From Macrostomum lignano (taxonomy: Eukaryota), in contig NIVC01000571.1 of NCBI GenBank assembly GCA_002269645.1, positions 248,001 through 312,000 of the forward strand: a DNA stretch of 64,000 nt, read 5' to 3'. This document shows, in pieces, positions 1-64,000 of the stretch. The notes under the pieces are model-generated. The model searched no databases. It was not told the DNA's origin and saw only the letters and a list, made by a program, of their open reading frames with translations. Within the stretch, counting starts at the first letter, position 1, and each line of letters begins with the position of its first letter. The position numbers were made by a program, and so were the translations under genes.

Positions 1-521
1 TAAGGTCAGTCCTGCAGTCCGAAGCCCTACCGGACCGCCAGAGGGCGGCGCTGTTCCAGGCGGTGATCGAGACCGTCCTGTTATACAACGCCGAGACCTG
101 GACGCTGACAGACCCGCTCGAGGCTCAAGTCGACGCGGCGCACGCTGGTCTGCTGCGCGCCGCCTTCAAGATCGGCAACGAGCGAGTCACCAACACGGCG
201 CTCTATCATCGCGCCGGCCTGGCCCGTCCTAGCGATCTGCTGCGCCGTCGGCGACTCCAGCTGGCAGGCCACGTCATCCGCGCCGAGGCCTACTGTCCGG
301 AGCCGGTGCAGGAGGTGCTGCTACTTACGTTGCAGGCACCCTACCGGCGGGGACAGGCGAGGACTCGGCGCTACGTCGACTGTCTGCTGGCTGACGCCGG
401 CGCCCCGGACTCTGCCGGCGGTGCGGCCTTTGTTCGCGCCCAAGCTTCGAAGCGCGCCATCTGACGCTGCTTTTGCGAACTGACAGCGTACTCTGTTGTT
501 GTTGTTGTTGTTGTTGTTGTT
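1..521 (+). mobile_element. RTE-clade non-LTR retrotransposon, 3' fragment with (GTT)n tail
   Basis: ORF 63..464 (VLLYNAETWTLT...RRLQLAGHVIRAE) is the C-terminus of an RTE reverse transcriptase; (GTT)n tail at ~495-521. Same family as the copy at 35664-37263. Confidence 0.85.
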
Positions 522-1170
522 ATTTTGCAATATTTAATGCCTGCTGCTATTATTGTGTTTGTTTCAATCTATCACCTGGCTTCTGTTCTGCTATGACTAT
601 GATAAGTAACTCCGGCGCCTCAGCCTAAGTAAAAAGGCTCTTACGCCACTAGAAATAATTTAGATTCCAGATTGGGAGATTGGCTTCTGTTCTGCTTTGC
701 ACCTTAGTTCTATTTATTTTACTTTGTGCGCTCTGCGTCCCTGCCCCTCACCGAGCTGCTAATTCCCCGAGCTGCTAATTCCCCTTTAGCCCCTTCTCTC
801 GACCCCCCCCCACTTGTTGTTAAAACTTCTGCCTTCCAATCATTAAGTCCCTGGCACTGCGTCCATTGCTCTCTCGATTCTCCCACACCCTGGCCCTAGC
901 CCCTTCTATCCCTTCTGCCTCTGGCACGTTGCATTTTTCTCCAATTCCTTAAGTCCCTCGGCCGGCTGCCATTGTTATCCTGTCTCTCCTGGTTGTTTCA
1001 CTAAGTCCCTTTTATTCCCTCTCCTATTCGGGGCCCTTTGCATTTTTGTCCCGCCCCCTAAGTCCCTGGTCTTTGCTCTACCGACTCTGCCTTTCTCCCT
1101 TCCTTTAGTCCCTTTAGTCCCTTTATTCCCTCGCCTTGTTACGCCCATGCGTCCCAGCTTTTGTGCACTC

Positions 1171-1620
1171 TTTCCATTTGCCTAGTCCTGCCTCTCTTTC
1201 CATTTGCCTAGTCCTGCCTCTCTTTCCATTTGCCTAGTCCTGCCTCTCTTTCCATTTGCCTAGTCCTGCCTCTCTTTCCATTTGCCTAGTCCTGCCTCTC
1301 TTTCCATTTGCCTAGTCCTGCCTCTCTTTCCATTTGCCTAGTCCTGCCTCTCTTTCCATTTGCCTAGTCCTGCCTCTCTTTCCATTTGCCTAGTCCTGCC
1401 TCTCTTTCCATTTGCCTAGTCCTGCCTCTCTTTCCATTTGCCTAGTCCTGCCTCTCTTTCCATTTGCCTAGTCCTGCCTCTCTTTCCATTTGCCTAGTCC
1501 TGCCTCTCTTTCCATTTGCCTAGTCCTGCCTCTCTTTCCATTTGCCTAGTCCTGCCTCTCTTTCCATTTGCCTAGTCCTGCCTCTCTTTCCATTTGCCTA
1601 GTCCTGCCTCTCTTCCCATT
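1171..1620. repeat. 26-bp tandem repeat (TTTCCATTTGCCTAGTCCTGCCTCTC), ~17 copies
   Basis: Near-identical direct units read from the sequence. Confidence 0.95.
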
Positions 1621-1787
1621 TGCAATGTGCCCCCTTCCCATTGGCTGTCCTCTCTTTCCCTCTCTCCTCTCTCCCCTATTCCTGTCTGTCGCCATTGGCT
1701 ATTGTACCCTTCGCCTCTGAATTGTTGCACCCTCCCCAGTCTGTATTGTATATTAAACTGATTCAATCTAATTTCTCTTTACAGTTT

Positions 1788-1828
1788 TGCTCCTGACGAA
1801 GGTTGTTTAAACCAAAACGTATTGAGCA
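1788..1828 (+). ncRNA. Degenerate minimal type-I hammerhead ribozyme (Penelope-like element end)
   Basis: TGCTC-CTGACGA-A-GGTT(GTTTA)AACC-AAAA-CGTA-TT-GAGCA; core GAAA is AAAA here, so probably inactive. Confidence 0.5.
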
Positions 1829-1875
1829 CCCTAAATCCCCTAAATCTTCTCCATCTTAGTCATTTTTTATTTGAC

Positions 1876-2766
1876 CTCTGACGCCTGCTTTCCGCAGGGA
1901 ATACTAACCCTGCCTAACCCTAATCCTCTGATGCCTGCTTTCGGCAAGGAATACTGACCCTGCCTAACCCTAACCCTGACGCCTGCTTTCGGCAAGGAAT
2001 ACTGACCCTGCCTAACCCTAACCCTCTGATGCCTGCTTTCGGCAAGGATTACTGACCCTGCCTAACCCTAACCCTCTGACGCCTGCTTTCGGCAAGGAAT
2101 ACTGACCCTGCCTAACCCTAACCCTCTGATGCCTGCTTTCGGCAAGGAATACTGACCCTGCCTAACCCTAACCCTCTGATGCCTGCTTTCGGCAAGGAAT
2201 ACTGACCCTGCCTAACCCTAACCCTCTGATGCCTGCTTTCGGCAAGGAATACTGACCCTGCCTAACCCTAACCCTCTGATGCCTGCTTTCGGCAAGGAAT
2301 ACTGACCCTGCCTAACCCTAACCCTCTGATGCCTGCTTTCGGCAAGGAATACTGACCCTGCCTAACCCTAACCCTCTGATGCCTGCTTTCGGCAAGGAAT
2401 ACTGACCCTGCCTAACCCTAACCCTCTGATGCCTGCTTTCGGCAAGGAATACTGACCCTGCCTAACCCTAACCCTCTGATGCCTGCTTTCGGCAAGGAAT
2501 ACTGACCCTGCCTAACCCTAACCCTCTGATGCCTGCTTTCGGCAAGGAATACTGACCCTGCCTAACCCTAACCCTCTGATGCCTGCTTTCGGCAAGGAAT
2601 ACTGACCCTGCCTAACCCTAACCCTCTGATGCCTGCTTTCGGCAAGGAATACTGACCCTGCCTAACCCTAACCCTCTGATGCCTGCTTTCGGCAAGGAAT
2701 ACTGACCCTGCCTAACCCTAACCCTCTGATGCCTGCTTTCGGCAAGGAATACTGACCCTGCCTAAC
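1876..2766. repeat. 50-bp satellite containing (CCCTAA)2, ~18 copies
   Basis: Unit CTCTGATGCCTGCTTTCGGCAAGGAATACTGACCCTGCCTAACCCTAACC. Confidence 0.95.
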
Positions 2767-3800
2767 TATACGCGTCTTTCTCTGGGGCCTTTGAGTTCGT
2801 GTTCTCACTTTCTTAAGATAGATGTCTAGCGGTCTAAGGTTCTTACAGCTCTTAGTCTCTCCTATCAGGCCGTCAGAGGAGACCGTATAAACTGACGGGA
2901 TCTCCTAGTATCTAAGCTGAGTTGGAGTCTCTCTAAGATTTGCTCTATGTCACAGTTAAGGCAAATAATCGATTTGAGACTCGGATTTGTGCCAACTGGA
3001 TAATCCAGAAACTAATTCAATTGGAGCAATTCAAGATCGAAAACTGTGCAGGAAAAACGAAGCGCCGCTCCCGTTTGAAATGAGCGTCTATTTATACCAA
3101 TTAGCATTTTTGGCCTCCCCCGCCGCCGGTGGGGTGTCTTCGCGTTGTTAGCAACGGCGGGGGGTTTTGAGCAATAACAAACTGTGACTCAGTCCCCTAA
3201 TTGTACATGAATTTAGTTAGTTCTAATAGGTTGCTAAGTGTGAAGGTTAGAGATTATTCGGGCTTTCGCAAATCTCTGTGTTGAGTTGGATAAAATTTGG
3301 GATAGAAAGATTATAGAAAAAGTGCTTAGTTTTCCGTCTCTTAACTCTGTCCATGAATGATTAAACAGTCCTCTGTTTCTCTCGGTTGTCAGGCAGCTTG
3401 GGGTTGATCTCGCCTTCTTGGGCAGCTTCGGGTTGGGTAGGAGTCTGTAGGTGGGCCTCACGTTTTCTCCCTCAGGGTGCGCCAGAAGATGCCGCGTGCC
3501 GCGTTGTTCTCTGAGTCAGGCCGCTGCTCAGTTTGCTTTTCCCGGCCGGTTTAGTCGCCATTGTGCCTGCGGTGGGGTGACGCTACTAACTGGAATGGAA
3601 AGAGGCTTTGTTAGATTCGGCTATTCAAATTGACTTGACAGTTGATTAATTATCTTAAAGCTGCTTCTGTTTGCTCTTCTAATAGCTATCTGGGGGTTCC
3701 ATTGTGCTCTTCTGCCTCGCCCTTCACTGCGCCTGGGCATTTCATAAATTTCTACCTATCTTCTAACTGAGAGCAAAACTTCAGATTTCTAACTCTTATA
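2767..3800. mobile_element. ~1-kb unclassified interspersed element inserted in the 50-bp satellite
   Basis: Interrupts the satellite inside its CCTAAC motif and is bounded by TATA. Its two ends (about 2767-3012 and 3698-3780) recur joined together at 22592-22920. Confidence 0.6.
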
Positions 3801-4165
3801 CTAACCCTAACCCTCTGACGCCTGCTTTCGGCAAGGAATACTGACCCTGCCTAACCCTAACCCTCTGATGCCTGCTTTCGGCAAGGAATACTGACCCTGC
3901 CTAACCCTAACCCTCTGATGCCTGCTTTCGGCAAGGATTACTGACCCTGCCTAACCCTAACCCTCTGATGCCTGCTTTCGGCAAGGAATACTGACCCTGC
4001 CTAACCCTAACCCTCTGATGCCTGCTTTCGGCAAGGAATACTGACCCTGCCTAACCCTAACCCTCTGATGCCTGCTTTCGGCAAGGATTACTGACCCTGC
4101 CTAACCCTAACCCTCTGATGCCTGCTTTCGGCAAGGAATACTGACCCTGCCTAACCCTAACACTA
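3801..4165. repeat. Continuation of the 50-bp CCCTAA-containing satellite, ~7 copies
   Basis: Same unit as 1876-2766. Confidence 0.95.
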
Positions 4166-4796
4166 ACCTCCATTAATGTAGCAGAGCAGTCAGTGCAGTT
4201 CAAAATAAACAAAAAATAATTGTAACTCAATTTAACTATTAAATTTATTTTTAATTATTCCAAGTTATTTATTTGACTGTAGCACTCAATTGAAGCACTT
4301 GGCAATAAGATGATCCTGCACAGGCTACAACATAATAATATAATATATATTAAAGTTACTAGGACACAACATTGTCGGCGGTTGAGTTACTAAGTCTAAC
4401 TTAATGTTTAATTCGGTTTGGGTTGGCTCTATAGCCTAAGGGGAAATAATATTGTCGGATAGCACTGAAACACGGTAACGAGGCACGCCGAGCGCGAGGA
4501 GGGAGAGGAAGCCTACACCAAAAAACACGAAACACCCGCACTCAAAACCGCGCCAAAACTGACCCACTAAAACCTTCAATCCTAACTTCAAAAAGTGGTA
4601 ACCAAAACAATAGAACAGAAGATGAAATAATAGACATAATTTTCCTAGAACAAAACATAAAAGCGCTTTCCCCCTAACCCCATAGTTATTACCAAAAATC
4701 CGTTATATCCATATTCAATCTCCATAGGTACACAGGAAGTTGCGCGTTGACTTCACGTGTTCATAGTTGGATGCTTGAACGCTTTCTGGCGGATCG

Positions 4797-13937
<9,141 letters not shown>

Positions 13938-14465
13938 GGCGAAAGTAATTTTTCTTTCCTTCGAGCACTGCTTCTGTGCTGGTTCGATTGTGTCTTTAGT
14001 GGCTAGAGAGACGCCTGCCTGCTGTTACTAGCTTTTATAGGCTACTTAAAAGCCATAAAAAGCACATAAGCCAAAAAAGCCATATATAGCACACTTTTTA
14101 CGCTTTGTAATTTTCAAAACTCTCTGTCTGTATCAAGAGGGCTCGGGCCGTATGCAGAAAGCTCTGTCGGGTAGTCCGGTCATAAAAAGCTAGTTTGGAC
14201 TTGGATTTGGTATGCAGAAACACAAAGTTAGACTAAACTGTCCATAACTTTTGAATGCCAGTAGCTATTAACCTAATTAAAAATGTATTGCATAGATAGA
14301 TAAAGCCGCTTTCATGAAATTTCAACGCCATTTATGCATCTGACTCTAGCTATGAACTACGTGGAAAAGTCCCACTACTTTTTGAATACCCCTCGTATAG
14401 ACAGAGACAGGGTAGCTGGACCATAGACCATAGAATGAACTACCCAAGTCCGGACTAATTAGTTT

Positions 14466-14985
14466 GGGGGGTCTTTCTCGAAAGCAACTTACGATCGACC
14501 ATAGACGTAAGTTGGGTAAGCTACACTTACGGGTTGCTCGAAGGGCTCGCAAGTTAGCTATGCGTAAGATTGATCGCAACTTTACGAGTTCGTAACTTTG
14601 CGCAAAAGACTGTTTCTCGAAACGTTCTATGGTCTTTCGTAAGGTTGATCTTAACCCTACGACTGCTCGGTATCAGTCGTAAGACGCACTTAAGCACTAA
14701 TCGCATAGTACGTGAAGCTTTAGTCAAGCCAAGTCAAGTTAAACTTTATCGAAGGTGGGTCTTTCTCGAAAGCAACTTACGATAGACTAAGTAAAGATAT
14801 TTGCAGATTTATGACCATAGACATGCAACTTTTCGTTTCAGATACGACTTACGAACAGCGTAAGCCACGCAAAGTCTAACTGAGTTTTGAGAAAGCGTCT
14901 TACGAGCAAACTTACGCTACACGTAAATTTCTTTCTTACGATCTAACTTACCATAGAACTTACGTGAGTTTCGAGAAACACCCCC
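14466..14985. mobile_element. MITE with GGGGGT(C/G)TTTCTCGAAA terminal inverted repeats (Harbinger-like)
   Basis: Left GGGGGGTCTTTCTCGAAA, right TTTCGAGAAACACCCCC; internal CTTACG/CGTAAG subrepeats. Confidence 0.6.
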
Positions 14986-15177
14986 TGGGCCATAAATCTT
15001 ATTGTGAATTATTCTCTAGATAGAAACCAAATTTGAACAGCCAGTTAGCCATGGGGGGTGCAAGCCGCCAGCTAAAAAAACCTGAATAAAGTTCAACGAG
15101 ACTGCCAACCTAGCTAAAACGCATTGAGCTGAGAAGTTGAAGTTGAGAACTACTCGTCCGCCATTGAGTACAAGACA

Positions 15178-17790
15178 TTGGTCGAAGAGCAATTGCAGCG
15201 TGAGATCGCCAGCGGGCGGTATGTGTCAGTCAGCCGACGTCCGTGCAAGATCTCCGCACTTGGTGCCATCCCGAAAGAGGACGGTGGAGTCCGTATCATC
15301 CACGACTGCAGTCGTCCGGAAGGCTGTGCGGTCAACGACCACTTTATCGCAGACCACAAGATTAAGTTTGAGACGGTTAGCGGCCTCTGCTCACAACTTA
15401 AGCCCGGTGACTTCACGGCCAAGATCGATCTCAAGGAGGCGTATCGCTCAGAAGGTGTTCATCCTTCTTCTCTCGACGCTCTGGGCATCAAATGGCAATT
15501 TAGCGGCGACAGCGAGCCTACCTACCTGTTCGACACCCGGCTGAGCTTCGGCGCTGCGGCCTCGGTGTACCATTTCAACAGGCTGTCTAAGGCGGTGGTG
15601 CGCATGATGCAAGGGCGCGGGTTCACCTGCGTCGGCTACCTCGACGACTTCGCTGTGGCTGGGAGCACCTACGAGGCCTGTGTCGAGGCTTACGAGAGCT
15701 TGAGGAGCCTAGCGACGAGCCTCGGTTTCACCATCAACGAAAAAAAGTCTAGCGGGCCGTCGCGGCGCACGGTTTTCCTGGGCGTCCTGATTGACACAGA
15801 GTCGCGGATGCTGAGCATCCCACCGGCCAAGCCCAGTGCACTCGAAGACGCACTTGGGAGCTGCTTGCATCGACGCGGTGCGATCAGCAAGCGCGACCTT
15901 CAGTGGATCTGCGGCAAGCTGTCCTGGGTGAGCAGCGTGACCAGGAAAGGCCGAGCTTCCATCCGCCCTCTACTGATGCTGGCGAGCCGGGCGACTAGAC
16001 CTGGGGACAAATTGCGGCTGACCCCGCACCTCACTGAGCTGCTGTACTGGTGGAGGAGAAGCCTTCAGTCCGTTGGCTGCGCGCCCATCTGGCCTCGCTA
16101 CGCTCGAAAGATCGTCATCGAGACTGACGCCTGCAACTCTGGTGGTGCCTGCATTGTTCGGGAGGCCAATAAGTCCGACTGGCTCGGTGTACCATTTCAA
16201 CAGGCTGTCTAAGGCGGTGGTGCGCATGATGCAACGGCGCGGGTTCACCTGCGTTGGCTACCTCGACGACTTCGCTGTGGCTGGGAGCACCTACGAGGCC
16301 TGTGTCGAGGCTTACGACAGCTTGAGGAGCCTAGCGACAAAGAAGAGCGCCAAACGGACAAGCGGCCATTCAGTCAAGCAGAAAGACTACATCAACTGGA
16401 AGATTGACGCTGGTGGTCGTTTTGCATCGGCCCACATCAACATTAAGGAGACCATCACGCCTGTCCTCAGCATCCTCGCGGCCCCGGGCCGCTTCGCCGG
16501 TGCGGACATCGTCGTGTACAGCGACAGCTCGGCGGCTGTCGGTGCGCTGAACAAGCTCAGCTCGCCATGTAACGACGTCAACCGGCTCCTGCACACGCTG
16601 TCGCTTGCCTGCGACGCGTGGGGTCTGCGGCTGCGGGCCTTTCACGTTCCAGGCGCCTTCCAGGTCCTGGCGGACCCGGCCTCTCGCCTTGCTTCTAGAA
16701 GCGGGGCGCAGAATTTTTTCTCCGCTTCTACCGCAGCCTGCATGATTTGGCTGCTGAATCCTGCTGCATCTCGCGCCACGCACTCTGCCCTGCCTCCGCC
16801 TCCCTTTTGCTTTTGCAGTTCCGGCGCCTCCTGCCTCCCGTCTACCCGGGCCGCTCCTTCGCTTCCTCGCCGACGCCTGGGCTCCTAGTACGAGGGCATC
16901 GTACGCTTCAAACCTCGAACAGTGGCAGCGCTTCTGCGACCTCGAGGGTGTTCAGCCACTAGCGGCGTCCCCGGTACACCTGGTCGAGTACGTGCGACGC
17001 CTGGCTAAGCGCGGCGTGGCACCCGGTAGCCTTGGTGGACACCTGGCGGCCGTCAGCTGGAGCTTCAAGCTGGCGCAACTCCCCGACATCACCAAGTCCG
17101 GCCTGATCGATCTGGCAGTTAAGAGCGCCAAACGGACAAGCGGCCATTCAGTCAAGCAGAAAGACCCCATCACCCCGGCTGTTCTGCTTTCACTGGCAAA
17201 CCAGATGAACCCAAGAGACCCTGCAAACGCCGACTTTTGAGCCGCCGTGCTCTGCTGCTTCTGGGCGCTTCTCAGGAAAGCAAATGTCTGCGGGCGCCAC
17301 TCCATTCTCGTCGGCGACACTCAGGCCGATAGTCAGTGCTGGAGACTCCGAGTTCGACAGTCGAAGACCAACCAATGCGGACAAGACTACCAGGAGGCGG
17401 TGCTGCCAGCGCTCGGAAGCCACCCACTATGCCCTGTCCAAGCCCTGCGGCGGCATTTTCAGACTAACAAGCTGCGGTCTGCGCCGGCGCTCACTCGGCT
17501 GTTTTGCGTCCACATCGCCGGAAGCTGGTGCCCGATGACGTCGCGTCAATTCGACCGCCGCCTCGCTCGGGCTCTGGCAGATGCGGGTTGGGCGGCGACA
17601 GCTTTCTCGGGCCACTCTCTACGGCGGGGTGGCGCCTGTCTGGCGTTCGACAGCGGCCTCGACGTGGAGCAGATAAAGCGGCTGGGCGGCTGGCGCAGCG
17701 GCGCCGTTTCACGTTACCTGCCGCAGTCGGGGGGGTTACTTCCGCCTCCTGCGCCCAATGGTCAACCGTGTGCTGCCGGCACCTCTCTAG
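15178..17790 (+). mobile_element. DIRS/Ngaro-type tyrosine-recombinase retrotransposon, 5'-truncated and disrupted
   Basis: RT (KIDLKEAY, RLSFG, YLDDF) 15178-16185; RNase H (ETDAC, HINIKE, YSDS, ADPASR) to ~16700; YR (LRKAN, FSGHSLRRGGA, LGGWRS..VSRY) ~16880-17790 with an in-frame TGA at 17238-17240; no methyltransferase seen. Confidence 0.85.
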
Positions 17791-18431
17791 CGCTCGCCTG
17801 ACTCTCCCGTCGCCGTGTACCCTACTTTTTAATCCCTTTGTTCGGGTTTTTGGGATGTTTTGCTCGTGCTCTCCAATCGTTGCCTTTGCTCTCTCCCTCC
17901 GGCCGTTCCGCTAAGGTATTTATAAATTTCAATATATGAGTGTAACAATTTGCAAGTTTACATTTTCTTACTACATCTCGTAGGATTACTATTAGCTCGT
18001 ACTATTTAAAGTCCTAGGGACTTTTTGAGTTGATAGGGCTTGTGTAGATAGATGTGGTCTAAGGCTCCAAATGGATCCGAATCTCACTGTCCGCACTGTC
18101 GAGATCGCTACGAGCTACATGTACGCACATGTATGATCTTTTCATTTAACATTTGATCTTTTGGAATTTATTGTAATGCTTGCACTATACAGCTCGTAGT
18201 TCACGTACATGTACGAGCTATGCTGAAGATATCCTCGATCATTTCTACAAAACATTGCTCCTTGCAACCAGTTGTGTTCCTAAAAACATGCAAAACACGA
18301 TTCGATTAAAACAGTGCACGTGATGTATACCCTTGTGATTTCCAAATTAGAAAGGCAAATAATAATGCACTTGTGGAGACAAACCCCTTTAAGTGTTAAC
18401 AACGCCTCGCATAATTTTTTCAGATTTTGAA

Positions 18432-19700
18432 ATGGCCGATGAGAACGAGTACGAGACTGATTGTGTAATTGTCCGGACTGAGAACATTGCTCTGCAGGAC
18501 CATAGGCCTCCTTCAGACTGTGACATCAGAAAACAGCCAGATTGTCATGAGAATGTTGGTGCGCAGACTGAGGGGAAAACTGAGAGGCAGCAAGTAGGCC
18601 CCACAATAGCTCCGGAATTGGAAAAGTGCAGCGACACCGTCGTAGTCACCAGGCAACACCTAGAGGCGATGAGGCGTTACTACATGGCAGTAAAGAGTGC
18701 CTACTTTAATTACAGCACTCTTGATGCTGATTCGGCCCTAGTGTTACAAAAGATGTTTGAACAGACTCCAGAAGTTCTCAGCACATCAAACAAACAGGGC
18801 TACAGTCCTATTGAGTCGGCACTATCACAGAAAAAGTGGACAGCAGCCACGCACCTGCTGGATTTGGCCGCTCGCAAGAATCCCAGGGCCTTGCAGCATC
18901 GCACAGCCACTGGGGATGATGCCCTGATGCTGGCGGTGACTGGCGGGGGAGAGAACGTCGTGGAAAAACTCATCAACCTGGGTTGCGGCAGTTTTGCTTG
19001 CATGCACTACAATGCGAGCGGTAGAAATGTACTACACATGTGCGCCCTCGGTTCCAGTGACACAATCCTTCATAAGATCCTTGCTTCGCTAAGCGATCTG
19101 CTGAAAAGTCAGCAGCTTGCGCCAAAATGCGTCACTGCGGCTCTGTGCACCAGCGACTGCGACGGTTGCACGCCGCTACATTACATGGCCCGCGAAAATC
19201 GAGTCAGCATGCAGAAGGCTGTGCACCAGTTCGCCCAGCAAAACCTCCTGCGGTTCGATTGGGATGTCCGCCAAACCACTGGCGACCGCCTGACGCCCCT
19301 TGCGATGGCCGCCAGAGTAAATGCGGTGGACGCCTGCCGCTTTCTGCTGCAACAAGGCCTGGTCGGCATCGACCTGAATGATCACATTGACCTGTGGCTT
19401 CAGGTGACGCTCAGTGACTCAGCCAGATCTTTGCTTGGCAGGCATTGCAAGCTGCTGGAACCAATTAATGACCTGCCAGCAGAGAACCTTCAAAAACTGC
19501 AGGATGGACTGCAGCAGAAAGGACTTACAGACGAGTTCTTATTGCAATTGCGGACTCACTGGCCTGACCTGCCCCAGCTTCCAACCGTAAGCACCGTGTT
19601 GCTTGTGAGTCAGAACTACTGCAGCTCTTGTCGTCTGGTGGCCTGGGACATACTGAAGAGCCTGGGCGCTGCTGATCTTGCCGAGTTATTGGAGGGGTAA
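18432..19700 (+). CDS. Ankyrin-repeat protein with possible C-terminal death-fold-like domain (single coding exon)
   Basis: GYSPIESAL, GDDALMLAV, GRNVLHMCA, GCTPLHYMA, LTPLAMAAR ankyrin motifs. The ORF track starts at 18393, first ATG is at 18432. Confidence 0.8.
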   Translation: MADENEYETDCVIVRTENIALQDHRPPSDCDIRKQPDCHENVGAQTEGKTERQQVGPTIAPELEKCSDTVVVTRQHLEAMRRYYMAVKSAYFNYSTLDADSALVLQKMFEQTPEVLSTSNKQGYSPIESALSQKKWTAATHLLDLAARKNPRALQHRTATGDDALMLAVTGGGENVVEKLINLGCGSFACMHYNASGRNVLHMCALGSSDTILHKILASLSDLLKSQQLAPKCVTAALCTSDCDGCTPLHYMARENRVSMQKAVHQFAQQNLLRFDWDVRQTTGDRLTPLAMAARVNAVDACRFLLQQGLVGIDLNDHIDLWLQVTLSDSARSLLGRHCKLLEPINDLPAENLQKLQDGLQQKGLTDEFLLQLRTHWPDLPQLPTVSTVLLVSQNYCSSCRLVAWDILKSLGAADLAELLEG

Positions 19701-20637
19701 TTGGAGGGGGCCGTTTGGGTAATTTGATAATTGATTAAATTTATGATTGAACTAATTGATTGAATTGATAACTGAAGTGTTAAGTTTTACATGTATTTGT
19801 GTGTGAAACCCAAAAATTATATTAATTATTTAAATTTCAATTTAATCAAGATTCATTAAGATTTTTCCCTTCTATGGACAAAAATTCAAGCAGAATAATC
19901 TTTTTAGCTCGTACTTATAGATTTCAGATTTTTCGAACAGCCGACTTACGAATAGTAGATACGCTCGTATCTAGAGTCATTTAAGCCGCTTTTGCTGCTA
20001 CTTATTTACTTACTACTGACGGGGGCGCAGGCGCCGCGAATAGGCCGCAAGGCCCCTATCGCAACCCCAAAGCTTTTGCTGCTAGTTTTTCATGAACCTC
20101 TGGAAGCACTGGCATGAGTCCTAATCCCTTAAGTCCCATACTCAATCACAGACTACATTTTGTAAAAAGACACAAAATGGCGTAAATTATTAATACATTG
20201 TATTTGGTGGGGCTGGATATTTTAAATTATAATTTGCCTTCGCATTCAGATGCACGTAAAAGCATCGTTTTTTGCAGGATACACAAATTTTTTTCGCTTG
20301 GTGAATAAAAATTGGTATTCAAAACACACAAACTTATAAAATGTGCATTTCGATGTGACGACCCCTTTATAGTGCGCTCGTACCGTTTAGCTCGTATCGG
20401 CCTTTGCTGTTTAACTGATGAGTCAATGAGTTTAATTACTGCAACACACTGAAAAAGGCCTTCAACGTAGAAGCAGAATATGCCCACTGCTCCTTCTTCT
20501 TGTCGTGCCAGGCTCGAAAGGCATTGACCATCCATTGACGCTTCTTCTTTGTTCCCTCCGGGACAACGGATGTAATTATCTCTTCCAGTCTCTGCTCCTC
20601 AGCCACTTTAAGTAGAGTTGATAAATTATCTGTATAA

Positions 20638-22085
20638 TGTAGTATTGTAGAGTATTATATCTCCCAGAAAAGTTATTTAAAATTGTTAACGTACTACTTA
20701 AATAGTAGTAATTTGTGGAGCATGTATAAGGATATGCGCTGAACCATACATATATTCGAATTAACCAATAGAAAGAGAGAAATCTCGAGCATGCTAAATT
20801 TAGAAATCACCCAATCACGTGCGACCAACAACTGTCAATTCAAACCCCACCTTCAAGTCATCATTTGGTTTGCACTCGGGTTGCACCCGGATGAACCAAT
20901 CAAAGTCTACCAGCTACGGTAACCAATCATGCGCTTTTACAGTAGACTAGTTGCGCAACTTTCTACCCTGTCATGCTTGACAGCCACCGAATCGTGACCC
21001 TTTGACATTTGCGAAGACAGTGATGTACGACCTCGAGAGAGGTCTGAACGCCTATAAATACAAGTGGTCCGGAACGGACCCGGAGCCACAATTCCTCCGG
21101 AAGGAGAAGAGCTCCGAAGAGGAAGCCACTACAGGACTTCCTACAGAAGACTCGTCGAGTTGTTGCGGTAAGCCTTCCTTATTTGCGCCTGTTGTGTTAG
21201 AGACGTCTCGCTCAAGTCTATTGAAACTTGAGTCTATTTGGGTCTGTTGAGACTCTTGAGTCTGTTTAGACTCCATTGGTTGCAGTCTCCAGAAGGACTG
21301 CCCCTGATAGATCTTAAAGGACTATCAGTGGTTTCCGGAGCCATACCTAGAGTGCATAAAGGCACTGCTAGAAGAAGGAGGCTTAATTCAAACCGCTGTT
21401 CGGCGCAGGGTACCCATTGTTGATACGAGGCCTCTGATTGGTCCTGACTGCAAATACCGGCCGGAAGTAATTTCGTTGGAAGCAAAAGAAGAATCAGGAC
21501 CAGAGAAGCGGATCCAAGACAGTGACTAGATCTACACGAGATCTACTGACGAGTTCCTAGCGAGAACTACTCAAGAAATTCTAATCCAGATTAAAGGTAA
21601 TTGAATACCTTCGTTTGACTAACTGGGTTGCCTAGCTGTTGAGCTAGAAGTGATTGTTCCTTGATTCTCAAAAGTCGGGTAATAAGGAACACATCAGTAT
21701 TGAGATCACGTGACATCTCTGGCTCATTATTTATCGATCGTGTAGTTTTTCTAGTGTGACTAAAATATAAATAAAGCAACTGTGCGCACTTGGCAATATA
21801 CTTTGCAACTACAAATGGAAACCTCAAGTCTTGGTACACAACAACTGGCGACGAGGATCGACGAAGATGGCTCTCAGTGTTAGCCCACCTGCACCATTTC
21901 TGCTAGCAAGCGGAACACCGGCGGTCCCATGGCGGTCAGATGGCTGGACGCATTCGACTTCTATTGTCAAGCAGCCAAATCTGGACACCCGACCAGCAGA
22001 CGAAGAGCCCCGACAGATGAGGCCACGCGACTGGCGATGATGTGCAGGAACCATCTACTGCACCTTCTCGGCTTCGAGGGGCAGC
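20638..22085 (+). mobile_element. Truncated Ty3/Gypsy element: putative 5' LTR, PBS and frameshifted gag start
   Basis: TATAAATA 21052, AATAAA ~21771, LTR end ...ACAACA ~21843, PBS-like TGGCGACGAGG 21846-21856, gag-like PPAPFLLASGTPAVPW / RWLDAFDFY / LLHLLGFEGQRI. LTR start is uncertain. Confidence 0.65.
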
Positions 22086-22470
22086 GGATTGCAAGGGCCC
22101 GGAATGCGATTGTCGACGGTCATATATACCTTCTAGCAAACCCACGATCAGCTGACGACGGTATTTGGTCTACTACTTTGAGACTACATGATCTACATGT
22201 TTGCACACATATCTATGATAGATTGATAATAGATGTTATGTACATGTACTCTTACACACTCGATAGAGGGTACATGTACCAAGTAGGATCCAGGTGTGAC
22301 GAATTAGCCAAATCTAGAGCAGCGTAGCAGACCTCGGCACTCAAGAACGAACAGAACAGAATAATGCATGTAGTCTAAGAAAACGATATACGAGCTATTT
22401 CACTGTAAGCTCAATTGCTGAGTTCACAAAGTTTCTTTGAGTACCCACTTGAAAATTGCCTATAAGGGGC

Positions 22471-22591
22471 CCTTAGGGGCTACACTTAGTGGCCAGCTAG
22501 GGGCTACCTAGGGGGTTGTCACTAGATTCCTTAGGGGTACCCTAGGAAATATCCTACGTACCCTAGCTAGCCACTAAGTGTAGCCCCTAAG
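22471..22591. repeat. ~30-bp-arm inverted repeat (foldback/MITE-like)
   Basis: CTTAGGGGCTACACTTAGTGG ... CCACTAAGTGTAGCCCCTAAG. Confidence 0.75.
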
Positions 22592-22920
22592 TATACGCGT
22601 CTTTCTCTGGGGCCTTTGAGTTTGTGTTCTCACTTTCTTGAGATAGATGTCTAGCGGTCTAAGGTTCTTACAGCTCTTAGTCTCTCCTATCAGGCCGTCA
22701 GAGAAAACCGTATAAACTGACGGGATCTCCTAGTATCTAAGCTGAGTTTGATTCTGTCTAGTATTTGCTCTATGCAATAGTTAAGGCAAATAATCGATTT
22801 GAGACTCGGGTTTCTGCCAACTGGATAATCCAGAAACTCCATTGTACTCTTCTGCCTCGCCCTTCACTGCGCCTGGGCTTTTCATAAATTTCTACCTATC
22901 TTCTAACTTAGGGTCAAAAC
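22592..22920. mobile_element. Internally deleted copy of the 2767-3800 element
   Basis: Matches 2767-3012 then jumps to the ~3698-3780 sequence. Confidence 0.65.
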
Positions 22921-23850
22921 TTTGGCCCTAAGTTTGGGTCAACTTTAAAAGATAAAACGTTATAGATGGTACAGCAATTTATGAATATTGGTTGAAAGTT
23001 CGTGGGTGCAAAATTAAAGATTGACTATTAATTTATCACTTGCCGACAGTAAAAGCCGATTATACAAAATATGATACATTTACGTATTAGTCTACTGACA
23101 GTAAAAACAATGACTTTCACAACTAAATAAGTTAACCCCGTCACACAAGAATGACTAGAGCCCCATTAGTCTAACAATACAAGTATCATACGAGAGAGTA
23201 TCATTCGCAATTATTCTATAGATCTTTTATGCGGTTCTGAGCAAGTTTGTGCGCAAGAGCTCACTAGTTTTTGTGTGTCTCTAGCTATTCGGGTTCAAAT
23301 GATGCAACCACACGCACCTGTAATGTACATTTACATGCAAGCCCGGCCTGCTTGCATGTGATGCATGTTACTTTGATGTCAACCAAAAAAGCAGTCTTTT
23401 GAAAAAGTTGAGCGTTCTAAAGAAGCAAAGCCATATATATTTTTATTGGTAGTTGCTGATAGATAATGACAACGTTTATAAGAAAAGAGAAAGCATCTTA
23501 TTTATATTGTACTACTAATTCTATATATACTTGATCAGCAGTGGTTAAAATTCTCAGTTTTATAAATTTTCTAAATTTCAAACTTCATACGCTCTCATTG
23601 TGCCTCACGCAGTCCAGTACTGTCAATATACGTGTACATGTACAAGTCAACATGGTTGAGCCTAACTGGTCATCACTCTGTTCACAACACTATACAAACA
23701 TGTGCTAATTCTAGTTAAAAACTGCACCAACTAACCTGTAAAGTTGATGAAATCTTAGCAGCAGAATTTGTATTTCAGTTTGTGTAGACTCAAGCGTCTA
23801 CCAGCGTTTATAAGACAATAAGAATGCGGCTCGATATTTCCAGCTCACTC

Positions 23851-24960
23851 CTACAAATACGAGTCATTCAGGCCGTCAGAAGCGAGGATGGCGCATTTGT
23901 TCCGACTTTCTCCCTCAGTCCTCAATAAATTTTTGCCATGCTTGCCGACCGTGTAGGCTGTTTGGCAGTTATCCACAGCCTTTTTTCCGTCGGCCACCGC
24001 CTCGATCACGCAGGAGGCCGACTTGGGCATTGTCTCCGCGTTGTTCTCCACTGTAGCCTGCTTGGCTGTGACTGCGGCAGCATTCTTGGTTATGGGGACC
24101 GGGGCCTGCTGCCCAGCCAGTTTTGTTTCCATGGCAACCTCCTTTGCCACCGACATTACCGCCTGCTTGGCAGTCGCTGAGGCCGCTTGCTCTGCAACCT
24201 GCTTGGCACTTGAACTTGAACTTTCTCTCAGGTCCTCAATGAATTTCTGGCCCTGCTTGCCGACCTCATAGACTCGCCGGCAGCCTTCCACAACCTTTCT
24301 TCCATTGGCCACCGCCTCGACCACGCAGGAGGCCGTCGACTTGGACACGGTCTCCGTGATCTTCACCGTAGCCTGTTTGGCCGTGAATACGGCAGCTTCC
24401 TTGGTGACCGCCTTGGTTACGTGGACCGTGGCCTGCTGTCCGGCTGTCTTAGCACTCAGCGAAAGCACCTGAGAGGACGCATGAATGGCCACTTTATGGC
24501 TGGCAGTCTTCATGATGGTCTTCGTGGTTCCAACGGCAGCCTCTTTAACAGACTGTTTTGTCACCATTTTCGTTGTCTCCTTGGTAGCCACCGTCACTGT
24601 TTGCTTGACAGTCGCGGAGGCCGTCTGCTGAGCGACCTGCTGGGCCCCGCCGCTCACCACCTGCTTGGTAACCTCGCTGGTCGTCTTGGCGACGGCCGTG
24701 CGACTCGCCTGCTTGGTGGTGGTCACGACTGTCTCCTTCACAGCGTCGCAGGCGCCCGACGCGACTCCGGCGGTGCACAGGTCGAAAATGCAGAAGGCGC
24801 CGTCCATCCCGGCTTGCAGGTAGTTTTCCTCGGCGAGGTTTTTACCCATGGATGCCGCGTTTAAGCTGGCGGACATCACGGCGGCCGCCACGGGACCGGC
24901 GACCACCCCCGTGCCGACGCAGAGCGCCAGCTTGGCCGCACTTTTCCAGCAGTCGCTCAT
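23851..24960 (-). CDS. Orphan 369-aa protein, hydrophobic Gly/Ala N-terminus + Ala/Thr/Lys/Val-rich repeats (family copy A)
   Basis: Long ATG-initiated ORF; GKNLAEENYLQAG motif shared with 27529-27810; internal duplication of the TAKQATV...ASCVVEAVANG block. Confidence 0.65.
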   Translation of the reverse strand: MSDCWKSAAKLALCVGTGVVAGPVAAAVMSASLNAASMGKNLAEENYLQAGMDGAFCIFDLCTAGVASGACDAVKETVVTTTKQASRTAVAKTTSEVTKQVVSGGAQQVAQQTASATVKQTVTVATKETTKMVTKQSVKEAAVGTTKTIMKTASHKVAIHASSQVLSLSAKTAGQQATVHVTKAVTKEAAVFTAKQATVKITETVSKSTASCVVEAVANGRKVVEGCRRVYEVGKQGQKFIEDLRESSSSSAKQVAEQAASATAKQAVMSVAKEVAMETKLAGQQAPVPITKNAAAVTAKQATVENNAETMPKSASCVIEAVADGKKAVDNCQTAYTVGKHGKNLLRTEGESRNKCAILASDGLNDSYL

Positions 24961-25332
24961 CGGACAGCGAATTTATTTTTGACGCAAGGCATTAAAGCTG
25001 TGTTCGCGTTTAATGAAATATTGAGTCTGTTTTTTATTAATCCGAAAGCCTTGAATCCGTTAACGGCACTTCTATCCGTCACAATGCTCTCGCGGTCTCT
25101 AAATACTTTGTTTGTGTACAAGGCAAGAGCAAGGTGCATAAGCAGGTTCCTAACTAGGGGCGTAATTGCTTTAATTAGAAAAAAGTGCCTTATAAGTGTG
25201 CCAACGGCTTGTGCAAGAATGCGCATAATGAGCACTTTGCGAAGTCTCATATCTATATTTGTGTCACGCCTCAGGACAGCATGAGCTCAAAACCAAGCAA
25301 TCCCACTTTGAATTTGTGAATTTTTTCTTCAC

Positions 25333-27015
25333 AGTACAGTGACACAGGCACAGTGAAACAGGCACAGTGAAACAGGCACAGTGAAACAGGCACAGTGACA
25401 CAGGCACAGTGACACAGGCACAGTGACACAGGCACAGTTAAACAGGCACAGTGACACAGGTACAGGAACACAGGCACAGTGACACAGGCACAGTTAAACA
25501 GGCACAGTGACACAGGTACAGGAACACAGGCACAGTGACACAGGCACAGTGACACAGGCACAGGAACACAGGCACAGTGACACAGGTACAGGAACACAGG
25601 CACAGTGACACAGGCACAGTGACAAAGGCACATGAACACAGGCACAGTGACAAAGGCACATGAACACAGGCACAGTGACACAGGCACATGAACACAGGCA
25701 CATGAACACAGGCACAGTGACAAAGGCACATGAACACAGGCACAGTGACACAGGCACATGAACACAGGCACAGTGACAAAGGCACATGAACACAGGCACA
25801 GTGACAAAGGCACATGAACACAGGCACAGTGACATAGGCACAGTGACACAGGCACAGTTACACAGGCACAGTCACACAGGTACAGGAACACAGGCACAGT
25901 GACATAGGCACAGTGACACAGGCACAGTTACACAGGCACATGAACACAGGCACAGTGACACAGGCACATGAACACAGGCACAGTGACAAAGGCACATGAA
26001 CACAGGCACAGTGACATAGGCACAGTGACACAGGCACAGTTACACAGGCACATGAACACAGGCACAGTGACAAAGGCACATGAACACAGGCACAGTGACA
26101 AAGGCACATGAACACAGGCACAGTGACATAGGCACAGTGACACAGGCACAGTTACACAGGCACATGAACACAGGCACAGTGACACAGGCACAGTTACACA
26201 GGCACAGTCACACAGGTACAGGAACACAGGCACAGTGACATAGGCACAGTGACACAGGCACAGTTACACAGGCACATGAACACAGGCACAGTGACACAGG
26301 CACATGAACACAGGCACAGTGACAAAGGCACATGAACACAGGCACAGTGACATAGGCACAGTGACACAGGCACAGTTACACAGGCACATGAACACAGGCA
26401 CAGTGACACAGGCACAGTTACACAGGCACAGTCACACAGGTACAGGAACACAGGCACAGTGACATAGGCACAGTGACACAGGCACAGTTACACAGGCACA
26501 TGAACACAGGCACAGTGACATAGGCACAGTGACACAGGCACAGTTACACAGGCACATGAACACAGGCACAGTGACATAGGCACAGTGACACAGGCACAGT
26601 TACACAGGCACATGAACACAGGCACAGTGACACAGGCACAGTTACACAGGCACAGTTACACAGGCACAGTCACACAGGTACAGGAACACAGGCACAGTGA
26701 CATAGGCACAGTGACACAGGCACAGTTACACAGGCACATGAACACAGGCACAGTGACACAGGCACAGTTACACAGGCACAGTCACACAGGTACAGGAACA
26801 CAGGCACAGTGACACAGGCACATGAACACAGGCACAGTTACACAGGCACAGTTACACAGGCACAGTCACACAGGCACAGTTACACAGGCACAGTCACACA
26901 GGTACAGGAACACAGGCACAGTGACACAGGCACATGAACACAGGCACAGTTACACAGGCACAGTTACACAGGCACAGTCACACAGGCACAGTCACACAGG
27001 TACAGGAACACAGGC
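25333..27015. repeat. ACACAGGCACAGTG-type complex satellite
   Basis: 12-14-bp variant units; a related short patch lies at 35490-35597. Confidence 0.95.
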
Positions 27016-28219
27016 AGAGATACCTGTGTTTAATTGAGCATTTAAAATTATAAAGAAACAAAGTGGCATTTATTTATAGATAAAAATGACAAAAATCTTC
27101 TTATTTGCTATTGTTTGGCTGCATATACTTTTAGTTTTCTGTTTTTTTAACTTTTAAGAAATCCAGGCATCATATTGTACTTCGTCGTTCCAGTAGTGTT
27201 TTGTCGAATGTTAAAGTCAATAAAGTTTAGGCTAGGCAGTGGTTCTTTAAGGTTTTTTTGGTTCAACGCATCAAGCGGTGGGTGGGGAGGGTTGAAGAGA
27301 ATCGGAGCACGCAGGATATAAGAGCGTATTCATATTGTGGGTGAAGGTCGCAGGACATTCTAAATTCTCGTATAACAAAGCGACTGCGTATGATTTAGAA
27401 AGTTACTGTATACAGCTACGGAAAGTTTGCGAAGGTCACTACACTGTCAATATACATGTACATGTACAAGTAAAAAATGGTTGCGCGTTACTGGTCTCCA
27501 CACAGTTCACAGCACTGCAAACTTTAGGTTAACTTTCTTTGTTTTCTAAACTGAATCGGCGGCCGTTGATCACAAGGTAGCGGTCACGGCAGTCATTCTT
27601 CACGCGTCGCTGGTTGCCCAACGCGGCTCCCATGCTGCACAGGCCGACAACGCAGGAGGCACCGGCTATCCCGGCCTGCAGATAGTTTTCCTCGGCGAGG
27701 TTTTTACCCACGGTTGCCCCATTGAAGCCGGCGGTCACCAGGGCGCACGCAGCGGGACCGCCGATCAGGCCTGCGCCGGCGTAAACTCCCTTGCGTGCTG
27801 CAGTCTTCACCTTCTGTAGCGACTTTCTTCATTTGTTCCACCTTCTCGCGTATGTTTGTATGTCTTAATTCTGATTGGCTGCCTCTCTGTGCTTATCTCT
27901 ATCTCTGCCTTCTCTGCCTTCTGGTCGCACCTTGTACCCACTCCCCATTGCACGCTTATTTGCTCTTCGTTATCATTTTTCTACCCCCTCGCGCTCTCGT
28001 GCTCTAATCATTCACCCCCGTCTCTTATCGTGAATGCACCCCCCCCCTAATTTAGGCAATGTCTTATAAATATATGAATTTTGGGCCCTGCGCCCTCTCC
28101 TGCTGGTTTGTGTAGTTCAATTCCAATAAAAATCTGTCTGTGTTTACTGATATTAATTACATGGCGCCCGAACAAACAAACCCTATCAGCTATAGATAGT
28201 TTTTTGCCCTAATGCGTGC

Positions 28220-28380
28220 GTCTCGTTTGCCGGCCTCGTTCTCCTCGTCTCGTTTGCCGGCCTCGTTCTCCTCGTCTCGTTTGCCGGCCTCGTTCTCCTC
28301 GTCTCGTTTGCCGGCCTCGTTCTCCTCGTCTCGTTTGCCGGCCTCGTCTACTCGTCTCGTCTGCCGGTCTCGTTTGCTTC
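28220..28380. repeat. 27-bp tandem repeat in the BEL 5' UTR
   Basis: CGTCTCGTTTGCCGGCCTCGTTCTCCT x~4-5. Confidence 0.85.
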
Positions 28381-28783
28381 GTCTCGCCTGTCAGTCTCGG
28401 GGACTTCTTCATCTGCTGGCCGCGTTCGTGTGTACAAGTTGCCGGGTTGCTCATCAGTCTCGCCTCTGATCAGGACTCTGTTTTATTTCGCTGACCTTAC
28501 AGTTCGTGAGAGTATTTTCTTTTTGCTCGTTTTCTTTTTATAGTATTTATTGATTGCTAGATTAGTTTCCGTTGGTTGCTATTAGTATTAGGTACGAGTA
28601 GCCACCTGTTGCATTTGTTTCTTCTATCGCTTTTTTTTACTTCGCTTGTCTTGTGCTACGTGCTTTCTTTTCACTTTTCTCTTCACTTCTTCTGTCAAGT
28701 CTTGATCGTTCTCGCTCGCCTATCTGTTGCGCTCGTCTCCTCGGGGTCCCGATCTCAGTCAGTCGTTTTGTCAACGGTAATTC

Positions 28784-31700
28784 ATGGAGGAAGCCATTAG
28801 GAGAAGGGCGGCGATTCGGTCTGTTGTCACGAGAACCATTAATCGGGCGGAGAAGTGGCTCACGGCAGGAAGTTCTCAGGATGTCAAAAGTACGGCAGAA
28901 GCCGAAGCTTGTATCGATACGTTGAAGGAGAAATTGACGATGATGGAAGAGTTGGATCTGGAAATCCAGGAGCAGACGGAAAAGGAAAAACTTAGCCGTG
29001 AAGAAGAAGAAGCAGATGAATATGCATTCAGATGTCGGAAGTATCTTAAACTGCTAGAGAAGGTTTTATCCAATACGGCTCACGCGGTAGTGTCCACACC
29101 TCATGTCAAATTACCGAAACGACAGGTCCCCACCTTTGACGGTACGGTAACTTCATGGCAGACTTATTGGGACCAGTTCTCTTCATCTGTAGACTCAAAC
29201 GGTCAATTGTCCGACGTCGATAAGTTTAATTACCTCTTGGATTCGCTCTCAGAGTCGGCCAAGTCTTGCATTCGTGGATTGAGTGTTACCTCTGCTAATT
29301 ACAAAGTGGCCATCGAGCTTTTGCGTGAGCGCTTTGGAAAGACCGACTTGGTTGTTAGAAGCCTGATGAATCAGCTGTCAGATATCACCTTATCGGATGT
29401 GTCTTTAACAGGCTTGCACTCGTTTCATGATGATCTTGCGGCTGCCGTGCGGAGTTTGGAGGTTCAGGGTGTACCTTCTTCGGCCTATGAGACGTTGCTG
29501 TTACCTAACTTGCTTCGCAAAATACCAGAAGACTTTCGTCTGGAACTGATGAAGTTAGCCAGCCTTTCAAAGACAAAGATTGACAGTATGGCAGTTCTGC
29601 TGGAGCTGTTACAGACGGAGGTCCAAATTCGCGAGAATGTTGCCGTTGGAGGAATCACGAAACCGAACAACTCTGACACCAGTCGTCCAATCCACCAGCC
29701 GAAGTCTTCAGTTGCAACCCTGGCAGTGCAGTCGCATCTTGGTCGGAAGGGAAACGCGAAAGTTTTCTGTACGTATTGTGGCTCAGACCACGTCTCCGAG
29801 TCGTGCAACAGATTGGCTTCAGTGACGGCTCGAATCGAATTCTTAAAGAAAGAACAACGGTGTTTTCGCTGTCTAAGGACCGGTCATTCCGCCAGGAGCT
29901 GCGGAGACACACGTCGATGCCGAAATTGTCACGGCCATCATCATGTCAGTGTCTGCTATAGTGGGCAGACAAATGGACCAGGTTCAGGCAATGACAAGAT
30001 GAAAGCACAACACGGTGAGACGACAGCCAGAAGCGGCACGGGTGGTGGCAATGTCCCGGATAAGGTGCGATTCGATTCAAAAAAGAAGGAGTTCAAGCCG
30101 AAGCTGCAGACGGGAAGCACGAACACCGCACAGAGTGAGCCGGCGTCGATAGCTTCAACCGAAGGCAATTTAGCGCTCTCGATGTTCATCAGTCGCAATC
30201 CAGCCATCGCTCTCCCGGTTGCAAAGGCTATCCTGCTTAGTCCGGATGGAAGGCGTGAGCTTCTCGTTCGGGTCCTGATGGACACAGCAAGCAATCGTTC
30301 GTATATTCGAGAGGACGTGTGTGACTTGCTCCAGTTTGAACGCTCATCTGAAGAGAGCTTAAGGGTTGCAGCATTTTCTGGCATTGCCACGACGATGGAT
30401 TCTTCGAGGGTAAGGTTTAGTCTCCGCAAGATTGATTCCTTTGAACTCATCAAGCTGGAAGCCAACGTAGTGAAGCAAATCTGTCAGCCTCATGGCTCAA
30501 TCATCATCGACTCGTTCGGTCACCTTCGTGATTTGGATCTGGCGGATCCATATGATCCACGAGATGTCAACACTCCGATCTCGATCCTTGTTGGCTCAGA
30601 CCAATATTTTGAAATTGTAGGCGACAGTGTGATTCGCGGCAATGCCGGACCAGCCGCCATTTCTTCGAAGCTACGGTTTCTTCTGTGTGGTCCACTGGCT
30701 GCTGCCGAGTCAGTGAAAGATCAACAGACCGTTTCCGCCGATCAAGTTGAATGTAGCGCTGCCCAGACCTTGTGCTGTAGTGCTCCCGTAGACGACCTCT
30801 CTTCTTTTTGGCGGCTTGAAGCATTGGGAATCTGTGAACGTCAGGAAGACGCTGCAGAAAGTTCCTTTAACTGTCACCCGGAGCTAGAGAACGGTAGATA
30901 TACCGTAAAATTGCCGTGGAAATATCCAGAAGGCTCCGTGCCGTTGAGAGACCACTTTGATATGGCGTATAAGAGACTGAGTACCACACTCCGTGCACTG
31001 CGAAAGGAACCTGAGACTCTAATGAAGTACAGTGAAATCATCTCAGAACAGGAAGCATCTGGCATAATTGAAAAAGTGCCTGAGGAGGATTTAGGCAATA
31101 AGAACTGCCACTATCTACCCCATCACCACGTCACCAAGGCCGACAGTGAGTTCACACGGTTACGCATTGTCTTTGATGGATCGGCCAAAAGTCGGGGTGG
31201 AGACGTCTCTATTAATAATCTACTTCACGTCGGTCCAACTGATGTTCCGCTGATACCAGAAATTCTGATGCGGTTCCGTATCAATCCTATTGCTGTCACA
31301 GGTGACATCGAGAAGGCCTTTCTGCAGATAGCCATTGAAACTCAGGACAGAGATTACTTACGATTTTTGTGGACTCTCCCGAGCGAGCCAAACAACGTTT
31401 TTCACTACCGATTCTGTCGGTTACCGTTCGGTCTCACGTGCTCTCCTGGTATCTTGCGAGCTACGGTAGTTCAACACCTTGATTTTCACCAGCAGACCTT
31501 TCCAACGACCGTCAATGTCATTCGCCGAGACTTATACGTCGACAATTTAGTTACTAGCTGTAAATCTCTAACGGAAGCCCTCCAGCTGTACCAGGATACT
31601 AAAGTGATATTCAAGTCCGCAGGCATGAATATGCGACAGTGGAAGTCCAATTCGGATTCGTTTAATAGGTCGGTGCCCGGTCAGGATGTCGGTCACGCTG

Positions 31701-34120
31701 AGAGAGTTCTAGGGCTCCGCTGGGACTCTATTCAGGATGTCTTCCTCATTCACTTCCAGGATCTGGTTGACAAGGCTATTGCCTCGCCTTCCTCTAAGCG
31801 GTTGATGTTAGGAGTGCTTGCCTCGGTGTACGATCCATTGGGCGTTCTATCGCCTGCTTTGACCGTTGTCAAGGTGCTGTTGCAAAAGCTGTGCGTTCGA
31901 AAGTATGGTTGGGACGACGAACTACCACCAGACATCGCCGAGATTTGGAACCAGTGGTTGCAGTCATTGATGCACTCGCAGTTTGTAATTCCTCGTTATT
32001 TATTCGCCACTCTCGAGTCAGTGCCGACAAAATTGGAGCTGCATGGATTCTGTGACGCCAGTTCATCAGCGTATGCCGCCTGCGTGTATATCAAGGCTTA
32101 TTCGGACACAGGCAAGATTACGACGCAGCTAATTCAGGCAAAAACGCGCGTAGCACCGCTTTCGAATCTTAGTATCGCCCGACTGGAATTGTTGGGAGCT
32201 CTCATTTTGGCGCGTCTGATGCGAATGGTTTCGTCTCAGTTTCCGAAGGTTCCTCGTTATCTCTGGACAGATAGCAGGACGACTCTCTTGTGGATTACGA
32301 ACACAGAAAAACTTCGACCGGTTTTCGTCCAGAATCGCATCAAAGAGATTCGACTTCTAACTTCGACATCTGAATGGCGACATGTTCCGGGGGAGTTGAA
32401 TCCTGCCGACCTGCCGTCTCGCGGCTGTCTGCCGGAACAGCTGCAGAATAATGCTGTGTGGTTAAGCGGTCCCAACTTCCTTCACACTTCCTTCTACCAG
32501 CCTTCGCCTGACGATCTGCAGTTAAGCGTTGCTGCTGAGGACTTCATTACAGGAGTAGTGTCACAAAGTGATGACCAGAGCGAAGGAGCACATGGTACAC
32601 TGAACGTCTCTTCCGTCGTTGACATAAGTAGATTTTCACGTTATTCCCGTTTAGTACGCGTCCTAGCTTGGATAAGGAGATTTGTCAACAACCTTAAAAG
32701 TAGTCTAGTCGGTCAGACGACTAACAGAGCAGTAGCACTGACAGCACAAGAGCTCAATACTGCAGAAGAGCTTTTGTTGATGTCAGTTCAACGACAAGAA
32801 TTTTCAAAAGAAATTTGTCACATTCAGAATGGTTCGGCGGCCACACCACTAAATAGAGATTTGAATCTTTGGCTGGACGAAGTTGGTCTGTTGCGTTCGC
32901 GCGGTCGGATTTCGGTGATGTCCTTCGATGTAAACAATCCGATCTTAGTGCCTCGACACAGTCCGTTAGAGCAGCTCATAATTCGAAACGCTCATCAGGC
33001 AGTTGCTCACGAAGGAGTCGCGTCGACGCTATGTAAGGTCCGTGAAAAGTACTGGATCGTGAAAGGCCGTCAGCGAACAAAGCAGGAATTGTCGAAGTGC
33101 GTAGTGTGTAAAAAGATTCAAGGACGCTCCTACACAGTGCCTCAGATTTCTCAGTTACCGGACTTTCGTCTTGCCGATATTCGACCTTTTCAATCCGTCG
33201 GCATTGATTATTGTGGTCCGATGTTCTATCGGACGGGGGAGGATGGTAGTGAAACGGGAAAAGCGTATGTACTACTGTTCACGTGCTCCTCCACTCGCGC
33301 AATTCATCTAGAACTACTTTCTGATATGACTACAGCTCAGTTCTTGAACGGCTTACGACGATTTGTCAGTCGGAGAGGAATACCTTCCATTATCAGTGAT
33401 AACGCAAAGACATTCAAGGCCGCTGCAAGGATTCTAGGAGCAAGCACCAGTTACGAAGTTCAATCGTTCTGTGCTAACAAGAGAATATCGTGGGCGTTCA
33501 TTCCTGAAAAGGCTCCCTGGTGGGGAGGATTCTGGGAAAGGCTCGTCTGTATGGTAAAAGACGGCCTTCGAAAGAGCATTGGCAAAGCTTTACTAACATT
33601 TGATGAACTATCCACTTCGGTTATCGAAGTCGAATCCATTGTAAACAGCAGACCACTGGTCTACGTATCGGCAGATGAGATCAACGACGTGTTGACACCA
33701 GCTCACTTTCTGATTGGAACTCGGTTGACGCAAGAGCCGCTTAGATCCGAATATTCGAAGAATGTTGAACACTTTCTACCATTGCCGGTTCGTCTGAAGC
33801 ATTTGAGAAGAGCGTTGAACGTCTTTTGGGATGCTTGGAAAGCGTCGTACGTCACGGCCCTTCGTGAAAAGGCGTTTCATTCGCAGAAGGGAGGAACAGT
33901 TGCAAAGGTCGGAGACGTCGTTCTGATCCACGGAGAGCCTCATCAGCCGAGAATGCAGTGGAAGATGGGCGTTGTGGAGTCTGTCGTAGTTGGTCGTGAT
34001 GGTGCTGTTCGGTCGGCCGTGGTCCGAGTGTCGAAGGAGAGGGGCTCTCGAGGAGCCGAGCGCGTCAGACGGCCAGTTCAGGCTCTCATCCCTCTGGAAT
34101 TCACTGTCTCTTCTATCTGA
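28784..34120 (+). CDS. BEL/Pao Gag-Pol polyprotein (1778 aa, intact)
   Basis: Gag FDG..W..YWDQF, three CCHC knuckles, protease LMDTAS, RT YVDN, RNase H FCDAS, integrase H-H-C-C + GIDYCGP/SDNAKTF/WERLV. Confidence 0.97.
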   Translation: MEEAIRRRAAIRSVVTRTINRAEKWLTAGSSQDVKSTAEAEACIDTLKEKLTMMEELDLEIQEQTEKEKLSREEEEADEYAFRCRKYLKLLEKVLSNTAHAVVSTPHVKLPKRQVPTFDGTVTSWQTYWDQFSSSVDSNGQLSDVDKFNYLLDSLSESAKSCIRGLSVTSANYKVAIELLRERFGKTDLVVRSLMNQLSDITLSDVSLTGLHSFHDDLAAAVRSLEVQGVPSSAYETLLLPNLLRKIPEDFRLELMKLASLSKTKIDSMAVLLELLQTEVQIRENVAVGGITKPNNSDTSRPIHQPKSSVATLAVQSHLGRKGNAKVFCTYCGSDHVSESCNRLASVTARIEFLKKEQRCFRCLRTGHSARSCGDTRRCRNCHGHHHVSVCYSGQTNGPGSGNDKMKAQHGETTARSGTGGGNVPDKVRFDSKKKEFKPKLQTGSTNTAQSEPASIASTEGNLALSMFISRNPAIALPVAKAILLSPDGRRELLVRVLMDTASNRSYIREDVCDLLQFERSSEESLRVAAFSGIATTMDSSRVRFSLRKIDSFELIKLEANVVKQICQPHGSIIIDSFGHLRDLDLADPYDPRDVNTPISILVGSDQYFEIVGDSVIRGNAGPAAISSKLRFLLCGPLAAAESVKDQQTVSADQVECSAAQTLCCSAPVDDLSSFWRLEALGICERQEDAAESSFNCHPELENGRYTVKLPWKYPEGSVPLRDHFDMAYKRLSTTLRALRKEPETLMKYSEIISEQEASGIIEKVPEEDLGNKNCHYLPHHHVTKADSEFTRLRIVFDGSAKSRGGDVSINNLLHVGPTDVPLIPEILMRFRINPIAVTGDIEKAFLQIAIETQDRDYLRFLWTLPSEPNNVFHYRFCRLPFGLTCSPGILRATVVQHLDFHQQTFPTTVNVIRRDLYVDNLVTSCKSLTEALQLYQDTKVIFKSAGMNMRQWKSNSDSFNRSVPGQDVGHAERVLGLRWDSIQDVFLIHFQDLVDKAIASPSSKRLMLGVLASVYDPLGVLSPALTVVKVLLQKLCVRKYGWDDELPPDIAEIWNQWLQSLMHSQFVIPRYLFATLESVPTKLELHGFCDASSSAYAACVYIKAYSDTGKITTQLIQAKTRVAPLSNLSIARLELLGALILARLMRMVSSQFPKVPRYLWTDSRTTLLWITNTEKLRPVFVQNRIKEIRLLTSTSEWRHVPGELNPADLPSRGCLPEQLQNNAVWLSGPNFLHTSFYQPSPDDLQLSVAAEDFITGVVSQSDDQSEGAHGTLNVSSVVDISRFSRYSRLVRVLAWIRRFVNNLKSSLVGQTTNRAVALTAQELNTAEELLLMSVQRQEFSKEICHIQNGSAATPLNRDLNLWLDEVGLLRSRGRISVMSFDVNNPILVPRHSPLEQLIIRNAHQAVAHEGVASTLCKVREKYWIVKGRQRTKQELSKCVVCKKIQGRSYTVPQISQLPDFRLADIRPFQSVGIDYCGPMFYRTGEDGSETGKAYVLLFTCSSTRAIHLELLSDMTTAQFLNGLRRFVSRRGIPSIISDNAKTFKAAARILGASTSYEVQSFCANKRISWAFIPEKAPWWGGFWERLVCMVKDGLRKSIGKALLTFDELSTSVIEVESIVNSRPLVYVSADEINDVLTPAHFLIGTRLTQEPLRSEYSKNVEHFLPLPVRLKHLRRALNVFWDAWKASYVTALREKAFHSQKGGTVAKVGDVVLIHGEPHQPRMQWKMGVVESVVVGRDGAVRSAVVRVSKERGSRGAERVRRPVQALIPLEFTVSSI

Positions 34121-35596
34121 GCTCGATGTCTTTGCTTCTCTTGGTTTACACTTTCTTATTTGCCTTGATCGAATCTAATGTGTTTTTTTTTGTCGATCAT
34201 TTTGCCACCAATTATTCATGGAATTCTTCGTTATCGTTTCGTTTCGTTGCGTTTTTTGTTGTTGTTTTTTGTTGTTTCGCTAATCTCGCAAAGCTTCCTT
34301 TTTTGGTCGTTTCTGACGCTCTTTTTGTTTTTTTTTTCTTTCCGACAGAAATGACAACGAGGTCTTTGTCATTTGGGGGAGTGTAGCGACTTTCTTCATT
34401 TGTTCCACCTTCTCGCGTATGTTTGTATGTCTTAATTCTGATTGGCTGCCTCTCTGTGCTTATCTCTATCTCTGCCTTCTCTGCCTTCTGGTCGCACCTT
34501 GTACCCACTCCCCATTGCACGCTTATTTGCTCTTCGTTATCATTTTTCTACCCCCTCGCGCTCTCGTGCTCTAATCATTCACCCCCGTCTCTTATCGTGA
34601 ATGCACCCCCCCCCTAATTTAGGCAATGTCTTATAAATATATGAATTTTGGGCCCTGCGCCCTCTCCTGCTGGTTTGTGTAGTTCAATTCCAATAAAAAT
34701 CTGTCTGTGTTTACTGATATTAATTACACCTTCTTTTTGATCATATTGCCTACCTCACTACCTATCCTATCACCTAACTCATCACCTACCACATCACTTG
34801 CCACATCACTTATCACATCACCTACCGTATCACCTACTTTATCCACCGCATCATTTGCGGCCTCGAAAGCATTCGTAATTGCGTCGAACATGATGTGGGT
34901 CGAATGCTGCTCGAATTTCTAGTAGCGTTCACAAAGGCAGCTTGCGGGTTCGCTTGAATTCGGTAGACATGCGTCACTCACGGAAGGAATTTCTCCTTCT
35001 TCAGTTTGTTCTGTTTTGTTTTGTTTTTCTCGACTGGATGGAAAGACCAGAGCTATTAAGATGCATATGCGGTCCCTCGTTAACAAGGGCAGGGCGCATA
35101 AACAGGTGCAGCTGCTTTAATTAGAAACTATGTACCTTATTACTGTGCCAGTGGTTTATTTAGAAGTGAGCGCAAAACACCTCAAAACTGTGCTTTGAAA
35201 AGTGCATGCACAGCTCTTCCAGGCGAAGTTCCACATCTATTTTTGCTTTGCGTCTCAACAGGCAAAGCAAGGCAATGCAAACCATTTCTAAGAAACTATA
35301 ATGCTAGCCTTGTAAGCATCATGCGAAATACACAGTTGCAAAAATCACTAAGATGAGTGAACTGAAGCAATATAGAGTTAAGTAGTGTCTTTATCAAGGA
35401 TACCAATTGTTCCAGCGGGATCAAGAATAGAACCCCCAACCTTCAAACGCGAGTCCGATGCTCTAACCACTAGGTCACAACCCCCGACACACACAAGCTG
35501 ACACAGGCACAGAGACACAGGCACAGGCACAGGAACACAGGCACAGGTCCAGGAACACAGGCACAGGTCCAGGAACACAGGCACAGGAACACAGTC

Positions 35597-37569
<1,973 letters not shown>

Positions 37570-37885
37570 ACTCTGCGAAAGCATTCACCCCCATTGGCGG
37601 GAGGTAGGGAGGCATGGAACCTCAGTGAGAAATGGTTTCCTCAAAGATTTTATCCGAGCACAATAGAAATGCCAGCCAGCCATTTGCTGAGACATCGCTG
37701 CCACCGTAATGATTTTCTGGGAGTTAATGGAGAAATGAATGTGACCGTTTTATTAGATCAGCAAAAGGGCCTGTCAACTTAAGCTTATAAAGTGGGGCCC
37801 GAACCTATGTAGCTCGTACACAAAAGATATGTCATTCGTCTCACAGTGACACCAGGAAGCTGGATTTGGCAAAAAGTTACAAAAA

Positions 37886-38003
37886 TTGGACTTGGGATAG
37901 GAGAGAACAAGCAAAGACAATTAGGGACTCCACCTTATGAGCATAAGTTTACATAATGGTCCCTAATTGTCCACTTGCTTGTTCTCTCCTATCCCAGGTC
38001 CAA
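37886..38003. repeat. ~44-bp-arm imperfect inverted repeat (foldback)
   Basis: TTGGACTTGGGATAGGAGAGAACAAGCAA..ACAATTAGGGAC / GTCCCTAATTGT..TTGCTTGTTCTCTCCTATCCCAGGTCCAA. Confidence 0.8.
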
Positions 38004-38974
38004 TGTTTGTGCACATGTACGAGATGGATAAAACATTTCAGAGTTTTGGCAGAGCGGGTTTATGACATTGGCGGCCGCCCATATGGATATAAACAAACCA
38101 ACGATTCTGTGGCTGTTTAATCCGCATTCAGTCCGTTGGTAGGGCCTGCGCAAACCTTTTGCAGTTTTACAGTTTTTGCGTAGATTAAATGAAACTGGTG
38201 TTTGTTCATATTTTAAAATGGATTTTGTTTACGCTCGTATTCTGCTTAGGCAGTATTTGCATATCATGTGGATATGAAAGCCTTGCTTATAAAATGTGCA
38301 CAAATTATGCTTTTTGCTATTAACATATTCTCTCTATTTGTGAATAATTAGATTTTTAATAACTCGTAATTATTGTAACACAGGAAGCACAGCTTTGTAA
38401 ATACACATCTTTTACGAGCGTAGAACAACTGCCAAACAAAAGCGATTCTGAAACAATTAACAATTGGAATGGGTAGGTGATGTAGCTCGTAATGGCGGTC
38501 GTAAAAATGAAGGATTTTCAGTCGGAGATGCTCCACACAAAGATTTCAATAGCCTAGAGGACCATGGTATTTGAAGTAGACATGGAGAGTGTACCGGTAC
38601 ATAATCATATTAGTACGAGCAGACATTGAGAATATACATCTCTAGAGTGTTATGGACAAGCAAGCAATCAAGAAAGCATACAAACCTTAGTATATTGTGA
38701 TGATTAGCGATTAACTATCTGTAGATTGCAGTCTCTATAGCCTTACAGACGGGCAGACTGAAATACCGGTCAGACAGATCTTAGAGATTCAAGTATATAG
38801 TGATTAAGATTTAGTATATTTAGATTACATGCAAAAAAACCGACAGATTAGAGTTACTCGTAGTAAAGGTAGATTACGAGCTACTGACTTTTGCAAGTAG
38901 TAGTATAATAAGGTTTTTTGCGTCAAGAATCGGAAATCGACCATTAAATACGAGTCCGTACGTGCTACTTAGAC

Positions 38975-39166
38975 TCAATAAATTTTTTGCCATGCTTGCC
39001 GACCGTGTAGGCTGTTTGGCAGTTATTCACAATCTTCCCTCCATTGGCCACCGCCTCAACCACGCAGGAGGCCGTCGACTTGGACACGGTCTCCGTGATC
39101 TCCATTGTAGTCTGTTTGGCCGTGAATACGGCAGCTTCCTTGGTGACCGCCTTGGTTACGTGGACC
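38975..39166 (-). pseudogene. Orphan family copy C, deleted fragment
   Basis: Matches parts of copy A (~23925-23985 and ~24300-24428), followed by the upstream noncoding block shared with ~25127 and ~35087. Confidence 0.75.
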
Positions 39167-39484
39167 GGCAGGGCGCATAAACAGGTTCAGCTGCTTTTAT
39201 TGAAAACTAAGTACATTTATTGCTGTGCGACCAGCTCATTAAGAAGTGCGTGCAAAGCACGGGAAACTGCACTTTGAAAAGTGCCAATGAAACTTCTATG
39301 TTCTTCTAGGCGAAGTTCGACATCTATTTAACTGCTTCGCGTCTTTACGGGCAAGGCTGAACGCATCTTGCTAACCATTTCTAAGAAAATTTAATGCCAC
39401 CCATGCGAGCATCATGCGAAATTTAAGCCTTCGAAATTACGATTCCGACACAGTTGCAATCACACACTACAGATTGCACATATT

Positions 39485-39720
39485 GCACACTGATGATGCT
39501 GGCATTGCACACTGATGATGCTGGCATTGCACACTGATGATGCTGGCATTGCACACTGATGATGCTGGCATTGCACACTGATGATGCTGGCATTGCACAC
39601 TGATGATGCTGACATTGCACACTGATGATGCTGGCATTGCACACTGATGATGCTGGCATTGCACACTGATGATGCTGGCATTGCACACTGATGATGCTGG
39701 CATTGCACACTGATGCTGCA
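39485..39720. repeat. 22-bp tandem repeat GCACACTGATGATGCTGGCATT
   Basis: ~10 direct copies. Confidence 0.95.
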
Positions 39721-40344
39721 TGCCATGTCAGACCAGGCCATGCTGGACAAGCCAAGTGGCTTGGAGCACAGATCTTTAAAGAAGACAGCCAAATACATGT
39801 AAAGCAGCAGACCATTGCGGATTGCTGCGGAATTCCCAGAAGACTTTGGCCGGTAACCCATGGCCTCACCACCCCGCCCAGCTCAAAGCAGCAGGCCTCC
39901 GTTAAGCCTCGAATCGATCTTGGAAATCTCTCGGATTTGCTCGGCGAGCTCGCAGGGAAACTTAACGCCGGAATTCGGCAAAAGTGCAGGTGATTCAGGC
40001 GGGGGTCACCGAGACTCGAATGTTCGGGCCGCGAGGGCGGAGCCGCGGGCCCGCTTTGATGAATGGCCGGCGTGACTGGAGGCCGCCGCGGGCTGTCAGC
40101 GCACAGCGGAATCCACGGCCTGGGCAGCCGCTGCACCGCCGCACCGAGACCACCAAAGCGATACTGACAGCCTCTGATATTTACAAGCCCCCGTCTGGCC
40201 GGCCAGCTGCTTCCAGATGCTGGGCTGGCATTTCAGAATAGCGCCAGGCAGCCCGCGTACTGACCGACCTCTCCGAGACAAAGTCCAGTGTACTTTTGTT
40301 TACCTTTGCAATGGTCTGCATAGCTTGTTATTGTAGGAATGACT

Positions 40345-40865
40345 GGCGCACACTGCACCAGTCTCGGTGTGTGACACACTGCAGCACAGACTGCACCAGT
40401 CTCGGTGTGTGACACACTGCAGCACAGACTGCACCAGTCTCAGTGTGTGACACACTGCAGCACAGACTGCACCAGTCTCGGTGTGTGACACACTGCAGCA
40501 CAGACTGCACCAGTCTCAGTGTGTGACACACTGCAGCACAGACTGCACCAGTCTCAGTGTGTGACACACTGCAGCACAGACTGCACCAGTCTCAGTGTGT
40601 GCAGACACTGCAGCACAGACTGCACCAGTCTCAGTGTGTGACACACTGCAGCACAGACTGCACCAGTCTCAGTGTGTGCAGACACTGCAGCACAGACTGC
40701 ACCAGTCTCAGTGTGTGCAGACACTGCAGCACAGACTACACCAGTCTCAGTGTGTGCAGACACTGCAGCACAGACTGCACCAGTCTCAGTGTGTGCAGAC
40801 ACTGCAGCACAGACTGCACCAGTCTCAGTGTGTGCAGACACTGCACTGCAGTGACACTGCAGCAC
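40345..40865. repeat. 38/39-bp tandem repeat (CACAGACTGCACCAGTCTCAGTGTGTG...)
   Basis: ~13 copies in two length variants. Confidence 0.95.
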
Positions 40866-41629
40866 AGACTGAACTTTAGCCAAAATGAGCCTCTGGGCGA
40901 GCAGAGCAGCTGGGCGCAATGCATAAAACATCACACAAATTTCTGGGCAGTCAGCTCGCAGATTTGAGCTGCTCTCTCTCTCTCAAATGGCCCCCAGGAG
41001 GCCGGCGGAGACCTCAGAGCGCCGTGTTTGTCCAGCGGCCCGCCCGAGCCGCCCTCTCAGGGAGATGCTGACTTTGGCGTGAAGAATTTCCTGACCGGAA
41101 TAGAGTACGGGCCGCTCTCGGCATTTATTCGGTACAAAGTCAGCTCATATTTGCCAGTTTAGAATAACAAATGAATATTTATCGGAAATTATTTCGTTAT
41201 CTCAGCAGGCATAGCGAGGCCCGAGTCAAGTAAATAAGTGAAATCCAATGCTGATGGAGCAGCAAGCAGCGCTTAATCTATATAGCAGTCCTTGTCTCAG
41301 CTGTCAGGCTCAGGGAATTTCCGGAAGCTCCGGGAATGCCAGAATCTCGAGCTGCCAGTCGAGTCGCAAGGGGCTCTATCAGTCCGACCCGATTCCAGCC
41401 TCTCGAATCTCCCGAAGCCTCATCAAACTATCAAATCCCCATGCCTTGTAGGCCTCATCGACAAACCATCTACGCTCATCAAGCTTCAAACAGGAATCGC
41501 AGACGACAAAAGTTTTCTAATTTTAGCTCGCTATTTTAAGTGAAAAATTTCTTTCAAGCTTATATAGCAGCTTCATCAAACTCGCTCAGCGTCATCGGGA
41601 CGCCCTATGATTTATAAAGCTCAAAACAT

Positions 41630-41810
41630 GCAGCTTCATCAAGCTACCCCGACAGCTTCATCAAGCTACCCTAACAACTTCATCAAGCTACTCCAAACAG
41701 CTTCATCAAGCTACCCCAAACAGCTTCATCAAGCTACTCCAAACAGCTTCATCAAGCTACCCCAAACAGCTTCATCAAGCTACCCCAACAGCTTCATCAA
41801 GCTCCCCACA
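41630..41810. repeat. CAGCTTCATCAAGCTACCCCA-type tandem repeat
   Basis: ~8 copies just 3' of the channel gene. Confidence 0.85.
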
Positions 41811-41840
41811 GCCTCATCATCCAAAGCCCCATCAGCCACT

Positions 41841-43484
41841 TCAAATTTCTGAGCCGGCCGTCCCGTCTTCATCAGCTTCATCGGCGGTGTCGGCAGGCGG
41901 TCGCCTCAGCGGCAGGCCGTCGGTGCTGTTGACGGCGGCGCCGGCAGCCGCAGCGGGGAGCCGCAGCAGCTGCAGGAAGGCGAGCTCCACCAGCTCGAAG
42001 GCCACGGTGAGGGTGACGCCCAGCGTGAGGCTGCCGACGCCGCCCAGCCGGCTGAGCAGGGCGCTCAGGGTGATGACCGGCTGCTCGCTGTGCTCCAGCG
42101 TCATGTAGGTCGCCCTGGCAACCGTCACCAAAGCCAAGTCGTCGGCTGGCAGGCCGACCTCGGCCTCTTCTTCCAGTTCGACGTAGTCGAGCGGACGCTG
42201 GCCTGTCCGCTGGCGCCGCAGCTGCGCCATCTGGGTGGCGCCGGGGCGCCAGCCGCAGTTTGACTGCTCAACCAAGTAGCGCCAGTGCACGCAGCGCCTG
42301 CGGCATGGTTGGCCCAGCTGCCCGCTAGCTTCATCCTCGCCGTCAGAGCCGGAGCGCTGCTCGCTGTACACTCGGTCCAGGCTGATGTTTCTGGCACAGG
42401 CGGTCCTGGCGAGGAGGCCGTCGGGACCTTCAAGATCTAGCCGGCTGCAGTAGGGCAGCAGCTGCAGGTCCAGCGGGCGGGGACTGATGTGGAAGGCGGA
42501 GGTGCAGTTGCAGTGGTGCGCGATAAAGCTGCTGATGCTCTGGGCGATGCAGGCATCGTAGGTGTAGTTGAAGACGGTCTCGCCGGCCTGGCTGATGCGG
42601 GGCGCGGCGGGCAGCTCGGTGGCCTCGATGCAGTCGGTCTTGGGACTGCGGTACTTGATGAAGCGCTCGGGCCGGTAGCGGATGGTGCTGGCGGTGCCCG
42701 GCTGCACATTGTACTGCTCGTAGTCGATGTTGGGGAAGGTGCCGGGCTCGTGCAGCACGATGGCCAGCCCCACGGCCTCGTGGAATAGGTTGTAGGCCTG
42801 CTGCGGGCCGAGATCCGCCGACGGGCTGGCGTTGAAGCCGCCGGCCGCCATCACCATGGAGACGCTGCTGACGTAGGCAGGGTCCTCGCTGACCTGCAGC
42901 TCGTAGCAGTTGAAGTAGAGCGGGTGCAGGATGCGGCGGACGCGGAAGCGGCACTCCTCCTCGTGCGCCACGGACGGGTTGGTGTTGCGGCTGTGGCGCA
43001 TCACGCAGAGCAGCAGCAGGTCGCCGAACCGGTGGCCGAGCTGGCGGACCTCGGTCGGCCGCAGGTTCTGGAAGTAAGAGGACACTCGGTCGTTCTGGAA
43101 CAGATCGGCTGCGTCCGCGGCGCGCCCGCTGGCAGCGAGGCTGTCGACGGCGTCGCGCAGCCGGCGGGAGAAGTCGATCGGGCTGGGGACGCGGCCGCTG
43201 GCCCAGAGCTGCGCGGCGCGGGGCGAGAAGGGCTGGTGGGAGCAGACAGTGATGCTGGGGAACAGAGACGGGTCGTTGGCCAGCTGGTCCGTCTGCAGGC
43301 TGACGTGGTACTCGAAGTACTCGCTGACCAGATAGTAGGAGTTGACGCCGAGTAGGCAGAGCATGCTGAGCACGAAGCCGGCCCACAGCAGCCTCAGGAA
43401 GGGGTGCTGGTCCGGCCGCACCAGCCGGCCAAAGCCGCGGAGGCTGGTGCCGCTGGCAAACTGGCGCAGGCAGCTGGTTGCCAT
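41841..43484 (-). CDS. DEG/ENaC/ASIC-family ion channel subunit, intronless, 547 aa
   Basis: FASGTSLRG + TM1 (LLWAGFVL..LGVNSYYLVSEYFEY), FPSITVC, YFNCY, GLAIVLHEPG, Cys-rich thumb (C..NCTS..C), TM2 LLSRLGGVGSLTLGVTL..FELVE. Confidence 0.9.
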   Translation of the reverse strand: MATSCLRQFASGTSLRGFGRLVRPDQHPFLRLLWAGFVLSMLCLLGVNSYYLVSEYFEYHVSLQTDQLANDPSLFPSITVCSHQPFSPRAAQLWASGRVPSPIDFSRRLRDAVDSLAASGRAADAADLFQNDRVSSYFQNLRPTEVRQLGHRFGDLLLLCVMRHSRNTNPSVAHEEECRFRVRRILHPLYFNCYELQVSEDPAYVSSVSMVMAAGGFNASPSADLGPQQAYNLFHEAVGLAIVLHEPGTFPNIDYEQYNVQPGTASTIRYRPERFIKYRSPKTDCIEATELPAAPRISQAGETVFNYTYDACIAQSISSFIAHHCNCTSAFHISPRPLDLQLLPYCSRLDLEGPDGLLARTACARNISLDRVYSEQRSGSDGEDEASGQLGQPCRRRCVHWRYLVEQSNCGWRPGATQMAQLRRQRTGQRPLDYVELEEEAEVGLPADDLALVTVARATYMTLEHSEQPVITLSALLSRLGGVGSLTLGVTLTVAFELVELAFLQLLRLPAAAAGAAVNSTDGLPLRRPPADTADEADEDGTAGSEI

Positions 43485-43861
43485 GGCAGCCCGTTGCTAT
43501 GGAGATCAAATTTTTTAGAAGTCCGTTGCTACAGCCGTTGAAATCTGTCCCCCCCTGGTCAGAAAGTGCATCGAATTCATACGCGTGCGAGCGCCCCGCC
43601 CTGATTAGAACAAAGTCGAGAAGTTGACGAGATTGGCTCGCTGCGAACTGGGACCCTGGAATTGGCGGAGCCGGCCCTCGGCCCCTCGACTGCAGGCACT
43701 GGCCGCACTTCTGGCTTCATATTTCTTCTAACTCTAACTTACGAGTATCAGGCAGCCAATTTGTCAGCTCATCGAGTTGCCGTAAATCGGGGTCAGTGAG
43801 TTCGAATATAATGACTTCGCTTAGGACAGAACTAATTGCGTGCAGTCTGTGCCAAGTCAAT

Positions 43862-44330
43862 GGGTCAGTGAGGGACTGGGTCAGTGAGGGACTGGGTCAG
43901 TGAGGGACTGGGTCAGCGAGGGAATGGGTCAGTGAAGGAATGGGTCAGTGAGGGGATGGGTCAGTGAGGAGCTGGGTCAGTCAGGGAATGGGTCAGTGAG
44001 GGACTGGGTCAGTCAGGGACTGGGTTAGTGAGAGAATGGGTCAGTGAGGGACTGGGTCGTCAGTGAGGGGATGGGTCAGTGAGGGAATGGGTCAGTGAGG
44101 GGATGGGTCAGTGAAGGAATGGGTCAGTGAGGGGATGGGTCAGTGAGGGGATGGGTCAGTGAGGGAATGGGTCAGTGAGGGGATGGGTCAGTGAGGGGAT
44201 GGGTCGGTGAGGGAATGGGTCAGTGAGGGAATGGGTCAGTGAGGGAATGAGTCAGTGTGGGACTGGGTCAGTGAGAGAATGGGTCAGTGAGGGACTAAGT
44301 CAGTGAGGGACTGAGTCGTCAGTGAGGGGG
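43862..44330. repeat. ~15-bp GGGTCAGTGAGGGA(A/C)T tandem repeat
   Basis: ~30 variant copies. Confidence 0.92.
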
Positions 44331-44567
44331 TGAGGCACTGAGGGAATTGGTAAGTAGGGGATTAATTGCTAACAGACAACTCAGAATCCACAGCAAAAGT
44401 TGGTCAATCACCAAGTTCACCATATGTACCCCGTTGAAGCGCAACAAGCAAAAATTGGAATTTTAAAGTTTCCAATCAGAACTTCATCATCCGCTGACTT
44501 TGCCAATCAGAGTAATTTTGCCCCGCGGATAACGAACTGCGCACAGCCGGCCACCACGGACAGATCA

Positions 44568-45027
44568 AACAGACGGACAGATCAAACAGACGGACAGATC
44601 AAACAGGCGGACAGATCAAACAGACGGACAGATCAACCAGACGGACAGATCAAACAGGCGGACAGATCAAACAGGCGGACAGATCAAACAGGCGGACAGA
44701 TCAAACAGACGGACAGATCAAACAGACGGACATATCAAACAGACGGACATATCAAACAGACGGACAGATCAAACAGACGGACAGATCAAACAGACGGACA
44801 GATCAAACAGGCGGACAGATCAAACAGACGGACAGATCAAACAGACGGACAGATCAAACAGGCGGACAGATCAACCAGACGGACAGATCAAACAGGCGGA
44901 CAGATCAAACAGGCGGACAGATCAAACAGACGGACAGATCAAACAGGCGGACAGATCAACCAGACGGACAGATCAAACAGACGGACAGATCAAACAGATG
45001 GACAGATCAAACAGACGGACAGATCAA
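44568..45027. repeat. 17-bp GGACAGATCAAACAG(A/G)C tandem repeat
   Basis: ~27 copies. Confidence 0.92.
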
Positions 45028-45267
45028 AACGCCGACACAGTTTATCCATCAGGTCCGCAGCCACTGGTTAAACAGGCTGACCATGCCCCGCTGCTCAGTA
45101 TGCTTGTGTCGTTAAGGAAAAGGGTAAATAATTGTTGGATTTGATGCATCAACTACTGAGGAACTCCGGCTTATCAGTAGTCAGTTGCATAATAATTTGG
45201 CGATAGCTGGTTAATAATATCAGCTTCTTGATAAGTGATTTGAAAATTCAACACAAAATAAACCATT

Positions 45268-45530
45268 ACTGACCCACCGCTGACCCAATTTCTCCTACTG
45301 ACCCACCGCTGACCCAATTTCTCCTACTGACCCACCGCTGACCAATTTCTCTACTGACCCACTGCTGACCCAATCTCCTACTGACCCACTGCTGATCCAA
45401 TTTCTCCTACTGACCCACAGCTGACCAATTTCTCCTACTGACCCACTGCTGACCCAATCTCCTACTGACCCTACTGCTGATCCAATTTCTCCTACTGACC
45501 CACAGCTGACCAATTTCTCCTACTGACCCA
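45268..45530. repeat. ACTGACCCACCGCTGACCCAATTTCTCCT tandem repeat
   Basis: ~9 variant copies. Confidence 0.88.
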
Positions 45531-46044
45531 CCAATGTCTTCCTGCTGAGCTCAAAGCAAAGGAAGCAAGCCAGAGGAGCCGGTGGCAGTTTGCGGTGCCG
45601 ATGGCCAGAATCGCAAATGAAGCAGAGGAGTATTGATAATTCATTGAGGCCTGACAGATCAGCTCAGGCCGAGCCTACAGGCCCAGAAAACTGATCGCGT
45701 AATGGAAATCAGAACAATATCGAACACGGAGCATCGCATTTGTGACTCATCTGGAATCGAATCGAAAAAGATAAAAACTGTGGCTAGCAACGGCGAGAAC
45801 TGCTAACCGACAGGGCGCATCGGATTGGTAATGGAGGCAGGAGTAAAGTGCCATCAGGCGACAAAGACCTATAAACTCGTCCTTGTATTGTAGGATTACC
45901 GTATAAAGCCGGGGAATCACAGAGACACGCGTGGAATTCGCAAATATGCGAATCCAATTTGTTGAAGAGCAATGCTGCATTTTGGCATTGAAGAGGCAAA
46001 TTTCAGAGCAAAAGTTATAAAAGAGCTGTAAGTAGTTAGGGGAA

Positions 46045-48275
46045 AAGGGGCTGTGAGTCATGATGGGAAGGGAGCTGTGAGTCATGATGGGAAGGGAGCT
46101 GTGAGTCATGATGGGAAGGGAGCTGTGAGTCATGATGGGAAGGGAGCTGTGAGTCATGATGGGAAGGGAGCTGTGAGTCATGATGGGAAGGGAGCTGTGA
46201 GTCATGATGGGAAGGGAGCTGTGAGTCATGATGGGAAGGGAGCTGTGAGTCATGATGGGAAGGGAGCTGTGAGTCATGTTGGGAAGGGAGCTGTGAGTCA
46301 TGATGGGAAGGGAGCTGTGAGTCATGATGGGAAGGGAGCTGTGAGTCATGATGGGAAGGGAGCTGTGAGTCATGATGGGAAGGGAGCTGTGAGTCATGTT
46401 GGGAAGGGAGCTGTGAGTCATGATGGGAAGGGAGCTGTGAGTCATGATGGGAAGGGAGCTGTGAATTATTATGGGAAGGGAGCTGTGAGTCATGCTCGGA
46501 TAAGAGCTGTGAGTCATGATGGGAAGGGAGCTGTGAATTATTATGGGAAGGGAGCTGTGAGTCATGATGGGAAGGGAGCTGTGAGTCATGATGGGAAGGG
46601 AGCTGAGTCATGATGGGAAGGGAGCTGTGAGTCATGATGGGAAGGGAGCTGTGAGTCATGATGGGAAGGGAGCTGTGAGTCATGATGGGAAGGGAGCTGT
46701 GAGTCATGATGGGAAGGGAGCTGTGAGTCATGATGGGAAGGGAGCTGTGAATTATTATGGGAAGGGAGCTGTGAGTCATGATGGGAAGGGAGCTGTGAGT
46801 CATGATGGGAAGGGAGCTGTGAGTCATGATGGGAAGGGAGCTGTGAGTCATGATGGGAAGGGAGCTGTGAGTCATGATGGGAAGGGAGCTGTGAGTCATG
46901 ATGGGAAGGGAGCTGTGAGTCATGATGGGAAGGGAGCTGTGAGTCATGATGGGAAGGGAGCTGTGAATTATTATGGGAAGGGAGCTGTGAGTCATGATGG
47001 GAAGGGAGCTGAGTCATGATGGGAAGGGAGCTGTGAGTCATGATGGGAAGGGAGCTGTGAGTCATGATGGGAAGGGAGCTGTGAGTCATGATGGGAAGGG
47101 AGCTGTGAGTCATGATGGGAAGGGAGCTGTGAATTATTATGGGAAGGGAGCTGTGAGTCATGCTCGGATAAGAGCTGTGAGTCATGATGGGAAGGGAGCT
47201 GTGAGTCATGATGGGAAGGGAGCTGTGAGTCATGATGGGAAGGGAGCTGTGAGTCATGATGGGAAGGGAGCTGTGAGTCATGATGGGAAGGGAGCTGTGA
47301 GTCATGTTGGGAAGGGAGCTGTGAGTCATGATGGGAAGGGAGCTGTGAGTCATGATGGGAAGGGAGCTGTGAATTATTATGGGAAGGGAGCTGTGAGTCA
47401 TGCTCGGATAAGAGCTGTGAGTCATGATGGGAAGGGAGCTGTGAGTCATGATGGGAAGGGAGCTGTGAGTCATGATGGGAAGGGAGCTGTGAGTCATGTT
47501 GGGAAGGGAGCTGTGAATTATTATGGGAAGGGAGCTGTGAGTCATGGTCGGATAAGAGCTGTGAGTCATGATGGGAAGGGAGCTGTGAGTCATGATGGGA
47601 AGGGAGCTGTGAGTCATGATGGGAAGGGAGCTGTGAGTCATGATGGGAAGGGAGCTGTGAATTATTATGGGAAGGGAGCTGTGAGTCATGATGGGAAGGG
47701 AGCTGAGTCATGATGGGAAGGGAGCTGTGAGTCATGATGGGAAGGGAGCTGTGAGTCATGATGGGAAGGGAGCTGTGAGTCATGTTGGGAAGGGAGCTGT
47801 GAATTATTATGGGAAGGGAGCTGTGAGTCATGATGGGAAGGGAGCTGAGTCATGATGGGAAGGGAGCTGTGAGTCATGATGGGAAGGGAGCTGTGAGTCA
47901 TGATGGGAAGGGAGCTGTGAGTCATGTTGGGAAGGGAGCTGTGAATTATTATGGGAAGGGAGCTGTGAGTCATGATGGGAAGGGAGCTGAGTCATGATGG
48001 GAAGGGAGCTGTGAGTCATGATGGGAAGGGAGCTGTGAGTCATGATGGGAAGGGAGCTGTGAGTCATGTTGGGAAGGGAGCTGTGAATTATTATGGGAAG
48101 GGAGCTGTGAGTCATGATGGGAAGGGAGCTGAGTCATGATGGGAAGGGAGCTGTGAGTCATGATGGGAAGGGAGCTGTGAGTCATGATGGGAAGGGAGCT
48201 GTGAGTCATGTTGGGAAGGGAGCTGTGAATTATTATGGGAAGGGAGCTGTGAGTCATGATGGGAAGGGAGCTGTG
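46045..48275. repeat. 24-bp satellite GTGAGTCATGATGGGAAGGGAGCT (~90 units, estimated)
   Basis: Homogeneous units with recurring variants (GTGAATTATT, CATGTTGG, 22-bp deletion form) that recur in higher-order blocks. Confidence 0.97.
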
Positions 48276-48696
48276 AATCGACATGATTGGCGGGTAGCTG
48301 AGTCATATTGGATCATGTCATAGGTCATCGGTCATATTAGATTATACGTCATACTTAGCAGCAGATGGAAATGCTGGAAATCAGAGAGCATCTTCCAAGA
48401 GATAATAAAAGTGTCAGGTCAGGTGCAAGAACTTTCAATTTCAGAATTAATGAGAAAAATAAAAGTAAAATTCAACCCAGTGGAGCAATTACTGGGGTAA
48501 AAATTAGATGCACATATATTAAGAAAAATTTTAAAAATCTAATAACCCACACAGATAAACCTCTGTGATGGTTTTCAACCACGAAAAAAAATTGCCTAAA
48601 ATTATGCCATTTATAATTTCTTCAGGTCAAGCACGCTCAAGATTTTCTTCAGCCTAGTTTTGGATTCCTTTGCTCACTTTTATTCTGCCCATCTTA

Positions 48697-49345
48697 GGTG
48701 TTACAGGGGTCTATGATCAGTCAGGTGTTACAGGGGTCCATGGCCAGTCAGGTGTTACAGGGGTCCATGGCCAGTCAGGTGTTACAGAGGTCCATGGCCA
48801 GTCAGGTGTTACATGGGTCCATGGCCAGTCAGGTGTTACAGGGGTCCATGGCTAGTCAGGTGTTACATGGGTCCATGGCCAGTCAGGTGTTACATGGGTC
48901 CATGGCCAGTCAGGTGTTACAGGAGTCTATGGCAAGTCAGGTGTTACAGGGGTCCATGGCCAGTCAGGTGTTACAGGAGTCTATGGCAAGTCAGGTGTTA
49001 CAGGGGTCCATGGCCAGTCAGGTGTTACAGAGGTCCATGGCCAGTCAGGTGTTACAGGGGTCTTTGGCCAGTCAGGTGTTACATGGGTCCATGGCTAGTC
49101 AGGTGTTACAGGGGTCTTTGGCCAGTCCGGGCGACAGGGGTCCATGGCCAGTCAGGTGTTACATGGGTCCATGGCCAGTCAGGTGTTACAGGGGTCCATG
49201 GCCAGTCAGGTGTTACATGGGTCCATGGCCAGTCAGGTGTTACAGGGGTCCATGGCTAGTCAGGTGTTACAGGGGTCCATGGCCAGTCAGGTGTTACAGG
49301 GGTCCATGGCCAGTCAGGTGTTACAGGGATCCACGCAAGTCAGAT
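48697..49345. repeat. 27-bp tandem repeat GTCAGGTGTTACAGGGGTCCATGGCCA
   Basis: ~23 copies immediately 3' of the decarboxylase stop. Confidence 0.93.
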
Positions 49346-49406
49346 GTTACAGAAGTCCACGGCAAGTCAAGGACTGCAGTGGTCCATGTAGCAATGCAGC
49401 GGCCGG

Positions 49407-52400
49407 TTACTCGAACAGGCCGCGGGACGGGATGTTCGCGAACTCCTGGTCGGTGAGCACCCGGACGCCGTACTCGCCGTCGCAGTCAGCCAGGCCGTGG
49501 ATCTCCAATGCCTTGGGGCCCTTGGTCAGGCGGGCCAGGTAGGTGACAATGGCCAGGTTGATGACCTGTCCGGGCACCACCACTGGGATGCCGGGCGGGT
49601 AGGAGACGATCTGGTCGCAGCAGACGCGGTCAAGCAGTGCCTGGTTTGGGCGGCCGTCGTCATCCAGCAGTAGGAGCCGCTCGCCGCTCTCGTAGAAGGC
49701 AAGGCGGGGCAGGCAGGCGAGGCGGCTGAAGCGGGGGATCTCCGTGATGCGGTAGTAGCTGCGGGGCGGCCGCCGGTCCTTGGCCAGCCGGAGCATCGCG
49801 TCGAACAGGCGGGACACCTGGCGGGGTAGGGAATGGGATGCGGGATTTTTGGGGTGGGATCGGAGACCGGATTGTATAAGTGGGATGGGGAATGCCGGAT
49901 GGGGAAGGAAGGATGCTGAATAGAGAATGCTGGATGGGGAGTGTTGGATGGGGAATGCGGGATGGGGAATGTCAGATGGGGAATGTCGGATGGGAAATGC
50001 TGGATGGGGGATGGATGCTGGATAGGGAATGCTGGATGGGGAATGCTGGATGGGGAATGCGGGATGGGGAATGCTGGATGGGGAATGCGGGATGGGAAAT
50101 GTCGGATGGGGAATGTCGGATGGGAAATGCTGGATGGGGGATGGATGCTGGATAGGGAATGCTGGATGGGGAATGCTGGATGGGGAATGCGGGATGGGGA
50201 ATGCGGGATGGGGAATGCGGGATGGGGAATGCGGGATGGAGAATGCCGGATGGGGAATGCTGGATGGGGAATGCTGGATGGGGAATGCTGGATGGGGAAT
50301 GCGGGATGGGGAATGCGGGATGGGGAATGCGGGATGGAGAATGCCGGATGGGGAATGTCGGATGGGAAATGCTGGATGGGGGATGGATGCTGGATAGGGA
50401 ATGCTGGATGGGGAATGCTGGATGGGGAATGCTGGATGGGGAATGCGGGATGGGGAATGCGGGATGGGGAATGCTGGATGGGGAATGCGGGATGGGGAAT
50501 GCGGGATGGGGAATGCCGGATGGGGAATGGCGGACGAGGAATGTGGGGTAAAAAAAGATGGGATGGGGAATGGGTGAGTCAACGGCAGAGCCAACGAGAG
50601 CATAGATGAGCGAGCGAACCTTGCTGCCGGTGGTGCCCATGCTGAGCAGCAGGGTGATGGTATTGAAAGTCCGCTTCTCGCCTTGGATGTTGAACCTCTC
50701 GAACAGGATCTGCTGCAGCTCCTGCGCGCTGTAGCCGGACTTGGAGATGTCCACAGTGAGCTTGGTGGGGTCCAGGCGGATGCCATCCTGCTGCAGCTCC
50801 TCGGGCAGCAGGTCCTCCAGCTCCAGCACGCGGAACACCCCCGTGGAGTTGATCTTCTGGCGGAGCTCACCGGACAGCTTCACCGTGCGGTCCAGCAGCC
50901 GGTAGCCCTCCATCACTGCCTGTGGGTGCGATTAATGGCTGAGAATCTGTGAGGCAGGGTGACTGGAGATTCACGAGAAAAAACGATCTCTGAACGAGGA
51001 GACAGGTACAAATACAGCTCGGGGATAAATGGGGTCAGACAGGCAGAAGCGCACCTGTTTCCTGCCCACATCCAGGCTGGCAATGAGGCCGTACTGCGGA
51101 CTGGTGCTGGCGTACATGTTGAAGTTCTCCCTGAACAGGTGCTCATCAAAGGCCGGGTCGTTAACGTGAACCATGCTGGCCTGGGAGAAGGCGGTGAGGG
51201 TCTTGTGACTGCTCTGGGTCACGTAGTCCGCGCCGGCCTCGAGAGCGGTGGGCCGGAAGGCCGGGTGGAAGCGGGCGAAGGCGTACCAGGCCTCATCAAT
51301 GATTACCTTGATGCCCGCGCTGCGGTGGGGAAGAGGTTGTTCTGTGAGCATCAGGAGCAGCCAAAGAGCCCCCAGGATCGAAGCCTTAAAATCTCACCCC
51401 TAGAGTCGAAGCTTCAAAAACTCATCTGCTAGGATGAAAACCTCAAAATCCCACCCCAGTGACTGAAGTTCAAAATCTCACCCCAGTGATTGGAGTTCAA
51501 AATCTCACCCCAGTGACTGAAGTTCAAAATCTCACCCCAGTGATTGAAGTTCAAAATCTCACCCCAGTGACTGAAGTTCAAAATCTCACCCCAGTGACTG
51601 AAGTTCAAAATCTTACCCCAGTGACTGAAGTTCAAAATCTCAAACCCCAGTGATTGAAGTTCAAAATCACACCCCAGTGATTGAAGTTCAAAATCCCACC
51701 CCAGTGACTGAAGTTCAAAATCTCACCCCAGTGATTGAAGTTCAAAATCTCACCCCAGTGACTGAAGTTCAAAATCTCACCCCAGTGATTGAAGTTCAAA
51801 ATCTCACCCCAGTGACTGAAGTTCAAAATCTCACCCCAGTGACTGAAGTTCAAAATCTCACCCCTCCCCTATGGTCGCGACCTAAATTTGAGACCGAGGA
51901 CAGGCACAATGACCCCCACCTGTGCGCCGCCTCCACAATGGGCTTGAGGTCGTAGAGCAGGCCATCGTAGGTGCAGTTGGTCAGGATGATGGCCTTGGCG
52001 TCGGGATTGGCCTTGATGGCCTCATAGATGGCCCGCTTGGGCACGGGGCCGAAGATGCCGAACTGCGGCCTGGCGGAGCAGTCCATGTACACCGGGCGGC
52101 AGTCGGACAGGATCACGCCGTAGTGCACAGACTTGTGGCAGTTGCGGTCCAGCAGCAGCTTGTCGCCGGGGGCCAGCAGGGTCTGGAAGATCACCTTGTT
52201 GGTGGTGGAGGCTCCGTTGGTGGCAAAGTAGGTCTTGCGGGCGCCGAAGGCCTTGGCAGCCAGAGACTGGGCGGCCGCGATGACGCCCTTGGGGTGCATG
52301 AGGGAGTCGAGCATGGGCACGGACACGGACAGGTCGGCCCGCAGCATGTGCTCGCCCACAAAGTCGTAGAAGTCGCCAACCCAGGGCGAGTTGCGCAGCG

Positions 52401-54602
52401 AGTCACCGCCCGAGTGGCCGGGCGTGTGCCAGGAGTCCTTGGCCATCTTCACGTACGTCTTCAGCGCGTCGTAGAACGGCGTGGCGGACTTTTCGGCCAG
52501 CTCGGCGGACAAGATGCGAAACCAGCCGCTGTAGTCGGACTCGTCCCGGTTGAAGTAGCCGTCAACGGCGTGGCTGACCAGCTCCTCCAGCAGGGCGCGC
52601 TCGTCGTCCCCGCCGCTCAGCACAACGTAGAGCGACAACTCCGGCCGGAGCTCGTTCAGCCGGTTCGCCAGCGTGATGGCCGCCTGGTTCACCTCCGCGG
52701 AGGTCAGGTGCCTAGGTGGGGTGGGGTGGGTGGTGTCAGGTGCCTGGATTAGGTAGGTGGGTGATGTCAGGTGTCTGGATTAGGTGGGTGGGTGATGTCA
52801 GGTGCCTGGATTAGGTGGGTGGGTGATGTCAGGTGCCTGGATTAGGTGGGTGGGTGATGTCAGGTGTCTGGATTAGGTGGGTGGGTGATGTCAGGTGCCT
52901 GGATTGGGTGAGTGGGTGATGTCAGGTGTCTGGATTAGGCGGGTGGGTGATATCAGGTGCCTGGATTAGGTGGGTGGGTGATGTCAGGTGCCTGGATTAG
53001 GTGGGTGGGTGATGTCAGGTGCCTGGATTAGGTGGGTGGGTGATGTCAGGTGCCTGGATTAGGTGGGTGGGTGATGTTAGGTGCCTGGATTAGGTGGGTG
53101 GGTGATGTCAGGTGCCTGGATTAGGTGGGTGGGTGATGTCAGGTGCCCAGCCGAAGTGAAGGAGGACGAGTTAATTGTCCCCATTTAAGACTATAAAGTT
53201 AAACAGATATATGAACGGGAGCAGGCGAATGTGTTGATGGGCCTGCGGCAAGATGCATCAGTTATAAATGCAGTTTTATCGCCTACTTATAGGCAAGCTT
53301 TAACAGCCTCGGGTGTTTCCCAGCCTCATCAACTGACTAAGCCAGGGTCCGCAGCATGGCAGCAAAATGATTTTGGCTTCCATTAAAATCTGGCAAGCAG
53401 ATCCAGTAATTTTTCGCCATCAGTTTGGACTGGCACAAACGGAAACCGAAATCACACAGGCTGCAGCTGATGGGTTCCAGGTGACGGTAAATGCGTAAAA
53501 CTGGCATCATCAGCTCAGGGCGATTGATGAAGCAAGCAAGCTAAACGATTTTAAAAGATAGGACCCTCTAGGACACCCTGACGACCTTCTATGAGACCCT
53601 GACAACCGTCTAGAAACCCTGACGACCCTCTTTGAGACCCTGACGGTCCTCTAGAAACCCTGACGACACTTTCTGAGACCCTGACGACACTCTATGACAC
53701 CCTGACGACACTCTATGACACCCTGACGACACTCTATGACACCCTGACGACACTCTATGAGACCCTGATGATCGTCTAGAAACCCTGACGACACCTTATG
53801 ACACCCTGACGACCCTCTATGACACCCTGACGACCCTCGTATGAGACCCTGATGACCCTCTAGAAACCCTGACGACACTTTATGAGACCCTGACGACCCT
53901 CTATGAGACCCTGACGACACTCTATGAAACCCTGACGACCCTCTATGAGACCCTGACGACACTTTATGAGACCCTGACGACACTATGAGACCCTGACGAC
54001 ACTATGAGACCCTGATGATCGTCTAGAAACCCTGACGACACCTTATGACACCCTGACGACCCTCGTATGAGACCCTGACGACCCTCTATGAGACCCTGAC
54101 GATACTCTATGAGACCCTGACGACACTATGAGACCCTGACGACACTATGAGACCCTGACGATCCTCTAGAAACCCTGACGACACTCTGAGATCCTGACGA
54201 CACTCTATGAGATCCCGACGACATACTAAGAGCCCGACGGCCCACTAGAAGCCTCGACGTCAGTAAAACGCCAAAAGATTCAGGAATGGTTTCTGTTATC
54301 TTTTTGTATTTTACCAAAGTGATTCATGCCGACATGTAGCGTAGAAAGAATAACAAAGCAAAGAAATTCACTGCATACAGCGCCTCCGCTAGCACAGACC
54401 TGTCGATGACGACAATCTGGACTTCACCATCGGCCGAGACGCAGTCTATGGCCTCCTTGAAGGCGCTCACCGCGGCGAACGCCATGCCGAACGGATTGTC
54501 CAGGCGGGCGCCCGCCAACTTCAGGCCGGCCAGGGCGGCTCCCAGCCAGGCGGAGTCGCAGCTGACTAGGAGGATGCGGCTGACCGGAGGCGGGGTGGAC
54601 AT
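49407..54602 (-). CDS. Bacterial-type PLP-dependent Orn/Lys/Arg decarboxylase (AAT fold) with receiver-like N-terminal domain; join(54602..54400,52711..51920,51319..51055,50919..50620,49817..49407) = 1971 nt, 656 aa
   Basis: Four GT-AG introns with matching phases (2,2,0,0). Motifs WHTPGHSGG, DLSVS..LDSL, FATNGASTTNK, DRNCHKSVH, TYDG, DEAWYA, QSSHK (PLP Lys), STSPQY, DPTKLT, YPPGIPVVVPG. Confidence 0.92.
49880..50530. repeat. GGGGAATGC(T/G)GGAT satellite in decarboxylase intron 4
   Basis: ~14-15-bp variant units. Confidence 0.92.
51432..51862. repeat. 27-bp repeat CCCCAGTGA(C/T)TGAAGTTCAAAATCTCA in intron 2
   Basis: ~16 copies. Confidence 0.95.
52737..53147. repeat. 31-bp repeat GTCAGGTGCCTGGATTAGGTGGGTGGGTGAT in intron 1
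   Basis: ~13 copies; the unit resembles the adjacent acceptor/exon 2 start. Confidence 0.93.
53575..54235. repeat. ACCCTGACGACACTCTATGAG-type tandem repeat in intron 1
   Basis: ~20-21-bp variant units. Confidence 0.9.
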
Positions 54603-55119
54603 CGCTGGATGGCTAATCGGTGCTGCTGCGGCTGGCGAGGGCGGGCGACTCACGAGCGACTTTGGACTGAAAGAAAATCAGTTTTTTTCCGGACGGGTTT
54701 GTCATTCTTAACGGCGACGCGATTTACATTGCCCCTGTGCTTGCGTCCCTTGAACTCAATGGATCAAGGGAGCCTTGGCCATAGACAGCTGCGTGCGTTG
54801 CGCAGATACGAGCGTACTTTAACAACACATTCAGCAGTTTGGCAACCGAAATAGAAGGAAAAAAATGAGGAAAGTTTCGAGAAAAAAAACATAGATATAA
54901 AGATTTTCCGGGATATTGTTTGCGTTCTCCGGGATATTATTTAGTATTATTCAATAATATCCCGTAAAATCCTTATGTGCATGTCTTATGTAAATGCGAT
55001 TAAGCATGCCTTTTCGGGAGCTATTTTCACAAATCCCTCGGGCCTTTCTCGAGCTCACTCAGAAGCCATGTTTAATCTTCTACATATTCCTCACTCTCTC
55101 CCGATAAGCGATCGCCCTG

Positions 55120-55508
55120 AGGGGGGGTGTTTCATATACTACTTGTAGTGGCTACAAGTGAATTTCGTTTTATAAAATGTGCCAAAGCTAAAGTTCCTAC
55201 AAGCTATAGTGAGTAGCGATAAGTCCGTATACTAAAAGCATCCCGTTTCATAGTGTCCATGTCTACAATTCTCGACGCGTGTAATGACTGACAAACTGAA
55301 GAGTCGCTTTCTTTTACTCAGGCTTGTAGTTCTCATAGTTTCCCTTATGGAATCGCAAAACCATAGTGGAGCACAACACTACGTGGCGATAATATGAGCC
55401 GCATAGCCAACAGCAAAGTGACAAGTTGGCTCGTGAAACGCAATTACTTGTATCTTGTAGCTTGTCACTAACCAACATGTAACTTGTAAGATATATGAAA
55501 CACCCCCT
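55120..55508. mobile_element. MITE with AGGGGGTGTTTCATATA terminal inverted repeats
   Basis: Left GGGGGTGTTTCATATA, right TATATGAAACACCCCCT; TIR related to the 14466-14985 element. Confidence 0.65.
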
Positions 55509-55924
55509 GGTCATTTAGGCAAGCTTTTGCTGTTCGGTAGTTGGGTAAAGTCGCAATGTCTATGGCCAGAGCTCGCTTACCCCATCGAGGTTCAGAGAGG
55601 CAACTAAGGAAGTAATTACGTTTTTCAAATACTACTCAGAAAAAGTAGGCAGATAGAGATATCCTGCAGTGCAAAGCCTAGCAAACCTATGACAAGCGGA
55701 ACAAATTGGGAAAGAAAGAAAAAGGAGCCATTTATCAACTTCATTAATAAACAATTGGAATAACTGGAAGCCTTCGCGGACAGTTCAGTGTATTTATCGA
55801 ACTTCTCATTTGAAGAGCGTCTAAAAAAGTTTTTTTTTCATAAAAACGGTACAAAAAAGGTCAATAAACCATAAACGACAGCTGTAACAGTATCAGTATA
55901 AAGTGAGAAAAGCACTCATGTACA

Positions 55925-56690
55925 CAGGTGGAATGTAGAAAGCTGCAGATTCACTCATGCACACAGGTGGAATTTAGAGGGTTGCAGACTCACTCATGCA
56001 CACAGGTGGAATTTAGAGGGTTGCAGACTCACTCATGCACACAGGTGGAATTTAGAGGGCTGCAGACTCACTCATGCACACAGGTGGAATTTAGAGGGCT
56101 GCAGACTCACTCATGCACACAGGTGGAATTTAGAGGGCTGCAGACTCACTCATGCACACAGGTGGAATTTAGAGGGCTGCAGACTCACTCATGCACACAG
56201 GTGGAATTTAGAGGGCTGCAGACTCACTCATGCACACAGGTGGAATTTAGAGGGCTGCAGACTCACTCATGCACACAGGTGGAATTTAGAGGGCTGCAGA
56301 CTCACTCATGCACACAGGTGGAATTTAGAGGGCTGCAGACTCACTCATGCACACAGGTGGAATTTAGAGGGCTGCAGACTCACTCATGCACACAGGTGGA
56401 ATTTAGAGGGCTGCAGACTCACTCATGCACACAGGTGGAATTTAGAGGGCTGCAGACTCACTCATGCACACAGGTGGAATTTAGAGGGCTGCAGACTCAC
56501 TCATGCACACAGGTGGAATTTAGAGGGCTGCAGACTCACTCATGCACACAGGTGGAATTTAGAGGGCTGCAGACTCACTCATGCACACAGGTGGAATTTA
56601 GAGGGCTGCAGACTCACTCATGCACACAGGTGGAATTTAGAGGGCTGCAGACTCACTCATGCACACAGGTGGAATGTAGAGAGCCGCAGA
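55925..56690. repeat. 39-bp tandem repeat CACAGGTGGAATTTAGAGGGCTGCAGACTCACTCATGCA, ~19 copies
   Basis: Almost invariant head-to-tail units, no spacers. Confidence 0.97.
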
Positions 56691-58559
56691 CTCCTGTAGA
56701 AAAAGATAATAATAATTACAGGGCACTTATGATATAACAAAAATGAAAAATATAAAATTTAACAAAGCCAAAAATTTATAGCAAGCATCACAGATTCTGT
56801 GCACGCTTGCAAAAACACGCTGCCTCAAAAAGACAGGCGCAAAGGGCAAAAGTACATACTCATATCGACTGTATAAAAAATTACTCAATATAATTTTGGC
56901 AAGGTGAGTGAAAGATTAACGATAGGACTTGAATGAAAATGTGCTGTTGAGTATAATGTAAATAAGCCAGTGCGAAATACTCATGTTGCCCTAACAGACC
57001 TGTGTACTGCTATTGGGCATATAACGTGATAGTATAAAATGGCTACAAATATATATATATAAAAAACAGATGTAAACAAGCCAATTCAATATGAGTCAAA
57101 AGGCGCTCGCATTTGTCTTGAGCAGCTCAAGCCTAAAATGCAAAAGTGATGGGAGGAGCGTAAAATCAATTTCAGTTGCATTGACGCATCGATAGGTCAA
57201 GTGGGTGCGGCGCGTTGGGGAGCTTTAGCGGGTTAAGGTCAAGATTTAGGAATTGAGGGCCACTTGATGAGGAATTGGGGTGCTGTGATGGGGAATTCAA
57301 GGGGTGCTGTGATGGGGAATTTGGGATGCTGTGATGAAGAATTGGGGTGCTGGGAATTGGCTCACATAGGCGTTTCAGCATGTTTGTGGAGTACAAGACA
57401 GTCTAGGCCTACAGACGATGGTCTGCAAGTCTGCAATGCTATTCGGCAGGTGAGGAATAGCGGGAGTTCTGGAAGGCAGACAACCCTCACGCTCCGCAGG
57501 ATGTTCAAGGTATACCCCAGGCTGCTGGACAGACCGAGCCCCGACGCTGGCAAACCATCCAGTGGCTCCGGCCAAATTCGCGTTGCGGCTTGCCCGCAGG
57601 CTACGGAGTGCAAGTGAAGCGCTGGTGGACCTTTCGTTTGGCCTCTGATTTTTCCGAGCCGCCTCTTAGCCGAGGAGTTTCTTGGTTGCTAGCCGTCGGG
57701 ACGGTAACGGCTTAAGCCACCCCCTACGCTATTCTCCTGGCTGGCTGTTGGGCTTGGGCTTGGGCTGGCCTATGGAGTATCCAAAAACATCCACCGCGTC
57801 CCTTGATGCTGCTGGAATTCCAACTGAGGTTGGTACCGCAGCTTAACTGGACAATTGGAGCACTGGAACTTTCTGTGCCTCTTACTCTAACAACCCTGTC
57901 GCCACCGAAGTGGCTGGACAACAGTGCAGCGGACCCCATATCTCAAAGAAGGCCCGTAGCATCGCCCGATTTGAATTCCGCCGGCACAAAGCTGAAGAAT
58001 GGAGAGCGGAAGCCGCCTCATCTTTCGCCTATGAGGAGGATACCAGAAGCTCTGCGAATACTGCGAAGGAGCCGACATCCAACAAAGGGACGGACTCCGC
58101 GCGTCGACCAGAAGCGTCGGGCGCCGACAAAGCTTTTGGTGCGGCTTGCTCCTCCCGCGGCGGGACCTCTACTCGTTAGGAAACTCCCACGGTTTCGAAC
58201 GCCTGCGGGCCCGGATTCAAGACTGCTGTGGAGGGATCCGAAGCGGCGGATGCTGACCAAACCACAAGCTGAAGTGCACCTATGCGACATTTAAGAGGAA
58301 GTCGGCTCTGATCATTTGAGGCCAGAAGACGCACCTTTCGGCCGAACAGCTCGACCAAAATCTGCCCCAGGTTGGACTCCCACCTGGTCCAGATGGCTTC
58401 AACTCCTGAAAACAAGCGTCTAGGACCAGGCCCTCCACACCCAACCCGCCATCACTAACGGTGACGGTCTACGCCGTCTGCCTTGGCAGCTAATCCGGAC
58501 TTGCTGGCAAATGGCGCAGTGGTTCATGAGACCGCAAGCCAGGCGGAGACTAGTTCACG

Positions 58560-59230
58560 GCCATCCTCGAAGTGTCTGATAGCTGGATGCTCCGCTACCC
58601 GGATATGTCTCATATCTCTGCCGGGCTGATGCTGATTCAAATCTTCAGATTCAGAGGAACTCCTTGCTTACCACCAATACCACCAATACTGAGTTTTGCG
58701 ATATAGGTGAACTTCTCACCTACGGGCGATGGATCGACGGAGGCCTTCGACGTGACCCTCGTCTCCCACGGCCTGGCTCCTCTGATCAAGGAATAAGAGG
58801 TGTGGGACGAAGAAGAGTCTCTGTCTAACCATCGCTTCGTTCGTTTGCGGCTGCAATCCTACTGCCCCCAACCAAACATCTTGTGGAAAAAGAACGTCTG
58901 GAACACTAACTGGACGGCTTTAACGGAAACCCTGAAATGCCAGACAGATAAGCTAACCACCGTCGTTCCTACCACCGGTCAGGAAGTGGATGACAGTGCG
59001 AACTTGCTCAGCAAGACCGTCCTGGCAGCTCATGAGGCCTCCTGTCCTCTCAAAGCATACAAAGACGAAATACCCGCCCCTTGGATCCCTCCGGCGCGAG
59101 GCTAAGTGCCTCCACCGAAAAGCTCGCAAGATCAAGGACCCAGCTGACCTGGCCGCTCATCAAGACGCGACACGCGACTTTAAGTGTGAAACCAAGAAAG
59201 CCGAGCGCGACAAGTGGCGCCAATACTGCG
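58560..59230 (+). mobile_element. Decayed LINE ORF2 fragment (APE endonuclease C-terminus and linker, R1/I/Jockey-like)
   Basis: FDVTLVSHGL..LIKE*EVWDEEESLSNHRFVRL, NWTAL, AAHEASCPLK..PW; contains stops and frameshifts. Confidence 0.6.
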
Positions 59231-60278
59231 CGGTCCCCTGTTCCTCCTCTGAACTCCGCGGTTGGACTTGACCACAGGGACATCAGAGCGTTTTGAGCGT
59301 TTTGGCTGTTTTGCTAGGCATCAGTACCTCCAGGCAAAAATCCGCAGTGAGGAATGCCTGATTATCCATATGCGATGGGTTAATCGAGGATGCTGGAGTG
59401 TGGACGCAAGGATTCCACTTCGCAAGCAGCTGGCGAGCTAATAAAAGATGCGCTGGGCTTTCACTGCGCTGGCTCTCACAATAGCAGCCCGCTAGCTCTG
59501 CGAGCCCAGCCTCGCCAAGCTCTCTTCATCTTTATGCTATTATCTGCTCTCAGGATGACAAATGAGCTGTCGAACTTTAAAGCAATAGCGGCAATTCATA
59601 GCAATTCAACAAGCTGAGCGCACTGCTCAGAGATAAGTGAATGCTCCATCTCAGCAGCTCACCTTAGTCTGAGCTGGCAAAGTCGGCAGATTGGCCCGCG
59701 CTGCCGCCGCTGCAATTAAAATGCAGTGCATTATGAGTTATAATATTTGAGACACTTAAGACGGCTGGCTGCTAGCAGACAGAGCAGCCAACTTTTGCTA
59801 ACTGCGTTGTAAAATATTTTTGGCAACGGTAGACAGTCATGCGATACCTCAGATCCGACAGTGTGAAGGCCATAAAACTGGATTAACAATAGAATCTTCT
59901 AGAATAGCATGAGCAAATGTTACTGAAGCCTAAGACCGCAAAAAGCCCGATAAAAGCGGATCATGGGTCGACTAGCGTTATTGCGGCGGAGCCGTCGCCA
60001 TATCAGCGCCAAAATGGCTGGATAGACATTTCTCGCCAGATAACGCCAGATTGTCATGAAAATTTAAGAAAATCGGCGTTATAGTGACGTCAAAATGGCG
60101 GAACGCCGGAATAGCGCCTCCGCCAGTTAAGCGCCACCTACCGGCGTTTATTCTGTCAATACCGTGGTAAAAGTGGATCAGCTTAAGCCGAAATAACGCC
60201 AGGCGTTATGAACACGTTTTTATCGGGAAACTTTGCAATAAAAAGGATTAACTTGAATTGGATGGAACGCAAGCTCAC

Positions 60279-60437
60279 AGTTGCAACTGTTGCTGGCCGA
60301 ATTGGTGCCGAGACTGCGTCATGGATGACATCGCAGTGCTGCTGTTGTGCTCCACTGACTGCGACTGTGTCATGGACGACACCGTAGTGCTGTTGGTTTG
60401 CTGTGCCGACTGCGACTGCAATTGAGCAATGCAACTA
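60279..60437 (-). CDS. Downstream exon (phase 2-2) of the KANK-like gene
   Basis: gacag|T AGT TGC...SSCIAQLQSQSAQQTNST...QQQLQ CT|gtgagc; phase matches the donor at 61238. Confidence 0.6.
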
Positions 60438-61237
60438 CTGTCAGGTACTGTCAGGTATAAGCTAGCCTCAAAGATCCACCAATTTCACAGCATTTTGCAC
60501 TCCCTGCCCTAAGCGCCACTGGTTATTAGGTTCGAGTGAAAATGCAGTTGAAACTGGCATCCACCACTATACAGTAGCATGCAATAGTAAACATAACTTT
60601 AGTGTGCAGACAGACCGCACCAGCGGGCAAGCGCTTTTTAACATTCCATATTTAGGCTATTTCTACAGTACAGCAGGGCATGCAACAGAGAGCAATAAAA
60701 CCTGCTACACGAGTAGGCGGTTAGGGAGACAGAGCAGCCTATAATAGCAGAGGAGCACCTAAGGAGCCTCGCTGCTACCGAAAATAGAAACGCGTGCGCG
60801 TTGCCGCGTGCGAGCAAGCCAGCTACTTTTGGCCTGTCGCGTCTGGCTTCGCTTCGAATATGAATTGCGAATATCAGAGGCACAAGCGTTGCGATTGAAC
60901 ACTTTTATATAAGGAATTCTCGGCTAGATTTTTTTTCGCAATTTACTCAAGGGGCTGCAAAGAGCGATAGAGAACGAGAAGACTCTTTCGTTCTCACGCG
61001 CGAAGCCTCTTGTTTTTTACTGCTTCTGAATTGCTACTAGTACACAAGCGAAGAAGATTGTGGTAAGGGGTAAACAACTTACAAAAGAGCTCTGCGATTG
61101 TAACATGGAGTTCTGGACGCGGTTACCGCTATCGAGCGCCATTCCATCAAGTCTGAAAAATAATTTAACTTGTTTATAAAGACTGCAAAATTGGTATATG
61201 ATCGTACAGCAAGTCAATAAAATACGCATGCACTCAC

Positions 61238-64000
61238 CTAGAATCTTCTTCTATAGGTTGCGGCGTTTCATATCCTTGAGTACCGGATGGGAAAACGCTG
61301 CTTACTTGCTGTTGAAAGGCAGAAGTGTGGGCACCGGAAGAAGAATTTGAAAAAGTAGAGTGCGGAGGAACTTGTCTACTTAAAATCTGTCTGCTGGCTA
61401 TCGTGCGACTCGTCATGACTGTGCCATCATCACTCGTGAATTGAAATTCCTGGTTCGAACTCTCCTCTTGGCCCTGCCAGCCAGAATCTGTTCTAGCCGT
61501 AATAGAGGAAAGCTGAGCGGAATCTTTTATGCTAGAACCACTGTCGGGACTGCTAAGTCGATCTCCATCTCCATCAAACGTTGATCTCTCTAAAGAATCT
61601 GATGTACTATTGGTTGTATAATCCGTTTCGTAGCGTCGCTTCACAACAGACGAATCAAAACGCGAGCCAGAAGAGTAGGTGCGCATAGAAGTAGTGTCTT
61701 TGGGTCAATAAAGTGATCAGAAGCTTTTAGGATTCCATGCTCTCTATTAAGCTCGTCAACATCTGAGCTGATGCCAGGGGGTTCTGGCGAAGCATCCATG
61801 CAAACTTGAAGACCAACACTTTTAACGTCTCTCTTAAGAAGTTCGGTAATTATGTTCACCATCTCAGCAGCGCTAATACCATACGATTGGCGCAGACTCT
61901 GGAAAAACATCAGTCTTTGGCTCGACACGGTTGAAATACTGGTTGAGTTTGATGAGAAATTGTTTCTTTGATATTCATTTGATTCAGCTGACCTTGAAAC
62001 AAGTTCTCGATCCTTGGGAGGCTCAGCATTAGGAACTGATTTTACTGCGGTACGAGTTTGCTTTCTGCCATCCTCAAATGATACATTCACACCAACTGAC
62101 CGCTGCGCCGGTTTGGCCTCTTCAATAAAAATATTAATCGCCACATCTCTGCAAGGTGGCTTCACCATTAGGCCAACCGTTCTGCGGTGAACAGGTGCTG
62201 AACTTGGCTGCGATTCACGAATCCGGACAGTCTCCTGAACGAATGTTCGGCTTTCTAGCTCACTGACGACAGATTTAAGACGCGCAATCTCGCTTAAGTA
62301 TTGCTCTTTCTTAGAAATATCCATTAATTCACGAGTCATCTCGCTCCTGGACTTTTCTGACACCTTGCTGTGTTCCGTGCTAGTCTTGTAAATTTCTGTC
62401 GTGTTCACTGTTGTATCGCCCTCTTTTTTACTTTTTTCAGGGCATAATGCACTACGATTATCCTCATCAATAGGCAAGTCATTCTGTACATCAGTGCAAG
62501 CATCAATATGCTCGGGTGTATCGATTGGCTGAGTGCTGAATACAGAGTCTACTAACGGATTAAGGATCGCATCTGTCTGCTCACACTTGTCACCAAACAT
62601 CCAGCGAAAATCTGGCTCAAGTTCTACAAGCCGGCTGACGGACTTATCAACTGTCTCAATAACAGGTTCACGCTTCTCTTTCTTAGGCTGATTTACGTGT
62701 GGGTCGTCTAACGGAGCTGGAATATCGACTTCGCTTATGGGCACCTTTTCAGGTTTTTCAGACTTTTCAGTTGGCTCACAAACGACAGGCAGATGTTCCG
62801 GTGAAATAAATTCTTCTAAAACAGAATCACGATCGGAAAATACATGCTGCGAAAAATCTTTGTAACGAGGAGCTTGCACATTAGGTTGAGATTTCGGTGT
62901 TAAATCTTCATTTTGTTCCGGGCTAGAATCTGACGACCCATCGCTGTTGTCTGGATCATTAGGTTCATCTGTCTTACTGGGAGGCGCATGAACAGTGGTG
63001 TTTCCAGTAGGTGTTAAATCGTCCTCAATTTCTGGGTCCGAATCTTCAGAATCAGTAGGATCTTCGTTAGCATTGGGTGCCTCTACATCCTTGTGAGTGT
63101 TAGGTGGAAAATCCTCCTCAATTTCTGGATCCGAATCTTCAGAATCAGTAGGATCTTCGTTAGCATTGGGTGCCTCTACATCCTTGTGAGCGTTTGGTGG
63201 AAAATCCTCCTCAATTTCTGGATCCGAATCTTCAGAATCACTAGGATCTTCGTTAGCATTGGGTGCCTCTACATCCTTGTGAGCGTTTGGTGGAAAACCC
63301 TCCTCAATTTCTGGATCCGAATCTTCAGAACCAGTAGGATCTTCGTTAGCATTGGGTGCCTCTACATCCTTGTGGGTGTTCGATGGAAAACCCTCGTCGA
63401 TTTCCGGATCCGATTCTTCTGAGCCAGTAGAACCTTTGCTTGCCTTTGGGGCATGCACATCTTTATCGTTAGACTCCGGCTTATGGTTACTCGCTGGCGG
63501 AGCATGAACAGCCGCCTGAGAACTAGGCGTCATATTTTCGTCTATCTCTGATCCATCCGATGAAACGGGGTCCGGTTGCCTAACCTTGCTTGGAGGAGAC
63601 TTTGCTTTTTTGCTTGTTTTTCGCTTGCTCGGAGATTCGCTAGAGGCCACAACCGAGCCCAAAAGTCCAGATGGAAAATCAGCCGTCTCAGTTGACTGGC
63701 TACGATGTTCGGATAAGTTTTCATCAGTTCCCACATTCGCATTAGCATGAGGGACAGCTGGCTTTGAGAATGTTACCGGCTCGGTAGCTGTCGATTGAGT
63801 TCTGTAGGCATCACGGGCAGGCTCAGGTGGCTGCACATTGGAAGCAGACGACTCAGAGCCATGGCTACTAGACTTATCCTGTTGCAGCGTGCGAAGCAAA
63901 TTCTGCAGCTCTGGCAGCTGACGCTCGATAGCGTCGAGACGAGCATTCTGTTTTTTCTTCGGAGATGGCTTTGGAGGCAATGGTGGCGGCACTTGGCTAT
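61238..64000 (-). CDS. Large exon of a KANK/VAB-19-like coiled-coil scaffold protein (partial), with an apparent -1 frameshift near 61700
   Basis: RLDAIERQLPELQNLLRTLQQDK coiled coil; RTVGL/RDVAI/RSVGV/KSVGLQV motifs; 93-bp (31-aa) acidic repeats at ~63000-63430; second frame 61234..61686 ends at donor AG|gtgagt. Family call is from motif resemblance only. Confidence 0.55.

What the first reader, a model, noticed from the sequence alone, without database searches (positions are those of the whole stretch)
49407..54602. Intron-containing bacterial-type Orn/Lys/Arg decarboxylase in an animal
Seen: a complete 656-aa spliced ORF with an intact PLP motif (QSSHK) and an N-terminal receiver-like domain (IVVID...LYVV...VDGYF). 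Established: animal ornithine decarboxylase is an alanine-racemase-fold enzyme, while this AAT-fold family (LdcI/AdiA/SpeF relatives) is essentially prokaryotic. Inference: a domesticated horizontal transfer giving a new route to agmatine, cadaverine or putrescine, or to acid resistance.
Basis: partly seen in the sequence, partly recalled or inferred. Interest (0 to 1): 0.72.

Follow-up and report, generated by a model that had tools for sequence, protein, structure and literature searches.

The report
Bacterial amino-acid decarboxylase gene in flatworm
A flatworm-like animal carries an intact, intron-split copy of a decarboxylase gene taken from freshwater Chromobacterium-type bacteria; its relative Macrostomum lignano has it too, with every intron in a different place, so it is a clear gene transfer into animals and a case of recent intron gain.

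Summary
On the minus strand, 54602-49407, five exons joined by four GT-AG introns encode a 656-aa protein with OKR_DC_1 (E 1.9e-101), an S-H-K PLP site and a predicted CheY-like N-terminal domain.

The window is animal DNA: it holds an ENaC-type channel gene whose only database relative is from Macrostomum lignano, plus retrotransposons.

The protein is 72-77% identical over its full length to 652-aa enzymes of Chromobacteriaceae. In a neighbour-joining tree it pairs with the M. lignano protein (100% bootstrap), and that pair sits inside the bacterial family. Vertical descent and contamination are excluded.

The gene looks functional. It keeps 236 of 250 bacterially invariant residues, and dN/dS against the M. 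lignano copy is 0.27.

The four introns here and the three in M. lignano occupy seven different positions, so they arose after transfer, separately in each lineage.

The substrate is unproven. The active-site motifs are of the basic-amino-acid type, not the Rv2531c glutamate type. The bacterial gene sits beside argF and argG, which favours ornithine. Acid resistance is unlikely.

I found no published report. A second bacterial-type gene (HypX-like) lies 36 kb away.

The parts
54400..54602 (-). Exon 1 (ATG at 54602-54600; codons 1-68, ends in phase 2). Encodes beta1-beta3 of the receiver-like domain, including IVVID (D67).
52712..54399 (-). Intron 1, 1688 nt, GT..AG. Holds a 21-nt minisatellite (53562-54223) and a 31-nt minisatellite (52703-53147). 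Most units of the 31-nt array repeat the acceptor CAG plus the first 9 nt of exon 2.
51920..52711 (-). Exon 2 (792 nt). Encodes the rest of the receiver-like domain, the linker and the first half of the PLP domain (HTPGHSGG, NGASTT, DRNCHKS).
51320..51919 (-). Intron 2, 600 nt, GT..AG, inside codon 332 (phase 2). Contains a 27-nt minisatellite at 51443-51864.
51055..51319 (-). Exon 3 (265 nt). Encodes IIDEAW (D340) and the PLP-lysine motif QSSHK (K371), AFSQAS and NMYASTSP.
50920..51054 (-). Intron 3, 135 nt, GT..AG, phase 0 between Q421 and A422. No tandem repeat.
50620..50919 (-). Exon 4 (300 nt), the specificity/linker region (residues 422-521).
49818..50619 (-). Intron 4, 802 nt, GT..AG, phase 0 between K521 and V522. 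Its 14-nt minisatellite (49913-50529) has a C-rich strand that runs on into the polypyrimidine tract of the acceptor.
49407..49817 (-). Exon 5 (411 nt with the TAA stop at 49409-49407). Encodes the OKR_DC_1_C region with the YPPGIPVVVPGQ motif.
48696..49369 (.). 27-nt minisatellite (25 copies) starting 38 nt downstream of the stop codon, in the 3' flank or UTR.
54603..54700 (-). 5' flank. It has an in-frame stop 26 codons upstream and a TTTTCTTTCAG motif 66 nt upstream of the ATG. The motif could be a cis- or trans-splice acceptor; this is inference only.

Best explanation
This is a PLP-dependent, fold-type-I ('winged') amino-acid decarboxylase gene. An ancestor of this animal and of Macrostomum lignano acquired it once, as an intronless gene, from a Chromobacteriaceae-type betaproteobacterium. 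It has since been kept as a working nuclear gene. After the two flatworm lineages split, each gained its own spliceosomal introns: four here and three in M. lignano, with no position shared. All four introns here follow an exonic AG. Most of the introns then filled with minisatellites.

Shown:
- bacterial ancestry;
- physical linkage to animal genes;
- intact catalytic motifs;
- purifying selection;
- intron positions that differ between the two species.

Inferred:
- The enzyme decarboxylates a basic amino acid in the cytosol, most probably ornithine to putrescine. About 45% for ornithine specifically and about 80% for some basic amino acid.
- This would give a route to diamines outside the animal's own alanine-racemase-fold ODC/antizyme control.
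For: - Gene model: 656 aa, five exons, four GT-AG introns.
- Family: OKR_DC_1 at 340 bits and OKR_DC_1_C at 26.2 bits. The predicted structure matches full-length LdcI, LdcC, AdiA, LdcA, ODC and Rv2531c with TMq about 0.6.
- Donor: 72-77% identity over 97-100% of the length to 652-aa proteins of Chromobacterium, Aquitalea, Gulbenkiania and Vogesella.
- Tree: a neighbour-joining tree of 77 taxa and 648 columns gives window + M. lignano 100%. Their sister is P0002/P0003 (100%), nested among Chromobacteriaceae. P0002/P0003 lie on genuine bacterial contigs with DnaB, flagellin and SodB.
- Single origin: 11 residue states are shared only by the two flatworm proteins. Four of them (G271D, R320L, S374T, H401Y) are at sites invariant in 118 bacteria. 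Control pairs share 0-2 such states.
- Constraint: 236 of 250 bacterially invariant columns are kept. Substitutions against P0003 affect 6% of invariant sites and 54% of the most variable quartile. dN/dS is 0.27 against M. lignano; a bacterial pair gives 0.23.
- Host context: the ENaC-type gene hits only M. lignano, and retroelements share the contig.
- M. lignano carries three copies. Their introns lie after K334, after Q488 and in codon 575, and none matches the window's positions.
- Substrate type: HTPGHSGG and AFSQAS match LdcI and LdcA. The Rv2531c glutamate-binding R576, R718 and N731 are S, a gap and E here (PMC13506015).
- Bacterial context: argF follows the gene in 38 of 82 loci, and argG follows in all 21 Chromobacteriaceae-type loci.
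Against: - No transcript or activity data could be obtained.
- The enzyme belongs to no characterised orthologue group. NCBIfam scores are 189-241 bits against cut-offs of 794-1310. Its best PDB match by sequence is the glutamate decarboxylase Rv2531c. The substrate assignment is therefore weak.
- Several substitutions hit bacterially invariant residues close to the cofactor: T235A in the NGTST loop, T369S next to the PLP lysine, and H401Y three residues before the conserved TSP threonine. They could alter or reduce activity.
- No flanking synteny with the M. lignano locus was found within +/-10 kb, and no intron position is shared. A single insertion event is therefore supported by the protein tree and shared substitutions only.
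- Synonymous divergence is saturated, so it says nothing about timing.
Confidence: 0.85

Rival explanations
1. There were two independent transfers. This animal and M. lignano each acquired the gene separately from closely related, unsampled Chromobacteriaceae donors, for example bacteria living with macrostomid worms.
For: No intron position is shared between the two genes. No flanking synteny was detected. The protein distance window-M. lignano (0.278) is about the same as window-P0003 (0.282). Synonymous distances are also equal.
Against: The two flatworm proteins are monophyletic in 100 of 100 bootstraps, with an internal branch of 0.04-0.06. They share 11 exclusive states, four of them at sites invariant in 118 bacteria spanning the Betaproteobacteria. 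Those states would then have to be donor features or convergences. One event in a common ancestor is more parsimonious.
Confidence: 0.1
2. The gene was transferred and is still intact, but its substrate is not a basic amino acid. It could be glutamate, as for Rv2531c, or another amino acid, so it has nothing to do with polyamines.
For: The best PDB sequence match is Rv2531c (271 bits, against 235 for LdcA). That enzyme was shown to be a glutamate decarboxylase, and its authors argue that the superfamily is functionally broader than annotated (PMC13506015). No member of the 652-aa betaproteobacterial subfamily was found characterised.
Against: The residues proposed to bind glutamate's gamma-carboxylate in Rv2531c (R576, R718, N731) are S377, a gap and E here. 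The TPGHxGG motif is of the KOR type, and there is no extra N-terminal DUF domain. The conserved argF/argG neighbourhood in bacteria points to the ornithine/arginine node.
Confidence: 0.15
3. It is a decaying relic: a transferred gene that is no longer functional or expressed.
For: The window copy differs at 14 bacterially invariant sites, some near the cofactor (T235A, T369S, H401Y). No expression data exist. No canonical poly(A) hexamer lies within 700 nt downstream.
Against: The 1971-nt reading frame is open across five exons with precise GT-AG junctions. 94% of invariant residues are retained, and substitutions are concentrated at variable sites. dN/dS is 0.27. Three intact copies are annotated in M. 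lignano.
Confidence: 0.05
4. It is bacterial contamination or an assembly chimera.
For: Identity to bacteria is high (about 75%) and GC3 is 0.91, similar to the bacterial homologue at 0.93.
Against: The coding sequence is interrupted four times by GT-AG introns that no bacterial copy has. It is flanked on both sides by animal genes and retroelements on one contig. A native single-exon ENaC gene has GC3 0.90, so composition is not diagnostic. An independently assembled M. lignano genome carries an intron-containing orthologue.
Confidence: 0.01

Closest known systems
652-aa 'aminotransferase class I/II-fold PLP-dependent enzyme / ornithine or arginine decarboxylase' of Chromobacteriaceae (Chromobacterium, Aquitalea, Gulbenkiania, Vogesella; closest are uncultured P0002/P0003)
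   Same: Full-length collinear alignment at 72-77% identity. Same three-domain layout of REC-like wing, PLP domain and C-terminal domain. Same length to within 4 residues. 236 of 250 invariant residues shared.
   Different: The animal copy has four spliceosomal introns, three extra N-terminal residues and 14 changes at bacterially invariant sites. It lacks the argF/argG operon context. The bacterial subfamily itself appears to be biochemically uncharacterised.
Macrostomum lignano Mlig029890g1-g3 (PAA72828.1, PAA72361.1, PAA62975.1; UniProt A0A1I8HZQ0), annotated only as hypothetical / OKR_DC_1 domain protein
   Same: Sister sequence (100% bootstrap) at 76% identity. It shares 11 exclusive substitutions. 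It is also intron-containing, and one of its introns is almost wholly a minisatellite.
   Different: It has three introns at entirely different positions. It carries a roughly 38-aa C-terminal extension. Its flanks differ, with an ankyrin-repeat gene upstream. No synteny was detected.
Enterobacterial winged AAT-fold decarboxylases LdcI/CadA, LdcC, AdiA, SpeC/SpeF and P. aeruginosa LdcA
   Same: Same fold and domain order, with Foldseek TMq about 0.6. Shared TPGHxGG, CHKS, DEAW, S-x-H-K and AFSQAS motifs.
   Different: Only 21-26% identity (Foldseek alignment). The protein is 55-100 residues shorter. NCBIfam scores fall far below every equivalog cut-off. There is no acid-stress antiporter partner. 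It is not a member of any of these orthologue groups.
Mycobacterium tuberculosis Rv2531c (PDB 9N0O), 'cloaked' glutamate decarboxylase
   Same: Best-scoring solved structure by sequence and by fold. The C-terminal half aligns better with it than with LdcI.
   Different: Rv2531c has an extra N-terminal domain (947 aa) and the glutamate-binding residues R576, R718 and N731. It has HALPVARG in place of HTPGHSGG. None of these features is present here (PMC13506015).

Membership tests
Fold-type-I (AAT-fold) Orn/Lys/Arg decarboxylase superfamily (Pfam OKR_DC_1 / IPR000310) | Major PLP domain matches OKR_DC_1 above the gathering threshold | tested here: met
   340.3 bits against a cut-off of 27; residues 145-518 cover profile positions 1-415 of 417
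Fold-type-I (AAT-fold) Orn/Lys/Arg decarboxylase superfamily (Pfam OKR_DC_1 / IPR000310) | Schiff-base lysine in the S-x-H-K motif, plus the cofactor-stacking His (CHKS) and the pyridine-N Asp (DEAW) | tested here: met
   S369-H370-K371, H260-K261 and D340 are present and invariant in the 39-sequence alignment. The roles of these residues are taken from homologous structures and from PMC13506015.
Fold-type-I (AAT-fold) Orn/Lys/Arg decarboxylase superfamily (Pfam OKR_DC_1 / IPR000310) | C-terminal OKR_DC_1_C domain | tested here: met
   26.2 bits against a cut-off of 24.2, so marginal. The YPPGIPVVVPGQ motif aligns to LdcA, LdcC and Rv2531c.
'Extended/winged' form with an N-terminal REC-like domain (PMC8503589) | CheY-like (beta-alpha)5 domain fused to the N-terminus | tested here: met
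   The AF2 model shows E8-13/H17-33/E40-45/H48-57/E61-67/H78-89/E94-99/H103-114/E119-122 with pLDDT 84-93. NCBIfam AdiA and LdcC alignments start at residues 44-52. Pfam OKR_DC_1_N gave no hit at E<=0.01.
Characterised orthologue groups LdcI/CadA, LdcC, AdiA, SpeC, SpeF | Score above the NCBIfam equivalog or subfamily cut-off | tested here: not met
   241, 218, 205, 193 and 189 bits against cut-offs of 968, 1056, 1167, 794 and 1310
Rv2531c-type glutamate decarboxylase subfamily | Extra N-terminal DUF domain and the glutamate-binding residues R576, R718 and N731 | tested here: not met
   The protein is 656 aa with no extra domain. The equivalent positions are S377, a gap and E (PMC13506015 section 9).
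Any Orn/Lys/Arg decarboxylase | Catalytic decarboxylation of a basic amino acid | not testable with these tools
   Needs an enzyme assay
Horizontally acquired, domesticated bacterial gene in an animal genome | Nested within a bacterial clade with strong support, not sister to eukaryotic homologues | tested here: met
   Neighbour-joining bootstrap is 100% for (window, M. lignano) and 100% for that pair plus P0002/P0003, inside Chromobacteriaceae
Horizontally acquired, domesticated bacterial gene in an animal genome | Physical linkage to host genes and eukaryotic gene structure (spliceosomal introns) | tested here: met
   Four GT-AG introns. ENaC, ankyrin and MTHFD genes and retroelements lie on the same 64-kb window.
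Horizontally acquired, domesticated bacterial gene in an animal genome | Purifying selection after transfer | tested here: met
   dN/dS is 0.27 against M. lignano. 94% of invariant sites are kept. Substitutions are skewed towards variable sites.
Horizontally acquired, domesticated bacterial gene in an animal genome | Transcription and splicing in the host | not testable with these tools
   No transcriptome was available. The MetaClust entry P0040 carries a frame-disturbing insertion at exactly M. lignano intron 2 (after Q488). That fits an incompletely spliced transcript or a gene model, but the source is unknown.

The most novel reading that the evidence does not exclude
The transferred enzyme gives macrostomid flatworms a bacterial-style diamine synthesis (putrescine, or cadaverine/agmatine) that is blind to antizyme. 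This would be a rewiring of polyamine control not known in other animals. Separately, the pair of orthologues records seven lineage-specific intron gains in a gene that began without introns. At least one of those introns grew by tandem duplication of its own acceptor-exon boundary. That would make the locus a rare dated natural experiment on how new introns and intronic minisatellites arise.
Probability: 0.35. Interest if true: 0.75.

Novelty: new member of a known kind. Interest (0 to 1): 0.62.

Why it matters
Transfers of bacterial genes into animals that are both well supported and functional are still few. This one is unusually clean. The donor family can be named, at about 75% identity. 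An orthologue exists in a laboratory model, M. lignano, which has RNAi and transgenesis. The gene encodes a metabolic enzyme of a fold that I did not find reported in animals (my own knowledge and the literature searches; not tested against animal genomes).

If it makes putrescine, cadaverine or agmatine, it bypasses the ODC/antizyme circuit that controls polyamines in animals.

The gene arrived without introns and now has four introns in one species and three in another, with none shared. It therefore gives direct, countable evidence of recent intron gain, and it links new introns to minisatellite expansion.

A second bacterial-type gene (HypX-like) in the same window suggests that this lineage may hold more such acquisitions.

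Tried and rejected
- Exact-sequence look-ups of the window's ENaC ORF and of UniProt P0001 found no record. The M. lignano locus was reached only through cluster member P0124.
- tblastx of the whole window against the 24-kb M. lignano locus found only the decarboxylase exons and low-complexity repeats. Synteny within +/-10 kb is therefore absent or untestable.
- Base composition and GC3 were rejected as a marker of foreign origin, because a native ENaC gene has GC3 0.90.
- dS was rejected as a clock. The window-M. lignano and window-bacterium values are equal, at about 0.64, and probably saturated.
- The Rfam scan of the window found nothing.
- No canonical poly(A) hexamer lies within 700 nt downstream.
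- The intron minisatellite units occur nowhere else in the window, so there is no sign of a shared introner-like element.
- NCBIfam has no model that names the HypX-like ORF. The large protein search was needed for that.
- Literature searches for this transfer, or for a characterised Chromobacteriaceae enzyme, returned nothing relevant.
- Assigning the substrate by homology was rejected, because the protein is roughly equidistant from all characterised groups.


Full report
**1. What is in the sequence**

The gene lies on the minus strand between 54602 and 49407. Six-frame translation shows five open stretches that belong together.
- With exact junctions, the exons are 54602-54400, 52711-51920, 51319-51055, 50919-50620 and 49817-49407.
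- The four intervening sequences are 1688, 600, 135 and 802 nt. All begin GT and end AG behind a C-rich tract.
- The joined CDS is 1971 nt and encodes 656 aa.
- Exon GC is 65% and GC3 is 0.91.
- Retaining introns 1-3 would give an in-frame stop within 27 codons. Retaining intron 4 would shift the frame.
- An in-frame stop lies 26 codons upstream of the ATG.
- Three of the four introns consist largely of minisatellites, with units of 31 and 21 nt, 27 nt, and 14 nt. Another array starts 38 nt after the stop codon.

**2. What the protein is**

- Pfam gives OKR_DC_1 at 340 bits, covering the whole 417-position profile, and OKR_DC_1_C just above its cut-off.
- An AlphaFold2 model built on 39 homologues has mean pLDDT 75 and pTM 0.71. 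Residues 8-122 form a five-fold beta-alpha CheY-like domain with pLDDT 84-93.
- Foldseek matches the whole chain to Rv2531c, LdcI, LdcC, AdiA, LdcF, LdcA and Lactobacillus ODC, with TMq about 0.6.

It is therefore an 'extended/winged' AAT-fold decarboxylase in the sense of PMC8503589.

It is not a member of any characterised orthologue group. NCBIfam scores of 189-241 bits fall far below the LdcC, CadA, AdiA, SpeC and SpeF cut-offs of 794-1310 bits.

**3. Whose genome it is**

The window is eukaryotic, and animal.
- It carries a single-exon ASC/ENaC channel gene (41841-43484, minus strand).
- It carries an intact BEL/Pao-type polyprotein ORF (28784-34120) and a LINE reverse transcriptase.
- It carries a DIRS-like element with reverse transcriptase and tyrosine recombinase.
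- It also holds an ankyrin-repeat gene and MTHFD exons.

The ENaC protein's only hit among 5.8 billion proteins is a Macrostomum lignano protein, at 38% identity. The host is thus a flatworm-like animal whose nearest sequenced relative in the database is M. lignano. It is not M. lignano itself.

**4. Where the gene came from**

- The best hits are the M. lignano protein A0A1I8HZQ0 (76% identity) and then dozens of 652-aa proteins from Chromobacterium, Aquitalea, Gulbenkiania, Vogesella and Pseudogulbenkiania. These are 71-77% identical over 97-100% of the length.
- A neighbour-joining tree (77 taxa, 648 columns, 100 bootstraps) groups the window with M. lignano at 100%. It places that pair as sister to P0002/P0003 at 100%, nested within Chromobacteriaceae.
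- P0002/P0003 lie on ordinary bacterial contigs with dnaB, flagellin, sodB, argF and argG.
- Their nearest named genomes are Chromobacterium aquaticum and C. haemolyticum (81%) and Aquitalea palustris (80%).

This topology rules out vertical inheritance. The introns and the animal flanks rule out contamination.

GC3 does not help. It is 0.91 here, 0.93 in the bacterial gene and 0.90 in the native ENaC gene.

**5. One transfer or two**

The two flatworm proteins share 11 states found in none of 118 bacterial sequences. Four of these are at otherwise invariant sites (G271D, R320L, S374T, H401Y). Control pairs share 0-2 such states. The internal branch uniting the two flatworm proteins is 0.04-0.06 substitutions per site, with tips of 0.13-0.15.

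Against a single event, no flanking synteny was seen within +/-10 kb and no intron is shared.

I rate a single ancestral transfer at about 0.85-0.9. Two transfers from the same unsampled donor lineage get about 0.1.

**6. Is it still a working gene**

- The window protein keeps 236 of the 250 columns that are invariant in 118 bacteria; M. lignano keeps 232.
- Differences from P0003 affect 6% of invariant columns but 54% of the most variable quartile.
- Nei-Gojobori dN/dS is 0.27 between the two flatworm genes, similar to 0.23 for a bacterial pair.
- M. lignano keeps three annotated copies.
- All cofactor residues identified from homologues are present: H260-K261, D340 and S-H-K371.

Some caution is needed. 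T235A, T369S and H401Y lie next to cofactor or active-site elements. Expression could not be checked.

**7. Introns**

The M. lignano gene (locus L083, NIVC01001059.1) has exons 10001-11002, 11176-11637, 12633-12892 and 13639-13993. Its GT-AG introns lie after K334 (phase 0), after Q488 (phase 0) and in codon 575 (phase 2).

The window's introns lie in codon 68 (phase 2), in codon 332 (phase 2), after Q421 and after K521. None coincides with an M. lignano intron. The nearest pair is 13 nt apart.

The bacterial ancestor had no introns and the protein alignment has no indel at any junction. All seven introns are therefore post-transfer gains that arose separately in each lineage.

All four window introns follow an exonic AG. 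Three are AG|G and one is AG|C.

In intron 1, most units of the 31-nt array read ...CCAG|GCACCTGAC, which is the acceptor plus the first 9 nt of exon 2; in two of the seven units printed the G after the AG is an A. The array therefore grew by tandem duplication across the intron-exon boundary.

M. lignano intron 3 is almost wholly a 20-nt array that reaches to within 7 nt of its acceptor.

**8. Function**

Homology cannot assign the substrate. Two lines of evidence favour a basic amino acid.

First, the best PDB hit, Rv2531c, was recently shown to be a glutamate decarboxylase that uses R576, R718 and N731 (PMC13506015). Here those positions are S377, a gap and E. The HTPGHSGG and AFSQAS motifs match LdcI and LdcA rather than Rv2531c (HALPVARG, ALRQAS).

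Second, in bacteria the gene is followed on the same strand by argF in 38 of 82 loci. It is followed by argG in all 21 Chromobacteriaceae-type loci, and no antiporter is among the genes called around it in the two annotated bacterial loci. This is a biosynthetic context at the ornithine/arginine node, not an acid-stress context.

I therefore favour a cytosolic ornithine decarboxylase that makes putrescine. I put about 45% on ornithine and about 80% on some basic amino acid. Acid resistance is unlikely.

M. lignano has antizyme (PMC1874602), and so presumably the canonical ODC circuit. A bacterial-fold enzyme would escape that circuit. This last step is inference.

**9. Comparison with what is known, and novelty**

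Bacteria-to-animal transfers of metabolic genes, followed by intron gain, are a known kind of event. AAT-fold decarboxylases are reported in eukaryotes only as short forms in green plants and Paulinella (PMC8503589) and as Rv2531c-type proteins in apicomplexans (PMC13506015).

The M. lignano proteins are in databases only as hypothetical or domain-named entries. Six literature searches found no description of this transfer.

I class it as a new member of a known kind. The identifiable donor, the orthologue in a tractable model animal and the seven unshared introns add value.

**10. Other things seen**

A HypX/HoxX-like gene lies on the same strand about 36 kb away. It has a formyltransferase exon at 12900-13937 and an enoyl-CoA-hydratase exon at 8506-8958. 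Its best 120 hits are all bacterial, at 40-48% identity. MTHFD/FolD-type exons follow it directly.

In the decarboxylase family, the REC-like domain keeps an invariant Asp at the end of beta3.

Noticed in passing
window 8506-13937 (minus strand): 12900-13937 and 8506-8958: A second bacterial-type gene with the HypX/HoxX architecture. Formyl_trans_N/C and ECH_1 domains lie in separate exons about 4 kb apart, with a Pro/Ala-rich minisatellite between them. The best 120 database hits are all bacterial 'hydrogenase maturation protein HypX/HoxX' at 40-48% identity, with E-values from 8e-72 to 1e-64. No eukaryote is among them. A CO-forming hydrogenase maturation factor in an animal is unexpected.
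   Followed up: partly
window 5031-8117 (minus strand): MTHFD/FolD-type exons (THF_DHG_CYH and THF_DHG_CYH_C) lie directly downstream of the HypX-like exons on the same strand. This enzyme makes 10-formyl-THF, the substrate of HypX. Whether the two are fused or merely adjacent was not worked out.
   Followed up: no
window 52703-53147 (intron 1 / exon 2 boundary): Most units of the 31-nt minisatellite contain CCAG|GCACCTGAC, a copy of the intron-1 acceptor plus the first 9 nt of exon 2; in two of the seven units printed the G after the AG is an A. The array arose by tandem duplication across the boundary and supplies about a dozen cryptic acceptor sites.
   Followed up: partly
L083 12916-13631 and 9068-9959 (M. 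lignano locus): Intron 3 of the M. lignano orthologue is almost entirely a 20-nt minisatellite. Two more arrays run up to about 40 nt before its ATG. Minisatellite-filled introns and flanks are common to both species.
   Followed up: partly
window-wide, e.g. 46045-48276, 44000-45531, 55913-56693, 5100-5700, 9100-10200, 35700-37600: Tandem repeats are extremely dense. Examples are a 24-mer in 93 copies, a 39-mer in 20 copies, and long (GA)n/(CT)n-like and Pro/Ser-coding arrays. They create many spurious long ORFs on both strands.
   Followed up: no
window 28784-34120 (+), 35664-37571 (-), 15178-17801 (+), 63-464 (+): Retroelements. There is an uninterrupted 1778-aa BEL/Pao-like gag-pol ORF. There are two LINE-type reverse-transcriptase fragments with near-identical C-termini. 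There is also a DIRS-like element with RT plus tyrosine recombinase.
   Followed up: no
window 41841-43484 (minus strand): A single-exon ASC/ENaC channel gene with GC3 0.90. Its only database relative is an M. lignano protein at 38% identity. This shows that very high GC3 is native to some genes of this genome.
   Followed up: partly
decarboxylase residues 8-122 (exons 1-2): In the REC-like domain, the Asp at the end of beta3 (D67, the position of the phospho-acceptor in true receivers) is invariant across the 39 aligned family members. D16 after beta1 is nearly invariant. The usual beta5 lysine is absent. Whether this wing is a regulated receiver is unknown.
   Followed up: no
L001 / L002 (Logan runs DRR199168, ERR10767065): The closest bacterial sequences to the flatworm genes come from an unnamed Chromobacteriaceae lineage. 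It is at most 81% identical to any species-representative genome. The sample sources could not be looked up, and they might reveal the donor's habitat.
   Followed up: no
P0040 (MetaClust UPI0007A2439E): A 1129-aa entry joins an ankyrin-repeat protein to the M. lignano decarboxylase. It carries a frame-disturbing insertion of about 120 residues exactly at M. lignano intron 2 (after Q488). This looks like a read-through or intron-retaining transcript or gene model of the adjacent ankyrin gene and the decarboxylase.
   Followed up: partly
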